A DNA stretch of 39,715 nucleotides, from assembly GCA_964498235.1 (NCBI GenBank), contig CAZCHB010000001.1, positions 1 through 39,715 of the forward strand. The letters are read 5' to 3'. Positions 1 to 39,715 of this stretch are shown piece after piece (positions within the stretch are counted from its first letter, which is position 1; each line of letters begins with the position of its first letter). The notes under the pieces are model-generated. The model was not told where the DNA came from and did no database searches. It saw nothing but the letters and a program-made list of their open reading frames with translations. The position numbers and the translations under genes are program-made. Origin of the DNA: an uncultured Planctomycetales bacterium. GTDB lineage: Bacteria; Omnitrophota; Gorgyraeia; Zapsychrales; Fredricksoniimonadaceae.

Positions 1-3000
1 CATAGGTAATGTGCTCGGGATTAACCACAAGATTATTATCGTTGTCTTTTTTAATAGTAAAGGTAAGGCTCTTAACTACCTCACCTGGTTTATCTGGATT
101 GGCTTTATTAATATCCCACGTGAAGGTCGCTTTATCCGCAACAGACAAATTCTGCGCGGATGGATCGGCGGTGCTGACAAAATTACCATCATAATTATTA
201 ACCAATAAAAACGATGTCGGCTTAATCTGGGCCTCATTCAAGGTCATGGATTGCAGTTCGGCTGTTGTTGCAATGACAGGTTTTGTTTGCGAAGCATTAT
301 CTGTCGGTATCTCAACCGTGATGCCTCGGCCATCCGCGCGGGTCATTACCACCTGTTTCAAACCATAATCGTCATCATAGGCACTTTTAAATTTACTATA
401 TTTTTTAGCTTCCTCTTCTCCCACCATCGATACAATCTTAGCCTTAACCTGTGCTTTTTGTGCGTCGCTAAGCTTTTTCTCTTCTGAAGGTGGTTCTTCT
501 AAGCGGCCCGTTGCCTTGGCGACAACGCCTGGCAGCATAGGCACATTCATTTCCCCGCCGCTAAAAACAAAACCCCACGCGCGGCCGCGGTTATCTTCAT
601 TGTAGAGCGGAGAGGCCTTCCACTGTGCATCGCTTGTTTCAAAACGCCATCCCATTTTTCTTGAATGATTGTCATCGGCCGTTGCTGAATCAATGCTTGT
701 CATCAACTGGCCTGCCCCTGTCAATAAACGCCCGCCCGTGATCTCATAAGAAGAATCGGAAACCGGGCTAAAGCGGCCATAGGTGTCAATGTTGCCGCCA
801 AAACCATTGTCATAATTTTGGTTTGTATGGGAGGTGATAGCATATTCTTCTGGAATATATCCTTCAATAAAGCCTTGCGGATTAATTTTTACCCGTCCGT
901 CCTTCTTTAATTGGTTAAGGACCTCGACGCCCAATTGGCTTTGGTGGATGCGGACACTGCCCCATTCTTTCTGGCCGTAAATATTTTGGACTAAATTCTC
1001 CGTCCCAAAGAAGTTACGGCTGCCGTTATCCATCTTGACTGTCCCGGATAAGACCAGGCTGTTAGGGTCTTTAGGGGCCAGACTTCCCTGCATGGAGAGG
1101 TGATACGCGCCTGTTTCTACAAGGCCGCCATTAAAATCCAGAATATCCAAATCATGACGGGAAACCTTGCTTTCTATATTGCTTGTCAGCGGTGCATCCT
1201 TGGTGATCCCATTGAAAATGCTGGCATTGATGGCATTGAAATTAAAGGTCGGCATGCCGTCTTGGAGATTAAAATATAACGCTGATTTGCCCTCACTAAT
1301 GGCTGTCCTTAACTTACCATAAGCTTTGCCTTGATCCAGATTGTTCATCCCTAGATCAGGTGAATCATTCATATTCAAATGTTCTTTTAAAGAATCGAAG
1401 CCTGCTTCATCAATGGTGCTAAAAAGAGACCCTGTTCCGATCGCCCCCTCTAAAACAACACCGCTGTTAAGGCTGATTGGCTCAACCCCGCCTCTGGTCC
1501 CTGGCCGCACATTCGCCGTTGTTTCGCGGGAATACCATTGCCCGCTGCCGCCTAAGGCTGCCTGATCAACTAATCCTGTTGCGTCAAACTTCACTTCATT
1601 AATCTTAACATTGCGATGCCCGGCTTCTGGCGTATATTGGTCAATATCACCCGTCGCAAGAACATCCAATCCAGCAGGTCGCATAACGCCTCTGTCTGTC
1701 AACAACATGTATTTTAAACTGCTTAATCCTGCTGGATCAGGCATGGCGGTTAATTTGCTGTTGATGATAATATTTTCATTTGTCAACGGATTAGCAACAA
1801 TTCCGACGGTAGAATGATCAACAACATAGGTCGGTTGACCATCAGCGTACCTGACCGTATCGGTTTTTGTCCAGGCAGGAATACCAAATGAGATCGCATC
1901 AAAAACATCCGGGGCATTGCTCTGCGCGCTTGTTGTAACGGTGGCATAGGTCCCGTTATCAACGCGCATCTTGCCATTAACAATATCAATCCCATAAATG
2001 CCATCGCGGTATCCCTCATGGGGAGTCAAGGTGACATTATACGTTGGGGTACTGGTAATCGTAAAATTTTTATCCATCAAGACCCGCACGTCGCTGGTGT
2101 CCTGCGATAATTGGCCGGCGATAAAATGATCGTTAAAGGTGATGCGGCCTTCCGTTAATCCGCTGCCGTAAGGACGGGCATAGGGCACGCCGTCATCCGT
2201 GACCATCTCACCGTTTCCAGCAAAGGTTCCTTTTGGATCAGCCGCAGAAAGGCCAATCTTCGCTAATATCTGGCCATCGGTTAAATTCCCAACAACGCGG
2301 AATAAATTTTTAGGGTCGCCCTGTCTTTGTTGGAAGGGCGTGGCTGGTTCGTTGCCTGCTGGCTCGCCTTTGAATTTGACTTGAACAGGGATTACTGCAT
2401 CTTTAACGCCCTTGAATGTATATTGGAATAATTTTGATTCAACTGGAACTAATTGTTCGATAACACGCCCATCCCTTGTCACATTCCCGGACGTCGCCTG
2501 CGCCCAGCCGCTGACATATTTCATATCATTAGGGCTAAACTGCGCGCCTTGCGCGCCGCTTATCCCAAACACTAAATCCTTGGTCACCGACGTATTAACC
2601 GTAAAAACGTACTTACCCTTATATTCACCATCTTCAACTTCCGCCCCTGACCTGGACTGGTTCCCAAATCCTTTTTCAAAAATCAATTGCGCTTGTTTAT
2701 TCGCGCCAGTCAAAAAGAAATGGTTGTGGGTTTTCCCGTCAGGCGTGATAAAAATAAATTGATTGCGGCCTAAAACGAGGGCATCATTTTTAGCTAAATT
2801 GCGGGCACTTAAATAGGTTTTACCCGGCGTATCCAGATAACGAAAAATACCATAATTCTCAATGACACCGTTGTCGGTGACCACGAGGCGCTCGTCATAG
2901 CTCTTATTGTCCTTGCCGCGGCCGAAATTAAATTGGCCGCCTTTATCGGCGGTAAATATTTCCGGCCGCCCGTTGCCGGGATTGATCATACTGCCATGGG

Positions 3001-6000
3001 CATCGTAAAGGACATGGACATTACCATTTTTGTCTTCTTCAATAAAACCTGCGTTAATATTCGCTTCTGCTTCTTTAAATCCGCTGACCAAGGCCCGTGT
3101 TGCCACCGTGCTGTACCGGCCAACAGCAGGATCCCAAATAAAATTCTTATGCTGAGCGGCCAATCCTTCTTTATCATCGCCCGCACCTTCTTGACGGGGC
3201 ATCTTCCACGCCCCATTGGTCATCGTATAAGCACGCCCGCCGTTAATAACAGCGCCAGCTTTAACCCTGCCATTATTATCAACGGCAATGGAGGGAAGGC
3301 CTTGAACCTTGACAAAATTCACATGCTGTCCATTATCAAAAGTCTTGAAACTGCTGCTTAACACATTGCTTAAGCCTAAATTCTGACCGCTGGTTAAAAC
3401 AATGTTGGCCAGGTTTTTGTCTGCAACGCCTTTATCATCAAAGCTCCAGAACTTCATTGTGCCTTGGAAATTGCCTGACGCAGGAGCGGCGCCGACAAAG
3501 GAGAAAATCTTATCGCCCCCACGGCTTTCGGCACCAATACTAAAGGTAATGTCATTGATGCCCGCATCAGCAGCGCTCTGCGGCAAGACGCCTAAGAATT
3601 GCATATCTGCAGGGCTGTAGGCCTTGCTGATAATCCGCTCATTGATGTTCTTAACAGACCCTTGTGCCTGACCTTGTAATACTCCATCTTTTTTCATTTC
3701 CGCAAGCCATCCATCGCCGCCTTCTGCCTGCACAAACGTGCGCAGGTCGTTTTCTTCCGCCTGGTTTAAGCCAAACATTGATCCGAAATATTTCGCATCA
3801 CCGATAATGCCCATAGTGTTAGCGCCCTGGGCGTTTTTACCTAACCTAAAACCTGTACTGGCAAAATTAGGATCATTAAATCCTTCACGGCTTAAGAAAA
3901 ATTCATTTCTCTTTCCATCAACGCCCATGATTTGAGTTGCCCCTAATTTCCCATACCCCCAAATCTTGCCGAATCTTGAACCGGAGACATTGCTGTAAAT
4001 ATTAGCGGAAGAACCCCATGGGGATTTTGAATCAAAACCTTTGTTAAAGGATGTGGCGACAAACCCGTGCGGAACAGACGCCTTCCATGTGGTGTTAAAT
4101 TCAACACCTTGATCATGCAGGTTTTGTTGATTACGCACATCCGTAAAATTTCCTTCTAAATTAACATTCGCCCCAAGAACTAAGGCGCTTTTAATTGTGT
4201 CGGCAATTGGTGTCCTGCCATCAACAAAGCTATAGCCGTTCTCATCTTTGACAACTAGCGCAACGCCAACCCCTTGGTCATTCTGCACTTGCTGGCCTTC
4301 AGGCGTGATGCCCCATTGTTGAACCTTAGCCGCGGTCTCCGCGTGCATAATAGAGACAGCATAGCGGCCTTCCTTACCGGGCTGTTCATTCCACGCAAAG
4401 GTCATCATATTCTTATCAACACCGGGACAGAAAATCGCACCGCTGCCGACGCCTAGGTATTTTCCATTGACCATGCTCTCCGCGTAAGCATAGCTGGAAT
4501 CATATCCATTTTTACTTACATCGTGTAATTGCGGTCTCCATGTAAAACCATACCCTTCTAATTTTCGCGCTTGTTCCTTTGTGATATATGCAGAGATGGG
4601 AACTTCCACTACAGCCGCGATAAAATTTGTAATGGCAGGCTGTTCAAGCGCATTACTAATATGATCGATATTCATAAGCCCGGGAGTAATCATATTTTGC
4701 TGCCATAAAGCCAAATGGAATTGATCGTCCACGGAAGGCGTAGAAGAAGCCACGGGAATGCCCGATATATAATTTGGCGTAATCAATCCTCCAGCCGCGC
4801 GAGAGGTTCCAAGCGCATTAACGCCTGAGCCAACAACATTGTTAGCTTTTATGGAATTGTAAAGTTTTTCTGTTTGAACAGCCCATTGCGGCGTAAATCC
4901 TGTTAACCTGTCAATGGTATCGCTGTAAGCAACAAAATTAGCCACTGATCCCCAGGTGCCGGTTGATAAAAATTGCCCCAAATAATTTGTCCCAAAAAGC
5001 GCGTCCTTACCGCTTTCGATAAACGCACCCATATTGCTTCTGGCGCTGGCGCCGTTATCAGGCCTGGCCTCATTAATAAATTTATCCGCCGTTCCTTGTG
5101 TATTAAAAATGTTCCCAATATGATTATTCCCCTGATCAAGGATTGACATAAGGCCGCCCGCAGCAACAGAGGAAGCGACAAATACAAGCGCGCGGAATTG
5201 TGCTTTATTGGTACGGTAATCGTAGGTGCCGTCATCCTTGCCAATAAAAGATTTTTCTAAAGAAGCAAAAGCCATTGAAAGAATCGCCCTGGCAGCTCCC
5301 GTCTTTAACGCACTGTAGGCTGACTGCCAAACATCATCCCCTGATCTACCATAAACAAACCCGCTCGTAATACCTGAGGTTCCCGCGCTAACAAATTGAC
5401 CTAAGCCTTGGGAAAAACCATCACTGGCTTTGATGCCTGCCTGCGCGGCAATTAAACGCACCGCCATGCCGCTAAATTGTCCCGCTATAGTTGGAACAGC
5501 GTCCCACATCACCTTGGACATACCGTCAACAAATGACACCGGTTTAATATCATCCGCAATATATATCAATTGCCGCGTATAGGCTGAGTCATACGCGCCC
5601 GACCATGACGTGCCTTTAAAAGAAATGCCTTGGGATTGCACGACGCCTGCAAACGCTTGCGGTTCAATAGCGCCGTCTTTAAGCGTACCCATGATTGCGG
5701 CTTTAGCTTCAGCACCTAAAGCGTCTAATTTCCCAGAAATATACTCCTGCTTAATCACGGCAGGATTAGCGCCTTGTGCTTCTGGAGGCAAAGAATTCAC
5801 ATAACTATCAGCCTGATCATTAAGAGCGGCGGCAACGGCTTGGCTTCCTTTTTCTGCCGCGCTATCTGAGCCGGCCAACCCCAAACTCGGCGTAAAAAAC
5901 GCCCGATCCATCAAATGATCCGCCGCCAAACTAAATGCCCCCACGGCCAAACTGCCGCCTACCGTCGAACCTACAATCATGAGCGTTTCTTTGATAATTT

Positions 6001-7546
6001 GATTTGAATCACTACATTCTTTTGCGGGGTCTGAACAAATCATGTCATCAATAAGCTTAACGATCTGATATTGCGCCTCCGCCTTGATCAATCCCAACAT
6101 TAATCCCTTGCCAAAACTCGCGGCAAAACCTGCCATGGTTAATTCCTTAGTGGCATTTGCGGCAACTGCGGATGCGCTCGCGCCTGGCGCGGCTGTTACG
6201 GCGCTTGACCCTAAATTAAAAAGCTCCTTAAAGAAATCGCCGATCTTATTAAAAATATTATTGATGCCGTTATAAACGTCTTTGATAAATCCGCCGATGC
6301 CCGTGTCCCCGGCTTCTTTGACCATTGCGCCCAATGCGCCTCCAGATGCGGCGGCGGCAGGATCTATATATCCGGCCCCATAGTTAATCCCCATCGACAA
6401 AGCTGCGGAGAGCAAAAACGCGGAATGGCCATCGCAAACACCTTGCATCACGCAGATACTTGTAATGGTGGAAACTAGCGATGACGCGGCAATCCCAAAG
6501 GCCATCCCGTACGGGCTTAAGACCGACATGGCAACCGTCAGCCCAATCTGGGTAAACAATTGTGTATCAGAAACAAAGCCGGGTAAATCCTTGCTTTGGT
6601 CGCGCCACTTATCGCCCCAGACAAATGCTTCTAAAGCTTGAGGAACAGATTCATACAGATTTGACTTGGCCGCCTTTAATAACAGCTTGCTAACAAAGGC
6701 ATAGCCATCCATTTTTTGTTCTAGGTCTTTTTTATCTAAAACTGACAGCTGGCCTAAATCAGCCACCGTAACCTTTTCACCCGAAACTTTTTTAACAGTG
6801 ATAAAATGTTCGCCCTTAAGGTGGACAATAAATGGCGCTTGGAGTTTTAAAATATCTTTGGGCTCTGCCTTAATGCTGGTGTAGTTTAATCCCAGCGCGT
6901 CCCCCACCTTATGGATCGCAAACAAGGTGCTTTTGAGTTTTGGTTCGCCAACCTTGATGATGTCACTCATCAGGTCAACAGAAATATTAAGCACCGCTAA
7001 TTCTTCCAGACTGCGGTTTTTATTTTGGGAATCAACGATATCTTTTAAGCTGTACGCCGCGCAATTAAGCGGATGAATGCCGGGCGCGTTTAACCAGCTA
7101 ATGATTTCCTGAATCTTGGCTTTATTAAATTTGGCCCTGGTCTCAACGTTTAACGCTGAGGATTCAGCACCCATTTTTTTATCCGGACTGTCTAAGTTGA
7201 TTTTTAAGTTAAGTTTATCTTTATCTTTAATCTGCTGTAATAAATACTCAACGCTTTTGGAAACTTGAACCGCCGGCAAAGGCATGGACATGCCGTTTTC
7301 ATTACTACGAACCATGCCAGCGCGTTCGCCCCAAATCACTGCTGGATTATAACCAAAAGCCCAGCTGATTTGATCAGGAATAAATGCGGTCAAAACAACA
7401 ATGGCAATTGTCCTAACCCATGCATTGAAACGACTTACGAAGATTGGAGCAGAAGGATTTAAAACGATGTTTTCCGTAACTGGAGCACCCTCAACGGATG
7501 GAGATGAATCAGGAGAATTATGTAAATTTTTCTCGTCGTGCATCAT
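1..7546 (-). CDS. Giant membrane protein, 5' part only (at least 2515 codons visible, gene continues past the left window edge). It has an N-terminal TM helix, a C39-like peptidase-like domain, a Gly/Ala-rich multi-TM block, then a long hydrophilic region.
   Basis: I read the reverse complement by eye from ATG ATG CAC GAC GAG (complement of 7541-7546) and found no in-frame stop down to base 1. All four minus-strand ORFs listed in 1-7546 (ends 2019, 3216, 4140, 5244) are in a different frame, and no minus ORF in the 7546 frame is listed. That is expected if the track omits ORFs lacking a stop inside the window. The N-terminus reads MMHDEKNLHNSPDSSPSVEG...WVRTIAIVVLTAFIPDQISWAF. Confidence 0.85.
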   Translation of the reverse strand, partial: MMHDEKNLHNSPDSSPSVEGAPVTENIVLNPSAPIFVSRFNAWVRTIAIVVLTAFIPDQISWAFGYNPAVIWGERAGMVRSNENGMSMPLPAVQVSKSVEYLLQQIKDKDKLNLKINLDSPDKKMGAESSALNVETRAKFNKAKIQEIISWLNAPGIHPLNCAAYSLKDIVDSQNKNRSLEELAVLNISVDLMSDIIKVGEPKLKSTLFAIHKVGDALGLNYTSIKAEPKDILKLQAPFIVHLKGEHFITVKKVSGEKVTVADLGQLSVLDKKDLEQKMDGYAFVSKLLLKAAKSNLYESVPQALEAFVWGDKWRDQSKDLPGFVSDTQLFTQIGLTVAMSVLSPYGMAFGIAASSLVSTITSICVMQGVCDGHSAFLLSAALSMGINYGAGYIDPAAAASGGALGAMVKEAGDTGIGGFIKDVYNGINNIFNKIGDFFKELFNLGSSAVTAAPGASASAVAANATKELTMAGFAASFGKGLMLGLIKAEAQYQIVKLIDDMICSDPAKECSDSNQIIKETLMIVGSTVGGSLAVGAFSLAADHLMDRAFFTPSLGLAGSDSAAEKGSQAVAAALNDQADSYVNSLPPEAQGANPAVIKQEYISGKLDALGAEAKAAIMGTLKDGAIEPQAFAGVVQSQGISFKGTSWSGAYDSAYTRQLIYIADDIKPVSFVDGMSKVMWDAVPTIAGQFSGMAVRLIAAQAGIKASDGFSQGLGQFVSAGTSGITSGFVYGRSGDDVWQSAYSALKTGAARAILSMAFASLEKSFIGKDDGTYDYRTNKAQFRALVFVASSVAAGGLMSILDQGNNHIGNIFNTQGTADKFINEARPDNGASARSNMGAFIESGKDALFGTNYLGQFLSTGTWGSVANFVAYSDTIDRLTGFTPQWAVQTEKLYNSIKANNVVGSGVNALGTSRAAGGLITPNYISGIPVASSTPSVDDQFHLALWQQNMITPGLMNIDHISNALEQPAITNFIAAVVEVPISAYITKEQARKLEGYGFTWRPQLHDVSKNGYDSSYAYAESMVNGKYLGVGSGAIFCPGVDKNMMTFAWNEQPGKEGRYAVSIMHAETAAKVQQWGITPEGQQVQNDQGVGVALVVKDENGYSFVDGRTPIADTIKSALVLGANVNLEGNFTDVRNQQNLHDQGVEFNTTWKASVPHGFVATSFNKGFDSKSPWGSSANIYSNVSGSRFGKIWGYGKLGATQIMGVDGKRNEFFLSREGFNDPNFASTGFRLGKNAQGANTMGIIGDAKYFGSMFGLNQAEENDLRTFVQAEGGDGWLAEMKKDGVLQGQAQGSVKNINERIISKAYSPADMQFLGVLPQSAADAGINDITFSIGAESRGGDKIFSFVGAAPASGNFQGTMKFWSFDDKGVADKNLANIVLTSGQNLGLSNVLSSSFKTFDNGQHVNFVKVQGLPSIAVDNNGRVKAGAVINGGRAYTMTNGAWKMPRQEGAGDDKEGLAAQHKNFIWDPAVGRYSTVATRALVSGFKEAEANINAGFIEEDKNGNVHVLYDAHGSMINPGNGRPEIFTADKGGQFNFGRGKDNKSYDERLVVTDNGVIENYGIFRYLDTPGKTYLSARNLAKNDALVLGRNQFIFITPDGKTHNHFFLTGANKQAQLIFEKGFGNQSRSGAEVEDGEYKGKYVFTVNTSVTKDLVFGISGAQGAQFSPNDMKYVSGWAQATSGNVTRDGRVIEQLVPVESKLFQYTFKGVKDAVIPVQVKFKGEPAGNEPATPFQQRQGDPKNLFRVVGNLTDGQILAKIGLSAADPKGTFAGNGEMVTDDGVPYARPYGSGLTEGRITFNDHFIAGQLSQDTSDVRVLMDKNFTITSTPTYNVTLTPHEGYRDGIYGIDIVNGKMRVDNGTYATVTTSAQSNAPDVFDAISFGIPAWTKTDTVRYADGQPTYVVDHSTVGIVANPLTNENIIINSKLTAMPDPAGLSSLKYMLLTDRGVMRPAGLDVLATGDIDQYTPEAGHRNVKINEVKFDATGLVDQAALGGSGQWYSRETTANVRPGTRGGVEPISLNSGVVLEGAIGTGSLFSTIDEAGFDSLKEHLNMNDSPDLGMNNLDQGKAYGKLRTAISEGKSALYFNLQDGMPTFNFNAINASIFNGITKDAPLTSNIESKVSRHDLDILDFNGGLVETGAYHLSMQGSLAPKDPNSLVLSGTVKMDNGSRNFFGTENLVQNIYGQKEWGSVRIHQSQLGVEVLNQLKKDGRVKINPQGFIEGYIPEEYAITSHTNQNYDNGFGGNIDTYGRFSPVSDSSYEITGGRLLTGAGQLMTSIDSATADDNHSRKMGWRFETSDAQWKASPLYNEDNRGRAWGFVFSGGEMNVPMLPGVVAKATGRLEEPPSEEKKLSDAQKAQVKAKIVSMVGEEEAKKYSKFKSAYDDDYGLKQVVMTRADGRGITVEIPTDNASQTKPVIATTAELQSMTLNEAQIKPTSFLLVNNYDGNFVSTADPSAQNLSVADKATFTWDINKANPDKPGEVVKSLTFTIKKDNDNNLVVNPEHITY

Positions 7547-7565
7547 GATAATTGAAGTATATCAT

Positions 7566-7594
7566 ATTATAGCGACGATGCCAGTTTTTAGCAA
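7566..7594 (-). promoter_or_regulatory. Candidate sigma70-type promoter for the giant gene (TTGCTA-17 nt-TATAAT on the minus strand)
   Basis: On the plus strand, ATTATA at 7566-7571 and TAGCAA at 7589-7594 are separated by a 17-nt spacer. The element lies about 20 nt upstream of the ATG at 7546. No clear Shine-Dalgarno sits between them, so the leader would be very short. Confidence 0.3.
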
Positions 7595-7797
7595 ATCTTT
7601 TTACACATTTATCTTGTTCATTTTCAATGACTTACGTCTCTAATTAAAAGTATTTAATAATTATCAAATTTATCTCGTTTTTTTATTCTATAAAAAGTAT
7701 AAATTGTATTGACATTTTATAATTTATTAACAACTAAATACAAACACATATATTTCCCGTCGGCATTTTTTGTTTGACAAAATAGTAAAATTTATAA

Positions 7798-7900
7798 AAT
7801 TAATGTCCAGACTGGACATTAATTGTGATTTTTTATCAAAACAATCTCCAGTCTGACAAAATTAATGTCCAGACTGGACAATTATTGTCCAGTCTGGAAA
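7798..7900. repeat. Array of four phased copies of the TGTCCAGWCTGGACA palindrome between the tadC stop and the giant-gene promoter
   Basis: Copy A at 7798-7824 is AATTAATGTCCAGACTGGACATTAATT, a perfect 13-1-13 palindrome. Copy B is degenerate (CTCCAGTCTGACA, centre 7852). Copy C has a perfect core at 7866-7880. Copy D at 7886-7900 is TTGTCCAGTCTGGAAA. The centres 7811, 7852, 7873 and 7893 are spaced 41, 21 and 20 bp apart. Confidence 0.9.
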
Positions 7901-7905
7901 GATTA

Positions 7906-8817
7906 CTACTTAGCCAAGTTTTGTAATGGATTATTTTGGAAGAAATCCAAGAAGACCGGACCAGCAACTAAGATGGCCACTACTGGAAAAATAAATAAAA
8001 GCAGCGGAATAAGCATCTTAAGCGGGGCTTTCATCGCCATGGTTTCTCCCCTGCGGAAACGCGCCAAGCGCATGTCTTCAGAGAGAATATTAAGGGCATC
8101 GCTAACCGAGGTCCCCATGCGGTCGGCCTGAATAAGCGTCCGTGAAAAGGTCGACAGGTCAGGCAATTCATATTTGCGAGCCATGTCGCGCAGGGCATCC
8201 CTGCGAGGCTTGCCCACATTGATCTCCTGTATCATATTTTGAAACTCTTCAATCAACACTGATGGAGCAGACTTTTCAATGACATATTTTAAGGCCATCA
8301 TAAAATCAAGACCAGCATTGACGCAAAGCCCTAAAAGATCAACGGTATCCGGCAATTCCCGCACAATTAAATCGCGCACCTTCCTAATTTTCATCTTCAG
8401 CCAAAATTCCGGCAGGTAATACCCCAACCCAACGCTCATCAGCAAACCAAATAAAAATAACTCTGATTTCGGTCCCATATATACAAAGGTCATCCATAAT
8501 AAGACGGCGATAAAGATTTCCTTAATCAAGAAAAACTCATCAGCCTTTATCGGAAGGCGGGCCATGGCCAAATCTTTTGAAATGCGCTGACCTAAGGGGC
8601 TTATAACAAGCGGGAGATTAAAAACGGCCAGCTTGCTGATAATCATAAATATGAAGCCCAGCACCCCCTTCTTCTTTGGGGCCTTAGCAGGCGCCGCCAA
8701 ATCAAAAGGCGTCGGCTCGATATTTAATTTCGGACGGCTATCCCATTTAAAAGGAACAAAAGCCAATACAAAAATAAATACCGAAGCAAAAATAAACATC
8801 AAACATAACAGTAACAT
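7906..8817 (-). CDS. tadC: TadC-like inner-membrane platform protein (T2SS-F/GspF family)
   Basis: The 303-aa protein has several TM segments and a T2SSF-like core (LPDTVDLLGLCVNAGLDFMMALKYVIEKS; RFRRGETMAMKAPLKMLIPLLLFIFP). It is the second of two tandem T2SSF paralogs. Confidence 0.75.
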   Translation of the reverse strand: MLLLCLMFIFASVFIFVLAFVPFKWDSRPKLNIEPTPFDLAAPAKAPKKKGVLGFIFMIISKLAVFNLPLVISPLGQRISKDLAMARLPIKADEFFLIKEIFIAVLLWMTFVYMGPKSELFLFGLLMSVGLGYYLPEFWLKMKIRKVRDLIVRELPDTVDLLGLCVNAGLDFMMALKYVIEKSAPSVLIEEFQNMIQEINVGKPRRDALRDMARKYELPDLSTFSRTLIQADRMGTSVSDALNILSEDMRLARFRRGETMAMKAPLKMLIPLLLFIFPVVAILVAGPVFLDFFQNNPLQNLAK

Positions 8818-8840
8818 ACATCTTCCTCAGGTACGGCAGG

Positions 8841-9698
8841 TTAAATTTCTTTAAATGACGAAATTCTCCAAATGCTTAAGGCCCCCAAGACCCAAAGCAC
8901 AATACAAATCACAAGCAATCTTTGCCCGTCGGGTGTATTTTTCATTACATCAAAGAAATGCTGATTCCCCGTCGATACGCCAAAATAGAAAAGAATCGGA
9001 AGGCCGGTCATAACCACGGCCTGAATTTTTCCTTGAATGGTCAAAGTCGCCAGATTTTGTTCAATTTTTTTGCGCTCGCGCACGGAGCTGATAATACGCG
9101 CGAAGATTAACGCTAAGTTTCCCCCGGTTTCACGGGCTAAAAGAATCGCCGTTACCATTTGCTGAACAGGCGCGGAGGGCATGCGCTTGTATAAACGGTT
9201 TAAGCTTTCATCTAACGGGACGCCCATTTTGTTCTCGCCTAAGACAATCCCAAATTCCTGCTTGATCGGATCAGGCATTTCATCGACGACCGCTTCAATA
9301 GCCTGAATCAAACTTAAACCCCCGCGGAAAGAACTGGACATGATCATCAGGGCATCCATCAATTGATCATAAAACTTGCGTTTGCGCGCCGCAATCAACT
9401 GGTTTAAGCGCATGCGGGGAATCATAAATCCAAGGGTAAGCCCCGCGATTACAAAAATCATCCGCATTTCTTCAGACGCAAATAAAATGGCCAAGGCCGT
9501 CATAAGCAAAGGAAGAAACAGCATCAGCTGCTGCATTTTCTTGATTTGGTCTTCCGTCAAGACGGCATCATACTTAACGACGAATTTTGCCGCGTTCGCC
9601 TGCGACAAAACGCCGCCGCGGTCAATAAGCAAAGGCAATGCGCCTAACACAAGCAAAACCACTGTCGCAAAAATTAAAGCTAAAGTAATAAAAATCAT
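8841..9698 (-). CDS. tadB: TadB-like inner-membrane platform protein (T2SS-F/GspF family)
   Basis: The 285-aa protein has a T2SSF-like core (LMDALMIMSSSFRGGLSLIQAIEAVVDEMPDPIKQEFG; TIQGKIQAVVMTGLPILFYF) and both N- and C-terminal TM helices. Confidence 0.75.
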   Translation of the reverse strand: MIFITLALIFATVVLLVLGALPLLIDRGGVLSQANAAKFVVKYDAVLTEDQIKKMQQLMLFLPLLMTALAILFASEEMRMIFVIAGLTLGFMIPRMRLNQLIAARKRKFYDQLMDALMIMSSSFRGGLSLIQAIEAVVDEMPDPIKQEFGIVLGENKMGVPLDESLNRLYKRMPSAPVQQMVTAILLARETGGNLALIFARIISSVRERKKIEQNLATLTIQGKIQAVVMTGLPILFYFGVSTGNQHFFDVMKNTPDGQRLLVICIVLWVLGALSIWRISSFKEI

Positions 9699-9716
9699 GT
9701 CGTTGCCTTTATCTCT

Positions 9717-10103
9717 TCAAGGATCACAGTTAGTAGGTCCATTTTCCGACGGATTATTGTTTTCACAGCAATACGCTTTCTGCGCGTCCGTACCGCATTG
9801 CATTCTTGCATTGTCTTCGCATACCTTATCCCTCGGTCCGCATAAGGCAGCCTTGTGGGTAAAACAAACATTGTCATACCACACGCCGTAATCAGTTCTT
9901 AACTGCGCGTACGCGCATTCCGCAGTACGTGCCGTTTGATACTGGCGCCCAAAACCAAAGCTGTCGCCGGAGGTTTTCCAATGCCCGTTGAAAACCCGCA
10001 CAATACGCGGCACAGCAACATATAATGCCCCTAAAATTATCACAATAAGAACCACATACTCAATCATCGCAATCGCCCGTATGTTTGAGTGAACGCGCCT
10101 CAT
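9717..10103 (-). CDS. Pilin-like protein with a Flp/TadE-type N-terminus and a Cys-rich C-terminal half
   Basis: The N-terminus is RAIAMIEYVVLIVIILGAL (IEY followed by a hydrophobic helix). I count 8 Cys in the C-terminal 90 aa. GHWKTSGDSFG resembles the GRWKSTVDDFG / GRLKSSTDDIG motif of the 111- and 123-aa paralogs. The start overlaps the upstream stop by 1 nt (TAATG). Confidence 0.6.
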   Translation of the reverse strand: MRRVHSNIRAIAMIEYVVLIVIILGALYVAVPRIVRVFNGHWKTSGDSFGFGRQYQTARTAECAYAQLRTDYGVWYDNVCFTHKAALCGPRDKVCEDNARMQCGTDAQKAYCCENNNPSENGPTNCDP

Positions 10104-12949
10104 TATAAGGCTCCTTTATCGCATTCAGTCCCGCCGACAAATCTTAATTGAATTTGTTCGCGGCCAGCCCCATTGCGGCCCAATTGATAACGCATGCACG
10201 CCTGAGAACTGATGCCAGAGGGCAATAAGTCTTTGACCACATCCCAGCATGCCCCGCTCTTGACATTAATCATAAAGGCATTGCGTAAGTTTTTCTTGTC
10301 GGCTGAGGTTATTCCCTCTCGGATTAAGGCGTCCAGTGTCGCCTTGCTGAGCCCCACGGCATTGCCGTCGTTATCATCGCGCCCCTCGCCGCAGTATCGG
10401 TTAAGGTCATCATTAATCCTGTCCCAGTCCCTAACCGGTGATCCCGGTTTTGAAAACATCAGTTTCCAGATGGGAAACTTATTCGCAAACGAAACGCCTG
10501 CCTGGCGGTCCTGATCCCAACGGGTAATCTTCGCGGCAACCCTCCCCGTGTGAGCTTGCAGTTCATAACAACGCGTGGAACCTAAAAACCCTTTGGTATA
10601 TGTCCGCACCCACGCCAACCGATTAGGACCACAGTTTCCCTTGGGACAATTGCCCGGACCCGAAACTTCCGCGGAAACAATGTGCCAATACGGTCTCGTC
10701 GATGTTTTTACCGGCGCATCTTTCCACCCATAAATAACATATCCCGGCAATTTACTGGAAGGATCAACTAATACACCGTTATAAATATTAATCAAACTAT
10801 CAATGGGGCCGCCATCTTCTAAGAAGGGTTCTAATTTTGCCAGGAACAGATCAATAGCATTAACCAAATCCCGGGCCTTCGTCTTCATTTCTTTAATTAA
10901 ATCAAGACGGGAATTGAATTTCGTTTTCTGGTATTTTACAAAATAGTCACGGCTGTCTTGCGCCCATTTCATATACAGCGACGGCGTTGAACAAAGATCG
11001 TAAGCTGGCGCAGGCCCTACCAACGAACGCGGTAAATTTTGACAGGAAACAGGCAGAGCAGGCGCCGCACCGCCGGCGCACATTAAAAATGCCGTCTGTA
11101 AATCCGCGGCGCAATCACCGAATTTAACATCATTATCCTTATTGTAATCGAAACAAGCCTCGACGCTCTCCAAGCTTCCCCAGCTCCCTTTTGATAAAAT
11201 ATAATTCTCCTCCGCGGTGGATATCAAATTCAAAGGGTTAGCAAGCGCATTGGCCGGCAAGCACCAGGCATTGTTGGAACTGTCTACGTTATCGGTTTTA
11301 GCAAGCCAGCCATTTAACCAGTCTTTAATTTTATTTAACCGCGGCGGATATTGGCGCAAGCGGCCTTTTCCATCGGGAGTTGCGTCTGTACACTGGTGTT
11401 GGTTGGTAATAGTAGTTATCGTATACGGAGACATGTCGGAACCCGCGTCCATCGTTGTAACCACACACTTCTCCTTAGCAAACCACGTCATGGCATCCGG
11501 ATACCACTGATCAATATTTAACCTCAGCTGTGTAGCATCTCCCTTGCCTAAATTATTGCTCCAGACATAAAATTCTTTCAAACCATAAACAATGTCATCC
11601 CATCCGTCTTCCGGCCACTGCTTCTTATTGATCGATTCGGAACAAGACTTGCATTGCGCAACTCCGTCAACATCAACCGTACACGCACCGCTATGTTTGG
11701 CGCAAACATCATACGGCCAACGGGAGGAACAATACAAATCATAACCTTTCTTCCAATTAAGCCCCGGAAGCGCGCTGTCAATATCATTCGTGCACGTGTT
11801 CTCATCGGCAATCTTATAATCACTCGCAGGAAGAACATTGTCCGTAATGATCCCGGATGCAAATGAGTCCGGTGCCGCCGCAGGGCCGATAGCACGATCT
11901 GGATCTGTCAATAATTTTTCCATCCCCCAAAAAATAGAAAACAGGCCCTTGGCATCGCCTTGATGGGGGTCAAAAGGTCCATCGGGAGACGGCTGACGAA
12001 CCTCGGCATCAACGCCCATCTTGGCTAAAAATGAAGTGCCGTTTTTATAATCAGGGTACGCTGGATCATAGGCATAATAAAACGTGCTCGCGTGCGGCCA
12101 CACCGTGGTATTCGCACAGCCGGGAGGAATATTATCCGCAGAGCAATACCCCGGCCTTAACCTAGGCGCGCTATACGGGTCAAGATTTGGATCTTTAAGG
12201 GGAACACAACATGGGTTGCAATGCGGATCATTAATATCCGTACAAGGAACTGTGATTTCTGCGCTTAACCCCCTTAACGCGTTTAAAAAAAGCGTAAGAT
12301 CATCCGCCGCAACTACCTGTAAGCTTTTTAATCGTTCAGTATAATAAATCCCAAAGCGTGGCACCATGTCCTCTGGCCTGGCTCCGCTAAAACCAATCAT
12401 CCCATTGGTGTTTAAATCAAAAAGATCCGGCACTTGAATTGGATCAGTAACTACATTTTGAATCCCATTCTGCACGCCCTGCTCGACAAATTGCGCGGTA
12501 ATCGGCAAATTAGACTGCATCTTATTCCACAGCCGCGTGAGACCCGGCTGGACAACCAGCACCTGCAAAGCCAGATTTAAAACAGCCATGGCTACCGCGG
12601 CCGCCAATAATGGAGCTGTTGCTGCGCCAAATACCGCTCCGCAGGCCGCGCAAGCCACGCTCAAGAAAACAATGGCAACAACAATAAGCAAGGTCAAAAA
12701 CGCCGCAAAAATACTATTTCTTTTACAAATTTTGGAAACCCCCCCCAAACTAGTCTGCATGACTTTCTCAGCATAACTCGCATAACTGGAGCCCATGGAT
12801 GAGGCGGTCGTTGTCGCCGCTGACATGGTCAAGGTTTTGACTTGGGCAATGCGCTGCCAATTAAGTGAAATGGCAAAAAAGATAATCGCCATGGCGGTCA
12901 GCAAAATCAATATTAAGGACGCCTGTCCTTGGGCTTGTTGTCGTCTCAT
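10103..12949 (-). CDS. TadG-like large pilus-associated protein with a Cys-rich extracytoplasmic region
   Basis: The 948-aa protein begins GQASLILILLTAMAIIFFAISLNWQRIAQVKTLTMSAATTTASSMG, which resembles the TadG/Tad_N pattern. A second hydrophobic block follows, then about 800 aa containing roughly 27 Cys by my count. I saw no obvious vWA MIDAS motif. It overlaps both neighbouring genes, consistent with translational coupling. Confidence 0.55.
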   Translation of the reverse strand: MRRQQAQGQASLILILLTAMAIIFFAISLNWQRIAQVKTLTMSAATTTASSMGSSYASYAEKVMQTSLGGVSKICKRNSIFAAFLTLLIVVAIVFLSVACAACGAVFGAATAPLLAAAVAMAVLNLALQVLVVQPGLTRLWNKMQSNLPITAQFVEQGVQNGIQNVVTDPIQVPDLFDLNTNGMIGFSGARPEDMVPRFGIYYTERLKSLQVVAADDLTLFLNALRGLSAEITVPCTDINDPHCNPCCVPLKDPNLDPYSAPRLRPGYCSADNIPPGCANTTVWPHASTFYYAYDPAYPDYKNGTSFLAKMGVDAEVRQPSPDGPFDPHQGDAKGLFSIFWGMEKLLTDPDRAIGPAAAPDSFASGIITDNVLPASDYKIADENTCTNDIDSALPGLNWKKGYDLYCSSRWPYDVCAKHSGACTVDVDGVAQCKSCSESINKKQWPEDGWDDIVYGLKEFYVWSNNLGKGDATQLRLNIDQWYPDAMTWFAKEKCVVTTMDAGSDMSPYTITTITNQHQCTDATPDGKGRLRQYPPRLNKIKDWLNGWLAKTDNVDSSNNAWCLPANALANPLNLISTAEENYILSKGSWGSLESVEACFDYNKDNDVKFGDCAADLQTAFLMCAGGAAPALPVSCQNLPRSLVGPAPAYDLCSTPSLYMKWAQDSRDYFVKYQKTKFNSRLDLIKEMKTKARDLVNAIDLFLAKLEPFLEDGGPIDSLINIYNGVLVDPSSKLPGYVIYGWKDAPVKTSTRPYWHIVSAEVSGPGNCPKGNCGPNRLAWVRTYTKGFLGSTRCYELQAHTGRVAAKITRWDQDRQAGVSFANKFPIWKLMFSKPGSPVRDWDRINDDLNRYCGEGRDDNDGNAVGLSKATLDALIREGITSADKKNLRNAFMINVKSGACWDVVKDLLPSGISSQACMRYQLGRNGAGREQIQLRFVGGTECDKGAL

Positions 12950-13173
12950 TTCCAGCCTTGGAAAACCGCAGATAAAGGTTTAGGACGATAAAAATCTGTT
13001 TTTAATTGCTCATTAGGATCTGGGCTTTCCGTCAAAGATTTCTCAAAAGTCCAGCGGCGCTCCGCCAAATCCATGCCGGCCCAGCGAAAGATTTGGATCA
13101 GCCCGTACGCTAATAAAAAAAATGCTATTATCACAAAGGTAAATTCAATGGTCGATTGGCCGCGTTTTCTCAT
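12946..13173 (-). CDS. TadE-like minor pilin
   Basis: The 75-aa protein begins KRGQSTIEFTFVIIAFFLLAYGL, which has a G/QxxxEF class-III signal motif. It has 4-nt overlaps with both flanking genes. Confidence 0.65.
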   Translation of the reverse strand: MRKRGQSTIEFTFVIIAFFLLAYGLIQIFRWAGMDLAERRWTFEKSLTESPDPNEQLKTDFYRPKPLSAVFQGWK

Positions 13174-14525
13174 GGCAACCCTCCCGTACTGTCCGTCAGC
13201 CAGAAAATTCCCCGGCGGTCCATCACCCGGGAACGCACATACAGGACCTTGTCCCGTTTACTAAAACACGTCTGGGCCCTGACAACAGAACCGCTGAAAC
13301 AATCATCACGGCAAACTTCGACCGCCGGATTACGCGGGTGCGGCGAATTGCTCCCGTCACAAATAAGCCCCGTGTCACCGCTGACCCCAATACGGCGTTC
13401 AATCAACTCAACCTGATCCGCACGGCTGACACTGCGCACCATCCGCCCGTCCTCGGGATTATACAATTTCCCGTTCTTAACTTTTAAATACGTCCCTTCC
13501 TTGGTGCGCGTATAAATGGCCATGTCCGTCAAGAACCCGTCATTGGCCGATAAATTAATGTCACCTTCCTGAAAATCCAAAACCCTCAGCGTCCTAATCG
13601 CGCCGCCGGGATAATACTGAGGCACCGCATACAGCGTTTCTTCTTCCGCATCGTTATCGATATCATAATAGGGATAATTCGCGTTTGTCGCGTCAATATT
13701 AATGGAGCCCTGAATGCCTCTGACAGCATTCCACTGCCAGGCAATATCTTCGCGGCATACTTTTCCGTAAACGGAAGGCGGATTTCCAGGTCCGCAAACC
13801 AAGGGATCATCGCTAAAATCACCGCCGTTGCGGTTTAAGTCAAACCGTTCCGCCGCAGATATCGTTGAACACGGGTCAGACTCACACCAGCCGGACGTGC
13901 CGCGGGCCACATGCTCATAAAACAATTGACACCCCCGCCATCCCGCCGCATCAGGAACACATTTAAATTCCCAGCCTTTATAGCGGTAAGTCCCATTGCC
14001 GTCGGGATCAGGAGGAGTGGCATATACATCAGCATAGCGTTCTGGACAAGGCGTGATGTTTGTCTTGCACGGTGGCAAAAGTTCTTTATCCATAAGCCTG
14101 GCCATCGTAAATTGAAAATGCTTTCCATTAATAATAATGTCCATCGTCGGCAGATTACCCGGATTATATAAATCAGCTTCATCCACCGGGTACATCAGCC
14201 TATTGGTCATGGTGCCGGATCCTCTTAAATAAAATTGCTGGCGGTCCATGGCGCCGTATTTACCCACTTCCGGGGAAAGCCTGTCTTCAATATACAATAT
14301 GCTGGATGTGTTTCGTCCGACGGTAGGATTATAAGGGTCACCGTACGCCCCCTTGTAGGACAGCATCAGGGCTTCCTTCATGCTTTTTAACTGCTGGTTC
14401 TGCTGGTAGCCTGTCAGCAGGGACGAACGCACAATTGCACCAATAATAAAAATAATGATAGCGCCGAAAACAGCCAGTTCCGTCGCGGCCTGGGCTTTCT
14501 TATAATGTAGGTGCATTATTCTCAT
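13170..14525 (-). CDS. Large pilin-like protein (pseudopilin-type N-terminus, Cys-rich)
   Basis: The 451-aa protein begins KKAQAATELAVFGAIIIFIIGAIV. The remainder is hydrophilic with 12 Cys by my count. Confidence 0.5.
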   Translation of the reverse strand: MRIMHLHYKKAQAATELAVFGAIIIFIIGAIVRSSLLTGYQQNQQLKSMKEALMLSYKGAYGDPYNPTVGRNTSSILYIEDRLSPEVGKYGAMDRQQFYLRGSGTMTNRLMYPVDEADLYNPGNLPTMDIIINGKHFQFTMARLMDKELLPPCKTNITPCPERYADVYATPPDPDGNGTYRYKGWEFKCVPDAAGWRGCQLFYEHVARGTSGWCESDPCSTISAAERFDLNRNGGDFSDDPLVCGPGNPPSVYGKVCREDIAWQWNAVRGIQGSINIDATNANYPYYDIDNDAEEETLYAVPQYYPGGAIRTLRVLDFQEGDINLSANDGFLTDMAIYTRTKEGTYLKVKNGKLYNPEDGRMVRSVSRADQVELIERRIGVSGDTGLICDGSNSPHPRNPAVEVCRDDCFSGSVVRAQTCFSKRDKVLYVRSRVMDRRGIFWLTDSTGGLP

Positions 14526-14533
14526 ATCCGTCT

Positions 14534-14869
14534 CTAATTACTGCCGACGATTGTATTGCCGTTCTTCGTCTCAACCGATGTCGTATTATCTAAACGTGTG
14601 GTGTAATAACCCGGCTGGCCCGTAATAGGATGCAAGTCCAGATGCCCAACGCCAATTTGTGTTTCGGAATTAGAAATTAAGGAATAGTCTGTCTGTGAAT
14701 TGGTGGTGTCCGGATCATATTGCTCGCCGAAATCATCCACCGTTGATTTCCAGCGTCCTTGAAAGCCCCGCTTAAAATACATCTGCATGGTGATAAAAAC
14801 AGCAATAATAATGACCACCAAAACCGTGTATTCCAACGTGCTCTGAGCTTTTCTTTTGAACATCATCAT
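14534..14869 (-). CDS. Flp/TadE-type pilin-like protein
   Basis: The 111-aa protein begins KRKAQSTLEYTVLVVIIIAVF. It is a paralog of the 123-aa product (KRGFQGRWKSTVDDFGEQYDPDTTN versus KRGVQGRLKSSTDDIGDQYSEGNTN). Confidence 0.65.
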   Translation of the reverse strand: MMMFKRKAQSTLEYTVLVVIIIAVFITMQMYFKRGFQGRWKSTVDDFGEQYDPDTTNSQTDYSLISNSETQIGVGHLDLHPITGQPGYYTTRLDNTTSVETKNGNTIVGSN

Positions 14870-14881
14870 ATGCTCCCTGAT

Positions 14882-15271
14882 TTATTTATCATCATCCAAG
14901 GTAAAACCCATATTGGTGATAACTTCAGTTGTTGAGCTTGTCACTTCATTGGCCGTCGTCGTTGACTTATAATTTGACGGATAATAAGTGATGCCGGTGA
15001 TCGCGTTATAAATACCCGTACTTGGAAAATTTTTCTCGTTGACCGAACGCTGGTTGTTAACCCTGCTTTGGGTCGTCATCCGGGTTAGGTGGCTTTGGTC
15101 AAAACTAAAGTCCTGTTCCGCGGCGTTCTGGTAGGCCAACTGGTCGGAGGTGCCGCGTATCACCGTCTGCACCCCGCGTTTAAACGCCGGCCCCATCGCA
15201 TATAACGCCGTGATGACGATGCCTATCAATATGACATATTCCACTATTGTCTGCCCCTGCGTTTTCGTCAT
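14882..15271 (-). CDS. Flp/TadE-type pilin-like protein
   Basis: The 129-aa protein begins TKTQGQTIVEYVILIGIVITALYAM, which has the G/QxxxEY motif followed by a hydrophobic helix. Confidence 0.65.
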   Translation of the reverse strand: MTKTQGQTIVEYVILIGIVITALYAMGPAFKRGVQTVIRGTSDQLAYQNAAEQDFSFDQSHLTRMTTQSRVNNQRSVNEKNFPSTGIYNAITGITYYPSNYKSTTTANEVTSSTTEVITNMGFTLDDDK

Positions 15272-15720
15272 TTCGCATACACCGGTGATATCTGGTTGCT
15301 TTGTGACTGTGCCTGTGTTTGGCTTGAATCCGATTTTGTAAATATGCCAGGCCCTGTCAGCGCCTTGGTTTCTGCGCTGTCTCTCTCAACAATTGAATTA
15401 ACCTGAACATAATACGGCTCATACTCATAGGCCATCTTTCCAGCGTTCATTCCAGCCGCGCCCTGACAATCCGTCGTCCCTTGCGATACATCCACATCCA
15501 CACAGCCTTGAGCCATCATATCAACCATATAAATCTTCGCATCGCGCTCCCTAGCCTGCAGGGTCCGCTGCACATAAATTGAGACGGCCATTATCGCGGT
15601 CACAGCCACAAAAAATGCCACGACAAACTCCGGCAAAACAATTTGTCCCCGATTAGATATCCGCCGCATCATTGCATCATAATAGCCCCAAGCCGGGAAA
15701 TCTTCCCGGCCTGGAGCCAT
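15268..15720 (-). CDS. Pilin-like protein (the true start may be the Met pair at 15672/15669)
   Basis: The 150-aa ORF contains MMRRISNRGQIVLPEFVVAFFVAVTAIMAV. It is a paralog of the 126-aa product (QRTLQARERDAKIYMVD / QRALQARVRDANVYMTS; YEPYYVQVNSIVERDSAETKAL / YEPYYQQSNYEVTRDSVENKRL). Confidence 0.6.
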   Translation of the reverse strand: MAPGREDFPAWGYYDAMMRRISNRGQIVLPEFVVAFFVAVTAIMAVSIYVQRTLQARERDAKIYMVDMMAQGCVDVDVSQGTTDCQGAAGMNAGKMAYEYEPYYVQVNSIVERDSAETKALTGPGIFTKSDSSQTQAQSQSNQISPVYAK

Positions 15721-15744
15721 CCTTATTATACTGTTGACGCTAAA

Positions 15745-16116
15745 CTACTTGCCCCAGTATTCCTGCTGTGAATTCAAGATCTGGGAATTTTCTACCGTGT
15801 TGGTTGTTTCCTTGTCGATCATCTGCGACACAGATATACCCTGCGCGGCTACGCCTGAAGCATTCATACCAAACAATTCCTTGGTCTTTGAATGAACCTT
15901 GGTTTGCTTGATGGCGTTTGTGTTACCTTCTGAATATTGATCGCCGATATCATCGGTCGAACTTTTCAGGCGCCCTTGCACACCGCGCTTGATATAATTC
16001 TGCACGGTCAATAAAGCACCGACAATAATAATGACCAGCACCGCGTACTCCAGGGTGCTCTGGCCGCGGCGATGTCCGCTTAATGGTCCTTTCATCGCAT
16101 GAAAGTGTCTAAACAT
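15745..16116 (-). CDS. Flp/TadE-type pilin-like protein
   Basis: The 123-aa protein has the leader MFRHFHAMKGPLSGHRRG followed by QSTLEYAVLVIIIVGALL. Confidence 0.65.
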   Translation of the reverse strand: MFRHFHAMKGPLSGHRRGQSTLEYAVLVIIIVGALLTVQNYIKRGVQGRLKSSTDDIGDQYSEGNTNAIKQTKVHSKTKELFGMNASGVAAQGISVSQMIDKETTNTVENSQILNSQQEYWGK

Positions 16117-16173
16117 GTTGTGATCCTCCTTGATAAACGTTTCTATCTTTAAACAAAAACCTTTCAGGAAACC

Positions 16174-16554
16174 TTAAATCCCTGAAGGCATTGCTTGATT
16201 TGTAACCGGTTTGGATAAACCAGTAGCATACGTGGTAGTTTGTTCCCCTTCACGGACACGGTTTGTCACCGCGTCGGAACTGATGCCTTCAGCGCCTTCC
16301 GCTAAACGTTTGTTCTCGACGGAATCGCGGGTCACTTCATAATTACTTTGTTGATAATACGGTTCATACTGAACCGAATTTCCTAGTTTGTTTGTTGATG
16401 ATGTCATGTACACATTAGCATCGCGCACGCGCGCTTGTAAGGCACGCTGGGCATATTGCTGCATTGCAATAATCCCGGCAATAACTAAGGCAATCAAAAG
16501 CGCGTATTCCGCGGTGTTTTGGCCTTTTTTCTTTTTTAGAAAGTTTCTAAACAT
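16174..16554 (-). CDS. Flp/TadE-type pilin-like protein
   Basis: The 126-aa protein has the leader MFRNFLKKKKG followed by QNTAEYALLIALVIAGIIAM. An AAGGGGGA RBS lies upstream. Confidence 0.65.
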   Translation of the reverse strand: MFRNFLKKKKGQNTAEYALLIALVIAGIIAMQQYAQRALQARVRDANVYMTSSTNKLGNSVQYEPYYQQSNYEVTRDSVENKRLAEGAEGISSDAVTNRVREGEQTTTYATGLSKPVTNQAMPSGI

Positions 16555-16588
16555 TTTTATTTCCCCCTTTTTAGGAGCTGATTTCTTG

Positions 16589-16616
16589 ATATTAAATAAT
16601 TAATGTTCCCTGTCAA
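16589..16616 (-). promoter_or_regulatory. Candidate internal sigma70-type promoter (TTGACA-16 nt-TAATAT on the minus strand)
   Basis: On the plus strand, TGTCAA at 16611-16616 and ATATTA at 16589-16594 lie upstream of the 126-aa pilin-like gene. Confidence 0.35.
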
Positions 16617-16629
16617 ATTAGGCAATTCT

Positions 16630-16839
16630 TTAATGTGATGAGCCTAATCTGTTGGCCATGTTCGTCATGCTGTTAGTCACCGTTGACAATGATGAGTTCA
16701 GCTTTGATTGAAACGGCCCGGTTGACGAGGTAAGGAACAAAATCGCCACCGAGAGAACGGCTGTCACTAAAACGATGTACTCGACGGTGCTTTGCCCTTT
16801 TCGGCAAGCCTTGTTATGCTTCTTGAATTTATCTAACAT
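16630..16839 (-). CDS. Flp-family pilin (second copy, longer)
   Basis: The 69-aa protein has the leader MLDKFKKHNKACRKG followed by QSTVEYIVLVTAVLSVAILF. A strong AAGGAGG RBS lies upstream. Confidence 0.7.
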   Translation of the reverse strand: MLDKFKKHNKACRKGQSTVEYIVLVTAVLSVAILFLTSSTGPFQSKLNSSLSTVTNSMTNMANRLGSSH

Positions 16840-16873
16840 TTTTTTCCTCCTTAACTACGGAAAAATATAATTA

Positions 16874-17026
16874 TTAATTGGCGAATTCCTCAGTGACCGC
16901 CTTCTGGGTCGCTTGAACGGAACGGAACACATAGGTACTCATCGCGGCAACCGCCGCTGTGACTAACGCCACGACAATGGCATATTCGATTAAGTTTTGT
17001 CCATTGACTTTGTTTAACGCCTTCAT
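16874..17026 (-). CDS. flp: Flp-family pilin, 50 aa (below the ORF-track length cutoff)
   Basis: Translating the reverse complement by hand gives MKALNKVNGQNLIEYAIVVALVTAAVAAMSTYVFRSVQATQKAVTEEFAN. This has the classical G/xxxxEY Flp motif and a hydrophobic helix. It is the first pilin gene of the cluster and has a leader of about 180 nt. Confidence 0.75.
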   Translation of the reverse strand: MKALNKVNGQNLIEYAIVVALVTAAVAAMSTYVFRSVQATQKAVTEEFAN

Positions 17027-17207
17027 CGTGATGTCCCCATGCGCCGTAAAGACGGCTTAGGCCTGTGCTTAAACTCCCATCATTAGTTTAAGCGGAATTC
17101 TTTTAAAGGCCGTTGATTTATGTAAAAGCCCCAAAGGGCTGGTAATACAATGCTTCAATCTGCTATAAGTATGCCATATAATATAGCCAGCGTCAACCTT
17201 GTGAATG

Positions 17208-18617
17208 CTAATTCTCCTCGGAAACACACTTAACATTAATGCTCAAAATTTGGTCCGCTTCGTTTTTAACCCCCAGCGTACTGATTGCAGCACACCCTGA
17301 TTTTAGATTGTCCGCTGTTTCATAAACATTTGGAATTAATAGTGTTACAATCCTAATGTGACTATTAAAAGCGATTTGCCCTTTAAATAACATTAATTGA
17401 GACCACTGATCGTCGCTTAAAAGCCTTGGAAAACAAGACTGCGCCTGCAGCTTTAGGAAATCAATATAATTATTGACCGGTCCCTCGGGACTTTCCGCCA
17501 TAGATAAGGGCCCGTTAAAAGGATGCTGTTTAAAAAATTCGCGCACAATTTCCCCGTCGCTAATCGACTCAGAAAAATTGCTAATGAGAACCTTATAGGG
17601 CTCATTATTCTCTGCGCATAAAATCACTGCGCGGCATTTCATGTTAGCTAACAAGATTTCTTTAGCAAAAAATCTCAGCGGCGCCTCTTGGCCGTAAGCG
17701 TCAACTATTAACATTTCTTTGTTTGAAATATTCATAAATTCTTTTATATCAACTACTTGTGTTCCTATCCCAACAATAAACTGCTTTTTGGGCGCACCTT
17801 CTAAAGGAAAACTGACAAACGCTTCTCCCTCTTTATCCAAAAGATCTATTTTAACAATGCCTTTCCCCGGCCGCCCTTGACACGATAAGAAAAAGTCAAA
17901 AAAGAAGGCCTCAAGCGATTCTCCTGCAACCTCTTTTATTACAATAGGTTGTAAATTGTTTACAAAAAGATTAGCCGCTGCTGTCAGCGCCCTCTCCAGC
18001 GGGGCCGGCCAATTTTTGCCCTCTTTCGCCTGAAGCCCTTGCAAGCGGCTATCCACACAAAAAGAGCTCCCATCTTCTAATAAAAATCTATAACCATAAA
18101 TCACCAAAGACCTATAAAGCAGTTCTTCCTTTAAACTATTGAAATCAAATGATTTAAAATCTTCTAGCGAGCTCATCCCCCGCCATGGTTTGGGAAAAAA
18201 ATCGTAATGCACGGCTTTTAAAATATACTCTCCCGCCCCTTGCTGAATCCCAGCATCTGTTAGCGCCATTAGCGGTTCATGATTAACTGTTTTAACTGCC
18301 GTTGGCAGCTCAATTTTTTCGTGCTTAACGAAAACAGGAGAGGGGCTTGCTTCTTCCAATGGCTTTACGCGCGGTTGAACAAATAACTGCGCCTTCTTTT
18401 CATAAGGAATTTGAAATTTTTCTTTTTGTTTACGGCCGCGGGGACTGCCAATTTTAGCTTCAATTAATACTTCATTGATAGATGATTTTGACACTTGGCG
18501 TTCGAATTGTGTTTGAATTTGATGCGCTAATTCCCGACAGGATAATTGGGGCAATTCACGCTTTTGCGTTAAAATAAAATGGACAATCTCTTCTGTCAGC
18601 TTATATTTAACGCCCAC
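17208..18617 (-). CDS. Unknown protein with an N-terminal helix-turn-helix-like domain, embedded in the Tad operon
   Basis: The 469-aa ORF has a GTG start. Residues 1-60 (KLTEEIVHFILTQKRELPQLSCRELAHQIQTQFERQVSKSSINEVLIEAKIGSPRGRKQ) look like a small HTH domain. I recognise no family in the rest. A palindrome copy lies 19-37 nt upstream of the start. Confidence 0.5.
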   Translation of the reverse strand: MGVKYKLTEEIVHFILTQKRELPQLSCRELAHQIQTQFERQVSKSSINEVLIEAKIGSPRGRKQKEKFQIPYEKKAQLFVQPRVKPLEEASPSPVFVKHEKIELPTAVKTVNHEPLMALTDAGIQQGAGEYILKAVHYDFFPKPWRGMSSLEDFKSFDFNSLKEELLYRSLVIYGYRFLLEDGSSFCVDSRLQGLQAKEGKNWPAPLERALTAAANLFVNNLQPIVIKEVAGESLEAFFFDFFLSCQGRPGKGIVKIDLLDKEGEAFVSFPLEGAPKKQFIVGIGTQVVDIKEFMNISNKEMLIVDAYGQEAPLRFFAKEILLANMKCRAVILCAENNEPYKVLISNFSESISDGEIVREFFKQHPFNGPLSMAESPEGPVNNYIDFLKLQAQSCFPRLLSDDQWSQLMLFKGQIAFNSHIRIVTLLIPNVYETADNLKSGCAAISTLGVKNEADQILSINVKCVSEEN

Positions 18618-18635
18618 CCTATATTTCCCCTAAAC

Positions 18636-18654
18636 AATGTCCAGACTGGACATT
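18636..18654. repeat. Palindrome copy E (AATGTCCAGACTGGACATT, perfect 9-1-9) between DUF192 and the HTH gene
   Basis: The core at 18638-18652 is exact. A left half-site TTGTCC at 18658-18663 implies a second centre about 21 bp away, the same geometry as copies C and D. Confidence 0.9.
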
Positions 18655-18664
18655 TAATTGTCCG

Positions 18665-19003
18665 TCACCAGCTGATTTGATCGCCGACGGCTGTACTGGT
18701 GCGTTCAATTGTACCAGCAGGAAGTTCAATGGCGCAAGCAGATTTCCAGAAAATAGGAGAGAGGTTAAAAGGCCTCAGGTTAGGGCAAAGGCCGACAACA
18801 ATGTTAACTTTATCGACAAAAATAACATCAATGGAAAAGCGCATAAAAAACATATGGACTGATTGGCAAGGCCTGATAATCAATCCCTCGCCTTGTTTTA
18901 ACGCATGCCTGCCAAGCAATCCTTTCATGCGCGCCAAAGACGTGTCAGCGAACACTGCGCTGTCCGCCAATTCACAATGACGTGTATTATTAAGGATTTT
19001 CAA
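18665..19003 (-). CDS. DUF192 (COG1430) family protein
   Basis: The 112-aa protein matches the DUF192 pattern (ADTSLARMKGLLGRHALKQGEGLIIRPCQSVHMFFMRFSIDVIFVD...AIELPAGT). It overlaps the ATPase gene by 14 nt. Confidence 0.6.
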   Translation of the reverse strand: MKILNNTRHCELADSAVFADTSLARMKGLLGRHALKQGEGLIIRPCQSVHMFFMRFSIDVIFVDKVNIVVGLCPNLRPFNLSPIFWKSACAIELPAGTIERTSTAVGDQISW

Positions 19004-21161
19004 TTTTTTTAAATATAGCCTCGCTAAGCGGGATGCCGCGGGTCAGAAAATCGTCAAATGCTTTCGGAATATATCCCGTCGGTATATACTCACCTAAAAC
19101 AACCCCTTCAGGATTGATGCCCTTTTGTTTGAAAACAAAAATATCTTTCATCTCCGGCATCCCTTCGTTCATCTGACCGGTTAACTCTGTAATGGCCGTT
19201 ATTTTGCGGGATCCGTCAGAAAAACGGTTAATCTGGACAATAATATTTATTGCGGATGCGGACATTTCATAAATAGCACGAATAGGCAGTTCAATGCCGG
19301 ACAATAGCACCATTGAGCTTAGGCGCGCCAGAACGTCCCGCGGTGTATTCGCATGCAAGGTTGTCAACGACCCGTCGTGACCCGTGTTCATCGCCTGGAG
19401 CATGTCAAGCACCTCAGGCCCGCGGCACTCACCAATAATAATCCGATCAGGACGCATACGCAGCGTGTTAATAAATAGGTCGCGGATAGAGATACGGCCC
19501 TTGCCTTCAATATTGGGCGGGCGTGATTCTAAGCGAGCCCAATGGCTTTTAGATAATCGCAATTCTGCGGCATCTTCAATGGTGATGATGCGCTCGTTAT
19601 CCGGAATAAACTGGGAAACAATGTTAAGCAGAGTTGTCTTCCCGGCCCCGGTGCCGCCGGAAACTATAATATTTTTACGCCCAATGACGCACGCATTTAA
19701 AAAATCCGCCATGGGTTGGGAAATGCTGTGGAACTTTGTTAACAAATCATCAATGGTGTAACGTTCGCTGGAAAATTTCCGAATCGTTATCATCGGGCCG
19801 TTTAAAGACAACGGCGGAATGATGGCGTTAATACGGCTTCCGTCGGGTAAACGGGCATCCACCATCGGGGTTGACTCGTCAACCCGCCGGCCGAGGGGGG
19901 CAATAATACGGTCAATGGTCGCCCTTACCTGATCATTTGAAATAAAACGTTTGTTTGTCAGGATTAATTTTCCGCGTTTCTCAACAAATATCTCGTCCTT
20001 GCTGTTGACCATGATATCGTTAATTTCAGGATCCGCTAAGAAATCTTCCAACGCCCCAAGGCCCAGAGCTTCATTAACAATCTCGCGCACAAGACGGGAA
20101 CGCTCTTCCTGCGACGAGAGAAACGCGCCGGAAGCCTCTGCTAACAGGTCGGTAATTATTTTTTCCGCCGCTTTGCGGATATTGGCCGACTGCGCCGGGT
20201 CCGTCAGCGCTTCCGGTGATATTTTCTGCAGATTCATCCGCTCAACTAAACGCAAGTGAATAGCTTTCTTTAACTTAACAACTTCATCTTCTTCTTTATT
20301 AAACCCTAAATTCTTTGCCGTTCCTGAATTCGGCGCGATACCAAACTTTTGCCAGAATTCATTTCCTTTTTTAGATGTTTCATCGGCGCTTCGAACCTTG
20401 ATCACATCCGATCCCTGCACAAAAATATCTTCACTTTGAAGCCGTTCCGCGATTTCAAAAAATACTTCTGCCACCTTCATTTTTGGACTATCTATCACGC
20501 AAGGAACTCCGCGGTTTAACGCCATGCCTACTGTTTTCCCGTCGGAAGGAATCAGGGTAAAAATATCGCAAGCAATCGCCGTCTTAACCTCCTGCCATGC
20601 GACACCGCCGCGGCTTTCTGCCCTATTAAGGATCAGCTTAATCATTTTAAGCGGATAATGAAGGCTTTGAATAATTTCCAAGGATGTTTTCGCTTGATAA
20701 ACGGCTAAAATATCAGGTGTCGCCACTAGAAAAATAAGGTTGGCCGAATCAAAAATGCTGATCAAAATTTCGCTGAAGATGTTTCCAGCGTCAATGATGA
20801 TAAAATCGTAAAGTTGGGATGATTTTTTAAAAAATGGGCGGATATTGTCCGCAGTAATGTGGCCAGCCTGCCGTAAATGGTTAACCCCTGGAAGGAAATC
20901 CAACCCGCTGACATGGCGGGTCACATATTTATTAATAATGTCCGGCTTATCATTTTTATCAATCTCTGATAGAAGATCGACGAGAGAATAAGCCGTTGAC
21001 AAATTAAGCATGCGCGCCATGTCCTGGCTCGCGTGCAAGTCCATGTCAACTAAAAGGACGCGGCGGCCTTTAATGGCCAGAGCGGCCGCCGTATTAACAC
21101 TGGCAAACGTCTTGCCGACCCCGCCTTTATTTGAAAAAAATGTGATTGTTTTTGAAGACAT
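18990..21161 (-). CDS. tadA: Fusion protein: an N-terminal ParA/MinD-type (TadZ/CpaE-like) ATPase domain joined to a C-terminal CpaF/TadA secretion ATPase
   Basis: The 723-aa protein has a deviant Walker A (FFSNKGGVGKTFASVNTAAAL...VLLVDMDL) in the first 250 aa or so. From about aa 330 it has CpaF-type motifs: GGTGAGKTTLLN (Walker A), RIIIGECRGPEVLDMLQAMNTGHDGSLTTLHAN. Confidence 0.85.
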   Translation of the reverse strand: MSSKTITFFSNKGGVGKTFASVNTAAALAIKGRRVLLVDMDLHASQDMARMLNLSTAYSLVDLLSEIDKNDKPDIINKYVTRHVSGLDFLPGVNHLRQAGHITADNIRPFFKKSSQLYDFIIIDAGNIFSEILISIFDSANLIFLVATPDILAVYQAKTSLEIIQSLHYPLKMIKLILNRAESRGGVAWQEVKTAIACDIFTLIPSDGKTVGMALNRGVPCVIDSPKMKVAEVFFEIAERLQSEDIFVQGSDVIKVRSADETSKKGNEFWQKFGIAPNSGTAKNLGFNKEEDEVVKLKKAIHLRLVERMNLQKISPEALTDPAQSANIRKAAEKIITDLLAEASGAFLSSQEERSRLVREIVNEALGLGALEDFLADPEINDIMVNSKDEIFVEKRGKLILTNKRFISNDQVRATIDRIIAPLGRRVDESTPMVDARLPDGSRINAIIPPLSLNGPMITIRKFSSERYTIDDLLTKFHSISQPMADFLNACVIGRKNIIVSGGTGAGKTTLLNIVSQFIPDNERIITIEDAAELRLSKSHWARLESRPPNIEGKGRISIRDLFINTLRMRPDRIIIGECRGPEVLDMLQAMNTGHDGSLTTLHANTPRDVLARLSSMVLLSGIELPIRAIYEMSASAINIIVQINRFSDGSRKITAITELTGQMNEGMPEMKDIFVFKQKGINPEGVVLGEYIPTGYIPKAFDDFLTRGIPLSEAIFKKIENP

Positions 21162-21164
21162 ATT

Positions 21165-21211
21165 AAAAAAACCATGGTATCAATAATTAATTATTCTACC
21201 ATGGTTTTTTT
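21165..21211. terminator. 47-bp near-perfect palindrome or bidirectional terminator-like hairpin between the secretin and ATPase genes
   Basis: The sequence is AAAAAAACCATGGTA-tc-AATAATTAATTATT-c-TACCATGGTTTTTTT. The outer stem is flanked by an A-run and a T-run, and the inner 14 bp are themselves palindromic. It ends 4 nt before the ATPase start codon. Confidence 0.4.
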
Positions 21212-21229
21212 ATTTGTCATTAAAGGAGT

Positions 21230-22948
21230 TTAATAAGTAACTTGGGCGGATCCTGTATTCACCCTTTCTCCCTGCTTATAGATAACCGGGAAACAAATTG
21301 AGATAAAATCTCCAGTCATGTCTGCTGGAAATGGCTCAAAAGGCGCGGAAATCTTTACCGCGTTTAATGCGTCTTCATCTAAAATCGAATGCCCTGAAGA
21401 TTTCTCGGCAAGGACATTTGTCAATGATCCGTCTTTTAGAATATGAAGCCTCACCTTGACGGTCCCCTGCTGATTGTTTTTAGCCGCTTCATCAGGATAT
21501 GTAATGTGCTGTGATACCTTCATTTGAACAGCTCGCACATAATCCGCATCCGCGAAAGCTTCTTGAGGACTAACAGCTTCTGCCTTAGTCTCAACTGGCT
21601 GCGGCGCGGGTGCCGTTGGAGCTGGCGTTGAGTCAGCGCCAGGGATAGGTTCAAACTCGACTTCATTAATCGTATCCATTTCTTTGGTAAAGGCTTTGGC
21701 TTTTTCGGAAGGCATCTTTACCTGCTCCGTGGCAAATTGTTTTGAACGCATGATGGTTGGCGTTAATGTGATGACCAATTCCTTGCCTTCATCGGGAGCC
21801 TGCTTTGACGTGTTTCTAAATAACAGCCCAACAACTGGAATTTTACTAAAGAACGGCACCCGTCTATTTTGTTCACTATCGTTGTAGCGGATAAGGCCGG
21901 CAAATACAACCGTCTGCCTGTCATCAAGCAATAATTGTGTTTGAGCCGAGCGGGTTTTATATGCAATGTCGCTTGTCTTAGTGGCTTGGATGGTAAATGT
22001 CTTATCCACGTCACTGACCTGAAGATTCATGACAACGTCGATTTTTCCTTCTTTAATCGTCGGTGTAACTGTCAAGGTGACGCCATACTGCTTGAATGTC
22101 GTGCTGGCTGTTTGAACCCCGCTTCCCTGCGAAGACGTAATGGACTGAATGGGAACTTCTCCGCCGACGTTAATCGTTGCCTCTTTACCGCTGCTGACAA
22201 GGATGCGCGGCCTGGAAAGATCACGAGCCTTGCCTTCCCGGATCATCAAATTAACCGTGTTAACAATAGCGGTGGTCCTGTTAAATTTACCAAATTTAAA
22301 CCAATCTTTCGCGCCGCCAGTCGGCAGGCCGGATTCTTGGTAATCTAAATTTAATGAGCTTCCAACGGCTCCACCTTGCCAATCAATCCCCAAATTTTTA
22401 TCCAAGGTAGTGCCTAATTCCGTGATCTGCATATCAATTTGTATTAAGTCCTTGCTAACTTCTTCTTTAGACAAATTAATAATCTGTTCGCTGTATGGTT
22501 CGAGTATTTTGTCTAAAAGGCTTTTCTTCTCCTTTAGATATCCGCCCGATACAATTATTCTTCCTTCGCCTGCGTTCGCTTCTAAATTGATCCCGTTAAT
22601 TTCCGCCTCCGTTAACAAATGACGGATGCGCTCCTGCATGGCTTTTAAGTCTTCGCTGGTGACGCGCACATTGATCGAATGTTTACCTTCTTCATCCCAC
22701 AAGAAAACAGATGTCTGTCCGGGCTTTTTTGCTAATATAGATACAACGCCTTCTTTGGCGTCAGCTACATCCGCGATATCTGGTGTGGTCACTGAAACGC
22801 GGGAAAGATTCTTAACTTCTACGTTTTGCAAATCGCCTATAACCATGTTCATGTCCGCCGTCGTATCTGAAAAAACCGGCACCGGAGGAACAACCAACGA
22901 TAAGATAAGAAACAAAGATAGGGTTACGGCTTTATTGTTATTCTTCAT
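21230..22948 (-). CDS. cpaC: CpaC/RcpA-type secretin with a C-terminal TonB_C-like domain
   Basis: The 572-aa protein has a signal peptide (VTLSLFLILSLVVPPVPVFSD) and a secretin core (RRVPFFSKIPVVGLLFRNTSK). A Pro-rich linker (PGADSTPAPTAPAPQPVETK) precedes ITYPDEAAKNNQQGTVKVRLHILKDGSLTNVLAEKSSGHSILDEDALNAVKISAPFEPFP, which matches the TonB C-terminal pattern YP..A....G.V.V.F.I..dG.V....V..SSG...LD.aAl.AV....F.P. Confidence 0.8.
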   Translation of the reverse strand: MKNNNKAVTLSLFLILSLVVPPVPVFSDTTADMNMVIGDLQNVEVKNLSRVSVTTPDIADVADAKEGVVSILAKKPGQTSVFLWDEEGKHSINVRVTSEDLKAMQERIRHLLTEAEINGINLEANAGEGRIIVSGGYLKEKKSLLDKILEPYSEQIINLSKEEVSKDLIQIDMQITELGTTLDKNLGIDWQGGAVGSSLNLDYQESGLPTGGAKDWFKFGKFNRTTAIVNTVNLMIREGKARDLSRPRILVSSGKEATINVGGEVPIQSITSSQGSGVQTASTTFKQYGVTLTVTPTIKEGKIDVVMNLQVSDVDKTFTIQATKTSDIAYKTRSAQTQLLLDDRQTVVFAGLIRYNDSEQNRRVPFFSKIPVVGLLFRNTSKQAPDEGKELVITLTPTIMRSKQFATEQVKMPSEKAKAFTKEMDTINEVEFEPIPGADSTPAPTAPAPQPVETKAEAVSPQEAFADADYVRAVQMKVSQHITYPDEAAKNNQQGTVKVRLHILKDGSLTNVLAEKSSGHSILDEDALNAVKISAPFEPFPADMTGDFISICFPVIYKQGERVNTGSAQVTY

Positions 22949-22950
22949 AC

Positions 22951-23802
22951 TTAAAGCTCCTTACCGCCTCTAAAAATTTGAATGCTTGGTTTTATGGGGC
23001 TATCTTCTTCTTCCTTAAAATCTCCCTTTAGTTCAGGAGGAATTTCAATATCTGCTCCCTGATTTTGCAGGACATAATCTGCCAACGCTTTCCATGTCGA
23101 TGATTTTACCATCTGATGTTCTGAATCTTGAGGGGAACGCAAGGCCATCTCCAGCTTTCCATTCTTGTCAGCAAATGACAGCAGACCCGCCTCTTGCGGA
23201 TCAACAGCAATCGTGACCTTAAGAGAAGGGGTATTTTGCTGTTCATCGTAATACGCGCCGGTTTCTTCCAAATTCGTATTTACCGCCAAAACCTCGAGGC
23301 CTTGAAAAACCATGGCTGTTACAGTATTCTTAGCCTTATCGTCCAAAACAGGTATTTTTAATTGCGCGATAATATCCACGAAATCGCCAGGATTCAAAAG
23401 ACCGCCGACCGCATTTAATGAATCAATCATGACCGTTACGGCGCGTTTACCAGTTGGTGTTTTAACGGCAAGGGAGGGTTTAATTTTCTTGACGGGGACA
23501 GCGGCCTGCTGTTGTCTTTGTTGTTCCTGTATTTTAGCCTGCAAATCGGCGATTTGCCGCTGAGTTGCTTCCGCTTGCTCCGTTTTTGCGCGCTGGATTT
23601 CCTGCGCCAACGCGTTCATTTTTTGTTCGCTTTGCTGTTGGAGTGATGAGATTACTTCTTTTTGTTTTGTTTCATAACTTTCCTGCAGCTCTTGGGTCTG
23701 ACGTTGAATAGTCCCTGTCACATAACTGCTTGTCATCACCGTGGCAACAATACCGACAATCACCGCGATGACTATTAATAACAATTGTTTCTTGTTTTCC
23801 AT
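22951..23802 (-). CDS. cpaB: CpaB/RcpC-like pilus assembly protein with a Gln-rich coiled-coil insert
   Basis: The 283-aa protein has an N-terminal TM segment (LLLIVIAVIVGIVATVMT) and roughly 90 aa of Q/E-rich predicted coiled coil. A CpaB C-terminal-type segment follows (GKRAVTVMIDSLNAVGGLLNPGDFVDIIAQL...GLEVLAVN...ALRSPQD). Confidence 0.65.
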   Translation of the reverse strand: MENKKQLLLIVIAVIVGIVATVMTSSYVTGTIQRQTQELQESYETKQKEVISSLQQQSEQKMNALAQEIQRAKTEQAEATQRQIADLQAKIQEQQRQQQAAVPVKKIKPSLAVKTPTGKRAVTVMIDSLNAVGGLLNPGDFVDIIAQLKIPVLDDKAKNTVTAMVFQGLEVLAVNTNLEETGAYYDEQQNTPSLKVTIAVDPQEAGLLSFADKNGKLEMALRSPQDSEHQMVKSSTWKALADYVLQNQGADIEIPPELKGDFKEEEDSPIKPSIQIFRGGKEL

Positions 23803-23831
23803 GATTTAATTCCTCCGCATGCCCCAAGAAC

Positions 23832-24767
23832 CTATTTTTCAGGCTTAGAGCCGATCAGGTCCTTATTGACATTCACCTTTATTTTTGACGCTATTTGTTC
23901 AATGTGCGCCAGAACCGCTTCTTGTTGTTTGCGTAGCGTTAATCCGGCAATTAAATCTTTCTTAATTAATTCGTATGGCTTTGCACTGCCGCCCTTCTTC
24001 TCATCAACCTTAACAACATAAAAACCATCAGGGCCCTTAAATACCGGACTGGTGCCTCCAGCATCAAGCGCAGAAATGGCTGTTTGCATCGCGCTAAATG
24101 GGGCCTTCTTAAACACTGGCAATAAGCCGCCTTCCTGGGCTGTTTTTCCTTTAGATTGAGCCTTAGCAATCTCGGCAAAATCCCCGCCTTGCAAAACTTG
24201 CACTAAAATATTTTTAGCTGCGGCTTCGTCGGCTGTGACAATCTCTCTAACCTTCCACTCAACCGGATCAACAAAAACAGCCTTCTTTTGGTCATAGAAC
24301 TCTTTAGCATCTTTTTCAGTCGCAATAATATCTTTAGTTAAGCGGCTTGCTAATTCCTGCACCAATAACGTGCGGCGGAAATCATCAACAGCCTCGACAA
24401 TTTCTTTTTGGGCACCAATTCCAGCATCTTCAGCGTCTTTAACTAATAACTGCTGACGGATCAATTCATCTAAAACTGCTTCTTTATTACCCGGCTTATT
24501 TTCATCAAAATCAGGCATCCCTTCCTTAAGAAGCTTGAGGCGCTGATTAAATTGTTCCTCTGTCAATGTCCAAGAGCCAACCCTGACAATCACATTTGGC
24601 GGCAAGGCCTCTTGATCTTGGTTATTGGCCGGCGCGCTTTCAACTGCCGCGGCCGGGCTTTTTTTAACTTCTTTTTTAGGAGGATTGATCAAGTCGCATC
24701 CGCTTAAGTATAACACAAAAATAGCGGCTGCTGCGCTTACGGACAAAACTTGAACTTGCTGCATCAT
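23832..24767 (-). CDS. Parvulin-type peptidyl-prolyl isomerase lipoprotein (SurA/PrsA-like)
   Basis: The 311-aa protein has a lipobox (LYLSGC) and a parvulin domain (GGDFAEIAKAQSKGKTAQEGGLLPVFKKAPFSAMQTAISALDAGGTSPVFKGPDGFYVVKV). An AAGGAG RBS lies upstream. Confidence 0.75.
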   Translation of the reverse strand: MMQQVQVLSVSAAAAIFVLYLSGCDLINPPKKEVKKSPAAAVESAPANNQDQEALPPNVIVRVGSWTLTEEQFNQRLKLLKEGMPDFDENKPGNKEAVLDELIRQQLLVKDAEDAGIGAQKEIVEAVDDFRRTLLVQELASRLTKDIIATEKDAKEFYDQKKAVFVDPVEWKVREIVTADEAAAKNILVQVLQGGDFAEIAKAQSKGKTAQEGGLLPVFKKAPFSAMQTAISALDAGGTSPVFKGPDGFYVVKVDEKKGGSAKPYELIKKDLIAGLTLRKQQEAVLAHIEQIASKIKVNVNKDLIGSKPEK

Positions 24768-24798
24768 ATAAGTCTCCTTAAAGTCTTTTATTGGGTAA

Positions 24799-24827
24799 AG
24801 TATACCCGTTAATTAACCAATATGCAA
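24799..24827 (-). promoter_or_regulatory. Candidate sigma70-type promoter (TTGCAT-17 nt-TATACT on the minus strand) ahead of the PPIase/Tad gene string
   Basis: On the plus strand, AGTATA at 24799-24804 and ATGCAA at 24822-24827 are separated by a 17-nt spacer. Confidence 0.35.
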
Positions 24828-24840
24828 ATTAGCGGCTAAA

Positions 24841-25824
24841 CTATTTTAACAGCCCTTCCACAGCTGCTTTTTCAGACAAAAGCTCATCTAACGTTACCTT
24901 GATTTTAGCTTGGCCGAAAGCATTGTGGGAAATCCCCTGAACAATGTCCCACGTATCGCCATTTGACCGCACAGGATAGCCAAACATGATTCCTTGAGGA
25001 ATTCCATAGCTGCCGTCAGAAGATACCGCAACCGAAAAAAATTCACCTATCGGGGTCGGCGTAACTAAATTTTTTACTGTGTCAACAATGGCATTCGCCG
25101 CTGATGCCGCGGAAGAAAGCCCTCTAGCCTTAATAACGGCTGCGCCGCGTTTTTGCACTGTTTCAATAAAAACCGTCTCCAGCCATGCACCATCAGAAAT
25201 AACATCAAGCACGGGCTTATTCTTAATTAAAGCATTATAAAAATCAGGATACTGTGTCGCGGAATGATTGCCCCAAATGCCGACTTTCTTGACGTCAATA
25301 ACAGCGGCGCCCGCCTTTTGGGCCAACTGCGCAACCGCACGGTTTTGATCCAACATGGTCATTGCAAAAAAGTTTTTAGAAGGGATGTTCTTACAGACGC
25401 TTTTAGCGATCCACGCATTGGTGTTACAAGGATTCCCGACGACTAAAACTTTACACGTCGGCTTGGCGCTATTGGATAAGGCCTTGCCTTGGTCAATAAA
25501 AACCCCGCCGTTGATTTTCAGTAAATCACCGCGCTCCATCCCCTCCTTGCGGGGAACGCTTCCGACTAACAGCGCCCAATCAACGTCCTTAAAAGCAGTG
25601 TTGGCATCGCTAGACATAGTGATCGATTTAAGCAACGGAAAGGCACAATCATCTAATTCCATGGCCACCCCACCTAAAGCAGGCAGAGCTTTTTCTAATT
25701 CTAAAAGGCTTAGGTCAACCTCAACGTCCTTGCCGAACATTTCCCCTGCGGCAATACGGAATAATAACGCGTAGCCTATTTGGCCTGCGGCTCCTGTTAC
25801 TGCAACTTTGATGCGTTTAGGCAT
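24841..25824 (-). CDS. mdh: Malate dehydrogenase (327-aa type)
   Basis: The protein begins [28 protein letters not shown] (Rossmann motif). Other conserved stretches include VGNPCNTNA and [12 protein letters not shown]. Confidence 0.9.
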
Positions 25825-25915
25825 GTGCGTCCTTTTCTTTTGTCATCCCTTAATGATTTTGTCGTGGATCTGATTCATTTGTGCTCTAGGTGCCCGACAA
25901 AGACATTCAGGCACG

Positions 25916-26716
25916 CTATGATTTAACAATTCCCGGCAAAATAGCACGAGCTTGATCGATTGCTGTACGGCTAATATCCCCATAAACTATTTCTTCCCGG
26001 TCGCCGCTACCTCTGGCGATTACTTCTCCCCAAGGAGAAATAATCATGCTGTTGCCATAAGCTTCTACCCCGCGAGCATCAGCGCCAACCTGATTCGGCG
26101 CCAAAACATAGCTTAAATTTTCAATGGCCCTGGCTCTCAATAATGTTTCCCAGTGGGCTTCTCCTGTCTTTTTCGTAAAACATGACGGGACTGTCAATAT
26201 ATGAACGCCTTTTTTACCATAAGCCGCATACAAATCAGGGAAACGTAAATCATAACATATTGAAAGACCTAGATTAAAGTCATCAGCCTTTGTCATGACC
26301 GTTTTTTTACCCGCCACAAAACAATCTGATTCGCGAATTATCTTATCACCAATGCGTGCGTCAAATAAGTGAATTTTACGATATTTTATGCTGATCTTGC
26401 CTTGTGGGTTAAGCAGGATTGATGTGTTGTAACACTTTTTAGAAGTTGAGCTTCGCTCAAAAATTGAACCCAGTAATATATGAGCATTGTATTCCTTGGC
26501 GAGACTGGCAAAAGGCAGGACAGAAGCGTCAGGAATGGTCTCTGCCGCGGCATACAATTTTGAAGGGACCCGGGCATCTCCTCGCCAATGGAACACTTCC
26601 GGCAATAACACAAAAGAGGATTTTTGTTTCAGCGCTTCCCTAACAAAAACAACTGCGCGCGCAATATTATCTGTTTTATCAGCGCCGGCATTAAATTGAA
26701 TCAGGGCAACGCGCAT
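25916..26716 (-). CDS. Carbon-nitrogen hydrolase (nitrilase superfamily, Nit/omega-amidase-like)
   Basis: The 266-aa protein has E-K-C triad contexts: LLPEVF, YRKIHLFD, LGLSICYDLRFP. Confidence 0.8.
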   Translation of the reverse strand: MRVALIQFNAGADKTDNIARAVVFVREALKQKSSFVLLPEVFHWRGDARVPSKLYAAAETIPDASVLPFASLAKEYNAHILLGSIFERSSTSKKCYNTSILLNPQGKISIKYRKIHLFDARIGDKIIRESDCFVAGKKTVMTKADDFNLGLSICYDLRFPDLYAAYGKKGVHILTVPSCFTKKTGEAHWETLLRARAIENLSYVLAPNQVGADARGVEAYGNSMIISPWGEVIARGSGDREEIVYGDISRTAIDQARAILPGIVKS

Positions 26717-26719
26717 AAT

Positions 26720-27355
26720 CTATTTTTTAAGCTGCGCTCCGTATTCTTGATAACATTTGGTATAAAAAGGCTCTTTTTTCAATTCATTGCGCCAGTTAGT
26801 AAGTTTTGGATAAGCGCTTAAATTAATCCCGGCTAATTCCGACGGCTCTAAGGTGGCAAAAAGTATAACATCCGGCAGGGTCAGCTCATCTCCGACGATG
26901 TATTTGTGTTTGCTTAATTGATTCTCAAGGATTGGAAAATACATGTCCAAAAATTTTAGCGCATCTGCCAAAGCTTGCTCATTGACAGGACGATTCATGC
27001 GCGGCGCGAAAATACGGCTAAAAGCAACTGTTGCGCCGTGCACACCAATATGCGCGGCAATAAAATCAATCCATTGTTCAATCACCATGCGCTGCTTTAA
27101 ATCCTTAGGATAAATCGGTGAATTATTTTTTTCCGCTAAATATTTACAGCAGGCATTGCTTTCAAATAAATAAAAACCATTATCATCAATGGCAGGAATC
27201 TTGCCGACGGGATTTATTTTTAAGAACCATTCTTGTTTTTGTTCTCCATCCCGTAAATTAATAATTTGCCATTTGTAATCAAGACCTAGGTAGCTCGCCG
27301 TCAAGCGAACTTTAATGGCTGGACCAGATAAATCTGAACCGTAAATGGTTAGCAT
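26720..27355 (-). CDS. Glutathione S-transferase family protein
   Basis: The 211-aa protein has an N-terminal thioredoxin-like fold motif (GKIPAIDDNGFYLFESNACCKYL) and a GST_C-like helical half. Confidence 0.75.
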   Translation of the reverse strand: MLTIYGSDLSGPAIKVRLTASYLGLDYKWQIINLRDGEQKQEWFLKINPVGKIPAIDDNGFYLFESNACCKYLAEKNNSPIYPKDLKQRMVIEQWIDFIAAHIGVHGATVAFSRIFAPRMNRPVNEQALADALKFLDMYFPILENQLSKHKYIVGDELTLPDVILFATLEPSELAGINLSAYPKLTNWRNELKKEPFYTKCYQEYGAQLKK

Positions 27356-27448
27356 AATCTTACCTCAAGTTGTTTTAAGAAATTGGAATCCCCAGCGGCC
27401 ATGCCTGCCGGCATGGATTTGAAACGTTTATATCCTCAAATTTAATTC

Positions 27449-27476
27449 TTGACTCTAATAAAACATTACATATAAT
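27449..27476 (+). promoter_or_regulatory. Candidate promoter for tRNA-Glu (TTGACT-16 nt-TATAAT)
   Basis: TTGACT lies at 27449-27454 and TATAAT at 27471-27476. The tRNA starts about 37 nt downstream. Confidence 0.5.
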
Positions 27477-27512
27477 AGGGCAATCATTTTACGAATATTC
27501 TTCGTGCTTTCT

Positions 27513-27589
27513 GACCCCATCGTCTAGCCCGGTCAGGACAAGAGCTTTTCAAGCTCTCGGCGCGGGTTCAAATCCCGCTGGGGTCACCA
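27513..27589 (+). tRNA. tRNA-Glu (anticodon UUC), with CCA encoded
   Basis: I folded it by hand. The acceptor stem is GACCCCA/TGGGGTC, the D stem GTCT/GGAC, and the anticodon stem AGAGC/GCTCT with loop TTTTCAA (anticodon TTC). The T arm is GCGGG-TTCAAAT-CCCGC, followed by discriminator A and CCA. Confidence 0.9.
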
Positions 27590-27594
27590 AATTT

Positions 27595-30054
27595 TTATTC
27601 TTCTTCTTCCTTTCCAACCACATGCGCAATTGATGATACGGCATCGCCCTTGGTTAAAGCGATCAATTTAACACCAATGGCACTGCGGCCGGTTTCGCGT
27701 ATTTCCGACGGAGACGAACGCACGACCATCCCCTGCTTGGTCACGGCCATAATCTCATCATCGTCATTGGTTGTCATCACTCCAACAACAGGGCCATTTT
27801 TGTCGGTTAATTTAACATTAATGATCCCCTTGCCCGCGCGTGATTGAGTGCGGTAATCGGCAAAATCGGAACGTTTCGCATACCCCAGTTCACAGACAGT
27901 CAATAGCTTGGCGCCCGTTTTATCCACGTCAGGCGCGAAAACCAACATGCCGACTACATAATCGCCCTTGTCCAAATTAATCCCATGCACACCCTTGGCA
28001 GAGCGCCCCATATCCCGTAATTGCTTCTCAGGAAAGCGTAACGCAATGCCCATATGCGTGGCAAGCAGCACATCTTCCTTGCCGTTGCTTAAAGCAACGC
28101 CGATTAATTCATCGCCCTTCTCCAGACCAATACCGACGATGCCGCCTTTGCGCGGGTTACCAAAGGCTGAGACAACCGTCTTTTTAACTAGCCCCATCTT
28201 TGTAGCAAAGACCAAGTATTGATCTTCACGGAATTCTTTAACCGCAACGATGGCGCTGATTTTCTCATCGGGCTTGAATGAAAGCAGGTTCACAATGGCC
28301 TTGCCCTTGGCTGTCCGCGAAGCGACAGGAATTTCATAAACTTTAAGCCAGCGCACTGCGCCTGTATTAGCAAAAATCAATAAATAATCTTTAGATGAGG
28401 CGACAAACATGCGCTCCACAAAATCTTCATCGGATGTTGTCATCGCGGTCACACCCTTGCCCCCGCGTTTTTGCGAACGGTAAGCTTCAACGGGCAGCCG
28501 CTTAATATACCCCTTATTGCTAATGGTAATCGCCATGTCTTCGTCGGCAATCATGTCTTCGATTTCAATGTCTTCCGCCTTGCCGGCGATCTCTGTTCGT
28601 CGGGGATCAGCGTATTTTTTTCTGATCTCAGCAAGCTCGTCCTTGATGATCGCATCAACCCGCTTGTCTGAGGACAAAATCGCGCGGTAATTCTCAATGT
28701 CCTTGAGCAGCTGCTGGTACTCAGCTTCAATCTTGTCGCGCTCAAGGGCCGCCAAGCGTTGTAGTTGCATTTCCAAAATAGCCTGCGCCTGCGCTTCTGA
28801 TAATTCAAATTTTTTGATTAATGCTTCTTTAGCATCTGCTGTCGTTTTTGAAGCACGGATGGTCTTAATGATTTCGTCTAAAAACTTAAAAGCGATCTTA
28901 AACCCTTCTAAAATGTGGGCCCTGCGGATAGCCTTATCCAAGTCAAATTGCGTACGGCGGCGGATAACAACACGGCGGTGCGCAATATAATACGTCATTA
29001 ATTGCTTCAAATTCAGAACCTTGGGCGATTTATTAACCAAGGCTAAATTAATAATCCCGAAGGTGACTTCCATTTGCGTGTGCTTATACAAATAATTCAG
29101 CACAATGTTAGGATCCGCATCCCGGCGCAATTCAATAACAACACGGATGCCATCCTTATCGCTCTCATCGCGGATATCAGTAATGCCGTCGATCTGCTTG
29201 TTCTGGACTAAGGCGGCAATGGCCGTTATTAAATTGGCCTTATTAACCTGATACGGAAGTTCATTAATGATAATCGACTCACGGTTTCCCTTTTGCTGCT
29301 CAGTCGAAGCTTTCGCGCGGATGGTAATCTTTCCGCGTCCGGTGTTATACGCATCCACGATCCCTTCGCGTCCGCAAATAATGCCTGCGGTGGGAAAATC
29401 AGGCCCTTTAACAAATTTCATCAGCTCTTTGATGGACGCATCCGGATTATCCAATAAATAAATAATCCCATCAACCGTCTCGCCTAGATTGTGGGGAGGC
29501 ATATTGGTGGCCATCCCGACGGCAATCCCCGATGACCCATTCACAATCAAATTAGGGATCATGCCAGGCAGGATGGTCGGCTCTTCCAAAGATCCGTCGA
29601 AGTTCGGTGTAAAATCAACCGTTTGTTTTTCAATGTCATCCATCATCTGTTCAGAAACAGCAGCCATCCGAGCCTCGGTGTAACGCATAGCTGCAGCCGC
29701 ATCCCCGTCGATTGAACCAAAGTTTCCTTGGCCGTCAATCAATGGATAACGCAAACTAAAATCCTGCACCATCCGCACCATGGTGTCATATACAGCGGAA
29801 TCCCCGTGCGGGTGATATTTACCTAAAACTTCCCCGACAATACGCGCGCTTTTCTTATACGGCTTATTGTGCTGCAGGTTTAGTTCCTGCATGGCATATA
29901 AAATACGGCGGTGAACCGGTTTTAACCCGTCGCGCACATCCGGCAACGCCCGTCCGACAATAACTGACATCGAATACGAAAGGTAAGAATTCTTCATTTC
30001 GTCTTCAATATAGACCGGGACAATTCTTTCTTTTTTATTTAAATCACGTGACAT
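27595..30054 (-). CDS. gyrA: DNA gyrase subunit A
   Basis: The 819-aa protein contains [19 protein letters not shown], the active-site Tyr context [11 protein letters not shown], and C-terminal beta-pinwheel repeats. Confidence 0.97.
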
Positions 30055-30097
30055 GTAAAACCTTTCTGTGTACGGGCGGGAAGACCCCGCCCCTACG

Positions 30098-32799
<2,702 letters not shown>

Positions 32800-32826
32800 A
32801 ATTCAACATAAAAATTTATTTTTTCT

Positions 32827-33915
32827 TTATAAACGCATGGGCAATGCTAAATACAGGTAGTCCCTTAACCTTAACACACATGGTTTATCCGGCCCTAAAA
32901 ATTCAAAATCAATCCGTTCATCGCTAATATTTTTTAACACATCAATAAAAAATTGCGGATTAAATCCAACCATTAGTTCTTGTTGGCCATATTCAACATT
33001 AATTTCTTCGCGGCATTCTCCAACATCCGGTGTATTTTTTGAAATCACCAGCTTTTCTTTAAATAATTCAAATTTAATCGCTTGAAAATCAGGTGTTGAT
33101 AATAAATTTGCCCGGCGTATTGCCGCTAATAAGTCTTGGGTTCTAATTTTTACTTTAGTAGGAATTTCTTTTGGAATAACCTGCTTATAATTAGGGAATT
33201 CCCCTTCAATAATTCGTGTCGCGATTAAAACACCGTCAATATTAAACAACACTTGATTAATGCCGCTAATAATCGTGCAGTTACCTGTATCTTTTAGATT
33301 ACGGTTAATTTCTGCAATAGCCTTAATAGGAAGAATAATATTAAAATCTTTAATACTGCTTTGAATTAATTTCTTTTCAATTTTTGCTAAACGCCGGCCA
33401 TCGGTCGCCACCATTAATACTTTATCTCCGCTAATCTCTAGTAAAATACCATTTAAAACATATCGTGATTCTTCATACGACACTGCAAAATTTGTTAAGC
33501 GGATCATTTCTTTTAAGTCTGCTTGTTTTATCAATACAGCATCTTTGTCTTTAAATTCTGGGAATTTTGGAAATTCTTCTTTAGGCAAACCATTTAATTT
33601 AAAACGGCAGTTAGTTCCTTCAATCTCAATTTGATTGTTCTTACGCGCGTAAATAATCACATCTCCTGTTGGCAGTTCACGGATAATATCACTAAATTTT
33701 TTTGCAGGAATAGTTATTGCCCCTTGTTCAAGGTTATGCACAGGCAATTCACAGGATATACCAATATCTAAATCAGTCGCGTTTAACTTTAAAACATCAT
33801 CCTTAGCTTCTAAAAGCATATTAGATAGAATTGGTAGTGTGGCTTTTGATGAGACAATATTGCCTACCACTTGAATACCGCCTAAAAGTTCTTCCTTGCT
33901 TATTTTAATTTTCAT
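32827..33915 (-). CDS. dnaN: DNA polymerase III beta sliding clamp
   Basis: The 362-aa protein has typical length and context. It begins MKIKISKEELLGGIQVVGNIVSSKATLPILSNMLLEA and ends LALPMRL. Confidence 0.93.
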   Translation of the reverse strand: MKIKISKEELLGGIQVVGNIVSSKATLPILSNMLLEAKDDVLKLNATDLDIGISCELPVHNLEQGAITIPAKKFSDIIRELPTGDVIIYARKNNQIEIEGTNCRFKLNGLPKEEFPKFPEFKDKDAVLIKQADLKEMIRLTNFAVSYEESRYVLNGILLEISGDKVLMVATDGRRLAKIEKKLIQSSIKDFNIILPIKAIAEINRNLKDTGNCTIISGINQVLFNIDGVLIATRIIEGEFPNYKQVIPKEIPTKVKIRTQDLLAAIRRANLLSTPDFQAIKFELFKEKLVISKNTPDVGECREEINVEYGQQELMVGFNPQFFIDVLKNISDERIDFEFLGPDKPCVLRLRDYLYLALPMRL

Positions 33916-34085
33916 GATGTTATCCTTACCTTATCTACTTTTATTTTTAAGATTTCTTAAAACAGCCGTCTTATTAGTAAGGGCTGTGGATAAATTGAAT
34001 TACAAATAAAAGTCATTTATTTTCAATAACTTAGAATATTAACACCTGTGGATAACCCGTTTATAACTTTTTTACTTATTCAAGT
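33916..34085. promoter_or_regulatory. Candidate oriC segment 1 (dnaA-dnaN intergenic): two perfect DnaA boxes in AT-rich DNA
   Basis: TGTGGATAA (the complement of TTATCCACA) occurs at 33985-33993 and 34047-34055. Two 2-mismatch boxes (TTATCCTTA, TTATCTACT) lie near 33920-33945, and the flanks are AT-rich. Confidence 0.55.
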
Positions 34086-35417
34086 TTATTCTAATAACAT
34101 TACAGCTAATTGATCAACAATTTTTTTTGTTTCTTTATTAGTGGTTAGTTCTAATTCAATTTTTTTAAAAGCATGTAGGATGGTAGTATGGTCTTTCCCT
34201 CCAAAAGCCCCGCCAATTTCAGGTAATGAATGCGTGGTTAATTTGCGGGATAGGTACATGGCCACTTGCCGCGGTAAAATAATATTTTTATGGCGTTTTT
34301 TGGTTTTTAAATCTGCAACATGGATGTTAAAGAACGCCGCAACTTCTTTTTGCACCATTTCAACACTAATGGTTTTAACTGTTTCTTTAACCATATCTTT
34401 TAACACATTTTTTGCGACTTGCAAGGAAATGGGCTTATCTTCTAATAATGAATACGCAACAACACGGATCAGGGCCCCTTCTAGTTCACGGATATTTGTT
34501 TTTATTTCACTGGCAATAAAGGTCACCACATCGTCGGGAACAACCACCGATTCTAATTCCAGCTTCTTTTTAAGGATGGCGACGCGTGTTTCATAATCCG
34601 GGGGTTGGATGTCGGTGATCAGTCCCCAGGCAAAACGCGATACTAAGCGTTCTTCTAAATTCGAAATTTCTTTTGGCGGACGATCAGAGCAAATAATGAT
34701 TTGTTTACGGTGGTCGTGCAAGGTATTAAATGTATGAAAAAATTCTTCTTGGGTAGATTCTTTGCCGGCGATAAAATGGATATCATCAATTAACAATACG
34801 TCGATGCCGCGGTATTTTTGACGGAAACTTTCAGCTGAGCGGTGGCGGATAGCATTAATTAATTCATTTGTAAATTGTTCAGATGAAATGTAACACACTT
34901 TTAAACTCGGATGCTTGCGGGCAACTTCTTGTGTAATGGCCTGCATTAGGTGGGTCTTACCTAGTCCAACCGGCCCATAAATGAATAATGGATTATAAGC
35001 TCTGGCCGGAGATTCAGCGACGGCCTGAGCAGCTGCAAAGGCAAATCGGTTTGAGGGTCCAACGACAAAGTTTTCAAACAGGAAGCGCTGGTTAAGGTTC
35101 TGTGCGGATTTAACTGCTGGATCAAAATGGGTTTCAAGTTTATTTAAACGTTCCTTGGCAGGAGCAGTCAATAGCTGGGCATTGACTTCAAAAACAACCT
35201 TGGCTTCTCCCCCGCCCTCCTGCCGCATCAGGCGTTCAATGGTAGCGCTGTAGTGTTCGACTATCCAACCTTTAAAAAATTCATCCGGCGTCTCAACAAT
35301 AACAACCCCGTCTCGGTCAAAGGCTTTTAAGCTGCCGAACCATGTATCATATGAGGTGTCGCCGACACTTGTTTTTAAGGAAGACTGTATTTTTTGCCAA
35401 ACAAACAATGGATTCAT
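34086..35417 (-). CDS. dnaA: Chromosomal replication initiator DnaA
   Basis: The 443-aa protein has Walker A (GPVGLGKTHL), Walker B (VLLIDDIHF), and a C-terminal DnaA-box-binding HTH (HKNIILPRQVAMYLSRKLT...IGGAFGGKDHTTILHA). Confidence 0.97.
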   Translation of the reverse strand: MNPLFVWQKIQSSLKTSVGDTSYDTWFGSLKAFDRDGVVIVETPDEFFKGWIVEHYSATIERLMRQEGGGEAKVVFEVNAQLLTAPAKERLNKLETHFDPAVKSAQNLNQRFLFENFVVGPSNRFAFAAAQAVAESPARAYNPLFIYGPVGLGKTHLMQAITQEVARKHPSLKVCYISSEQFTNELINAIRHRSAESFRQKYRGIDVLLIDDIHFIAGKESTQEEFFHTFNTLHDHRKQIIICSDRPPKEISNLEERLVSRFAWGLITDIQPPDYETRVAILKKKLELESVVVPDDVVTFIASEIKTNIRELEGALIRVVAYSLLEDKPISLQVAKNVLKDMVKETVKTISVEMVQKEVAAFFNIHVADLKTKKRHKNIILPRQVAMYLSRKLTTHSLPEIGGAFGGKDHTTILHAFKKIELELTTNKETKKIVDQLAVMLLE

Positions 35418-35668
35418 TATAGACGGGTAAAGCCTTTAATTAGACACAAGTTATCCACAGCTGTGAATATCTCCGACGGTAAAAGTACTTTCAGGAAGGC
35501 CATTATAACAAACAAAAACGGTAATGCAATAGAATTTGTGCTAACCCTTAGCAATTTCTGTCTTTTTATTCCGCCCATTACCCCAAATCCCTTGACTTCA
35601 AGAAGGACTATGCTATAATTTCCAAATTATTTTAAAGTCGAAACACTTAACAAAAATAGAGGTATGTC
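35418..35668. promoter_or_regulatory. Candidate oriC segment 2 and the divergent dnaA/rpmH control region
   Basis: A perfect TTATCCACA at 35451-35459 abuts an inverted 2-mismatch box (TGTGAATAT at 35462-35470). Gene orientation switches here: everything to the left is on the minus strand (except tRNA-Glu), and everything to the right is on the plus strand. Confidence 0.5.
35592..35619 (+). promoter_or_regulatory. Candidate rpmH promoter (TTGACT-16 nt-TATAAT)
   Basis: TTGACT lies at 35592-35597 and TATAAT at 35614-35619, about 50 nt upstream of the rpmH GTG. Confidence 0.5.
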
Positions 35669-35812
35669 GTGAAAAAGCATTTAAAAACACCAACGAATTT
35701 AGTAGGAAAAAAAAGACACGGTTTTCGTAAACGCATGGCTACCGCCGACGGAAGAGAAGTATTAGCCCGCCGCCGCGCTAAAGGCCGTCGAAAGCTTATT
35801 CCATCAGCCTAA
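35669..35812 (+). CDS. rpmH: 50S ribosomal protein L34 (47 aa, GTG start; not in the ORF track)
   Basis: My hand translation is [47 protein letters not shown]. This contains the L34 signature HGFRxRMAT..GRxVLxRRRAKGR. Confidence 0.9.
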
Positions 35813-35818
35813 ATTATA

Positions 35819-36040
35819 TTGTTAACAATGATCCCAAAGGTTCTTATTGCTACCATCAGAATCTATCAGCAGGCATCCTTCCTGTTGGCAATTCGATGTT
35901 GCCGTTTTTATCCTTCGTGCTCACAGTATGCGATTGATGCTGTATCCAAACATGGCGTAACCCGAGGAACTGCAATGGCTTTTAATCGTATTTTACGCTG
36001 CTCACCATTATCCCAAGGCGGATTTGATCCAGTAAGGTAG
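35819..36040 (+). CDS. yidD: Membrane protein insertion efficiency factor YidD (the real start is possibly the ATG at 35828)
   Basis: The motif [45 protein letters not shown] is the YidD signature. Confidence 0.85.
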
Positions 36041-36047
36041 ATAAACA

Positions 36048-37610
36048 ATGAATCAGAAGACACTTTTAGCAATTATTCTTTCCATTATGGTTCTATTTGG
36101 GTATGAAGCTATATTTGTTGCTCCAAAACGTGCCCAAATGTTAAAAGAATCGAAAAGTATTACTGAAAAAGAACTTACGCAAAATAAAGAAATTTTAACT
36201 CAGGTCACGGACGCCGTCCAAGAAAAAACCAAAAACAAGCAATTTGAAGGCAAAATATGGGAAATTAAAACCCCTTCATTTGTATCACATGTGACAAATG
36301 AGGGCGGCGCGCTCCATAATATTAAGGTGGGGGCAGGACACGCCTTTCCTTTAAACCAAATTATCACCATCAAGGGGATTAGTGAGTCGGAATTCAAATT
36401 GGTTTCACAAAACGCAGATAAGACGGTTTTATCATACCAAGATGATAAAAAGAGGGTTTTAAAGACATATGAAGTTAAGGATCGGAATACAATTTTAGCC
36501 AGAGTGGACATTAATTCAAAAGAAATGTCCAGTCTGGACAATGTTCAGTTTCAGATTTTCAGAGTGGACAATTCTTTGATTGATAGTAATGACAAACGTG
36601 ACATGGGGCTGGAGGAGTACTCAGTATCAGCTAATAAGAAAATATTTAGAAAAAACAATATTTCGAAATTTAATCCAAAAGAAAATAAGATTGAATCGAT
36701 TGATATTGACTGGGCAGGATTCCGGAATCATTTTTCAACCATTGTTATTCATCCTGATTTTGCGACGAAAGCCTATGAAATAAATACAGTTACAGAAAAA
36801 CAGTTAAGTATATATGTGACGCCTGCAAGCCAAAGCACCAGCTATGAATTTACCTGCTATATAGGACCTCAAGATCCAGCGCTCATGAAGAAGTACGAAA
36901 AGGGGATTGAAAACATATTTGCCTTTTTTAATTGGAATGTGCTCGATATTTTTGCCAAGGCAATATATTTCACAATTCCTTTTCTACATTCTATATTTAA
37001 AAGTTGGGGATTTAGTATTATTTTGATTAGTCTGATTATTTATGGGTTAACATATCCGCTAACATTTAAAAGCATGATGTCTATGCGAAAAATGCAGCAA
37101 GTCCAGCCGAAGATCAAGGCATTACAAGACCGTTTTAAAAATGACCCGCAGAAGCTAAATACTGAAATTATGGATATATACAAGAAAGAAAAGATTAATC
37201 CGCTGGGGGGGTGTTTACCGTTCCTGCTTCAAATGCCCATTTTTGTTGCTTTATATCAAGTGTTGTGGAGATCTTATTATTTTCAAGGAGAATCATTTCT
37301 ATGGATTAAAGATTTAGCCCTGCCTGACAGGCTATTTATTATGCCTTTTTCCTTGCCTTTATTAGGAAATGAATTTAATATATTACCATTGTTAATGGCG
37401 GCAGTTATGTTTTTACAACAGAAGATTTCGTCTAAAAATTTGGTTGTCACCGACGAGCAGCAGGCTATGCAGCAAAAAATGATGTTATATTTATTTCCGA
37501 TTTTTATAGGTTTTATTTTTTATAAATTTGCCAGCGGGCTATCGCTATATTTTACTGTTTTTTATGCTTTATCCGCCGCAACGCAGTGGAAAATGAGTAA
37601 GATAAAATAG
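36048..37610 (+). CDS. yidC: Membrane protein insertase YidC (long form with a periplasmic P1 domain)
   Basis: The 520-aa protein has an N-terminal TM segment and the conserved core NPLGGCLPFLLQMPIFVALYQVL...LYLFPIFIGFIFYKFASGLSLYF. Confidence 0.93.
   Translation: MNQKTLLAIILSIMVLFGYEAIFVAPKRAQMLKESKSITEKELTQNKEILTQVTDAVQEKTKNKQFEGKIWEIKTPSFVSHVTNEGGALHNIKVGAGHAFPLNQIITIKGISESEFKLVSQNADKTVLSYQDDKKRVLKTYEVKDRNTILARVDINSKEMSSLDNVQFQIFRVDNSLIDSNDKRDMGLEEYSVSANKKIFRKNNISKFNPKENKIESIDIDWAGFRNHFSTIVIHPDFATKAYEINTVTEKQLSIYVTPASQSTSYEFTCYIGPQDPALMKKYEKGIENIFAFFNWNVLDIFAKAIYFTIPFLHSIFKSWGFSIILISLIIYGLTYPLTFKSMMSMRKMQQVQPKIKALQDRFKNDPQKLNTEIMDIYKKEKINPLGGCLPFLLQMPIFVALYQVLWRSYYFQGESFLWIKDLALPDRLFIMPFSLPLLGNEFNILPLLMAAVMFLQQKISSKNLVVTDEQQAMQQKMMLYLFPIFIGFIFYKFASGLSLYFTVFYALSAATQWKMSKIK
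36499..36576. repeat. Three palindrome-family sites at exact 30-bp spacing inside the yidC coding sequence
   Basis: F1 is CCAGAGTGGACATTAATT (centre 36503). F2 has a perfect core TGTCCAGTCTGGACA at 36526-36540 (centre 36533). F3 is CAGAGTGGACAATT (centre 36563). The region encodes ARVDINSKEMSSLDNVQFQIFRVDNS. Confidence 0.85.
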
Positions 37611-37614
37611 CACA

Positions 37615-37821
37615 ATGATATTCGAAGGTGATACAAAAGAGTTTGAGGGTTGTACAGTAGAAGAGGCTATTTGTAAGGCGGAAAAGTCTTTTGGTGCGTC
37701 ACGTGAAACCATGCAAATTAAGATTGTTTGTGAAGAGCAAAAAGGTCTATTTGGGATGAGGGGCGCAAAATTGGCCAAGATAAAGGTCAAATCCGTTCCA
37801 CGTGGAACTAAGAAGTCCTGA
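37615..37821 (+). CDS. Jag/KhpB N-terminal-domain-only protein (no KH or R3H domains)
   Basis: The 68-aa protein sits in the canonical jag position after yidC. EGCTVEEAICKAEKSFGASRETMQIKIVCEEQKGLFGMRGAKLAKIKV fits the Jag_N pattern. Confidence 0.6.
   Translation: MIFEGDTKEFEGCTVEEAICKAEKSFGASRETMQIKIVCEEQKGLFGMRGAKLAKIKVKSVPRGTKKS
37695..37710. promoter_or_regulatory. Degenerate parS-like site (13/16 match)
   Basis: TGCGTCACGTGAAACC compared with the consensus TGTTNCACGTGAAACA. Confidence 0.35.
37794..37809. promoter_or_regulatory. Near-canonical parS centromere site
   Basis: CGTTCCACGTGGAACT has a perfectly palindromic inner 14 bp (GTTCCACGTGGAAC) identical to the conserved parS core TGTTCCACGTGGAACA. 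It lies 67 nt upstream of the parA start. Confidence 0.8.
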
Positions 37822-37829
37822 ATTTTTAA

Positions 37830-37851
37830 ATTAATGTCCAGTCTGGACAAT
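37830..37851. repeat. Palindrome copy G (ATTAATGTCCAGTCTGGACAAT) between parS and the parA start
   Basis: The perfect core is at 37835-37849 (centre 37842), 34 nt upstream of the parA ATG. A weak half-site GTCCTG is centred 21 bp upstream at 37821. Confidence 0.9.
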
Positions 37852-37875
37852 AAATCCAAATAAATAGGCGTTTTT

Positions 37876-38685
37876 ATGGGAAAAACAATAGCTATATGTA
37901 ATCAAAAAGGTGGGACAGGAAAAACCACAACATCGGTTAATTTATCAGCTGCGCTTTCATTTGCTGATAAAAAAGTGTTATTGGTTGATATGGATCCTCA
38001 GGGAAATGCCAGCAGTGGCGTTGGGATTAACAAGAATGATATTCAGGTTTCTGTATACGACATATTAGTTCATAAATCCAAAATACAAGATGTTATCATT
38101 AAAACTAACTATAAAAATCTTGATGTTATTCCTTGTAACATTCAATTAACAGGCGCTGAAATTGAATTGGTTGGCGCCTTATCAAGAGAAACTAGGCTGA
38201 AGAAGGCCATTGAAAGTATTAAAGATCAGTATGATTTTATTTTTATTGATTCTCCGCCATCATTAGGGCTATTAACCCTTAATGCTTTAGTAGCTGCAGA
38301 TTCTATTCTGATTCCAATTCAATGCGAGTTTTATGCGCTTGAAGGAGTGTCACAACTCATTAATACTATTGAACTTATAAAAGATGGTCTAAATTCTTCT
38401 TTGGAGATTCAAGGTGTTTTGATGACCATGGCTGATTTTCGGACCAATTTAACTAATGAAGTTATTAATGAAATCAAAAATTACTTCAAAGATAAGGTAT
38501 ACAATACGGTTATTCCGCGCAATATCCGGCTTAGTGAAGCGCCTAGTTTTGGCAAGCCGATTAATTATTATGATCCAGCATCAGTTGGCTCAATCAAATA
38601 TAAAGAGCTTGCTCAAGAATTTTTAGGCATGCCTCAGGTTACAGCGCAAGCCATTCATCTAGGAGAAAATCAGAATGGACAATAA
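37876..38685 (+). CDS. parA: Chromosome partitioning ATPase ParA/Soj
   Basis: The 269-aa protein has a deviant Walker A (NQKGGTGKTTTSVNLSAAL) plus VLLVDMDPQGNAS and FIFIDSPPSLG. Confidence 0.93.
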   Translation: MGKTIAICNQKGGTGKTTTSVNLSAALSFADKKVLLVDMDPQGNASSGVGINKNDIQVSVYDILVHKSKIQDVIIKTNYKNLDVIPCNIQLTGAEIELVGALSRETRLKKAIESIKDQYDFIFIDSPPSLGLLTLNALVAADSILIPIQCEFYALEGVSQLINTIELIKDGLNSSLEIQGVLMTMADFRTNLTNEVINEIKNYFKDKVYNTVIPRNIRLSEAPSFGKPINYYDPASVGSIKYKELAQEFLGMPQVTAQAIHLGENQNGQ

Positions 38686-39574
38686 AGTTTTAGGCAAGGG
38701 GTTGTCAGCTTTAATACCGCAGCGCAAAACAGAGCAATATGTGTCTGTTTATTCAGAAGAAAAAAACAATGTCCATTCTGAAAGCAATAAAAAAGATGAA
38801 TTAATGTCCAGTCTGGACATTAATTTAATAAGAAACAACCGTTTTCAGCCGCGCAAAAATTATGATGAGTCTAAACTAGGCGAATTAAAAGCTTCAATTA
38901 AAGAAAAAGGCGTGCTTCAGCCTATTTTAGTACGTCCAGTTGGTAATGAATATGAAGTTGTAGCAGGGGAGCGCCGCTTAAGGGCCTCAAGAGAACTGAA
39001 CTTAAAAAAAGTGCCTGTTATTATTAAAAATATTACCGATCGCGAAGCTTTAGTTTTAGCATTGGTTGAAAATATCCAGCGGGAAGAATTAAACCCCATT
39101 GAAGAAGCCCAAGGGTTTAAGCGTTTGATCGAAGAATTTAATTTTACGCAGGAAACAGTGGCGGACTCAGTTGGCAAAGACCGCACAACCGTTACCAATT
39201 TTTTGCGATTGCTGAAACTGCCAAAAGAAATTCAAGATTTTGTTGCTTCGGATAAATTGTCGGTTGGACATGCGCGTACGTTGTTAAGTCTCGACGAGAA
39301 AATGCAAAAAAAGACAGCGGCGGATATTATAGCTAAAGGCTTGTCTGTCCGTCAGGTTGAGGCCATGGTTAAGAAAATTCTCGAAGGCCATCTAGCTGGC
39401 GCGCCTAAGAAAATCTCTTCTAAAGTGCGGGATATACAGATTCTCGAGGAGGAATTAAGCCGGACGCTGGGGACCAAGGTCTGTGTTGAAAATAAAAACA
39501 ATAAAGGCAGGGTTGTTATTGAATATTATTCATTAGACGACTTAGACCGTATTTTAGGAGTTATAAGAAAATGA
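38675..39574 (+). CDS. parB: Chromosome partitioning protein ParB/Spo0J
   Basis: The 299-aa protein contains LGKGLSALI, FQPRKNYDESKLGELKASIKEKGVLQPILVRP, GERRLRAS (CTP-binding box) and the HTH QETVADSVGKDRTTVTNFLRLL. Confidence 0.93.
   Translation: MDNKVLGKGLSALIPQRKTEQYVSVYSEEKNNVHSESNKKDELMSSLDINLIRNNRFQPRKNYDESKLGELKASIKEKGVLQPILVRPVGNEYEVVAGERRLRASRELNLKKVPVIIKNITDREALVLALVENIQREELNPIEEAQGFKRLIEEFNFTQETVADSVGKDRTTVTNFLRLLKLPKEIQDFVASDKLSVGHARTLLSLDEKMQKKTAADIIAKGLSVRQVEAMVKKILEGHLAGAPKKISSKVRDIQILEEELSRTLGTKVCVENKNNKGRVVIEYYSLDDLDRILGVIRK
38799..38825. repeat. Palindrome copy H2: a perfect 27-bp palindrome inside the parB coding sequence
   Basis: AATTAATGTCCAGTCTGGACATTAATT is the exact reverse complement of copy A at 7798-7824. 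It encodes ELMSSLDINL. A degenerate copy (AATGTCCATTCTGAAAG) is centred at 38777. Confidence 0.9.
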
Positions 39575-39715
39575 AAGAGCAGGTGTTGGTTTTAATCAAA
39601 CCCGACGGCATGCAAAAAGGATTAGCCGGTGAGATTTTGAATATTTTCCAAATGTCCGACTTAAAAATGGTCGGTTTAAAGTTAGTTCAAGTCAGCAAGC
39701 CTTTGGCACAAGCGC
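39571..39715 (+). CDS. ndk: Nucleoside diphosphate kinase, 5' part (runs off the right edge)
   Basis: My hand translation is MKEQVLVLIKPDGMQKGLAGEILNIFQMSDLKMVGLKLVQVSKPLAQA, which contains the Ndk N-terminal signature (LIKPDG...G.I). Its start overlaps the parB stop (ATGA). Confidence 0.8.
   Translation, partial: MKEQVLVLIKPDGMQKGLAGEILNIFQMSDLKMVGLKLVQVSKPLAQA

What the first reader, a model, noticed from the sequence alone, without database searches (positions are those of the whole stretch)
1..7546. Giant ORF hidden from the ORF track, immediately downstream of the Tad-like secretion/pilus operon
The track shows only short, mostly plus-strand ORFs across 7.5 kb. The minus strand in the 7546 frame is nevertheless open for all 2515 visible codons and continues beyond the window. 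Neither an alternative genetic code nor a non-coding region is needed to explain the gap.

The product starts with a TM helix and a peptidase-like domain, followed by about 450 aa of Gly/Ala-rich hydrophobic segments. After that come more than 1700 aa of hydrophilic sequence rich in N, G, T and D with no repeats I could spot.

The gene is co-oriented with tadC and separated from it only by the palindrome array. Giant membrane-anchored proteins next to T2SS/Tad-like loci have been described from metagenomic Omnitrophota, where they were proposed to mediate prey or host attachment. I cannot establish taxonomy from this window, but the architecture fits that pattern.
Basis: partly seen in the sequence, partly recalled or inferred. 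Interest (0 to 1): 0.8.

Follow-up and report, generated by a model that had tools for sequence, protein, structure and literature searches.

The report
Truncated Omnitrophota giant gene beside Tad locus
The first 7.5 kb of the window is the start of a real, very large membrane-protein gene of a type already described in Omnitrophota bacteria, with a protease domain at its front end and a Tad-type pilus/secretion gene cluster just upstream, so it is a new example of a known but poorly understood pattern.

Summary
The minus strand from 7546 to the window edge is one ORF of 2515 codons with no stop (chance about 1e-64). Codon usage matches the window's housekeeping genes along its whole length. 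It was missing from the ORF list only because ORFs that run off a sequence end are not listed.

The product has these parts:
- a cytoplasmic tail
- a highly conserved TM helix
- a C39 cysteine-peptidase domain, supported by Pfam, a confident AlphaFold model and Foldseek hits to LahT, PCAT1 and ComA
- a conserved AFVWG...LPG motif
- a Gly/Ala-rich hydrophobic region of about 670 aa
- at least 1515 aa of repeat-free hydrophilic sequence with no detectable homologue among 5.8 billion proteins

The N-terminal module defines a family (163 clusters at E<=1e-30). It is found almost only in Omnitrophota MAGs and usually heads proteins of 3,500 to over 7,800 aa. All 20 related loci with enough upstream DNA keep the order p948-p128-TadB-TadC-giant.

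West-Roberts et al. 2023 already describe the N-terminal C39 and the upstream T2SS/Tad-like locus with a Rotamase_2 PPIase. This is therefore a new member of a known kind. True length, substrate and function remain unknown.

The parts
1..7546 (-). 5' part (2515 codons, no stop) of the giant gene; continues beyond the window edge
   Evidence: open frame, native codon usage in frame 0 only, P(no stop) ~1e-64
7424..7546 (-). aa 1-41: N-terminal tail, predicted cytoplasmic
   Evidence: Across the family, K+R in the 15 residues before TM1 exceeds K+R after it in 143/182 members and is lower in 5/182. Low pLDDT, so probably disordered
7358..7423 (-). aa 42-63: TM helix 1 / signal anchor with a family-conserved motif (S38, F40, W43, A48, F55, P57, Q59, A63, Y66)
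   Evidence: Hydropathy; helix H42-63 in the model; Q59 and A63 invariant in 61 sequences
6647..7279 (-). aa 90-300: C39 cysteine-peptidase module, made of a family-specific N-terminal sub-domain (aa ~90-155) and the papain-like core
   Evidence: Pfam PF03412 36.7 bits, cut-off 22; AlphaFold pLDDT >90 over 90-310; Foldseek best hits 6mpz, 7n87, 3k8u and 5xe8, with TM 0.62-0.71 normalised to the target
7061..7063 (-). Cys162 codon, putative catalytic nucleophile at the N-terminus of helix 162-173
   Evidence: C in 176/185 family members; invariant in A2; helix start in the model
6806..6808 (-). His247 codon, putative catalytic histidine (EHF motif)
   Evidence: H in 172/181; aligns with the NHFVV histidine position of LahT150 6mpz
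6758..6760 (-). Asp263 codon, putative third triad residue
   Evidence: D 141 + E 18 of 176; aligns with the D of 'INDPA' in 6mpz
6578..6628 (-). aa 307-323: conserved AFVWG-x-KW-x-D-x-S-x-x-LPG linker motif between C39 and the membrane region
   Evidence: G311 is G in 167/171, P322 in 95/122, G323 in 103/120; residues to ~310 pack on the C39 core at pLDDT ~96
4547..6559 (-). aa 330-1000: Gly/Ala/Ser-rich region with moderately hydrophobic segments (334-371, 469-487, 521-542, 784-805, 970-989), a probable multi-pass membrane anchor
   Evidence: Hydropathy and composition; similarity to P0001-P0003 over aa 416-573 and 657-996 only; number of matching family members falls from 166 to 4 along this region
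2..4546 (-). aa 1001-2515: hydrophilic, G/N/T/D-rich, Cys-poor, repeat-free orphan region; inferred extracytoplasmic ectodomain
   Evidence: No hit in 5.8e9 proteins, in PDB sequences, in 177 family members, or to itself; one weak hit in 32 related loci (L014); no Pfam domain at E<=1; codon usage native; no hydrophobic segment
7547..7905 (.). 359-nt AT-rich spacer (GC ~0.35 for window 7001-8000) between the TadC-like gene and the giant gene
7868..7898 (-). Terminator-like hairpin (14-bp stem from two adjacent palindrome copies, then a T-rich tail) 8 nt after the tadC stop
7566..7594 (-). Promoter-like site TTGCTA-17 nt-TATAAT, ending 20 nt upstream of the ATG
   Evidence: 10/12 consensus match; a pattern match only
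7798..7824 (.). Perfect 27-bp palindrome AATTAATGTCCAGACTGGACATTAATT; further copies at 7860-7886 and 7880-7898, and four more elsewhere in the window
7906..8817 (-). TadC-like T2SSF platform protein (303 aa)
   Evidence: PF00482 E 3e-18; 53-85% identical homologues directly upstream of the giant gene in related loci
8841..9698 (-). TadB-like T2SSF platform protein (285 aa)
   Evidence: PF00482 E 1.5e-16; conserved position in 20/20 loci
9717..12949 (-). 128-aa and Cys-rich 948-aa proteins with class III (Flp/TadE-type) signal peptides; conserved partners upstream of TadB
   Evidence: Sequences; homologues in the same order in related loci; no Pfam or NCBIfam hit
12946..17026 (-). Nine more ORFs (50-451 aa) with G|QxxxEY-type class III signal peptides: Flp pilin and pseudopilin candidates
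18665..24767 (-). Rest of the Tad-like locus: DUF192, CpaE/TadZ-CpaF fusion ATPase, RcpA-type secretin with a TonB_C domain, RcpC/CpaB, and a Rotamase_2 PPIase
   Evidence: matches the locus described in West-Roberts 2023

Best explanation
Window 1-7546 (minus strand) is the first 2515 codons of a genuine, native, very large membrane-protein gene of an Omnitrophota bacterium. It belongs to the class of Omnitrophota giant proteins that begin with a TM helix plus a C39 peptidase and are encoded directly after the TadB/TadC genes of a Tad-like (type IVc pilus / T2SS-like) locus.

Proposed working, with status of each step:
1. Inferred: the gene is transcribed from its own promoter in the 359-nt spacer, about 28 kb from oriC and co-directionally with replication.
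2. Inferred from the positive-inside rule: TM1 inserts N-in, so the C39 domain sits on the outer face of the cytoplasmic membrane.
3. Fold and residue conservation shown, activity inferred: the C39 domain is a catalytically competent Cys-His-Asp peptidase, not a degenerate chaperone-like domain.
4. Inferred: the Gly/Ala-rich hydrophobic block anchors the protein in the membrane.
5. Inferred, by analogy with longer relatives: the long hydrophilic, fast-evolving region lies outside the cytoplasm and is the business end that contacts other cells or surfaces. The gene continues for at least another thousand codons to a second TM cluster.
6. Hypothesis: the peptidase processes the giant protein itself, or a partner from the Tad-like locus, during surface display. 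The Tad-like machine provides attachment and/or export.
For: - Real gene: open frame and native codon usage.
- C39: Pfam above cut-off; AlphaFold model with mean pLDDT 83; Foldseek top hits are all double-glycine peptidase domains (6mpz, 7n87, 3k8u, 5xe8), prob 1.00 and TM ~0.7. Cys at a helix N-terminus.
- Triad conservation: C 176/185, H 172/181, D/E 159/176; C162 and H247 invariant in 61 diverse members.
- Family: 163 clusters at E<=1e-30 in 1.84e9 representatives. The module sits at the N-terminus of proteins up to 7820 aa.
- Taxonomy: 28 loci in species-representative genomes, nearly all Omnitrophota MAGs.
- Synteny: p948-p128-TadB-TadC-giant in 20/20 loci with at least 2.5 kb of upstream DNA.
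- Length: of the 18 related ORFs with at least 2515 codons between start and locus end, 16 are still open at 3,480-3,770 aa, where the fetched DNA ends.
- Layout of long relatives: TM1, a hydrophobic cluster at ~350-850, a TM-free stretch of 2,000-3,300 aa, then a second TM cluster.
- Topology: K+R higher before TM1 than after it in 143/182, lower in 5/182.
- Own promoter: terminator-like hairpin after tadC and a TTGCTA-17-TATAAT site 20 nt before the ATG. Relatives have unrelated genes inserted between tadC and the giant gene, and the spacer is at least 318 nt everywhere.
- Literature describing the same pattern.
Against: - The stop codon is not in the window, and the source contig could not be found. 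In 4 of 32 related loci the homologous ORF ends before 2,515 aa (527, 1464, 2256 aa, plus one disrupted copy, L023), and in 2 more at 2658 and 3228 aa. 'Giant' in the published sense (over 20 kb) is therefore unproven.
- No domain or homologue informs the function of aa 1001-2515.
- Topology rests on a charge rule and a crude hydropathy scan, not a dedicated predictor. The parity of the TM segments between C39 and the hydrophilic region is unknown.
- In the window protein itself the charge bias around TM1 is neutral, 1 against 1.
- No substrate or cleavage site is identified. The conserved G311 is preceded by Trp, not the Gly/Ala/Ser that double-glycine peptidases need.
- Promoter and terminator calls are consensus matches only.
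- No expression data.
Confidence: 0.72

Rival explanations
1. It is a merely large protein of roughly 2.6-3.5 thousand aa that stops soon after the window edge. Another large ORF may follow, so the 'giant' is really a string of separate genes.
For: Related C39-led ORFs stop at 1464 aa (L001), 2256 aa (L020), 2658 aa (L003) and 3228 aa (L002). In L001 and L002 a further ORF of more than 2800-3000 aa follows.
Against: Of the 18 related ORFs with at least 2515 codons between start and locus end, 16 are still open at 3,480-3,770 aa, where the fetched DNA ends. Family representatives reach 5,000-7,800 aa. No second TM cluster, which long relatives have at ~aa 2,500-4,200, has yet appeared in the window protein.
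Confidence: 0.2
2. The C39-like domain is a non-catalytic substrate-binding or chaperone domain, like the C39-like domain of HlyB, and merely tethers the giant protein or a partner during export.
For: The HlyB C39-like domain (3zua, 7sgr) is also among the structural matches. No double-glycine cleavage motif was found in the giant protein or its neighbours. West-Roberts et al. mention this possibility.
Against: HlyB-type domains lack the catalytic Cys (established knowledge, Lecher 2012 as cited). Here Cys, His and Asp/Glu are kept in about 90-95% of ~180 members, and Cys and His are invariant in a 61-sequence alignment with only 12% mean column identity. Active peptidase domains score better than the HlyB domain in Foldseek.
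Confidence: 0.15
3. The ORF is an artefact: a mis-assembly, a pseudogene remnant, or a chance open frame in non-coding DNA.
For: aa 1001-2515 has no homologue anywhere. One relative (L023) is disrupted. No read data are available.
Against: P(no stop) is about 1e-64. Frame-specific codon usage equals that of housekeeping genes in every 500-codon segment, including the orphan part. The N-terminal 1000 aa have homologues with conserved synteny. Lack of conservation in the distal part is the published norm for these proteins.
Confidence: 0.03
4. The fused C39 domain matures the many Flp/TadE-type prepilins of the adjacent locus, standing in for a TadV/CpaA prepilin peptidase. The giant protein would then be primarily part of the pilus machinery.
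For: About 11 genes with class III signal peptides, cleaved after Gly, lie upstream. No A24 prepilin peptidase was found among window ORFs of at least 100 aa. C39 peptidases cleave after Gly. Linkage to TadB/TadC is strict.
Against: The prepilins have K/R/N/Q-Gly, not Gly-Gly/Ala-Gly, before the cleavage site. Prepilin cleavage normally occurs at the cytoplasmic face, whereas the C39 domain is predicted on the outer face. An A24 peptidase may be encoded elsewhere in the genome; only 39.7 kb is visible. This does not explain the thousands of additional residues.
Confidence: 0.05

Closest known systems
Omnitrophota giant proteins with N-terminal C39 and an upstream T2SS/Tad-like locus (West-Roberts et al. 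2023, bioRxiv 10.1101/2023.11.21.568195; the PF03412-only architecture cluster of the 2026 preprint 10.64898/2026.06.07.730766; giant ORFs of Seymour et al. 2023, PMC10066038)
   Same: - N-terminal hydrophobic segment followed by C39.
- Few or no other annotated domains, and a poorly conserved body.
- Preceded by a locus of more than 10 genes with secretin (gspD/RcpA), ATPase (gspE/CpaF), two gspF/TadBC genes, rcpC, a Rotamase_2 PPIase and small class III signal-peptide genes.
- Found in Omnitrophota MAGs.
- As in V. archaeovorus LiM, the Tad locus lies within about 30 kb of the replication origin.
   Different: - Only 2515 aa are visible, so the length criterion, SecA-DEAD domain, second TM cluster and downstream pilZ/solute-binding genes cannot be checked.
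- None of the Archaeovorin enzyme domains (GT, GH, methyltransferase, NUDIX) or dockerin/TSP3 repeats occur in the visible part.
- The source species is not among GTDB representatives; the best N-module identity is 53-58%.
Peptidase C39 domains of peptidase-containing ABC transporters (PCAT1, ComA, LahT; PF03412)
   Same: Papain-like fold with Cys at a helix N-terminus, His and Asp. These are the best structural matches, with TM ~0.7 normalised to the target.
   Different: - No ABC transmembrane or nucleotide-binding domain follows.
- The domain is preceded by a TM helix and predicted to face outward rather than into the cytoplasm.
- It carries an extra sub-domain of about 65 aa (aa 90-155) and a trailing AFVWG...LPG motif.
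- Sequence identity is 15-22%.
- No double-glycine substrate is identified.
LapA/LapG-type control of giant adhesins (periplasmic cysteine protease releasing a giant surface protein). This is a functional analogy from general knowledge, not homology.
   Same: A giant surface protein paired with an extracytoplasmic cysteine peptidase, which could cut the protein free from its N-terminal retention or anchor element.
   Different: - LapG is a C93/BTLCP-family enzyme encoded separately. LapA is an RTX adhesin exported by a type I system and has repeats.
- Here the peptidase is C39 and fused in cis, the neighbouring machine is Tad-like, and the body has no repeats.
- No cleavage has been shown.
Tad / Flp (type IVc) pilus systems, e.g. 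Caulobacter Cpa, Aggregatibacter Tad, and the Bdellovibrio-like predator Tad loci cited in PMC10066038
   Same: The adjacent locus has a CpaF-type ATPase, a CpaE/TadZ-type ParA domain, TadB, TadC, an RcpA/CpaC secretin with the T2SS-T3SS_pil_N domain, RcpC/CpaB, and Flp-like and TadE-like class III signal peptides.
   Different: - CpaE and CpaF are fused, and the secretin carries a TonB_C domain.
- No A24 prepilin peptidase, TadD or RcpB was detected in the window.
- There is an unusually large set of about 11 pilin-like genes, including 451-aa and 948-aa Cys-rich ones.
- A giant C39-led gene is fixed at the 3' end of the locus.

Membership tests
Peptidase C39 (PF03412 / MEROPS C39) | Profile match above the curated threshold | tested here: met
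   36.7 bits against a gathering score of 22, E 4.3e-9, aa 203-283
Peptidase C39 (PF03412 / MEROPS C39) | Papain-like C39 fold | tested here: met
   Model pLDDT >90 over aa 90-310. The top 22 Foldseek PDB hits are all C39 or C39-like domains, prob 1.00, TM up to 0.71 normalised to the target
Peptidase C39 (PF03412 / MEROPS C39) | Catalytic Cys, His and Asp present | tested here: met
   C162, H247 and D263 are present and conserved (176/185, 172/181, 159/176 including Glu). His and Asp align with the NHF and ND positions of 6mpz. Cys starts helix 162-173. Triad geometry could not be measured because model coordinates are not exposed
Peptidase C39 (PF03412 / MEROPS C39) | Cleaves a double-glycine leader peptide | not testable with these tools
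   No GG-type leader was found in neighbours or in the giant protein. This needs biochemistry
Peptidase-containing ABC transporter (PCAT) | C39 fused to an ABC transmembrane domain and nucleotide-binding domain | tested here: not met
   No ABC_membrane or ABC_tran hit in 2515 aa at E<=1. The NCBIfam PCAT model hits only the C39 part, at 14.9 bits against a cut-off of 853
Omnitrophota giant proteins with an upstream T2SS/Tad-like locus (West-Roberts 2023) | N-terminal C39 next to an N-terminal hydrophobic signal or anchor | tested here: met
   TM at aa 42-63, C39 at aa 90-300
Omnitrophota giant proteins with an upstream T2SS/Tad-like locus (West-Roberts 2023) | Preceded by a secretion locus of more than 10 genes with gspD, gspE, gspF, rcpC, a Rotamase_2 PPIase and small class III signal-peptide genes | tested here: met
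   Secretin, T2SSE, two T2SSF, RcpC, Rotamase_2 and about 11 class III signal-peptide ORFs between 7906 and 24767; description
Omnitrophota giant proteins with an upstream T2SS/Tad-like locus (West-Roberts 2023) | Host is a member of phylum Omnitrophota | tested here: inconclusive
   All named homologues and 28 syntenic loci come from MAGs labelled Omnitrophota/Omnitrophica, with a few bins labelled Planctomycetales or Elusimicrobia. No marker-gene phylogeny of the window itself was run
Omnitrophota giant proteins with an upstream T2SS/Tad-like locus (West-Roberts 2023) | Giant length (ORF over 20 kb in Seymour 2023; tens of thousands of aa in West-Roberts 2023) | not testable with these tools
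   The ORF is cut at window base 1. The source contig was not found. Relatives suggest more than 3,500 aa
Omnitrophota giant proteins with an upstream T2SS/Tad-like locus (West-Roberts 2023) | Numerous TM regions, a divergent SecA DEAD domain, and downstream pilZ and solute-binding genes | not testable with these tools
   Only the first hydrophobic cluster is visible. The distal parts lie outside the window
'Archaeovorin' sub-type | Glycosyl transferase, glycosyl hydrolase, methyltransferase and NUDIX domains | tested here: inconclusive
   None in the visible 2515 aa, but the rest of the protein is unseen
Tad / Flp pilus system (neighbouring locus) | CpaF/TadA ATPase, TadZ/CpaE, TadB, TadC, RcpA/CpaC secretin, RcpC/CpaB, Flp pilin | tested here: met
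   Pfam hits. A 50-aa ORF at 16874-17026 has the G|QNLIEY Flp-type leader
Tad / Flp pilus system (neighbouring locus) | Dedicated A24 prepilin peptidase (TadV/CpaA) | tested here: not met
   No Peptidase_A24 hit among the 26 window ORFs of at least 100 aa that were scanned. It may be encoded outside the window

The most novel reading that the evidence does not exclude
The TM1-C39-AFVWG module is an outward-facing, catalytically active self-processing device. The invariantly adjacent Tad-like locus is not, or not only, a pilus. It would be a dedicated machine that displays or exports giant, hypervariable ectodomains, with C39 cleavage releasing or activating them. This would be a previously uncharacterised secretion and maturation route for multi-thousand-residue proteins in ultra-small predatory or epibiotic bacteria.
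Probability: 0.15. Interest if true: 0.8.

Novelty: new member of a known kind. Interest (0 to 1): 0.4.

Why it matters
Giant genes take up a striking share of the small genomes of Omnitrophota. They are thought to underlie attachment to, or attack on, other cells, but no function has been shown for any of them.

This locus adds a clean, origin-proximal example from a species not in the reference set. The comparative work done here sharpens testable points:
- The leading C39 domain keeps its catalytic triad across the family and is predicted to face outward.
- TM1 is as conserved as the active site.
- The gene is fixed immediately after TadB/TadC.
- The distal body evolves so fast that 1515 aa have no detectable relative in 5.8 billion proteins.

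These points suggest concrete experiments: C162A mutants, cleavage-site mapping, and interaction with the TadBC platform. The general phenomenon is already published, so the find itself is confirmatory rather than surprising.

Tried and rejected
1. Exact-sequence look-up of the window's TadC, to recover the source contig and extend the gene: not on record.
2. Exact 36-mer from window bases 11-46 against metagenome contigs: no match. The stop codon could not be found.
3. First AlphaFold run with a 6-sequence alignment: mean pLDDT 45, unusable outside the C39 core. Replaced by a 61-sequence alignment.
5. Pfam on the longest relatives failed because of the 5000-aa limit. P0001 and P0115 gave only C39, plus a DnaJ domain in P0115.
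6. Homology and PDB searches with aa 1001-2515 alone: nothing.
7. Idea that the TGTCCAGWCTGGACA palindromes are parS. Considered because copies sit upstream of parA and inside parB. Set aside because a canonical parS-like GTTCCACGTGGAAC lies at 37794 and the palindrome is absent from all related loci. It remains unexplained.
8. Known RNA element in the spacer: only sub-threshold hairpin matches to miRNA models, caused by the palindromes.
9. G311 (AFVWG|) as a double-glycine-type autocleavage site: position -2 is Trp/Leu/Lys, incompatible with known C39 specificity. Not adopted.
10. Internal repeats or tandem repeats in the ORF: none.
Full report
**1. Observation**

Translating window 1-7546 on the minus strand gives 2515 sense codons and no stop. 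The frame opens five codons after an in-frame TGA and starts with ATGATG at 7546. Relatives begin at the equivalent position.

From the base composition about 143 stops would be expected, so the chance of none is about 1e-64. A codon model trained on the window's own housekeeping genes scores each of five consecutive segments at 0.29-0.35 bits per codon in this frame. The reference genes score 0.33-0.41. All five other frames are negative. The ORF is therefore coding, native in codon usage, and continuous.

The mechanical ORF list shows only 113-142-aa ORFs here, because ORFs that run off an end are not listed. That fully explains why it was 'hidden'. No alternative code is needed.

**2. Anatomy of the visible product**

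- **aa 1-41:** low-confidence tail.
- **aa 42-63:** a hydrophobic helix.
- **aa ~90-300:** a C39 peptidase. Pfam PF03412 scores 36.7 bits against a cut-off of 22.
- **aa 307-323:** a conserved AFVWG-x-KW-x-D-x-S-x-x-LPG linker.
- **aa ~330-1000:** rich in Ala, Gly and Ser, with five to seven moderately hydrophobic segments.
- **aa 1001-2515:** hydrophilic, rich in G, N, T and D, almost Cys-free, with no hydrophobic segment.

The protein has no internal repeats and no Pfam domain other than C39 even at E<=1.

A 6-sequence alignment gave a poor model. A 61-sequence alignment gave mean pLDDT 83, above 90 across aa 90-310. Foldseek against the PDB returns only double-glycine peptidase domains at the top: LahT150 6mpz, PCAT1 7n87/6v9z, and ComA 3k8u/5xe8, all at probability 1.00 and TM about 0.7 normalised to the target. 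The non-catalytic HlyB C39-like domain ranks lower.

Cys162 sits at the N-terminus of helix 162-173, as in papain-like enzymes. His247 and Asp263 align with the NHF and ND positions of 6mpz.

**3. Family and conservation**

The whole protein found only five relatives in 5.8 billion sequences. All have C39, and two are named Candidatus Omnitrophica. Similarity is confined to aa 6-350 in all five, and to aa 416-573 and 657-996 in three.

A profile of the N-terminal module finds 601 clusters at 50% identity with E<=1e-3, and 163 with E<=1e-30, in 1.84 billion representatives. The module is almost always at the N-terminus, in proteins of up to 7820 aa.

Across about 180 members:
- the Cys is kept in 176/185;
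- the His in 172/181;
- the Asp (or Glu) in 159/176.

In a 61-sequence alignment with only 12% mean column identity, the invariant columns are Q59, A63, C162, D191 and H247. This argues for an active peptidase. It also shows that the TM helix and its juxtamembrane segment are as constrained as the active site, so TM1 is more than a passive anchor (inference).

K+R counts around TM1 favour N-in in 143 of 182 members and N-out in 5. The domain usually holds a single Cys. The C39 domain is therefore predicted on the outer face of the cytoplasmic membrane, unlike the cytoplasmic C39 of PCAT transporters. This is a prediction from a charge rule only. In the window protein itself the bias is neutral.

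**4. The distal part**

aa 1001-2515 has no hit in the 5.8-billion-protein collection, none in PDB sequences, none among 177 family members, and one weak hit in 32 related loci (L014). Yet its codon usage is native. It is a fast-evolving, lineage-specific region, which matches the published remark that these ORFs are poorly conserved.

Long relatives share a layout:
- TM1;
- a hydrophobic cluster at about aa 350-850;
- a TM-free stretch of about 2,000-3,300 aa;
- a second TM cluster, followed in some by Walker-A-containing sequence.

By analogy the window's orphan region is the long loop between the two membrane clusters, and the gene should continue.

Of the 18 related ORFs with at least 2515 codons between start and locus end, 16 are still open at 3,480-3,770 aa, where the fetched DNA ends. 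The other two stop at 2658 and 3228 aa. Four loci stop earlier or are disrupted. Where the C39 ORF stops, another ORF of more than 2,800 aa can follow.

**5. Genomic context**

The window is an origin region:
- dnaA, dnaN, gyrB and gyrA lie on the minus strand, and yidC, parA and parB on the plus strand.
- Perfect DnaA boxes flank dnaA.
- The GC skew turns at about 35-36 kb.

The giant gene starts about 28 kb from the origin and is transcribed co-directionally with replication.

Between gyrA and the giant gene lies a Tad-like locus:
- a Rotamase_2 PPIase;
- RcpC/CpaB;
- an RcpA-type secretin fused to TonB_C;
- a CpaE/TadZ-CpaF fusion ATPase;
- DUF192;
- a 469-aa HTH protein;
- about eleven ORFs with Flp/TadE class III signal peptides, including Cys-rich 451-aa and 948-aa proteins;
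- TadB and TadC.

No A24 prepilin peptidase is present in the window.

In 20 of 20 related loci with at least 2.5 kb of upstream DNA the order p948-like, p128-like, TadB, TadC, C39-giant is kept. Three more loci show TadC at their truncated edge. All named records are Omnitrophota MAGs apart from a few bins labelled Planctomycetales or Elusimicrobia. The best identity is 53-58%, so the source species is not among the GTDB representatives.

**6. The spacer**

The 359-nt spacer is AT-rich. It holds three copies of a palindrome whose full form is AATTAATGTCCAGACTGGACATTAATT.

Two adjacent copies form a 14-bp-stem hairpin with a T-rich tail 8 nt after the tadC stop. A TTGCTA-17-TATAAT match ends 20 nt before the ATG. 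Relatives always have a spacer of at least 318 nt, sometimes with toxin-antitoxin or AAA genes inserted. I infer an independent promoter rather than obligatory co-transcription with tadBC.

No Rfam family matches the spacer.

The palindrome is not specific to this spacer. Four more copies lie upstream of the 469-aa HTH gene, upstream of parA, and inside yidC and parB. That makes 7 copies against 0.02 expected. None occur in related loci. A canonical parS-like site is present separately. The palindrome's role is unresolved.

**7. Comparison with what is known**

West-Roberts et al. 2023 state that full-length Omnitrophota giant proteins have C39 domains near the N-terminus next to predicted signal peptides. 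[quoted passage not shown]

The 2026 complete-genome preprint reports a PF03412-only group as the largest architecture cluster of long Omnitrophota proteins, and secretion or pilus genes flanking 13 of 14 giants. Seymour et al. 2023 report Tad loci and giant ORFs across the phylum, and place the V. archaeovorus Tad locus at 12-30 kb of its chromosome.

The window matches all features that can be checked. The length criterion, SecA-DEAD domain and downstream genes cannot be checked. It is not a PCAT, because no ABC domains are present.

**8. Verdict**

This is a new member of a known, poorly understood kind.

The increments from this analysis are:
- family-wide triad conservation;
- the predicted outward-facing C39;
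- a highly conserved TM1;
- strict TadBC adjacency;
- the complete lack of relatives for the distal 1515 aa.

The function (surface contact with or attack on other cells, with C39-mediated processing) remains a hypothesis. Interest is moderate at 0.4.

Noticed in passing
window 7798-7898, 18638-18652, 36526-36540, 37835-37849, 38805-38819: A 15-bp palindrome TGTCCAGWCTGGACA, often extended to a 27-bp palindrome with AATTAA/TTAATT flanks, occurs 7 times in 39.7 kb against 0.02 expected. Copies lie after tadC, upstream of a 469-aa HTH gene, upstream of parA, and inside the yidC and parB coding sequences. It is absent from 32 related loci. Its function is unknown: operator, ParB-paralogue site or REP-like element.
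   Followed up: partly
window 37794-37809 and 37695-37710: Canonical parS-like sites (cGTTCCACGTGGAACt and tGCGTCACGTGAAACc) lie in the yidC-parA intergenic region.
   Followed up: partly
window 33985-33993, 34047-34055, 35451-35459; GC-skew minimum ~35-36 kb: Three perfect DnaA boxes flank dnaA, and gene orientation and GC skew switch there. The window therefore spans oriC, and the giant gene lies about 28 kb away, co-oriented with replication.
   Followed up: partly
window 21230-22948 (-): The RcpA/CpaC-type secretin (Secretin + T2SS-T3SS_pil_N) carries a C-terminal TonB_C domain, an unusual fusion.
   Followed up: no
window 18990-21161 (-): A single 723-aa protein fuses a ParA/MinD-like (CpaE/TadZ-type) domain to the CpaF/T2SSE secretion ATPase.
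   Followed up: no
window 17208-18617 (-): A 469-aa protein with a weak N-terminal HTH / IS481-transposase-like match sits inside the Tad-like locus, with a palindrome copy just upstream of its start. It is a possible locus regulator.
   Followed up: no
window 9717-17026 (-): About eleven ORFs (50 to 948 aa) carry Flp/TadE-type class III signal peptides. They include Cys-rich 451-aa and 948-aa proteins with no Pfam or NCBIfam match. The 948-aa and 128-aa proteins are conserved upstream of TadB in all related loci. No A24 prepilin peptidase is in the window.
   Followed up: partly
L001 9041-9614; L003 1740-2242, 5318-5948 and 8006-9169: In relatives, toxin-antitoxin pairs (PemK, YoeB/Phd, VapBC) and AAA-ATPase genes are inserted within or next to the Tad-giant junction. 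This suggests the junction tolerates mobile insertions.
   Followed up: no
L002 15752-24988; L001 15532-23949: Where the C39-led ORF ends (3228 and 1459 aa), a second ORF of more than 2,800-3,000 aa follows closely. It may be a split version of a single giant gene.
   Followed up: no
P0090, P0118, P0126, P0150, P0162: A few family members carry the C39 module internally or in 3-4 copies rather than once at the N-terminus.
   Followed up: no
window 27513-27589 (+): A lone tRNA-Glu(UUC) lies on the plus strand between gyrA and a GST gene, opposite to all surrounding genes.
   Followed up: no

Follow-up and report, generated by a model that had tools for sequence, protein, structure and literature searches.

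The operator OB of KorB from the IncP plasmid RK2, TTTAGCSGCTAAA, is an odd-length palindrome with a degenerate central base, and the palindrome described here is alike in both respects. OB is present in a dozen or so copies that are promoter-proximal, promoter-distal or intragenic and is linked to a partition locus, and this distribution too has its counterpart here. KorB is a homologue of ParB, whereas the candidate binder of our palindrome, a helix-turn-helix (HTH) protein, is not. A further comparison for the HTH protein is provided by CENP-B, a DNA-binding protein derived from a transposase.

Omnitrophota are uncultured, ultra-small, probably predatory or parasitic bacteria, a hallmark of which is a Tad pilus locus beside genes for the largest known bacterial proteins (PMC10066038; bioRxiv 10.64898/2026.06.07.730766). 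The Tad locus of V. archaeovorus lies at 12-30 kb of the genome (PMC10066038). Neither PMC10066038 nor the preprint on 176 complete genomes (bioRxiv 10.64898/2026.06.07.730766) mentions a palindrome, an operator or an HTH regulator for the Tad locus, and a full-text literature search for the motif returned nothing beyond 13-mer matches by chance, in an unrelated paper on organoids and the corresponding preprint.

Here we describe a palindrome repeated along a 39.7-kb stretch of Omnitrophota DNA (the window), to which an earlier note made from the sequence had drawn attention. We propose, with a probability of about two in three, that it is the operator of an autoregulated HTH regulator, the 469-aa protein encoded at 17208-18617, which would control the Tad/giant-gene locus.

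RESULTS

A repeated palindrome in a window that spans oriC

The window spans oriC, since its GC skew turns at ~35-36 kb and a DnaA box is found upstream of dnaA. The Tad/giant-gene locus happens to adjoin oriC in this lineage. The genes are as follows.

1-7546, minus strand: 5' portion of the giant gene, with its ATG at 7546 and continuing beyond the window; predicted regulated target downstream of the operator array
7906-8817, minus strand: tadC
Minus strand: tadB, several unannotated ORFs and Flp-type pilin genes
17208-18617, minus strand: gene of the 469-aa HTH protein, putative cognate regulator, with a weak HTH_32 match
Minus strand: DUF192 gene, upstream neighbour of the HTH gene
18990-21161, minus strand: TadZ-TadA fusion
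Minus strand: secretin, RcpC, gyrA, gyrB, dnaN and dnaA
Plus strand: rpmH, jag and parA
36048-37610, plus strand: yidC
38675-39574, plus strand: parB, with the standard ParB_N, HTH_ParB and ParB_C domains

A tRNA at 27513-27586 was the sole match in the window that passed the Rfam 15 gathering score.

The palindrome, TGTCCAGWCTGGACA, is composed of two inverted TGTCCA half-sites and has only one asymmetric base. We recovered the six exact copies reported in the earlier note, at 7804, 7866, 18638, 36526, 37835 and 38805, and their number is indeed far above chance, as no exact copy was present in 100 dinucleotide-preserving shuffles of the window. The degenerate copies and half-sites said to accompany them were found as well: ten sites of the window have at most three mismatches to TGTCCAGWCTGGACA (0.39 expected), and the 12-nt half-site pattern ATGTCCARWCTG is matched 16 times (0.51 expected), including a half-site at 38769 and a degenerate copy at 7844. 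A 19-mer, AATGTCCAGWCTGGACAWT, is common to all six exact copies. The stem is perfect over up to 12-14 bp, and two copies, at 7798-7824 and 38799-38825, reach the 27 bp of perfect palindrome previously described. Written as a weight-matrix pattern the palindrome is AATGTCCARWCTGGACAWT, and the variant of distant lineages is AATGTCCAATCTGGA. We conclude that the repeated 15-bp palindrome is genuine and constitutes a conserved cis-element.

The palindrome is almost confined to Omnitrophota

The 19-mer AATGTCCAGWCTGGACAWT was scanned exactly against one genome per GTDB species, metagenomes and viral contigs. The GTDB scan yielded 28 loci, 19 of which belong to Omnitrophota or to MAGs mislabelled 'uncultured Planctomycetales' with Omnitrophota-type genes. 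Each of these 19 loci comes from a different assembly and is the single exact 19-mer locus of that assembly. The other nine fall within ORFs of unrelated taxa and appear fortuitous, the number of chance matches calculated for this collection being about 17. The metagenomes contributed 62 further loci. A single match in viral contigs, seemingly a contig of the metagenome scan with the copy inside a 785-aa ORF, was taken as chance and does not imply a general link to phages.

The palindrome is thus phylum-specific, being found almost only in Omnitrophota, and of low copy number. Because there is one locus per genome, and almost only in Omnitrophota, it is not a REP-like repeat, the pattern that the earlier note had set against a role as a DNA site. 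REP/BIME elements are extragenic, occur in tens to hundreds of copies per genome and mostly lie at gene 3' ends, whereas we found one exact locus in each of the 19 assemblies, with copies of the palindrome in promoters and within coding regions (yidC, parA, parB and the HTH gene) and with compensatory changes nearly absent (see below).

The palindrome overlaps the predicted promoter of the HTH gene

The copy at the HTH gene is the following.

18638-18652: exact copy in the 47-nt gap between the DUF192 and HTH genes, homologue of the putative promoter-overlapping operator of other Omnitrophota

Tblastn with the proteins of the window was used to read the context of the 90 loci hit by the 19-mer. 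In 45 of them, the palindrome is located directly upstream of an HTH homologue, after the genes for TadZ/A and DUF192. Identity of these homologues to the 469-aa protein of the window is only 25-34%, and the site and the HTH gene co-occur across orthologues in which the flanking sequence has diverged. The HTH protein, which had been named early on as a possible binder, is also the only DNA-binding protein encoded in the Tad locus. With the palindrome on the promoter of its gene in dozens of distant genomes, it is the best candidate binder.

The geometry of the promoter is well preserved. Among 35 distinct HTH-gene contexts, 29 have a promoter with at least 9 of the 12 sigma-70 consensus positions, mostly TTGACG-16-TATAAT, whose end lies 2-6 nt ahead of the palindrome. 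In 27, the ATG that opens the conserved N-terminus of the HTH protein, MGV(I/T)YKL, is found 3-6 nt after the palindrome. The usual distance between a -10 box and the transcription start is ~7 nt, which would place the start of the HTH-gene transcript inside the left half-site. As the promoter ends 2-6 nt before the palindrome and the ATG lies 3-6 nt after it, the palindrome covers the predicted transcription start. This is the classical position of a repressor operator, here a dyad-symmetric one over the putative start site of the regulator's own gene.

In the window, 20 nt separate the copy at 18638 from the GTG start codon of the HTH gene downstream and 13 nt from the DUF192 stop before it, and the 20-nt spacer contains a Shine-Dalgarno-like sequence. 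No consensus sigma-70 promoter was found upstream of this copy, and we take its presumed overlap with a promoter from the orthologous loci. The closest relative, L101, has a copy with one mismatch 6 nt before the ATG of its HTH gene. Copies are also found inside the HTH gene itself (loci L002, L043, L058, L059 and L073).

In more distant lineages, whose HTH homologues are ~20-25% identical overall and still keep the LSCR and SKSS motifs of the DNA-binding domain, the variant AATGTCCAATCTGGA(A/G) directly precedes the ATG. The gene order there is unchanged: rotamase, RcpC, secretin, TadZ/A, DUF192, HTH, pilins, TadB, TadC and the giant gene. Locus L091, whose giant gene encodes 40,116 aa, carries the AATGTCCAATCTGGA(A/G) variant after tadC as well; in L093, no palindrome was found after tadC.

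An array of sites between tadC and the giant gene

Four sites separate tadC from the giant gene.

7798-7824: perfect 27-bp palindrome AATTAATGTCCAGACTGGACATTAATT, core at 7804-7818; putative operator copy closest to the giant gene
7845-7859: degenerate copy TCTCCAGTCTGACAA with one good half-site, centre at 7852
7866-7880: exact core copy after tadC
7886-7900: copy with one mismatch, TGTCCAGTCTGGAAA, 6 nt past the tadC stop

The array had been placed correctly, between the tadC stop at 7906 and the giant-gene ATG at 7546 on the minus strand, about 250 bp upstream of that ATG. Its sites are centred at 7811, 7852, 7873 and 7893, which gives the spacings of 41, 21 and 20 bp already described, roughly whole helical turns. 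The right half of the first palindrome, TGGACA, could be the -35 element of a weak promoter-like sequence, TGGACA-16-TACTAT, on the minus strand. TTGCTA-17-TATAAT at 7594-7566, far from the array sites, resembles a promoter more closely. Arrays between tadC and the giant gene, often of two to three copies, are present in L008, L011, L014, L029, L031, L035, L045, L079 and L091 as well, and species differ widely in where the sites lie with respect to the giant gene. The giant gene is a predicted target of the operator array.

Of 19 pairs of adjacent copies, 14 are spaced by 20-22, 30-33, 41-42 or 62 bp, pairs that are not all independent, since several arrays are homologous to one another and the spacings of coding copies are constrained to multiples of 3. 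The clustering of spacings suggests binding on one face of the helix. The alternation of A and T at the central base that had been noticed within arrays is not general: the central bases read T,T in L023, and T,T,T and A,A,A in L089.

A second group of copies in yidC, parA and parB

The copies near the origin, with a parS-like site as comparator, are as follows.

36496-36570: three yidC copies 30 bp apart, at 36496 (three mismatches), 36526 (exact) and 36556 (three mismatches)
37794-37809: parS-like site GTTCCACGTGGAAC / CGTTCCACGTGGAACT at the 3' end of jag; comparator, outside the family
37835-37849: exact copy between jag and parA, 26 nt from the parS-like site on one side and from the parA ATG on the other
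38769-38780: half-site ATGTCCATTCTG inside parB
38799-38825: perfect 27-bp palindrome, core at 38805-38819, in the 5' part of parB at about residue 46, the frame reading LMSSLDI

A weak -10-like sequence, TAAATT, is present 2 nt upstream of the copy at 37835. The yidC copies of the window fall at YidC residues ~152-172, a position that is occupied in eight other Omnitrophota loci. Altogether, the palindrome was found in yidC, parA or parB in L004, L015, L023, L028, L039, L044, L050, L061, L065, L081, L085 and L089, and L055 has two copies on the side of rpmH where yidC would be expected, ~760 nt away from rpmH, in a stretch without a tblastn match. The recurrent places are YidC ~155-180 (one to three copies), ParA ~81, the parA/parB junction and ParB 22-46; copies at the parB N-terminus or the parA/parB junction homologous to that at 38799 occur in L015, L028, L061 and L089. 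Loci found through one origin site often carry independent copies with at most two mismatches at another, for example in yidC of L004 and L015. In the alignment of YidC proteins, the 15-mer, which mostly reads MS(S/R)LD and sometimes uses another frame, is kept while neighbouring residues vary, arguing for selection of these coding copies at the DNA level.

These copies are distinct from parS, as had been claimed. A parS-like site is indeed present at 37794-37809, and a canonical parS between jag and parA is conserved in six to seven loci, including L004 (TGTTTCACGTGAAACA), L028, L044, L050, L061 and L065. A parS is a 16-bp palindrome close to TGTTNCACGTGNAACA, and TGTCCAGWCTGGACA lacks the parS core. 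The separate conservation of a canonical parS indicates that ParB has its own site. The palindrome had also been labelled origin-proximal. This holds only in part. The copies of yidC, parA and parB do form a genuine second group, so far unexplained, but the association that is primary and best conserved is with the Tad/giant-gene locus and the gene of the putative regulator.

A locus-specific repressor does not obviously explain the conserved copies of yidC, parA and parB. A different protein encoded elsewhere, such as a chromosome-organizing, centromere-like or global cell-cycle factor, may instead bind the palindrome. For such a factor, the HTH-gene promoter and the giant-gene region would be two targets among others, and the copies that flank parS would be primary, for example in bounding or anchoring the ParB partition complex. 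Consistent with this, the copies occupy homologous positions in yidC, in parA, at the parA/parB junction and in parB in many loci, on both sides of the conserved parS, and sites within coding regions would be unusual for a simple local repressor; moreover, the HTH protein is itself a predicted binder. We nevertheless consider another binder unlikely, because the promoter of the HTH gene, in 45 of the 90 loci, is by far the most frequent and best conserved position, because the motif follows the HTH family into distant lineages, and because the window encodes no second ParB-like or other DNA-binding gene.

A bolder reading gives the HTH protein a dual role. As a transposase-derived, somewhat KorB-like factor, it would repress its own gene and the giant locus and also occupy the yidC, parA and parB sites on both sides of parS, thereby coupling the origin/partition complex to the Tad/giant adhesin machinery. 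Its role there might be to bound the ParB complex or to anchor it; alternatively, the origin-proximal copies might be a replication-dependent titration sink that times giant-gene expression with the cell cycle of these host-attached ultra-small bacteria. We hold this to be a minority reading and quite improbable, and retain the local autoregulator as the favoured one.

Substitution patterns argue for a DNA site

The earlier note had favoured a sequence-specific site in double-stranded DNA for a dimeric protein, with an RNA or single-stranded DNA hairpin as the alternative. Such a hairpin would be an intrinsic terminator, an attenuator, an element of RNA processing or stability, or a REP-like repeat. 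Several features of the window can be read in that way. Beside the perfect stem of up to 12-14 bp, copies are located at gene ends (after tadC, the DUF192 gene and jag), three of them have T-rich tails, and 7798-7824, 7866-7900 and 37835-37849 score as terminator-like; the copies at 7866-7880 and 7886-7900 can together form a 31-nt hairpin with such a score. All six exact copies, moreover, carry the central T on the sense strand.

The degenerate copies tell a different story. Among 32 of them in Omnitrophota, we counted 61 one-sided changes that break a pair against a single compensatory change, the others being 13 G-T changes and 2 double non-complementary ones, and one good half-site is usually kept. 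This ratio of 1 to 61 is not that of REP/BIME elements, in which pairing is conserved by compensation. The bias for a central T stood for the six copies of the window and did not extend to related genomes, where, read in the direction of the gene, 30 copies at HTH promoters have a central A and 12 a central T, and coding copies are mixed. A DNA site is favoured over an RNA hairpin because pairing is broken in the degenerate copies and because the central base shows no such strand preference outside the window.

The position of the copies points in the same direction. Most homologous copies are found between a -10 box and an ATG, without a U tract. At this commonest position, 2-6 nt separate the end of the -10 box from the palindrome, and as the predicted start falls inside the left half-site, the RNA would lack the left arm and the full hairpin would not be formed. 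Furthermore, genomes have one exact-match locus each, copies are found inside coding regions, and Rfam 15 gave no family above threshold at the array, only sub-threshold matches to miRNA-type hairpin models. The palindrome appears to behave as a site in double-stranded DNA for a dimeric protein, and we regard a hairpin function as very unlikely.

Other candidate functions were discarded. A recombinase core site, dif, a DNA uptake sequence and a restriction site do not agree with the copy number, the symmetry and the conserved orthologous positions, and the reading of the half-site TGGACA as a sigma-54 -24/-12 element or a general -35 box was dropped, since it fitted only single copies by eye.

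The candidate regulator belongs to a large unnamed family

A single-sequence search with the 469-aa HTH protein found only the protein itself. A profile built from the HTH homologues of the loci found 52 relatives, unnamed or annotated as 'helix-turn-helix domain-containing' and none with a Pfam domain; nearly all named relatives are from Omnitrophota. An exhaustive search with the profile retrieved 968 representative clusters (50% identity) at an E-value of at most 0.001. On sequence criteria, this is a large, unnamed, new family of putative regulators with a transposase-like HTH.

The first ~65 residues are strongly conserved (LSCR, SKSS and a G-R-K/R basic arm), and the remainder is very divergent. 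The protein has an N-terminal three-helix HTH at residues 9-53, with an invariant SKSS recognition helix, and a basic PRGRK arm, followed by an alpha/beta domain of ~350 residues (120-469). An AF2 model (pLDDT 84.6) has the same layout, a three-helix HTH (9-53), a disordered basic linker and a 350-residue alpha/beta domain. Pfam and NCBIfam contain no domain that matches the C-terminal region, for which Foldseek searches of PDB and BFVD gave no significant match and none with an E-value below 0.03. Locus L095 encodes the sole member of the 52 in which the LSCR and GRK motifs are altered (to TCQ and ARK), and at its HTH-homologue promoter the palindrome was not found and a different palindrome is present, a single hint that protein motifs and site may co-vary.

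The HTH region resembles those of transposases. HTH_32 matched 20 of 20 N-terminal segments below threshold, with a best E-value of 4e-7; HTH_32, HTH_Tnp_Tc3_2 and HTH_33 matched most members, all below their gathering scores; and residues 58-127 of the IS481 transposase model were matched at 19.6 bits, where the cut-off of the model is 224. After the HTH comes an AT-hook-like GRK arm, a feature also of the DNA-binding domains of Tc1/mariner transposases, and the best fold match in BFVD, a non-significant one, is an IS4 transposase. The protein might accordingly be a domesticated or decayed IS630/IS481/Tc1-like transposase and the palindromes relics of its terminal inverted repeats. This origin of the sites is hardly credible, as the copies are located at orthologous promoter and coding positions across distant species and not at the ends of a movable segment, the gene order around the HTH gene is fixed, and no DDE or RNase H-like catalytic domain was detected in the 52 members with Pfam and NCBIfam, nor such a fold by Foldseek.

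That the copies within genes merely encode a peptide such as MSSLD, as their prevalent frame xMS(S/R)LDx might suggest, is effectively refuted by the lack of exact copies in 100 shuffles, by identical DNA in non-coding promoters, by the exact 15-mer amid poorly conserved residues of YidC and ParB, and by the use of other frames (NVQTGH in L043, NVQSGQ in L039).

DISCUSSION

The commonest and best conserved position of the palindrome is the promoter of the HTH gene itself (45 of 90 loci), as is typical of an autoregulated factor. We connect the protein with the site through co-localization and conservation, and it is a prediction that this protein is the binder, that it represses and that the giant gene responds to it. 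Several observations speak against this reading: the copy at 18638 lacks a consensus promoter, the array of the window is about 250 bp from the giant-gene ATG and far from the better promoter-like match, site positions at the giant gene differ widely among species, L095 and L093 lack a site at the HTH promoter and after tadC, respectively, the copies of yidC, parA and parB do not obviously suit a locus-specific repressor, and hairpins of the window score as terminator-like. In the mechanism that we propose, a dimer of the HTH protein would bind the two inverted TGTCCA half-sites through its N-terminal three-helix HTH, and the basic RGRK arm might contact the A/T-rich flanks. By occupying the operator across the transcription start, it would block RNA polymerase and so establish negative autoregulation. 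The array of two to four copies between tadC and the giant gene would permit cooperative, tight control of a very costly transcript, and the large C-terminal domain may be a signal-sensing or oligomerization module that relieves repression. A riboswitch in L029 and a GGDEF gene in L098, both close to the locus, make c-di-GMP a possible ligand of this domain. The copies of yidC, parA and parB would tie the same protein to the origin/partition region, where it might act by roadblock repression of parAB, titration or DNA organization.

The available sequences point to a regulator-operator pair that is new but belongs to a familiar type of system. The conserved operator and the ~970 clusters (50% identity) of candidate regulators open the way to tests that do not require culturing Omnitrophota, and the motif can be used to predict a regulon in complete genomes. 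The copies of yidC, parA and parB suggest a link between the host-attachment machinery and chromosome segregation, which would be unusual if true. Should the minority reading of a combined regulatory and chromosome-organizing role be correct, the system would be considerably more interesting.

Among known systems, REP/BIME elements and intrinsic terminators share with the palindrome an inverted repeat that can form a hairpin, and some copies of the window are found at gene ends with T-rich tails. The palindrome differs from them by its low copy number, its presence in promoters and coding regions, and the conservation of sequence rather than of pairing. The DNA-binding domains of IS630/Tc1-mariner and IS481 transposases have a similar arrangement of an HTH_32/Tc3-type HTH followed by a basic GR(K/R) arm; here, in contrast, matches to them are below curated thresholds, and there is neither a catalytic domain nor any element ends.

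Like the parS sites of ParB, the palindrome is present in and around parAB close to oriC. It differs from parS in sequence and by its odd length, a separate canonical parS is found in the same loci, and the most conserved copy is at the HTH gene of the Tad locus. This separate parS, located nearby and belonging to the chromosomal ParB, also distinguishes the system from KorB and OB, and nothing observed points to spreading or to a role of the palindrome in partition.

Similar logic is found in autoregulated HTH repressors of the LexA, TetR or phage-repressor type. Unlike these, the HTH protein falls outside the named families, has no Pfam domain, and combines a transposase-like HTH with a 350-residue C-terminal domain without a structural match, and copies of its putative operator lie inside essential genes beside oriC. 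As in these repressor systems, the palindrome follows the -10 box and precedes the start codon of the gene that encodes the putative regulator, with extra copies in the promoter region of a neighbouring target and operators spaced by nearly whole helical turns.

Further features of the window

18990-21161, minus strand: gene for a TadZ-TadA/CpaF fusion (723 aa)
27513-27586, plus strand: tRNA gene (Rfam RF00005, 65.4 bits)
37695-37710: parS-like sequence TGCGTCACGTGAAACC, with 3 mismatches

The fusion protein, in which a ParA/MinD-like TadZ domain is joined to a TadA/CpaF secretion ATPase, is kept in all related loci, with 60-85% identity. The genes on either side of the tRNA gene, gyrA and the next ORF, are both encoded on the minus strand. 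The parS-like sequence is the second and weaker of its kind; it lies within jag, and the main site follows some 100 bp downstream.

Surroundings of the HTH gene in related loci

In the closest relative (L101), a perfect inverted repeat of roughly 25 bp, AATTAAGGGGACACCATACTTAATT ... AATTAAGTATGGTGTCCCCTTAATT (L101:1-85), is found directly 5′ of the operator copy at the HTH gene. Only in the L095 homologue is the DNA-binding motif altered, from LSCR and PRGRK to LTCQ and PRARK. Its promoter region (L095:9880-10000) is devoid of the palindrome and holds a different inverted repeat, TTGACTGC-N6-GCAGTCAA. In two distant lineages, IS200/IS605-type Y1 transposase genes (Y1_Tnp) have inserted next to the HTH gene, inside the Tad locus:

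L091:7879-9584
L100:11905-12387

An IS110-family transposase gene is also present at the L091 site.

A possible phage contig

A metagenome contig of 3,991 nt (L033) carries two copies of the palindrome, at 1496-1510 and 3284-3298. One has a single mismatch and the other is exact, the latter being located just 5′ of an ORF start. The ORF at 1701-3248 has the appearance of a terminase large subunit gene. This contig may represent an Omnitrophota phage with the host operator on board. Scanning viral contigs for the palindrome yielded no further examples.

Possible cyclic-dinucleotide signaling near the Tad locus

Downstream of the post-tadC palindrome copies of locus L029, we detected a c-di-GMP-I-GGC riboswitch aptamer (RF03167; L029:681-781, plus strand), with a score of 64.3 bits versus a gathering score of 59. 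GCCACGG-containing stretches in L008, L031 and L014 resemble this riboswitch, none of them with E < 0.1. In loci L098 and L099, the Tad locus is flanked by FIST, histidine-kinase and response-regulator genes, in L098 with a GGDEF domain. Taken together, these observations raise the possibility that a cyclic dinucleotide also controls this locus.

Follow-up and report, generated by a model that had tools for sequence, protein, structure and literature searches.

Classical Tad/Cpa loci, such as flp-tadV-rcpCAB-tadZABCDEFG of Aggregatibacter and cpa of Caulobacter, contain about three to five pilin-like genes. In the Tad-like Kil pilus of Myxococcus xanthus, homologs of TadE, TadF and TadG form disulfide-rich tips, namely the KilL/M/N 'Tip' complexes, together with the adapter Flps KilK and KilO (Herrou et al. 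2025, PMC12075869). Tad is itself thought to derive from a system resembling the archaeal Epd (EppA-dependent) pili (PMC6668835); in Methanococcus maripaludis, the Epd signal consists of a short leader ending in Gly, followed by Gln at +1 and Glu at +5 (PMC3875500). Finally, type IVa pili and type II secretion systems (T2SS) rely on minor-pilin initiation complexes (PilHIJK/FimU-PilVWX with PilY1/PilC, and GspHIJK, respectively), and it is a stated rule that the cap subunits of type IV filaments lack Glu5 (PMC10191384). Within the Omnitrophota, expression of a Tad complex is reported for the predatory bacterium V. archaeovorus (PMC10066038). The novelty implied by the preliminary description of the locus examined here is overstated, since tip complexes are known from Myxococcus and the Omnitrophota locus, including its small class-III genes, had already been noted in published work.

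We analyzed a window of 39.7 kb (39,715 nucleotides) from the genome of a tiny Omnitrophota bacterium whose lifestyle is probably predatory. The window contains a Tad (type IVc pilus) locus, close to oriC, in which a block of pilin-like genes is preceded by rcpC, the secretin gene, a tadZ-tadA fusion and a DUF192 gene, and followed by tadB and tadC:

22951–23802, minus strand: RcpC/CpaB (Pfam RcpC, 82 bits; TIGR03177, pilus_cpaB, 91.6 bits vs. a cut-off of 71)
21230–22948, minus strand: RcpA/CpaC-type secretin with a C-terminal TonB_C domain (Secretin, T2SS-T3SS_pil_N and TonB_C all above cut-offs)
18990–21161, minus strand: TadZ-like ParA/MinD domain fused to a TadA/CpaF-type ATPase, 723 aa (T2SSE, 194.5 bits; also AAA_31, CbiA and ParA)
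18665–19003, minus strand: DUF192 gene within the locus, conserved in related loci (Pfam DUF192, E 2.5e-18)
17208–18617, minus strand: soluble conserved 469-aa protein with a weak N-terminal HTH (HTH_32, 22.2 bits, below cut-off)
8841–9698, minus strand: tadB-type platform protein with a single T2SSF domain (Pfam, E 1.5e-16)
7906–8817, minus strand: tadC-type platform protein with a single T2SSF domain (Pfam, E 3.3e-18)

Pfam and NCBIfam profile searches bear out the earlier view that this machinery is Tad-type: CpaB exceeds its equivalog cut-off, the ATPase fusion has TIGR03819 (TadA family) as its top NCBIfam match (319.5 bits vs. ~36 bits for GspE), two separate platform proteins carry a single T2SSF domain apiece, the pilus N-terminal domain is found in the secretin, and there is also a TadZ-like domain. 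The 469-aa protein, which forms the upstream boundary of the block and has orthologs in related loci, contains no transmembrane segment and is possibly a regulator. Downstream of tadB and tadC lies a giant ORF, at least 2,515 aa long, that encodes a C39 peptidase domain; this conserved neighbour might point to a secretion role instead.

The locus shares with classical Tad loci the TadA-type ATPase, the split TadB/TadC, RcpA, RcpC, the TadZ-like domain, a Flp-size major pilin, a TadE-like pseudopilin and the GxxxxE[YF] motif, with cleavage after Gly. It differs from them in having eleven pilin-like genes, in the position of these between tadA and tadBC, in the fusion of tadZ to tadA, in the TonB_C domain of the secretin and in the Gln at +1. 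Furthermore, tadV, tadD, rcpB and a PF13400/vWA-type tadG are absent from the window. The displacement of tadB and tadC from tadA, pointed out in the preliminary description, amounts to ~9.3 kb between tadB/tadC and the ATPase gene.

The pilin block consists of eleven consecutive ORFs at positions 9717–17026, all on the minus strand and named here by protein length:

16874–17026, minus strand: p50, Flp-type major pilin candidate (strict motif, as defined below)
16630–16839, minus strand: p69, second short Flp-like pilin (GQSTVEY; Pfam Class_IIIsignal, 25.7 bits vs. a cut-off of 23.7)
16174–16554, minus strand: p126, minor pilin (GQNTAEY) with a conserved YEPYY motif, paralog of p150 (strict motif; BLASTP)
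15745–16116, minus strand: p123, minor pilin (GQSTLEY), helix followed by KRGVQGRLKS, paralogous to p111 and p128 (strict motif; BLASTP)
15268–15720, minus strand: p150, minor pilin variant (GQIVLPEF, Glu at +6; BLASTP to p126; orthologs)
14882–15271, minus strand: p129, minor pilin (GQTIVEY; strict motif), overlapping p150 by 4 nt
14534–14869, minus strand: p111, minor pilin (AQSTLEY), paralog of p123 (strict motif; BLASTP)
13170–14525, minus strand: p451, large pilin-like protein (AQAATEL) with 12 Cys (strict motif; AF2 model)
12946–13173, minus strand: p75, TadE-like short pseudopilin (GQSTIEF...FRWAGMDLAERR; Pfam TadE, 24.0 bits vs. a cut-off of 22.9), overlapping p451 and p948 by 4 nt each
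10103–12949, minus strand: p948, class-III protein without Glu5 (GQASLIL), with 30 Cys (no match in Pfam, NCBIfam or PDB)
9717–10103, minus strand: p128, p111/p123-type pilin (AIAMIEY, predicted to be cut after Ala) with a C-terminal 8-Cys module (BLASTP), overlapping p948 by 1 nt

The class-III motifs were found as first quoted: in each gene product, a motif of the [G/A]-Q-x-x-x-E-[Y/F] type links a short basic leader to a hydrophobic helix. We searched all six frames of the window for a strict pattern that requires 14 hydrophobic residues after [GA]Q.{3}E[YFL]. All 8 matches are N-termini of block genes, and none occurs in 200 shuffles. The other three genes carry variants: p150 has its Glu at +6, p128 lacks the Gln and retains Glu5-Tyr6, and p948 lacks the Glu. 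The paralog relationships proposed earlier are recovered by BLASTP for p126/p150 (33% over 91 aa) and p123/p111 (46% over 69 aa), with p128 related to the latter pair (33–38% over 52–66 aa). The Cys counts of 8, 12 and 30 are likewise correct, the remaining eight proteins having 0–2 Cys each. Overlaps between 'many' of the genes is a slightly generous description: 4 of the 10 junctions overlap (three by 4 nt, one by 1 nt), and the others have gaps of 8–75 nt. Purine-rich Shine-Dalgarno-like stretches precede most gene starts.

It is highly improbable that the N-termini are ordinary Sec signal peptides or anchors, so that the block would be a chance assortment of unrelated secreted or membrane proteins within a Tad locus; this reading is already disfavoured. 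Although p150, p129, p111, p451 and p128 have no significant Pfam or NCBIfam match of their own, p69 and p75 exceed the Pfam cut-offs for Class_IIIsignal and TadE, respectively. In addition, a Glu five residues past the Gly/Ala-Gln, at the start of the helix, is present in 10 of the 11 proteins (at +6 in p150) and in nearly all orthologs, an arrangement that is foreign to Sec signals. Two related loci, L011 and L012, also encode an additional Cys-rich protein with a plain Sec-type signal, and thus the two signal types can be distinguished within the same loci. No Sec-type reading fits the block, and its large proteins match no known family.

All eleven genes are found in the same order in eight related Omnitrophota loci, with p451, p948, p150, p129 and p128 being the least conserved. 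Among 72 class-III ORFs from the window and seven of the related loci, Gln+1 and Glu+5 are nearly invariant, and the only recurrent and biologically sensible Pfam families are Class_IIIsignal (16 members), Flp_Fap (11) and TadE (2). Matches of 6 of the 72 ORFs to DUF3290 all stay below the cut-off and are probably an artefact of the helix. The signal signature is identical to that of Epd pili, and the commonest match of the block genes, Class_IIIsignal, is an archaeal Pfam family. As in the Omnitrophota locus, the platform of Epd systems is encoded by two single-domain genes, and a very short major pilin is accompanied by several minor pilins. However, the Omnitrophota system, which includes a secretin and RcpC, belongs to a diderm bacterium, no homolog of EppA was identified for it, and large Cys-rich members are unknown in Epd. 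All eleven proteins would be made as prepilins and cleaved after the Gly/Ala that precedes Gln+1; no prepilin peptidase gene is found within the window, and the enzyme is presumably encoded elsewhere.

p50 is most likely the Flp major pilin. It has the leader MKALNKVNG and a predicted mature length of 41 aa beginning with QNLIEY, and is the most conserved of the eleven proteins (60–89% identity across the eight loci). Flp_Fap scores below the gathering threshold for every protein of the window (12.9 bits for p50). The p50 ortholog profile has only weak matches in the PDB, of which the best three and one more are type IV pilins/Flp (E 0.06–2.1). p69 is most likely a Flp-like adapter pilin, a candidacy suggested by its size and position, which parallel those of KilK/KilO in Myxococcus.

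The five proteins of 105–150 aa (p126, p150, p123, p111 and p129) are most likely minor pilins, of low abundance, that would prime assembly and link the fibre to the tip. Identity among orthologs is 45–67% for p126 and 29–44% for p129. The p123 family comprises 1207 members (E<=1e-3), some of which are named 'UPF0333 family' or 'Flp pilus assembly pilin Flp' by JGI, and Q+1...E+5 is retained in 119 of 120 members. As judged from ortholog starts, p150 probably begins at the internal Met17, giving the leader MMRRISNRG; its ortholog in L011 has a C-terminal extension with 24 Cys. The type IVa pilus and T2SS initiation complexes have a similar number of minor pilins (at least five), one Glu5-less subunit as cap and a large adhesin-like protein at the tip. 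In contrast to these, the Omnitrophota machinery belongs to the Tad/type IVc clade, and the large proteins of the block are themselves class-III and match PilY1, GspK and their relatives neither in sequence nor in fold.

This number of minor pilins, which is closer to T2SS and type IVa pili than to classical Tad, bears on whether the machine is instead a T2SS-like endopilus, i.e. a pseudopilus piston and not an extended adhesive pilus. The minor pilins would then act as GspH-K, and the cargo, exported or displayed, would possibly be the giant C39-domain protein or its cleavage products. Indeed, the giant ORF always follows tadC in related loci, a preprint (10.1101/2023.11.21.568195) describes the locus as resembling a type II secretion system and as conserved on the upstream side of giant genes, and a later preprint reports that 13 of 14 giant genes are flanked by secretion or pilus genes. 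We nevertheless consider an endopilus unlikely. The machine is of the Tad type in its ATPase, split platform, CpaB, TadZ and Flp-size major subunit (41 aa). Furthermore, a strong terminator-like hairpin 3′ of tadC (7898–7868; fold −26 kcal/mol, z −3.3) and an AT-rich spacer suggest that tadC and the giant gene are separate transcription units, and the giant proteins are reported to have their own SecA-like domains and many transmembrane helices.

We favour an extended pilus: the block is probably the complete pilin complement of an Omnitrophota Tad-type machine, with the subunit roles and tip proposed here. The TadZ-TadA ATPase and the TadB/TadC platform would extend the pilus through the RcpA-type secretin and display a variable head to the surface of a host or prey cell. 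The translationally coupled genes for p451, p75, p948 and p128 most likely encode a disulfide-rich, fast-evolving distal module. A tip or adhesin complex of this kind is plausible given the Myxococcus Kil precedent, the translational coupling and the Glu5-less cap rule.

The predicted architecture of p451 is pilin-like in a high-confidence AF2 model (pLDDT 84, pTM 0.77), in which an N-terminal helix of 57 residues leads into a globular domain rich in beta structure; Foldseek returned no match for this fold in the PDB (best E 1.7) or BFVD. A public gene call starts p451 three codons later, giving 448 aa. All 79 members of the p451 family are either unnamed or annotated as 'hypothetical', and those with an organism label are without exception from the Omnitrophota. 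Q+1...E+5 is retained in 75 of the 79. An even number of Cys is found in 62 of 78 p451 family members (79%) and in 110 of 152 p948 family members (72%), an enrichment that fits paired disulfides, in line with the disulfide stabilisation suggested earlier. The p128 orthologs have 7–10 Cys and retain [A/G]xxxxEY, and Cys-rich modules sit on different pilins in different relatives.

The Kil pilus is among the closest known parallels to the Omnitrophota system. Both machines are of the Tad type and come from a predatory or host-dependent bacterium. Each combines a short Flp major pilin with another short Flp-like pilin, and in both a short TadE-like pilin lies beside large pilin-like proteins with variable distal domains of unknown fold and many predicted disulfides. 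However, the Omnitrophota pilins form one contiguous eleven-gene array within the machine locus, whereas Myxococcus has four dispersed three-gene tip clusters. The five additional minor pilins have no Kil counterpart, and no needleless type III secretion system is seen in the window. Neither p451 nor p948 has detectable homology to TadF, TadG or a vWA domain, and p948 has an extra hydrophobic hairpin.

p948 is a candidate for the cap or tip subunit; the alternative is a membrane-anchored analog of TadG. The earlier interpretation is not fully borne out here, as p948 is not a canonical pilin. None of 146 relatives has an acidic residue within the first 22 mature residues, and this, by the Glu5-less cap rule, would make p948, the only Glu5-less member of the distal module, its cap. 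Two hydrophobic helices (~aa 80–98 and 108–133) follow the first, and at least three hydrophobic segments lie within the first 200 aa in 125 of 148 family members. Together with the N-terminal ~230 aa being the best-conserved part, these segments would suit a polytopic inner-membrane assembly or anchor component outside the fibre, its Cys-rich domain periplasmic and the tip formed by p451, p75 and p128 only. Such a component would be a functional analog of Aggregatibacter TadG, which is listed in the cytoplasmic-membrane sub-complex (Table 1 of PMC10191384). We find this quite unlikely: Gly-1/Gln+1 is retained in 131 of 148 members, implying selection for peptidase recognition, the universal loss of Glu5 is a cap-subunit signature, and recent models place both TadG and KilN at the pilus tip. 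The fast-evolving large domain, which in one relative carries Big_7 Ig inserts, also fits surface exposure better than a periplasmic structural role.

The p948 family comprises 700 representative clusters. The AF2 model of p948 is of low confidence (pLDDT 58), and the extracytoplasmic region spans ~800 aa. The two extra hydrophobic helices are awkward for a subunit that must exit the membrane.

The pilin block (window 9717-17026, minus strand) consists of eleven consecutive open reading frames, which bears out the preliminary description. They encode 50, 69, 126, 123, 150, 129, 111, 451, 75, 948 and 128 aa, and the products are named here by length, from p50 (first; 16874-17026) to p128 (last; 9717-10103). 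All eleven begin with a leader of 4-24 aa that has its basic residues last and then Gly or Ala. The next residue is Gln, or Ile in p128, and a Glu at +5 with Tyr, Phe or Leu after it leads into a hydrophobic helix; the Glu lies at +6 in p150 and is absent from p948. A strict form of this signature, [GA]Q.{3}E[YFL] plus 14 hydrophobic residues, occurs 8 times in the six frames of the 39.7-kb window, each time at the N-terminus of a block gene, and not once in 200 shuffles. Counted strictly, the motif is present in 8 of the 11 block proteins, or in 10 of 11 if variants are included.

The annotated start of p150 (window 15672-15720) gives it an unusually long leader of 24 aa, and its orthologs suggest that the true start is the internal Met17 (MMRRISNRG/Q, the slash marking the end of the leader). 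For p451, a public gene call starts three codons later, yielding 448 aa.

The 1- and 4-nt overlaps noted earlier are found at four junctions, namely: 4 nt at p150/p129, p451/p75 and p75/p948, and 1 nt at p948/p128; the other junctions have gaps of 8-75 nt, and Shine-Dalgarno-like purine-rich stretches precede most of the starts. No convincing terminator or attenuator is found inside the block, either in the p50-p69 gap or elsewhere. BLASTP also recovers the proposed paralog pairs, p126/p150 (33% identity over 91 aa) and p123/p111 (46% over 69 aa), as well as the kinship of p128 to p123 and p111 (33-38%).

The three distal proteins noted as Cys-rich contain exactly 8 (p128), 12 (p451) and 30 (p948) cysteines, and each of the remaining eight has 0-2. 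The Cys count is even in 110 of 152 p948 relatives and in 62 of 78 p451 relatives, an excess of about five standard deviations above 50% among sequences that are related and hence not independent. Such a pattern fits paired disulfides in an extracytoplasmic domain. In the related locus L011, the p150 ortholog (L011 6013-6843) is 276 aa long, with a C-terminal extension and 24 Cys in the whole protein; more than one member of the array can thus bear a Cys-rich module, and these modules are mobile between pilins.

The proposal that the block N-termini are of the Flp/TadE type was examined with Pfam profiles, and two proteins score above the cut-off: p69 against Class_IIIsignal (PF04021, archaeal type; 25.7 bits, cut-off 23.7) and the N-terminus of p75 against TadE (PF07811; 24.0 bits, cut-off 22.9, E 4.3e-5). 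Flp_Fap (PF04964) gives sub-threshold scores of 12.9-15.2 bits (cut-off 32.2) for p50, p69 and p126. With a mature length of 41 aa and the motif G/QNLIEY, p50 fits Flp/Fap pilins (~40-60 aa, G/xxxxEY) in both size and motif. The p50 profile finds only sub-threshold matches among PDB sequences, to type IV pilin N-termini, and an NCBIfam search with all eleven proteins gives no relevant match.

Of 72 class-III-like open reading frames, taken from the window together with seven related loci, 16 match Class_IIIsignal (best E 1e-8), 11 match Flp_Fap and 2 orthologs match TadE at E<0.01; these are the only recurrent, biologically sensible families. DUF3290 is found in 6 members of the p126 family, always below the cut-off, and these hits are probably spurious, with a transmembrane helix as their cause. 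Gln+1 and Glu+5 are near-invariant across the 72, and the motif is kept in 119 of 120 members of the p123 family, for which JGI names include 'UPF0333 family' and 'Flp pilus assembly pilin Flp'.

A reading of the block N-termini as ordinary Sec-type signals does not fit. In L011 and in L012, a further related locus, an additional ~981-aa protein with 45-64 Cys (L011 12762-15707; L012 about 12760-15549) is encoded between the p948 and p128 orthologs and carries a plain Sec-type signal, so that Sec and class-III signals are distinguishable side by side in these loci. The class-III signature is that known from the EppA-dependent (Epd) pilins of Methanococcus, whose leader likewise ends in Gly and is followed by Gln+1 and Glu+5 (PMC3875500); an Epd-like system of archaea is the presumed ancestor of Tad systems (PMC6668835).

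From its left end through three quarters of its length, the window has genes on the minus strand only. In the order of transcription, these encode a peptidyl-prolyl isomerase (PPIase, Rotamase_2), RcpC/CpaB, a secretin, a TadZ-TadA fusion, a DUF192 protein, a 469-aa protein and the eleven pilin-like proteins, followed by TadB, TadC, a strong terminator-like hairpin and a giant open reading frame. The main features outside the block are:

21230-22948, minus strand: RcpA/CpaC-type secretin (Secretin, T2SS-T3SS_pil_N and C-terminal TonB_C domains)
18990-21161, minus strand: TadZ-TadA fusion, 723 aa (ParA/MinD-like domain plus TadA-type ATPase)
17208-19003, minus strand: DUF192 and 469-aa protein genes, conserved in the locus
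2-7561, minus strand: giant open reading frame, at least 2,515 aa, cut off by the left window edge

In the fusion protein, Pfam places a TadZ/CpaE ParA-like part (AAA_31/CbiA/ParA domain) N-terminal to the ATPase. The ATPase itself scores 194.5 bits against T2SSE, and its best NCBIfam model is TIGR03819 (TadA family) at 319.5 bits, which is under the equivalog cut-off of 373 and far over the GspE and PilB models (30-37 bits). TadB (285 aa) and TadC (303 aa) have one PF00482 (T2SSF) domain apiece, and two such single-domain platform proteins are a Tad feature (PMC10191384, PMC6668835). RcpC/CpaB matches Pfam RcpC (82 bits) and TIGR03177 (91.6 bits, cut-off 71). Given the TadA-like ATPase, the TadB/TadC split, RcpA and RcpC, the TadZ domain, the Flp-size first pilin and the TadE-like pilin, the machine is of the Tad type.

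Whereas classical tad/cpa loci carry a dedicated A24 prepilin peptidase that has no methyltransferase domain (TadV/CpaA), no open reading frame in the 39.7-kb window matches an A24 peptidase, and the enzyme would have to be encoded elsewhere in the genome. The 469-aa and DUF192 proteins were ruled out as the absent peptidase, as neither has a transmembrane helix. The former is soluble, with a weak N-terminal HTH, and reaches up to 613 aa in relatives; the latter has 112 aa, and its gene overlaps the end of the ATPase gene. The TonB_C domain of the secretin lies at aa 481-558, and the same fusion is seen in the related locus L001. The conserved Rotamase_2 PPIase gene lies immediately upstream of rcpC.

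The suggested comparison of the block across relatives shows the gene series in the same order in eight related loci, where it is again followed by TadB, TadC and a giant open reading frame; tblastn finds orthologs of all eleven block genes in every one of the eight. The TadZ-TadA fusion is kept as well. With all eleven genes syntenic and their identities graded (see below), the pilin array is an old, conserved module. The short first gene, p50, is under the strongest constraint in the array, and the large Cys-rich members evolve fastest.

Identity of each protein to the window protein, across related loci.
TadZ-TadA: 64-81%
p50: 60-89%
TadB, TadC: 49-72%
p126, p123: 45-67%
p451: 29-49%
p948: 29-41%
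p150, p129, p128: about 28-48%

Roles for the block proteins can be proposed from two analogies. In type IV filaments generally, assembly begins at a minor-pilin tip complex whose cap subunit has no Glu5 (PMC10191384). Closer still is the Kil Tad pilus of Myxococcus, in which a major Flp (KilP), adapter Flps (KilK/KilO) and disulfide-rich tips (KilL/M/N) have been studied genetically and modelled (PMC12075869). By these analogies, p50 would be the major pilin, p69 an adapter, and p126, p150, p123, p111 and p129 minor pilins. The translationally coupled p451, p75, p948 and p128 would form a distal module with p948 as the cap. Leader cleavage, stoichiometry, complex formation and a role in host contact are inferred as well.

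One search with p451 returns a family of 79 members, all unnamed or 'hypothetical', of which every organism-labelled one is from Omnitrophota; the motif is kept in 75. A confident AF2 model of p451 built from 49 sequences (pLDDT 84, pTM 0.77) has a 57-residue N-terminal helix (residues 2-58) and then a beta-rich globular domain, so that p451 is predicted to have the type IV pilin architecture of a long N-terminal helix and a beta-rich head. Neither the PDB (best E 1.7) nor a set of viral structures yields a Foldseek match to this model at E<=0.001, and the p451 profile has no match among PDB sequences.

For p948, an exhaustive profile search yields 700 representative clusters (345 at E<=1e-30), which overturns the impression of a very rare protein given by a word-index search (11 proteins). 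Lengths range from 640 to 1,900 aa among the 150 members listed. In the species-representative genome collection, all relatives stem from metagenome-assembled genomes (MAGs); these bear the label Candidatus Omnitrophota/Omnitrophica or, where the assembly is a third-party one, 'uncultured Planctomycetales' or 'Planctomycetia'. Gly-Gln is kept in 131 of 148 members, an acidic residue within the first 22 mature residues is found in none of 146, and 125 of 148 have another two hydrophobic helices, which lie within the first 200 residues, with no more beyond that point. Identity is 56% over the first 79 residues and 47% over residues 134-232, and only 32% in the hydrophobic hairpin that separates them; most of the rest of the protein, the Cys-rich part, is less conserved (25-47%) than these two stretches. 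Since the tip-cap subunit of type IV filaments is the one without Glu5, a family with a class-III N-terminus and no Glu5 would qualify for a tip-cap (GspK/PilK-type) role, on a functional criterion and not by homology.

In a rival reading, the hairpin holds p948 in the inner membrane, where the protein would be an anchor in the manner of TadG. Profile searches with p948 give no match in Pfam at E<=0.1, nor any in NCBIfam or among PDB sequences, and none of six long representatives of the family matches Tad (PF13400) or vWA; the sequence of one relative contains insertions of bacterial Ig (Big_7) domains. With no TadG N-terminal, vWA or NCBIfam match, p948 can be likened to TadG in position and function at most. 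The hairpin could also be buried within the tip complex, or it could act on a target membrane. An AF2 model of p948 from a 10-sequence alignment is of low confidence (pLDDT 58), for which reason its Foldseek matches (not significant, best E 0.17) were discarded; a weak likeness of the model to tripartite alpha-pore-forming toxins (E>1) is not taken as evidence.

In the giant open reading frame downstream of the block, aa 203-283 match Peptidase_C39 (36.7 bits, Pfam cut-off 22). The frame starts ~350 nt downstream of tadC, contains Gly/Ala-rich hydrophobic stretches and only 6 Cys, and matches the published 'Archaeovorin'-type giant genes. Giant open reading frames occupy the equivalent position in L001 (6,007 aa in the gene call), L003, L009, L011, L012, L013 and L015. 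The spacer after tadC (window 7560-7905) is AT-rich (~35% GC) and has a promoter-like site at 7594-7566. The terminator-like hairpin at 7898-7868 (14-bp stem, -26 kcal/mol, z -3.3) is the sole strong one. Together, the hairpin, the promoter-like site and the AT-rich spacer suggest that tadC and the giant gene are separate transcription units.

A bolder reading, which we consider improbable, is that the Omnitrophota Tad machine is a contact or attack device and not a simple adhesive pilus, with the Glu5-less p948 cap doing the work. The hairpin is conserved in the p948 family as a Gly/Ala-rich, hydrophobic, helical element, and the head is hyper-variable (22-83 Cys). In a device of this kind, hairpin and head would insert themselves into the envelope of a host or prey, or breach it; alternatively, p948 would serve as a physical link between the pilus and the adjacent giant C39-domain 'Archaeovorin' protein. 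On this view, the Gly-1/Gln+1/Glu+5 signature would be the mark of an Epd-like processing pathway of archaeal type that a bacterium has retained.

Omnitrophota are ubiquitous, uncultured, ultra-small bacteria that are thought to be predators or parasites. To our knowledge, V. archaeovorus is the one co-cultured representative. The Tad locus adjoins the giant genes of the phylum and may bear on host attachment and attack. Tad complexes have been described as a symbiosis marker in Omnitrophota (Seymour et al. 2023), and the same study reports that a complete Tad locus is expressed by V. archaeovorus during co-culture (PMC10066038). A 2023 preprint (10.1101/2023.11.21.568195) reports this conserved locus upstream of the giant genes and C39 domains near the giant-protein N-termini, and a 2026 preprint describes giant genes flanked by pilus or secretion genes. 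The locus and its small class-III genes are therefore already known from these publications. In the literature searched, we found no description of the full count and order of the eleven genes, of the class-III nature of the 451-aa and 948-aa proteins, of the Glu5-less, hairpin-bearing p948 family or of the Epd-like Gln+1 signature.

Proposed roles are thus given to eleven previously unannotated genes (major pilin, adapter, five minor pilins and a four-gene tip module), and two sizeable families without a known domain are defined. The assignments provide targets: tip proteins for host range, N-terminal peptides for proteomes, and pilin combinations for multimer prediction. They would extend the concept of a 'customisable Tad tip' from Myxococcus to a distant phylum, in a Tad system whose minor-pilin complexity is more T4aP-like.

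Finally, the right end of the window is a replication-origin region with gyrA, gyrB, dnaN, dnaA, yidC and parAB. The Tad locus lies ~10 kb from dnaA, beside the origin-region genes (window 23832-39574), a position that resembles that of the V. archaeovorus Tad locus, reported at 12-30 kb of the genome.

Follow-up and report, generated by a model that had tools for sequence, protein, structure and literature searches.

A palindrome upstream of a helix-turn-helix gene in the Tad locus of an Omnitrophota bacterium as a predicted autoregulatory operator

Autoregulated repressors and the Omnitrophota locus

Negatively autoregulated helix-turn-helix (HTH) repressors, among them LexA, regulators of the TetR family and phage proteins of the cI/Cro type, have dyad operators that overlap or flank their own promoters. 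Operators may also be located inside transcription units and repress as roadblocks, as is the case for lac O2 and for the intragenic CcpA and CodY sites of Bacillus subtilis. The palindrome analysed here resembles the former circuits in being a short perfect dyad with the regulator gene immediately downstream and in belonging to a small predicted regulon with identical operators; moreover, the corresponding sites in relatives cover the transcription start, abut the -35 element and stand about six helical turns apart. It differs from them in that the adjacent 469-aa protein falls into no described family and carries a 350-aa C-terminal domain without a fold match, that the focal site occupies a promoterless intercistronic gap, and that additional conserved sites are found inside the essential genes yidC and parB. 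With the roadblock systems it shares a dyad, of presumably high affinity, which lies downstream of any possible promoter and between or inside co-directional genes. Judging from the sequence, it is most likely an ordinary autoregulatory operator in kind, belonging to an undescribed regulator family.

The ultra-small, uncultured Omnitrophota are presumed to live as predators or parasites, and a Tad-like locus together with adjacent giant genes represents the main candidate for their attack machinery (PMC10066038; bioRxiv 10.1101/2023.11.21.568195). Three published descriptions of the Tad-like or T2SS-like locus and giant genes in this phylum (PMC10066038; bioRxiv 10.1101/2023.11.21.568195; bioRxiv 10.64898/2026.06.07.730766) mention neither an HTH regulator nor an operator or a palindrome.

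The window, i.e. the whole stretch of 39,715 nt that was analysed, represents the chromosomal origin region, with dnaA, dnaN, a DciA-like gene, gyrB and gyrA on the minus strand and rpmH, yidD, yidC, a 68-aa Jag_N ORF, parA and parB on the plus strand (Table 1). It should be added that the putative rpmH and yidD genes precede yidC with no rnpA-sized ORF in between, and that the Tad/Cpa locus contains a single-ORF fusion of a ParA/MinD-like (CpaE/TadZ) protein with a CpaF/T2SSE ATPase, as well as a secretin with a C-terminal TonB_C domain.

Table 1. Features of the window around the palindrome copies, the Tad/Cpa locus and the origin genes
Feature	Position	Strand	Remarks
Giant gene			>2515 aa
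Tad/Cpa locus	7.9-23.8 kb		cpaB, secretin-TonB_C fusion, CpaE-CpaF fusion, DUF192, HTH gene, flp/pilin genes, tadB, tadC
Sister copy	7802-7820		between tadC and giant gene
Sister copy	7864-7882		20 bp from the degenerate copy
Degenerate copy	7885-7899		
Terminator-like stem	7868-7898	minus	formed by the two preceding copies
469-aa regulator gene	17208-18617	minus	GTG start at 18617; from translation
AT-hook-like motif	18438-18452		aa 56-60 of the regulator
DUF192 to HTH-gene gap	18618-18664		47 nt
Shine-Dalgarno AGGGG of HTH gene	18627-18631	minus	9 nt before GTG; read from sequence
Focal palindrome	18636-18654		19 bp, perfect, plus-strand reading; predicted operator of the 469-aa HTH protein
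TTGTCC auxiliary half-site	18658-18663		directly after DUF192 stop codon; candidate only
DUF192 gene	18665-19003	minus	Pfam DUF192, E 2.5e-18; TGA stop at 18665-18667; co-directional, immediately upstream of HTH gene
Weak -10-like element	18708-18713		inside DUF192
CpaE-CpaF fusion; secretin	18990-21161; 21230-22948		
Putative rpmH	35669-35812	plus	
Putative yidD	35819-36040	plus	
Sister copy	36524-36542		inside yidC; degenerate flanking copies at 36496 and 36556 (30-bp spacing)
Jag_N ORF	37615-37821	plus	68 aa
Degenerate second parS copy	37696-37709		inside Jag_N ORF, 99 bp upstream of perfect core
Canonical parS core	37795-37808		inside Jag_N ORF, just before parA
Sister copy	37833-37851		54-nt jagN-parA gap, 24 nt before parA ATG
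Sister copy	38803-38821		inside parB, about 130 nt into the coding sequence

The palindrome, the adjacent regulator and sites in relatives

The focal palindrome, AATGTCCAGACTGGACATT, is built of two 9-nt arms around a single central nucleotide (AATGTCCAG-A-CTGGACATT), and its core TGTCCA-N3-TGGACA corresponds to the general form of the motif. Allowing one mismatch, six matches were counted in the window against 0.00 in 100 shuffles, and the whole draft genome (1.98 Mb in 262 contigs) contained the same six sites only, even with up to two mismatches. The similarity between the copies ends some 4 nt beyond the palindrome, within A/T-rich flanks (TTAA/AATT), which points at a compact binding site and not at a mobile repeat. 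A repeat of the REP or MITE type was considered separately and rejected on the grounds of the six genomic copies and of flanks that are unrelated beyond about 4 nt.

The description of this gap in the earlier note was largely borne out: the perfect 9-1-9 palindrome upstream of the HTH gene and the 47 nt separating that gene from DUF192 were both confirmed, and the distance to the GTG codon, given there as 19 nt, was essentially right, the count being 18 nt. Its comparison of a full plus degenerate site with the 7866/7886 pair also holds, that pair being spaced by 20 bp. The TTGTCC half-site proposed in the same place fared less uniformly. It is present, and its TGTCC starts 21 bp after the TGTCC of the left palindrome arm, as claimed; conservation was not found, no such half-site being seen beside the orthologous sites of G011, G009 and G012, and taken alone the half-site is statistically not compelling.

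The promoter scan reported no minus-strand sigma-70-like promoter in the 47-nt gap or just upstream of it. Classical promoter occlusion is thus ruled out in the genome of the window, and the operator, if functional, would act either as a roadblock or at about +47 to +65 relative to a promoter inside DUF192. Visual inspection of DUF192 shows an extended -10-like element (TTGCGC-18-TGgTACAAT), weak and unreported by the scan; it may be fortuitous, overlapping a conserved ELPAG coding motif common to relatives.

The 469-aa protein encoded downstream of the gap has a three-helix HTH near its N-terminus (aa ~9-53), connected by a disordered linker (aa ~58-117) to a C-terminal domain of about 350 aa. 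The GTG start is right, since all orthologues begin with MGVxYKL. Only about the first 80 aa are well conserved, with the consensus MGVxYKL..EVVDFI..QK...P.LSCR.L...V...F...VSKSSVN.VLK...LSSPVGR, and the recognition helix VSKSS is invariant across 36 genomes. In the AlphaFold2 model, calculated from an alignment of 11 sequences and with a mean pLDDT of 61, aa 9-53 form a three-helix bundle predicted with confidence (pLDDT 82-88), the linker (aa 58-117) is disordered, and the C-terminal domain has an alpha/beta structure of moderate confidence. An AT-hook-like motif (SPRGRK / SPVGRR) follows the HTH and is conserved across the regulator family; together with the A/T-rich flanks of the palindrome, it suggests an added contact in the minor groove.

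Searches against Pfam and NCBIfam returned sub-threshold matches only, to HTH domains of transposase type (HTH_32, HTH_Tnp_Tc3_2 and IS481/IS630 models), the best of them being HTH_32 and HTH_Tnp_Tc3_2 over aa 5-76, and the C-terminal 350 aa had no Pfam match. Foldseek comparison of the AlphaFold2 model with the PDB gave no meaningful match (TM ≤0.12), nor did a sequence search of the PDB. In a word-indexed homology search the regulator itself was the sole match, and a search for related loci found none. Exhaustive HMMER search yielded 561 cluster representatives of 450-650 aa at E ≤1e-3; there were no characterised members among the representatives returned with a source name, and one homologue is named by NCBI as a Candidatus Omnitrophota protein, in agreement with the Tad loci and giant genes published for this phylum. 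The regulator belongs to an undescribed family of uncultured Omnitrophota bacteria. It was found in 36 of the 41 genomes of the order, including all 30 good ones, and in the genomes with compared coordinates its gene lies within ~10-12 kb of tadC. Among the Pfam-scanned ORFs of the locus, those outside 9717-16116, it was the only one with a match to a DNA-binding domain.

The N-terminal HTH of IS481/IS630-type transposases (HTH_32, HTH_Tnp_Tc3_2) is the closest, if sub-threshold, match to the regulator, and a domesticated transposase or mobile element was considered accordingly. This reading was rejected: Pfam, NCBIfam and Foldseek gave no sign of a DDE or an rve domain, the gene is not flanked by terminal inverted repeats, and no copy of the palindrome stands at its 3' end. 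Unlike these transposases, the regulator gene is single-copy, syntenic and conserved across the class.

For comparative analysis, the regions upstream of regulator orthologues were taken from 56 genomes representing several orders of the class. ATGTCCA in sense orientation was present within 150 nt upstream of 36 of the 56 orthologues (mean in shuffles 0.5, maximum 4), and AATGTCCA was the most widespread upstream 8-mer in these 56 genomes, ahead even of the -35 hexamer. Promoters of the sigma-70 type, with at least 9 of 12 positions matched, were recognised before 36 of the 56 orthologues. In 32 occurrences the site begins 0-30 nt downstream of the -10 element (mode 10-17) and so covers the transcription start and the leader. 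The start of a second site often falls at about -39 to -49, so that it adjoins or overlaps the -35 element, typically 63-64 bp from the first, i.e. about six helical turns away. This promoter-overlapping geometry is a repressor-type layout. It can be added that in the loci L069-L087, from other orders, two operators flank the regulator promoter at the recurrent spacing of 63-64 bp. In family f26, which belongs to another order, the proximal site reads AATGTCCAAWCTGGAGG, and its second arm (CTGGAGG) doubles as the Shine-Dalgarno sequence, 19 nt from the start codon.

Closer to the window's genome, the order DUF192 stop, palindrome, HTH gene is also found in G011 and G012, and the focal site is thus orthologous and no local accident; an orthologous site precedes the HTH start in G009 as well. 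The genus-mates G002, G003 and G005 have no own-gene site, the HTH gene abutting DUF192 there. In these three genomes the sites in parB and before the giant gene follow a variant, TTTCCAG-N-CTGGAAA (G005:C1:238028 and 274689; G002:C16:24669), and in G001 the HTH gene is preceded by a hybrid, TTTCCAG-T-CTGGACA. This G-to-T shift of the half-site from TGTCCA to TTTCCA is not accompanied by any evident change in the recognition helix.

Sister copies and co-occurrence of protein and motif

Exact copies of TGTCCAGNCTGGACA were found in 7 of 40 relatives, with a chance expectation of about 0.005 per genome. They stand before the HTH orthologue (G011, G009), twice in the gap between tadC and the giant gene (G019), and inside the coding sequences of yidC (G019, and twice in G028) and parA (G038). 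In another order, the genomes with an exact copy have one each; eight of them have it in parB, within the first ~100 nt or so of the gene, and two have it before the giant gene. The parB placement seen in the window is shared with those eight genomes and, in the form of the TTTCCAG variant, with the genus-mates.

At the giant gene, the TGGACA arm of the 7802-7820 copy may serve as the -35 element of a promoter-like site (TGGACA-16-TACTAT) facing that gene, a coincidence consistent with its repression, and orthologous sites upstream of the giant gene were recorded in G019, G135, G247 and G005. On the minus strand, the two adjacent copies next to it pair as a stem of 14 bp, with CATTAATTTT behind it, immediately past the stop codon of tadC, and were scored as terminator-like by a simple scan; the Tad operon might thus end at this operator array, or the array might act as a secondary terminator. 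The copy before parA mirrors the focal site in its geometry, and no promoter was called in its 54-nt gap. Intragenic yidC sites orthologous to that of the window occur in G019 and G028. The copies inside yidC and parB are unexplained by a simple repressor model, and conserved sites within the coding sequences of yidC, parA and parB are unusual for a simple transcription factor.

Co-occurrence was assessed in a phylum sample of 301 genomes, with a threshold of E ≤1e-5 for the HTH N-terminal domain. The domain was detected in 70 genomes, all of them in the class of the window (70/193; 0/108 in the other classes). The exact palindrome was present in 18 of the 301 genomes, and 13 of these 18 were HTH-positive (Fisher p ~7e-6 overall and 8e-4 within the class, both values being inflated by kinship among the genomes). 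Three of the five exceptions (G058, G081, G094) have the motif in unrelated contexts, two of them with a C/G centre, and they fit chance, because ~1.3 chance matches are expected in the sample. The G058 match (G058:C3:34632, L060) is an exact TGTCCAGTCTGGACA in a 98%-complete genome of the class with neither the HTH protein nor a TadC of this type. The remaining two, G265 (site in parB) and G247 (site before the giant gene), have genuine-context sites in metagenome-assembled genomes (MAGs) that are 93-95% complete, and no regulator orthologue was found in them even by profile search. The TadC type is more widespread than the regulator, being present, for example, in five genomes of another class and also in families f25 and f35; no exact motif was found in those Tad-positive, HTH-negative lineages.

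These data bear on the wider proposals of the earlier note. Its suggestion that the HTH protein may autoregulate through the motif gains support from comparative genomics, both from the own-gene sites (36/56) and from the co-occurrence, and the array at the giant gene is reinforced as a candidate target by copies recurring at orthologous places in other families. For the parA/parB region the outcome was mixed: copies recur inside parB, parA or yidC, and the one in the jagN-parA gap was seen in none of the relatives examined. The proposed check of protein against motif came out in favour, 13 of 18 motif genomes being HTH-positive and none of the 108 genomes outside the class carrying the protein, with G265 and G247 as exceptions that show the motif without a detected orthologue.

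Proposed mechanism, competing explanations and meaning

We consider it likely, from sequence comparison, that the focal palindrome is an operator bound by a dimer of the adjacent 469-aa protein through its N-terminal HTH, and that the protein is thereby autoregulated. Each monomer would take one ATGTCCA half-site, possibly aided by contacts between the AT-hook-like PRGRK motif and the A/T-rich flanks. Negative autoregulation would be the ancestral and still widespread arrangement in the class, the regulator gene having its own TTGACA-17-TATAnT promoter with one site over the transcription start and leader and a second site often abutting the -35 element. In the genome of the window, the regulator gene would have been drawn into the Tad operon behind DUF192, with the operator kept in the 47-nt gap, where it would hinder transcription as a roadblock or, given a promoter within DUF192, work as a leader operator. 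Either mode would throttle the regulator gene and the downstream pilin, tadB and tadC genes, and the sister sites before the giant gene and near parA/parB may be targets of the same protein. The comparisons show the site, its rarity, its conservation at orthologous positions, the promoter geometry in relatives and the co-occurrence with the protein; from these we infer which protein binds, in which direction it regulates and how it would act in the genome of the window. Points against are the gap in which the scan found no promoter, the genus-mates without an own-gene site, the TTTCCAG variant with its unchanged helix, the genomes G265 and G247, and the intragenic sites in yidC, parA and parB.

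Several of these points equally speak for a different DNA-binding protein of the class that would bind the palindrome and regulate the HTH gene with no autoregulation involved: G265 and G247 have genuine-context sites and no detectable HTH orthologue, the half-site shifts from TGTCCA to TTTCCA among members of one genus with no change in the recognition helix, and the own-gene site is missing in three genus-mates. We regard this as unlikely, however, for the site precedes the HTH gene in most of the 56 genomes, across several orders and in the classical autoregulatory layout, the motif was not found in the Tad-positive, HTH-negative families, and the exceptions G265 and G247 are incomplete MAGs. 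The palindrome could also act as RNA, that is, as a hairpin of the polycistronic Tad transcript that terminates or attenuates transcription, serves in RNA processing or stabilisation, or controls translation next to the Shine-Dalgarno sequence. The position of the focal site in an intercistronic gap without promoter would fit, as would the terminator-like hairpin with a T tail scored for the paired copies at 7868-7898 and the fixed overlap of the second arm with the Shine-Dalgarno sequence in another order. The fold of the 81-nt transcript (-14.9 kcal/mol, z = -0.92), in contrast, is no better than that of shuffles, and an intrinsic terminator or hairpin at the focal site was rejected, with no terminator called and a tail reading GTTTAGGGG. 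Furthermore, many orthologous sites are single half-sites unable to form a hairpin, the six genomic copies are few when compared with REP elements, and the extra copies upstream of the -35 element are untranscribed, which favours recognition of DNA over that of RNA. A role as RNA hence appears quite improbable.

Another possibility is that the palindrome is a centromere-like or origin-organising site, either a non-canonical parS or the site of another segregation protein, the copy at the HTH gene being one of an origin cluster. As with parS/ParB sites, the copies cluster near the origin, all six within 31 kb of dnaA and parAB, and three are intragenic (yidC, parB) or next to parA, as parS often is; the parB copy is moreover conserved across orders. 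Still, we give very little credence to this possibility. The palindrome was rejected as a non-canonical parS, since it shares only TGT with the consensus tGTTNCACGTGAAACa, and canonical cores stand separately from it between yidC and parA. The core in the window, GTTCCACGTGGAAC, is likely a true ParB site distinct from the palindrome, and one or two exact GTTNCACGTGNAAC cores occur in 24 of the 41 genomes of the order, usually paired at ~100-140 bp in the same place. Family f26 has no exact canonical parS cores; it keeps its own single GTTCC-N4-GGAAC element downstream of a TTGACA-17-GATAAT parA promoter, besides a TGTCCAG palindrome inside parB. Nearly all genomes have ParB, but the motif is restricted to lineages with the HTH protein and follows the HTH gene and not ParB, with half-sites tracking the promoter of that gene wherever it lies. 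As a side observation, the f26 element, located in the jagN-parA gap (L054, L056-L058, L062-L064), is of the GTTCC-CCGG-GGAAC type, with parS-like arms and a centre that resembles the Noc-binding site (CCCGGG), and it may reflect a shifted ParB specificity.

If the palindrome is, as we favour, an autoregulatory operator, the regulator might also couple the predatory apparatus of Tad pilus and giant protein, physically or transcriptionally, to the chromosome partition region. The parS pair is bracketed by the sites in yidC, in the jagN-parA gap and at the 5' end of parB, the last of these being conserved across orders; such sites could bound the sliding of ParB, or link the expression of parAB or the positioning of the origin to the use of the attack machinery. 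This extension is speculative and, in our view, rather unlikely to be true.

The analysis defines a candidate regulator-operator pair, consisting of a 79-aa domain and a 15-19-bp site, which is testable in Escherichia coli, the organism itself being uncultured; a promoter-operator of family f26, TTGACA-17-TATAnT with AATGTCCAATCTGGAGG, is of a type suited for a reporter. The candidate pair would provide a handle on the timing of pilus and giant-protein production and predicts a regulon across the class, and the conserved sites in parB and yidC hint at a link to chromosome segregation.

Follow-up and report, generated by a model that had tools for sequence, protein, structure and literature searches.

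Three sites within the yidC reading frame

The stretch of DNA analysed here, which is 39,715 nucleotides long and is called the window below, comes from an Omnitrophota genome and represents its origin region. These bacteria, which have not been cultured, are ultra-small and probably live as predators or in dependence on a host, and to our knowledge nothing is known about their gene regulation. The yidC gene of the window carries three sites that resemble one another:

36048-37610, + strand: yidC, host gene of the three sites, encoding a membrane insertase whose P1 domain is periplasmic (PF14849 and PF02096)
36496-36510, centre 36503: site 1, weak flank, TAGCCAGAGTGGACA, read as TAGCCA-GAG-TGGACA and then TTAATT; 7.2 bits, rank 12
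36526-36540, centre 36533: central strong site, perfect palindrome TGTCCAGTCTGGACA, read as TGTCCA-GTC-TGGACA; 27.9 bits
36556-36570, centre 36563: site 3, weak flank, TTTTCAGAGTGGACA, read as TTTTCA-GAG-TGGACA; 11.7 bits, rank 9

The scores come from a position weight matrix of 37 sites, all taken from relatives and none from the window, so that the matrix is independent of the window; the ranks of the flanks are among the approximately 39,700 window positions scored. The preliminary description had placed three sites at exact spacings of −30 and +30 bp around a perfect middle copy, with an 11-mer common to the flanks, and our reading of the sequence confirmed this arrangement, the 11-mer CAGAGTGGACA occurring exactly at 36500 and 36560. 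The encoded segment was also as first given: in the frame of the open reading frame at 36048-37610, the three sites are spanned by ILARVDINSKEMSSLDNVQFQIFRVDNS, with (L)A-R-V-D-I at site 1, M-S-S-L-D at the central site and (I)F-R-V-D-N at site 3.

The central site is a perfect copy of a motif found across Omnitrophota, T[G/T]TCCA-N3-TGGA[A/C]A, which is palindromic over 15 bp and has an odd centre and AT-rich flanks; ATTTCCAGNCTGGAAAT is a common variant of it. The window contains 12 matches with at most three mismatches, compared with 0.75 expected, and six perfect copies, at 7804, 7866, 18638, 36526, 37835 and 38805. Approximately 3 Mb of sequence from other phyla gave one match of at least 18 bits, and about 13/28 of the exact motif matches genome-wide were in Omnitrophota-type MAGs. 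Our literature search found the motif strings in no paper, and the papers on Omnitrophota giant genes that it returned mention neither a regulator nor a palindrome.

The two flanks carry two to three mismatches to the degenerate consensus. In both, the right half, TGGACA, is perfect and the spacer is GAG, and the left halves resemble the motif at four and five of their six positions. They face in the same direction, as direct repeats, and are not mirror-symmetric about the central site. Shuffled sequence yielded 0.16 matches at the 11.7-bit threshold and 0.84 at the 7.2-bit threshold. A promoter scan found no nearby promoter that would account for the yidC sites; an rpmH promoter lies upstream of them, at 35592-35619.

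In the AlphaFold2 model of YidC, site 1 falls in a β-strand of the P1 domain (E148-157), site 3 at the end of a second β-strand and the central site between these two strands, in a short helix or turn (H160-165), an arrangement that fits the earlier guess of a surface loop. It is possible that only the central palindrome is functional and that the flanks are by-products of coding for two similar R-V-D β-strands, together with chance. Consistent with this idea, the model puts the flanks in the two strands of one hairpin, and their scores are just 7-12 bits. However, the flank codons are rare in the six origin genes of this genome (AGA for 10/80 arginines and GTG for 30/133 valines; further flank codons are GAC, 33/95 aspartates, and TTC, 14/99 phenylalanines), and given the peptides the chance of the spelling C-AGA-GTG-GAC, taken over the joint codons AGA, GTG, GAC, TTC and GCC, is approximately 0.003 for one flank and 0.0014 for the other. 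The motif-like left halves also speak against coding by-products.

Conservation of the yidC sites in relatives

The central site is kept nucleotide for nucleotide at the same yidC codons in orthologs with approximately 50-64% protein identity, and we found it at these codons in nine relatives. The codon for Ser161 is TCC in all 24 sequences with a serine there, and that for Leu163 is CTG in 20 of 22. When excess synonymous identity was ranked over 516 five-codon windows in yidC, the top five all overlapped the central site. These results support the earlier claim that the protein sequence accommodates a signal at the DNA level. A second peak of synonymous identity, at amino acids 34-46, proved to reflect only an A-rich bias in Lys, Gln, Glu and Thr codons. 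No YidC relative close enough for a fine-scale synonymous test was found, the best among the matches listed being 64% identical and a scan of metagenomes contributing few further sequences among its listed matches.

Of the two flanks, site 1 is conserved in many relatives as a half-site. At the position homologous to site 1, the half-site CAGAATGGAAA (GTC AGA ATG GAA ATT) is nucleotide-identical in 13-14 relatives. The excess of synonymous identity in this block is moderate, 0.60 observed compared with 0.37 expected, and the peptide V-R-M-E-I is itself conserved among orthologs, so the nucleotide conservation may partly be protein-level, as expected if only the central palindrome matters; against this, the Val codon GTC and the Arg codon AGA are fixed in the same 13-14 relatives. 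Site 3 is not conserved in place. Its synonymous identity equals the gene background, which again favours a functional central site with incidental flanks, and only one relative, L167, has a similar sequence, CAGAATGGAT, at that position. Site 3 is thus lineage-specific, but with atypical codons that fit the motif. Third sites do recur close by in other lineages, 15-30 bp further on; in relatives they lie at amino acids 177-185 or 193-195, and in L007, L008, L011 and L084 at +45, +87 or +93 bp. This part of yidC also bears arrays of two or three sites in L007, L084 and L162.

The exact 30-bp, 10-codon period noted at the outset is not conserved. Site 1 and the central site are 33 bp apart in most relatives (L007, L008, L011 and L084) and 30 bp apart only in the window and L162, and arrays at other loci have spacings of approximately 20 bp (promoter arrays), 41-45 bp and 48-51 bp. 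As a side observation on helical phase, 13 of 21 spacing classes deviate by no more than 2 bp from a multiple of 10.5, a weakly suggestive pattern to which we give no weight.

What the flanks do have in common with other sites is their company. Of the five window positions with intermediate scores, four have a strong site at a distance of 20-42 bp, and across the family 23 weak sites were observed 15-100 bp from strong ones, compared with 0.64 expected, an approximately 36-fold enrichment. A weak site beside a strong one is a trait of the motif family. Set against the codon probabilities and this enrichment, the idea that the flanks of the central palindrome are incidental seems to us rather unlikely, if still a serious contender.

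Sites at the par locus, an HTH gene and a giant gene

Elsewhere in the window, members of the family lie at three further places, listed here with the genes and promoter that they accompany:

37835-37849: strong site, 27 bp upstream of the parA start codon; 28.1 bits
38770-38784: weak site TGTCCATTCTGAAAG of the parB 5' linker, with the strong parB site 35 bp away; 11.3 bits
38805-38819: strong site in the parB linker, within the extended palindrome AATTAATGTCCAGTCTGGACATTAATT, encoding M-S-S-L-D; 29.5 bits
17208-18617, − strand: HTH gene, whose 469-aa product has a homeodomain- or transposase-like HTH at its N terminus; candidate binder
18638-18652: strong site and putative autoregulatory operator, 21 bp upstream of the HTH gene start codon; 28.8 bits
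7804-7900: four-site array (7804 strong, 7845 weak, 7866 strong, 7886 strong), approximately 240-330 bp upstream of the giant-gene promoter
7566-7594, − strand: promoter of the giant surface-protein gene, sigma-70-like, TTGCTA-17-TATAAT, conserved in an alignment of four genomes

Most relatives have equivalents of the strong parB-linker site, in two reading frames and at shifting positions, which bears out for a second gene the claim of a DNA-level signal within coding sequence. Four relatives encode the ParA peptide NSSLEI by a sequence that contains the motif, and the window encodes it by one that does not. In relatives, the strong sites found within ±10 kb of yidC are confined to the interval from the P1 region of yidC to the 5' end of parB, approximately 1.3 kb before and 0.9 kb after parS. 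Canonical parS was found in or beside jag in approximately 37 of 41 Omnitrophota loci, together with the new motif; in the window the only parS-like sequence is CGTTCCACGTGGAACT, at 37794-37809. The genes inserted between jag, parA and parB in three relatives were considered as possible binders but gave no lead; judged by their translations alone, they appear to encode pilin-like proteins, a HicA/HicB-like pair and proteins of no recognised kind.

The confinement of these sites to the surroundings of parS raises the possibility that they belong to the partition apparatus, either as a second centromere-like site for ParB or a ParB/Noc-like paralogue, or as a boundary that confines ParB clamps to approximately 2.2 kb around parS. 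The core TTCCA/TGGAA is common to the motif and the parS half-site GTTCCAC, and the yidC flanks read GTGGACA, which is nearer to parS. Palindromes near the origin, in several copies around parAB and tolerated in coding sequence, are also what parS/ParB systems present, and parS is known inside coding sequence, for example in B. subtilis spo0J. The motif is nevertheless not parS: it is 15 bp long with an odd centre, which puts its half-sites 1 bp further apart than in the 16-bp tGTT(T/C)CACGTG(A/G)AACa; canonical parS is intact 1 kb away and separately conserved; and the motif also occurs far from parS, both upstream of giant genes and at the promoter of the HTH gene. None of the loci examined showed a ParB paralogue. 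A similar comparison applies to Noc, a ParB paralogue of Firmicutes whose binding site NBS, ATTTCCCGGGAAAT, is spread chromosome-wide. The outer half-site of NBS, ATTTCC/GGAAAT, matches the Omnitrophota variant of the motif, whereas the half-sites of the motif are 3 bp further apart, no Noc was seen and NBS is not clustered at par. We regard a role in partition itself as improbable, and the tie to parABS implied by the preliminary description does not stand as such, parS being a separate co-resident element and the motif occurring also at promoters far from the origin.

Three other identities were rejected. The motif is not the DnaA box TTATCCACA, from which the flanks (TGTCCACTC) differ at three of nine positions; perfect DnaA boxes lie away from the motif sites, at 33985, 34047 and 35451. 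It is not an intrinsic terminator, as sites lie in frame inside yidC, parA and parB and have AT-rich core stems of 6 bp, and a terminator scan flagged motif sites on the antisense strand only. Mobile palindromes of the REP or MITE type were ruled out by the homologous codons occupied across orthologs of 50-64% identity and by the rarity of the motif outside the three locus types.

The HTH gene lies in a Tad/T2SS-like locus upstream of the giant gene and is syntenic in L277. A single-sequence search with the 469-aa protein gave no match in a genome scan and two weak matches in a protein database, but a three-sequence alignment used as the query found a family of 63 loci, nearly all in Omnitrophota, and a profile search of the protein database added four further members. 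A site of at least 7 bits lies within 120 bp upstream at 43 of the 63 loci, compared with 0.3% of background windows, and one of at least 15 bits at 26 of the 63, compared with 0.06%. The operator directly follows a TTGAC(G/A)-17-TATAAT promoter, the −35 element of which is overlapped by a further copy in one clade. A conserved palindrome thus sits on or just after the promoter of the gene for a putative DNA-binding protein, and the same motif lies upstream of other genes in the same genomes; MAGs with the HTH gene also have the par-locus and giant-gene sites. The half-site TGTCCA hardly varies upstream of the HTH gene, and the operator variants therefore offer no signal of co-variation. What had been presumed to be the start of the L170 HTH ortholog is in fact a 25-aa open reading frame. 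These data demonstrate that the motif exists, that it is under selection at the DNA level and how it is distributed, including its association with the HTH gene.

The domain matches of the HTH protein (HTH_32 and HTH_Tnp_Tc3_2) are weak, all falling below curated thresholds. AlphaFold2 models its N terminus as three helices with a pLDDT of 83-88, the mean for the whole protein being 64. A Foldseek comparison of this structure with the PDB returned nothing at E ≤ 0.001, with all TM-scores below 0.25; a sequence profile search of the PDB found no relative, and the C-terminal 380 residues matched nothing known.

The open reading frame of the giant gene begins near 7546 and extends past the left end of the window. 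The sites before it lie in divergent intergenic DNA upstream of promoters, and homologous arrays occur upstream of the giant genes in L263, L267 and L270. The available parts of the Tad loci of L169 and L170 contain no strong site.

A candidate regulator and its proposed operators

We propose, with a probability of about 55%, that the yidC trio is an array of one strong and two auxiliary operators for an autoregulated HTH protein, located in a segment of the P1 domain. On double-stranded DNA the array would consist of one high-affinity operator and two low-affinity ones, written into a tolerant β-strand/short-helix/β-strand segment of YidC. The 15-bp palindrome is most likely read by a dimeric sequence-specific protein, and the best candidate is the 469-aa HTH protein, a putative autoregulator with the motif on or just after the promoter of its own gene. 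We infer that this protein binds the motif and does so cooperatively, so that a filled central site would promote filling of the weak flanks. Its putative regulon would have three classes of target: its own gene; the far-upstream region of the giant surface-protein gene; and the intragenic yidC, parA and parB sites that bracket canonical parS at a distance of approximately 1 kb to either side. The effect on the par locus is a matter of speculation: binding could create a roadblock to transcription or could repress the rpmH-yidD-yidC-jag-parAB transcription unit, and genes for growth and segregation would in this way be tied to the machinery of attachment or predation. A classical operator would be unusual inside an essential gene, where the conserved sites lie.

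The trio could still be a protein-binding array if another Omnitrophota DNA-binding protein reads the motif and the HTH gene is a mere target of that different regulator. The association between the sites and the HTH gene is equally expected of a target gene, and the sub-threshold domain matches allow it. On the other hand, a site conserved phylum-wide on or just after the promoter of a DNA-binding protein's own gene is the usual signature of autoregulation in comparative genomics, and across approximately 0.6 Mb of Omnitrophota loci no other DNA-binding gene was consistently linked to the sites. We therefore consider a different binder doubtful, although quite conceivable.

A signal in RNA is another candidate, in which hairpins in the yidC, parA and parB mRNAs or their antisense transcripts would control stability or translation, or would terminate antisense transcripts. 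A 95-nt sense RNA from yidC folds at −25.9 kcal/mol (z = −3.25), with site 1 paired to the central site's left half, the extended palindromes have folding energies of −12 to −15 kcal/mol, and several of the antisense-strand sites flagged as terminators are each followed by a T-rich run. Such folding is automatic for repeated palindromic half-sites, however, and the core stem is only 6 bp and AT-rich with a loop of 3 nt. Motif positions 2 and 14 co-vary by lineage, yet mixed half-sites that break the pairing (for example, TGTCCAG.CTGGAAA) are common at conserved positions, and the central base on the sense strand is A or T about equally often. Protein binding is favoured over RNA structure because of these mixed half-sites, because sites lie in divergent DNA upstream of promoters and because the HTH promoter has operators over its −35 element and its start region. 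An RNA-level function seems very unlikely to us. As for known RNA families, Rfam finds only a tRNA in the window.

If the HTH protein is the reader, one of its closest models may be phage lambda, whose OR1-OR3 sites form a graded array of operators for an autoregulated HTH repressor. As at lambda OR, the operators described here are palindromes with an odd centre, a strong site has weaker ones a few helical turns away and the candidate gene has an operator at its own promoter. Unlike that system, the HTH family is uncharacterised, with no Pfam match above threshold and no PDB relative, binding is predicted, and the majority of the conserved sites are found within coding sequences or over 200 bp upstream of promoters.

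A wider reading, which we hold to be improbable, is that an undescribed, phylum-wide regulator-operator system couples the centromere region (parS, yidC, parA and parB), both physically and functionally, to the machinery by which these nanobacteria would attach to or prey on others, namely the T2SS/Tad-like locus and the giant surface protein. Operator clusters on both sides of parS might then act as roadblocks or boundaries, to transcription or to sliding ParB clamps, and chromosome segregation might be gated by the state of host attachment. Cell-cycle regulators of the CtrA type bind near the origin and control pilus genes, and here too one motif joins origin-proximal housekeeping loci to a Tad-type pilus and secretion locus. 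CtrA, however, reads TTAA-N7-TTAA, the motif and protein family are unrelated, and nothing found here points to control of replication.

These results amount to a concrete regulon proposal for Omnitrophota, made up of a 15-bp palindrome, a candidate HTH protein encoded beside the secretion and giant-gene locus, and conserved targets. Besides the region upstream of the giant gene, the targets include unexpected ones in the interiors of yidC, parA and parB around the centromere. If binding is confirmed, the proposal would offer a first handle on giant-gene regulation and a possible link between segregation and predation. Overlapping codes also find a clean natural example in the yidC site: across a phylum, no signal of synonymous constraint in this essential gene exceeds that of the putative operator, and different reading frames accommodate one and the same DNA word. 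Intragenic operators and roadblocks are known from lac O2 in lacZ, the PurR operator in purB and CcpA cre sites in coding regions. As in those cases, a putative regulator site overlies a reading frame, its codons serve two codes and it lies downstream of a strong promoter, that of rpmH. The sites described here differ from them in lying in essential housekeeping genes, in being conserved phylum-wide and in occurring in clusters of two or three.

A motif array within yidC of an Omnitrophota origin region

The replication origin in the window belongs to a Candidatus Omnitrophota genome. The closest relatives of its YidC all come from Omnitrophota MAGs (43-64% identity), and cumulative GC skew has its turning point near 35-36 kb. 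The giant-gene arrangement found here has already been described for Omnitrophota (bioRxiv 10.1101/2023.11.21.568195). L-numbered handles denote loci of relatives compared with the window.

Features of the window
2-7546, minus strand: giant ORF of at least 2,500 aa, leaving the window at its left end
Left two-thirds: Tad/T2SS-like secretion locus
Left two-thirds: gyrB/gyrA-sized ORFs (names from synteny with L163) and housekeeping genes
32827-33915, minus strand: dnaN
33985, 34047 and 35451: perfect DnaA boxes
34086-35417, minus strand: dnaA
35592-35619: strong promoter (rpmH)
Between dnaA and yidC: rpmH-like short ORF (by eye and synteny only)
Between dnaA and yidC: small ORF in the yidD position of L163 (by eye and synteny only)
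36048-37610, plus strand: yidC
37615-37821, plus strand: Jag_N-only gene
37876-38685, plus strand: parA
38675-39574, plus strand: parB

The motif is a 15-bp palindrome, T[G/T]TCCA-N3-TGGA[A/C]A. Within yidC we found the three sites as the preliminary description gave them, namely a central palindrome (36526-36540) with degenerate copies at -30 bp (site 1, 36496-36510) and +30 bp (site 3, 36556-36570). The 11-mer CAGAGTGGACA that it assigned to both flanks matches exactly at each, and the frame across the sites translates to ILARVDINSKEMSSLDNVQFQIFRVDNS, as it stated. The window has six copies of the perfect form, TGTCCAG[A/T]CTGGACA (7804, 7866, 18638, 36526, 37835 and 38805), and a one-mismatch copy at 7886; with up to three mismatches allowed, 0.75 matches would be expected by chance. 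Flanking bases lengthen the palindrome to TTAATGTCCAGNCTGGACATTAA. We scored the window with a weight matrix built from 37 sites of relatives, the window itself being excluded.

Weight-matrix scores of motif sites in the window
Seven strong sites: 23.8-29.6 bits
10463, inside a 948-aa ORF: 15.4 bits
36556, site 3: 11.7 bits, rank 9
38770, weak parB site: 11.3 bits
7845, member of the giant-gene array: 7.6 bits
36496, site 1: 7.2 bits, rank 12

In shuffled sequence, thresholds of 11.7 and 7.2 bits were reached or exceeded by 0.16 and 0.84 matches, respectively. Four of the five intermediate-scoring sites have a strong site 20-42 bp away. Taking all Omnitrophota loci together, we found weak sites (7-18 bits) to be approximately 36-fold denser at 15-100 bp from a strong site than elsewhere (23 observed versus 0.64 expected), but some of the 23 occupy homologous positions, so the P value overstates their independence. 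The flanks are also spelled with minority codons for Arg, Val, Asp, Phe and Ala (AGA 12.5%, GTG 23%, GAC 35%, TTC 14% and GCC 28%, respectively), giving joint codon probabilities of about 0.003 and 0.0014. The idea that the flanks arose by chance or as a by-product of coding is weakened by this codon usage, by the weight-matrix ranks and by the family-wide enrichment of weak sites; for site 3 it is possible. The top scorer among sites not adjoining a strong one is TTTCCAGATGGGAAA at 10463-10477, in the secretion locus.

Conservation, which the preliminary description required of the flanks, held for site 1 as a half-site but not for site 3. The block homologous to site 1, GTC AGA ATG GAA ATT (CAGAATGGAAA), is identical in 13-14 relatives and has a moderate synonymous excess (0.60 versus 0.37), whereas constraint at site 3 is at background (0.56 versus 0.48) and the site is common at its position to L167 only. 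In other lineages the third site lies at aa177-185 or aa193-195. Arrays of two or three sites occur in the same yidC segment of L007 and L084 (33 and 45 bp spacings) and of L162 (30 bp). Because arrays recur with varied spacing, we regard the array as a recurring feature with turnover among its weak sites; the fixed period put forward earlier is, in its exact 30-bp form, particular to this genome.

Selection on nucleotides at the central site

To the proposal of a DNA-level signal within yidC, the alignment of orthologs lends support. We aligned 31 yidC orthologs by codon and measured their excess synonymous identity in 516 five-codon windows, of which the top five each overlap the central site, with a codon identity of 0.88 observed versus 0.25 expected. 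In orthologs of 50-64% protein identity, the codons of this site read (T/C)TTCCAG[A/T]CTGGA(A/C)(A/G). Despite the AT-rich genomes, 24 of 24 sequences use TCC for Ser161 and 20 of 22 use CTG for Leu163. In the parB linker, where the motif was found at two different positions, it is translated as S-S-L-E/D in most lineages and as F-Q-S-G in L081 and L005. The conserved ParA peptide NSSLEI has the motif spelling in L003, L006, L087 and L167; the window encodes it without the motif (AAT TCT TCT TTG GAG ATT). The synonymous constraint, the use of two frames and the recoding of NSSLEI together indicate that constraint acts on the nucleotides and not on the peptide. The preliminary interpretation is upheld in part: the yidC segment carries a genuine signal at the DNA level and a genuine array of several sites, but neither a fixed 30-bp period nor a part of parS.

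A second peak of synonymous identity, at yidC aa34-46 (36147-36185), is not the motif and reflects a disordered linker whose Lys/Gln/Glu/Thr codons are biased towards A-rich forms. In an AlphaFold2 model of YidC (77 sequences, mean pLDDT 83), site 1 (aa151-155) falls in strand E148-157, the central site (aa160-164) in a short helix or turn, H160-165, and site 3 (aa171-175) at the end of strand E168-174. The strong site is thus predicted to lie in the connection between two P1 β-strands, in line with the earlier guess of a loop.

Motif copies in three locus classes and a candidate binder

Within 10 kb on either side of yidC in relatives, strong sites occur only from the yidC P1 region to the 5' end of parB, recurring in yidC (aa152, 157, 163, 178-181 and 195), parA (aa81 and aa175) and parB (aa21-48) and at the parA/parB junction. 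About 3 Mb scanned from other phyla held a single match of at least 18 bits. The preliminary description had noted the proximity of parABS. The motif is not part of parS: a canonical parS-like GTTCCACGTGGAAC lies at about 37794-37809, within the Jag_N coding sequence, and in nearly all Omnitrophota relatives jag contains or adjoins one or two canonical copies, with aa30 and aa61-66 of jag as frequent positions. We therefore rejected the identification of the 15-bp motif with parS and treat it as a second, independent family. A half-site, CAGAATGGA(C/A)A, at the parA/parB junction of the window (38667-38681) includes the parB start codon; it recurs in L018 (1650-1664), L083 (5479-5493) and L165 (2722-2736), with 7-12 bits in several relatives.

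A scan of the whole collection placed AATTTCCAGWCTGGAAATT at 28 positions, approximately 13 of them in Omnitrophota-type MAGs, and those outside par loci are upstream of giant or very large ORFs. The giant-gene upstream regions of the window, L263, L267 and L270 are mutually alignable and have the same layout of 2-4 motif sites, about 170-250 bp of AT-rich DNA, a promoter and the start codon. The promoter, TTGCCA-17-TATAAT, is conserved in all four, as is the N-terminus M-[IM]-H-D-[GE] of the ORF in L263, L267 and L270. L267 and L270 have a divergently oriented neighbouring gene, so the sites there are not terminators of an upstream gene. Upstream of a large secreted-protein ORF, L256 has three sites exactly 20 bp apart (2610-2664; 25.4, 15.5 and 14.3 bits), a 20/21-bp spacing akin to that of the 7845/7866/7886 array in the window. 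In a secretion locus, L170 has three tandem intergenic ATGTCCAA half-sites, about 13-20 bp from one to the next (10990-11050), with no recognisable HTH ortholog adjoining.

The 18638 site precedes a 469-aa ORF (17208-18617, minus strand) by 21 bp; the product of this ORF has a weak N-terminal match to a homeodomain- or transposase-type HTH. The rest of the protein gave no Pfam family at threshold and no PDB sequence match, and a fold search with a model of modest quality gave no significant match. A positional ortholog in L277 comes after DUF192 in the corresponding secretion locus and likewise has a motif site in front. A search with a three-sequence alignment recovered 63 loci of this family, essentially all from Omnitrophota. 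In the 120 bp upstream, a site of at least 7 bits is present for 43 of the 63 (0.3% of background windows) and one of at least 15 bits for 26 (0.06%). The centre of the site usually lies 12 bp ahead of the ATG, and the site comes directly after TTGAC(G/A)-17-TATAAT. One clade (L310, L320, L322, L325, L326, L331, L339 and L340) has a further copy of the operator, (C/T)GTCCAATCTGG, that abuts and overlaps the -35 TTGACA; it lies about 60-75 bp ahead of the HTH start and about 53 bp from the start-codon copy. The HTH family occurs together with par-locus and/or giant-gene sites in the MAGs CAZFNI, JANNCL, JAGWOI, JAYVSG and CAZABZ. Promoter placement of this kind is what an autoregulated repressor classically shows, which makes the HTH protein the best candidate reader.

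The motif is a palindromic DNA word that is specific to the phylum and selected at the nucleotide level, arranged in clusters of strong and weak copies, present in three conserved locus classes and linked to an HTH gene. We infer that a dimeric HTH protein binds it, with the weak flanks filled cooperatively from the central site. Were selection instead on RNA structure, the good folding of the region's sense RNA (z = -3.25) would fit; however, such folding follows from repeated palindromic half-sites, and the mixed half-sites, the locations upstream of promoters and the operators over -35 elements argue for DNA recognition. It is possible that ParB or a ParB paralogue acts at the par-locus copies in partition, which would leave the promoter copies without explanation. 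Speculative consequences of occupancy within yidC and parB include a roadblock or repression of the long rpmH-to-parB unit, looping between sites that bracket parS and interference with ParB sliding. We did not find the motif in the literature searched, and the yidC finding leads into what is apparently an undescribed Omnitrophota regulator-operator system.

Other observations on the origin region

G+C falls from about 44-49% in 1-32000 to about 33-37% in 33000-39715 (dnaN-dnaA-yidC-parAB), where the genes prefer CGT/CGC over AGA for Arg. Between 35670 and 36047, the rpmH-like ORF is apparently followed directly by the yidD-position ORF and then yidC. No rnpA-sized ORF is apparent between the rpmH-like ORF and yidC there, nor between rpmH and yidC in the gene calls of L162 and L163. 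Jag proteins usually combine Jag_N with two domains that bind RNA, KH and R3H. Both are missing from the jag/khpB homolog of the window and of each relative for which we read the gene calls, which leaves the Jag_N domain alone (63-78 aa). By eye, a HicA/HicB-like pair (L014, 11618-12042) and pilin-like and membrane proteins (L003, 11840-14295) are inserted between yidC/jag and parA; both par loci retain canonical parS copies despite the insertions.

Follow-up and report, generated by a model that had tools for sequence, protein, structure and literature searches.

A perfect palindrome inside parB, next to oriC, is real and is kept as DNA, not as peptide, across one class of uncultured Omnitrophota. 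With a probability that we put somewhat above even, this palindrome is the operator of a lineage-specific regulator (HTH469), with sites that span the Tad-pilus locus, a giant gene and the par/yidC region, and it would couple par to the pilus and giant genes. Conserved sites are found at the core promoter of the HTH gene and upstream of the giant gene, which points to a transcription-factor regulon. Omnitrophota are ultra-small, uncultured bacteria that probably live as predators or parasites, and we know of nothing on the control of their Tad pili and giant proteins. Both structures are thought to mediate host contact (PMC10066038). The analysis identifies a candidate regulator family together with a DNA motif that selection maintains within parB and yidC, close to oriC; no description of this family or of its motif was found in the literature. 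If the proposed regulation holds, it would offer a first concrete handle on how the attachment or predation apparatus is linked to chromosome partition.

Sites in the oriC region

The window, i.e. the whole stretch of 39,715 bp that was analysed, is the oriC region of an Omnitrophota genome, and every copy of the palindrome in it lies no more than 31 kb from oriC (Table 1). A first-pass annotation had described a perfect 27-bp palindrome in parB (AATTAATGTCCAGTCTGGACATTAATT) and its exact, distant reverse complement, and both were located, at 38799-38825 and 7798-7824. The parB codons, E-L-M-S-S-L-D-I-N-L, stand directly 5' of NRFQPR, and the yidC copy is read in the same frame as the parB copy (ATG TCC AGT CTG GAC, MSSLD), as that annotation had also stated. 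With up to three mismatches allowed, the 27-mer occurs at four places (7798, 7860, 37829 and 38799), against none expected from 100 dinucleotide-preserving shuffles. Its 15-bp core, T[G/T]TCCAG-N-CTGGA[C/A]A, has seven exact sites in the 39.7 kb window, where the chance expectation is about zero. Exact copies that had gone unlisted begin at 7866, 18638 and 37835, to which the K/M consensus adds 7886, and degenerate copies begin at 7847, 36496 and 36556. The copies at 18638 and 37835 point to the regulon pattern. The cluster at 7798-7900 lies between the tadC stop (7906) and the start of the giant gene (7546), and the scan of the window found no copy in the dnaA-rpmH intergenic region.

The site consensus, AAT-K-TCCAG-W-CTGGA-M-ATT, was derived from 56 distinct sites among the matches listed, with the core fixed by the search pattern and the flanks free; AT-rich arms extend the best copies to 27 bp. 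Dyad symmetry and conserved half-sites, as expected of an operator, are both present, and the one-mismatch variants of a motif-independent sample are otherwise unchanged. By our reading of the sequence, TAAATT-AA precedes the parA copy with a spacing equal to that of TATAAT-AA-palindrome in the regulator promoters of relatives.

Table 1. Features of the window that bear on the palindrome
Feature	Position	Strand	Details
Giant gene, 5' part	1..7546	-	More than 2515 codons open, runs off the window; cluster 7798-7900 upstream
tadC-giant gene cluster	7798..7900		27-bp palindrome 7798-7824; partial copy at ~7847; cores 7866-7880 and 7886-7900
HTH469	17208..18617	-	469 aa, candidate binding protein; Tad-pilus locus; GTG start
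HTH469-upstream copy	18632..18658		Core 18638-18652; 21 bp 5' of the GTG start; proposed autoregulatory operator
yidC-internal copies	36496..36570		Core 36526-36540 (MSSLDN); degenerate flanks 36496-36510 and 36556-36570, 30-bp spacing
Near-canonical parS, cGTTCCACGTGGAACt	37794-37809		3' end of a Jag_N-like ORF, upstream of parA; likely the true ParB loading site
parA-upstream copy	37829..37855		Core 37835-37849; 20 bp from parS (5' side) and 26 bp from the parA ATG (37876; 3' side)
parA and parB	37876..39574	+	parA 37876-38685; parB 38675-39574; sites in the surroundings and 5' coding part
parB palindrome	38799..38825	+	Core TGTCCAGTCTGGACA 38805-38819; perfect 13-1-13; 130 nt past the parB ATG; read ELMSSLDINL

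Conservation of the palindrome as DNA

Eighty parB loci, 795 kb in all, were collected through protein similarity only, with the motif playing no part in the choice. They hold 39 matches at no more than one mismatch (13 exact and 26 with one mismatch, against 0 and 0.6 in shuffled sequences), all of which fall within parB, yidC, parA or jagN. The parB site varies in position from +53 to +130 among orthologues, and is read as (M/I)SSL(D/E) or, in a second frame, as NFQSGN; copies in the alternative frame were found in loci L001, L039, L049 and L128. A check of synonymous-site conservation in parB orthologues, which the first-pass annotation had suggested, came out in favour of the DNA: those that encode SSL use the codons TCC AGT CTG in 14 of 20 cases, against 0.4% expected from parB codon usage, and the codons of a nearby conserved control peptide, ESKLE(D/E), are scrambled. 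Because frames and positions shift while synonymous codons stay frozen, selection acts on the DNA of the parB site. The annotation had named orthologues that lose the palindrome and keep the peptide as evidence against its proposal; the opposite is seen, since the palindrome is kept where peptide or frame change. Judged from these comparisons, the parB palindrome is a functional DNA element and not an accident of the peptide. It would be a natural example of a binding-type site held in essential coding sequence through frame changes and with frozen synonymous sites.

Regarding yidC, the core is exact, at the same position and in the same frame, in L003, L007, L049 and L126, and is present with zero or one mismatch in L160, L169, L174, L178, L187, L191 and L198. 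Relatives have one to three copies of the motif per 20 kb around parB, and sites occupy orthologous places, with few copies per genome, although ParB identity is 50-70%. In L027 the motif lies within the ParA coding sequence.

A pattern scan of GTDB genomes identified at least about 40 stretches from Omnitrophota/PVC genomes. Where similarity to window proteins allowed placement, they lie upstream of an HTH469 orthologue (at least 11), between tadC and the giant gene (at least eight) or, for the rest, in the par/yidC block. Among the matches listed, the tadC-giant gene site is found in L047, L075, L076, L077, L079, L089, L091 and L113, and at least four single genomes (JACPXN01, CAYNTZ01, CAZASA01 and JAGWOI01) have the motif at both the HTH469 promoter and parB. 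The giant genes of L013 and L054 also contain it. A genome-wide repeat or uptake sequence was rejected on copy number, which is low; Mb-size Omnitrophota contigs have a single strict match among the matches listed, a count that is indicative. An inversion of the segment between the 7.8-kb and 18.6-kb copies was also rejected, since the order cpaE/F, tadC, giant gene is constant in all loci seen.

HTH469 and its promoter

At least 11 other Omnitrophota genomes have the core 3-45 bp ahead of the orthologous HTH469 start codon. The typical arrangement, TTGACG-17-TATAAT-AA-palindrome-3..5 nt-ATGGG, is found in L010, L043, L090, L105, L121 and L125, as promoters matched to consensus and not as mapped starts; loci with this architecture were mostly found through the motif search itself. 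L206, found through the protein rather than the motif, has a perfect core at -20. The five HTH469 homologue loci ascertained through the protein comprise one with a perfect palindrome, two with a degenerate copy or half-site and two with none; since only one of the five is perfect, autoregulation via the exact motif is not family-wide. The operator in the window precedes a GTG start, and its -10/-35 boxes are weaker than those of relatives. By its architecture, the palindrome at the HTH469 start is proposed as a candidate classic autoregulatory operator: it stands between the -10 box and the ATG, so that a bound protein would occlude the transcription start. A sigma-54 or -35 promoter element was rejected, as there is no GC at -12 and the -35/-10 boxes of the regulator promoters lie upstream of the motif.

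HTH469 is composed of an N-terminal three-helix HTH (residues 9-53), an AT-hook-like basic stretch (PRGRKQK) in a disordered linker, and an alpha/beta domain of 350 aa. Its predicted structure has a pLDDT of 88.7, with a confident N-terminal HTH; sequence-profile and fold searches of the PDB gave no significant match, the alpha/beta domain included. Word-indexed searches recovered almost no homologues, and exhaustive search alone recovered the family, with 568 representatives. Weak similarity to transposase-type HTHs was consistent but below threshold: HTH_32 (26 bits, cut-off 33.7) in 30 and HTH_Tnp_Tc3_2 (22 bits, cut-off 31.5) in 29 of 30 members. A Tc1/mariner-IS630 transposase was rejected on these sub-threshold Pfam scores and on the domain and fold searches, which found no DDE family or transposase fold. 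The domain search likewise found no ParB_N, HTH_ParB, ParB/Srx or other partition-protein domain in HTH469. From genome to genome the gene keeps its place in the Tad locus, and two genes away cpaE/F (18990-21161) encodes a fusion of CpaF with a ParA/MinD-like CpaE domain. Where the upstream palindrome is perfect, homologues have the residues SCR(E/Q)L...PRGRK, and those without one have altered residues (TCQN/TCKN...PRAHK/PRVRK; GCRKL...VGRPSKK). Adjacency and this small-sample correlation make HTH469 the most likely binder of the palindrome.

The identity of the binder, the repression and the effect on parAB are what we infer. A dimeric, sequence-specific DNA-binding protein would occupy the palindrome at a small set of sites conserved in one Omnitrophota lineage. 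HTH469, bound between the -10 box and its own start codon, would cover the transcription start and so act as its own repressor. The same regulator may dampen jagN-parAB, with the parA copy acting by promoter occlusion and the parB copy as a roadblock, and this would tie partition-gene expression to the programme of Tad pilus and giant protein. No recognisable promoter adjoins the parB and yidC copies, which drift in position; a neighbourhood or structural role suits them no less well than classical repression.

Relation to parS and ParB

ParB is predicted to use a separate, canonical parS. This site (GTTCCACGTGGAAC) is the only good match in the window to the 16-bp consensus TGTTNCACGTGAAACA, and a GTTTCACGTGAAAC-type parS occupies the same place in every relative checked (L001, with two copies, L003, L005, L006 and L007). 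The palindromes gave no match to the consensus at up to three mismatches. The palindrome is thus not the canonical parS, as the first-pass annotation had held, the true and conserved parS lying 20 bp upstream of the parA-proximal copy. On either side of parS stand the yidC and parB copies, 2.15-2.28 kb apart, in the window, L003, L007 and L049. The palindrome shares with parS conservation in or near parAB, close to oriC (in the 5' part of parB, in yidC and in parA of relatives), and because the canonical parS is conserved there too, this conservation has no discriminating power.

It is highly unlikely that ParB reads the palindrome as a second, non-canonical parS. The placement inside parB recalls the parS within Bacillus subtilis spo0J, and both parS and palindrome read TGT...ACA with CCA/TGG. 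Against this, the palindrome is odd in length (15 bp) and more than three mismatches from the parS consensus, and ParB function leaves unexplained the copies in front of the giant gene and in the promoter of an unrelated HTH gene. The canonical parS upstream of parA is moreover kept in every relative checked, so ParB specificity has evidently not drifted. The first-pass annotation had raised either a second partition- or condensation-type site or a regulatory site coupled to parAB. For the former we found no positive evidence, and no second ParB-like protein among the window ORFs scanned; the latter is the better half of that proposal, because the palindrome outlasts peptide and frame changes in parB orthologues.

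Alternative explanations

Two alternatives would dispense with a DNA-binding protein. That the element works as an RNA or single-stranded DNA hairpin, which terminates, attenuates or stabilises transcripts, is very unlikely. The parB copy of the window folds to -15 kcal/mol (z -5.4) and the 7866/7886 pair to -23.9 kcal/mol (z -8.7), but folding is weak in orthologous parB copies (-4 to -5.7 kcal/mol, z -0.7 to -1.35). Sequence changes affect one arm without a compensating change in the other (CCAATCTGG, CCATTCTGG, CCAGTTTGG), the K/M positions are asymmetric in 14 of the 56 distinct sites among the matches listed, and the likely transcription start of HTH469 falls at or downstream of the site in its promoter. 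An Rfam scan gave tRNA-Glu only, with no rRNA or structured-RNA match at the palindrome. These variants indicate that the conserved property is the sequence, not the pairing. The compensated stem and U tract of an intrinsic terminator were not found at the sites in general, and the 7866-7900 pair alone is terminator-like: cores 7866-7880 and 7886-7900 make up a 14-bp hairpin with a T-rich tail behind it (minus strand), right after the tadC stop, and this pair may therefore double as a terminator. The palindrome could also be a functionless by-product of the MSSLD peptide, or an in-frame mobile palindromic element of the Rickettsia type. The yidC and parB copies do share frame and peptide, and beta-strand-like segments of ParB, ParA (L027) and YidC can take up the motif as MSSLD(I/N). 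However, there are intergenic copies, the other parB frame is used in L001, L039, L049 and L128, and synonymous positions are frozen whereas codons of the control peptide are scrambled. Elements are 15-27 bp long with no target duplication, and occur in few copies per genome at orthologous places, with ParB 50-70% identical. A peptide-driven coincidence is contradicted by the frame switch and the codon test, and we give this explanation almost no probability.

The remaining alternatives accept a bound protein. Another transcription factor, encoded elsewhere, might bind the sites, with HTH469 as one target and the operator picture of Tad, giant gene and par unchanged; we regard this as unlikely, while giving it some weight. 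Two of the five protein-ascertained HTH469 loci have no upstream motif, and sites occur inside giant genes (L013 and L054), where regulation by HTH469 is not obviously needed. The palindrome nevertheless spans the region from the -10 box to the ATG of the HTH469 gene in at least 11 genomes, and its presence tracks residues of the DNA-binding region, the usual signature of autoregulation. Distinctly less probable are centromere-like or chromosome-organising sites near oriC, in line with the partition- or condensation-type site of the first-pass annotation. Control of transcription would then not be the main task of the bound protein. It would either bridge or anchor the par block to the Tad/giant locus or the pilus machinery, for instance through the CpaE domain, ParA/MinD-like and joined to CpaF, or act as a roadblock, so that ParB-CTP clamps slide only within the ~2.2 kb from the yidC copy to the parB copy. 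Consistent with such a role are the location of all window copies within 31 kb of oriC, the bracketing of parS at 2.15-2.28 kb, the ParA-like domain of cpaE/F, and intragenic copies in essential genes with strong DNA conservation in spite of their drift, a typical trait of parS, NBS and KorB-type sites. The Tad/giant locus is itself origin-proximal, however, so clustering near oriC follows from the location of the target genes. HTH469 has no ParB/Srx or other partition domain (the fold search being uninformative), neither many sites nor spreading are in evidence, and the best-defined conserved placement is that of a textbook operator in a promoter. A fuller version, in which HTH469, the palindromes and the CpaE domain would form a second ParABS-like positioning or insulating system, with the yidC and parB copies tethering the origin to the Tad/giant apparatus or bounding the ParB-CTP zone, we consider improbable to a slightly greater degree. 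If true, segregation in these ultra-small, host-dependent bacteria would be physically coupled to their attachment machinery.

Comparison with known systems

In Bacillus subtilis, parS lies inside spo0J, and the palindrome resembles it as a short palindrome within parB near oriC, conserved at the DNA level in a coding gene. In contrast to parS, it has 15 bp with a central base instead of the 16 bp of TGTTNCACGTGAAACA, and it is conserved elsewhere in the promoter regions of genes outside partition. Rickettsia palindromic elements are at least 100 bp long, with many dispersed copies and insertion polymorphism, unlike the 15-27 bp, few copies and orthologous places seen here. The N-terminal HTH of HTH469 gives weak but consistent matches to Sleeping Beauty and to HTH_Tnp_Tc3_2/HTH_32, i.e. 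to the DNA-binding domain of Tc1/mariner-IS630 elements. As in the Sleeping Beauty PAI/RED and AT-hook arrangement, the HTH is followed by a GR-rich basic stretch, which could read the AT-rich arms. It differs from that group in that the matches are below curated thresholds, no DDE domain or fold was detected and the gene is syntenic, not mobile.

With respect to regulators, those of the LexA, TetR and Cro/CI type are autoregulated HTH repressors whose operator lies over the transcription start. The proposed HTH469 operator is similar, being a dyad between the -10 box and its own start codon, with few further sites in a small regulon. Unlike these proteins, HTH469 belongs to an uncharacterised family, whose HTH is transposase-like and is followed by an AT-hook-like stretch and by a large C-terminal domain with no PDB match; several of the conserved sites are inside essential coding sequences. 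CtrA of Caulobacter crescentus, a response regulator with the motif TTAA-N7-TTAA, binds inside oriC itself. It differs from the present case in this motif and in that the dnaA-rpmH intergenic region of the window has no copy of ours; the concept would be alike, a single regulator that has sites both at Cpa/Tad pilus genes and within the origin region and couples surface organelles to the chromosome cycle. The IncP plasmid RK2 has a dozen KorB operators (OB), 13-bp TTTAGCSGCTAAA sites in promoter-proximal, promoter-distal and intragenic positions. Site families of ParB paralogues (Noc/NBS, KorB/OB) are not supported for the palindrome, as HTH469 has neither ParB_N nor HTH_ParB and the scanned window ORFs include no other ParB-like gene. 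KorB is a ParB-family protein and plasmid-borne, unlike HTH469 and the chromosomal system described here. Both would nevertheless combine odd-length palindromes in mixed positions with a single protein that joins partition genes to transcription control.

Motif copies and genomic setting

The 27-bp perfect palindrome within parB and its distant exact reverse complement were confirmed as genuine and far from random, with zero copies expected in shuffled sequence. The core of this palindrome, TGTCCAG-W-CTGGACA (15 bp), is found exactly at four further positions, and a relaxed consensus, T[G/T]TCCAG-N-CTGGA[C/A]A, adds one more exact site, for a total of seven in the 39.7-kb window. Translation bears out the statement of the first-pass annotation that the yidC and parB copies are read in the same frame. 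Its statement that the palindrome is not parS also holds: identity with parS was rejected, a separate near-canonical site, cGTTCCACGTGGAACt (= GTTCCACGTGGAAC), being located inside the 3' end of the Jag_N ORF. A GTTTCACGTGAAAC-type parS lies between Jag_N and parA in all five relatives fetched through ParB (L001, L003, L005, L006 and L007), in two copies in L001. Because parS is kept at this position in all the relatives checked, the window ParB most likely uses the separate site.

The window corresponds to the origin region of a chromosome from Omnitrophota. The minus strand carries, in order, gyrA, gyrB, a DciA-like ORF, dnaN and dnaA, followed on the plus strand by rpmH, yidD, yidC, a Jag_N-only ORF (jagN), parA and parB. 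The closest relatives of ParB (71% identity) come from Omnitrophica/Omnitrophota metagenomes. The DciA-like ORF (91 aa) occupies the usual place of recF, and yidD and yidC come straight after rpmH, without rnpA. In the Tad-pilus locus, the CpaF secretion ATPase and a CpaE/TadZ-like ATPase domain of the ParA/MinD type are encoded together in a single ORF of 723 aa, a fusion kept in relatives (716-721 aa). Pfam gave no match for any ORF of a run of seven in this locus; several of the small ones are mutually paralogous and conserved in relatives, and they are probably pilins or pilus accessory proteins. Just before the start codon of the giant gene, which runs off the window edge, with a few bases between, ends a promoter-like block of the gene's own that is strongly conserved, TTTGCTAAAAACTGGCA...TATAATATG.TATACTTCAATT. 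This block is also present in three loci from other genomes (L079, L089 and L113), and is common to genomes in which the N-termini of the giant proteins share only 33-49% identity.

Coordinates of motif copies and neighbouring features in the window
Feature	Position (strand)	Remarks
Palindrome AATTAATGTCCAGTCTGGACATTAATT	38799-38825	Translated ELMSSLDINL, directly before NRFQPR
Exact reverse complement	7798-7824
Exact 15-bp core	7866, 18638, 36526, 37835	36526 within yidC; 37835 is 26 bp upstream of parA ATG
Relaxed-consensus site	7886
Degenerate copies	7847, 36496, 36556
Three yidC units	36496-36570	cCAGAGTGGACA, perfect core, tCAGAGTGGACA; exactly 30-bp spacing
Adjacent pair	7866-7900	Directly after tadC stop
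Near-canonical parS	37794-37809	Jag_N ORF, 37615-37821
Half-parS-like GCGTCACGTGAAACC	37695-37710	100 bp upstream of near-canonical parS
Giant gene start	7546 to 1	>2515 open codons
Promoter-like block	7556-7600
Tad-pilus locus	7.9-23.8 kb	tadC, tadB, unknown and pilin-like genes, cpaE-cpaF fusion, secretin, cpaB
ORF run	10103-16554 (-)	948, 451, 111, 129, 150, 123, 126 aa
HTH469 gene	17208-18617 (-)
CpaE-CpaF fusion	18990-21161 (-)
DciA-like ORF	32524-32799 (-)	Between dnaN and gyrB
GC skew sign change	about 35-36 kb
rpmH region without rnpA	35669-36040

The three motif-like units of yidC encode ARVDI, MSSLD and FRVDN, and the outer two are more alike each other than either is to the core. 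The adjacent pair after tadC forms a hairpin of -23.9 kcal/mol with a T-rich tail, and may therefore also terminate transcription.

Conservation of the site as DNA

In four of the five ParB-fetched relatives the core is exact near the 5' end of parB, and in the fifth it differs by two mismatches; two of them also carry the core at one fixed yidC position. A motif-independent sample of 80 parB loci (795 kb), taken from metagenome contigs by protein similarity, contained 13 exact and 26 one-mismatch matches (0 and 0.6 in shuffles), all within parB, yidC, parA or the yidC/jagN junction. Among orthologues sharing 60% identity or more with the window ParB, about 21 of 29 have the parB site; in the 80-locus sample none of those at 58% or less has it, and seven of these retain the yidC site. 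The position of the parB site ranges from +53 to +130 from the ATG, and it encodes either (M/I)SSL(D/E)(I/N) or, where the frame differs, NFQSGN. The synonymous-site check proposed in the first-pass annotation found the codon block frozen: TCC AGT CTG is used in 14 of 20 orthologues with the SSL peptide, against 0.4% expected from codon usage in the rest of parB (0.24 x 0.09 x 0.18), and the codons of a nearby conserved control peptide, ESKLE(D/E), are fully scrambled in the same genes. Orthologues keeping the peptide without the palindrome had been named as contrary evidence; the reverse was found, the DNA being kept through changes of frame and position. As judged from these comparisons, the palindrome is a lineage-conserved, putative protein-binding site acting at the DNA level.

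One clade has a second codon-frozen variant, ATT TCC ATT CTG GAA (ISILEN), at +130, the position of the window copy. The same variant half-site, AATTTCCATTCTGA, occurs in four tandem-like copies after the palindrome in L079, about 340-230 nt before the giant gene starts, and in L210 at about -45 from the HTH gene. A regulator subtype that binds cooperatively or has a changed specificity may lie behind this variant.

Occurrence at other loci

Scanning GTDB genomes with AWTKTCCAGWCTGGAMAWT gave at least 118 matching stretches, with about 69 chance matches expected in the full collection. Among the matches listed, contigs with the label Omnitrophota, PVC group or 'uncultured Planctomycetales' account for about 40, and the remainder are scattered singletons from unrelated phyla. 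Comparison with the window proteins placed most of the listed Omnitrophota/PVC stretches at three kinds of location: directly upstream of the HTH469 orthologue (L010, L030, L033, L043, L064, L067, L090, L105, L121, L125), in the gap from the 3' end of tadC to the start of the giant gene (L047, L075, L076, L077, L079, L089, L091, L113), and in parB, parA, yidC or the yidC-jagN gap (L022, L027, L035, L039, L040, L049, L053, L095, L099, L100). The few exceptions lie inside giant ORFs (L013, L054). Single genomes carry the motif at both the HTH gene and parB. Since Mb-size Omnitrophota contigs have one strict match each among the matches listed, there is indicative evidence against a dispersed repeat.

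None of the four core sequences was found in the literature searched. The main study of Omnitrophota genomics (PMC10066038) reports that Velamenicoccia have Tad complexes and giant ORFs, proposes that these serve in predation or adhesion, and mentions no regulator or motif; a 2026 preprint on complete Omnitrophota genomes likewise mentions neither.

Alternative explanations and the role of the par copies

The conserved property is the sequence and not the pairing. Although the window parB copy folds well (-15 kcal/mol), an RNA hairpin as the functional form is made unlikely by the weak folding of orthologous parB copies (-4 to -5.7 kcal/mol, z above -1.4) and by uncompensated variants; 14 of 56 sites are asymmetric at the variable bases flanking TCCAG/CTGGA. 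A mobile element or a coincidence of the peptide is contradicted by the frame switch, the motif-independent sample and the codon test. The first-pass annotation had raised both a second partition site, now a minority reading, and a regulatory site coupled to parAB, which is supported in outline, as the motif recurs at the HTH promoter, in the tadC-giant gene gap and in the par/yidC block. As a less likely alternative, the copies may have a structural role, in bridging, in tethering via the ParA-like domain of the neighbouring CpaE, or in limiting the sliding of ParB clamps.

The role of the parB copy is the weakest element of the argument. No promoter-like hexamers adjoin the copies inside parB and yidC, and the position of these copies drifts; selection seems to keep one to three sites in the roughly 2.5 kb surrounding parS-parAB. 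In four genomes parS is flanked by the yidC and parB copies, at 2.15-2.28 kb. We favour a regulatory reading, in which the sites would damp transcription of the jagN-parAB operon, or act as a roadblock on it, in coordination with the Tad and giant-gene programme. Before the parA-proximal copy of the window stands TAAATT-AA, with the spacing seen in the promoters of the regulator, and parS is 20 bp away, so that repression of parA transcription through this copy is plausible.

The candidate regulator and its putative operator

The candidate binder is HTH469, a 469-aa helix-turn-helix protein of the Tad-pilus locus. Its family has 568 cluster representatives (E <= 1e-3), and the sole annotation, in one source, is 'helix-turn-helix domain-containing protein'. 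Every member opens with MGV.YKL and a conserved stretch some 80 residues long, which gave sub-threshold matches to HTH_32 in each of the 30 members tested, to HTH_Tnp_Tc3_2 in all but one of them, and a weak match to the Sleeping Beauty transposase DNA-binding domain (E = 0.17). In the AlphaFold model, which is confident (mean pLDDT 88.7), an HTH of three helices (residues 9-53) is followed by a disordered linker, basic and rich in Pro, that contains PRGRKQK, and then by a 350-residue alpha/beta domain; no significant fold match was obtained against the PDB (best E = 0.02, TM <= 0.12). The HTH would read TCCAG in the major groove, and a GR-rich stretch the AT-rich arms of the palindrome.

Five homologue loci were fetched through the protein, independently of the motif. 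One has a perfect core at -20 (L206), L207 and its relative L015 have a conserved degenerate version, TGTCCAATCTGA, and L210 has AATTAATTTCCATTCTGA upstream; nothing recognisable as the motif was found upstream in L208 and L209. In this small sample, the DNA-binding region reads SCR(E/Q)L...PRGRK in the homologues that have a perfect palindrome and differs in the others. In L015, from a 552-aa subfamily with a degenerate upstream operator, a perfect core lies inside the HTH469 homologue itself (3494-3508, codons LMSSLDI).

The region upstream of the orthologues reads TTGACG-17-TATAAT-AA-[palindrome]-3 to 5 nt-ATGGG(C/T)GT, most examples having been found through the motif itself. In the window the site is 21 bp upstream of the GTG start and is preceded by weaker promoter hexamers. 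In six loci (L010, L043, L064, L090, L105 and L125) the start codon is 3-5 nt past the palindrome and about 20-25 nt past the -10 box; given this proximity, the regulator mRNA would be leaderless or nearly so and would lack a Shine-Dalgarno sequence. The order of -10 box, palindrome and ATG means that the palindrome covers the expected transcription start and reaches the start codon. The palindrome is most probably the operator of an undescribed HTH regulator of the Tad locus, and its placement over the predicted transcription start of the HTH469 orthologues is the same as in the classic layout of autorepressor operators.
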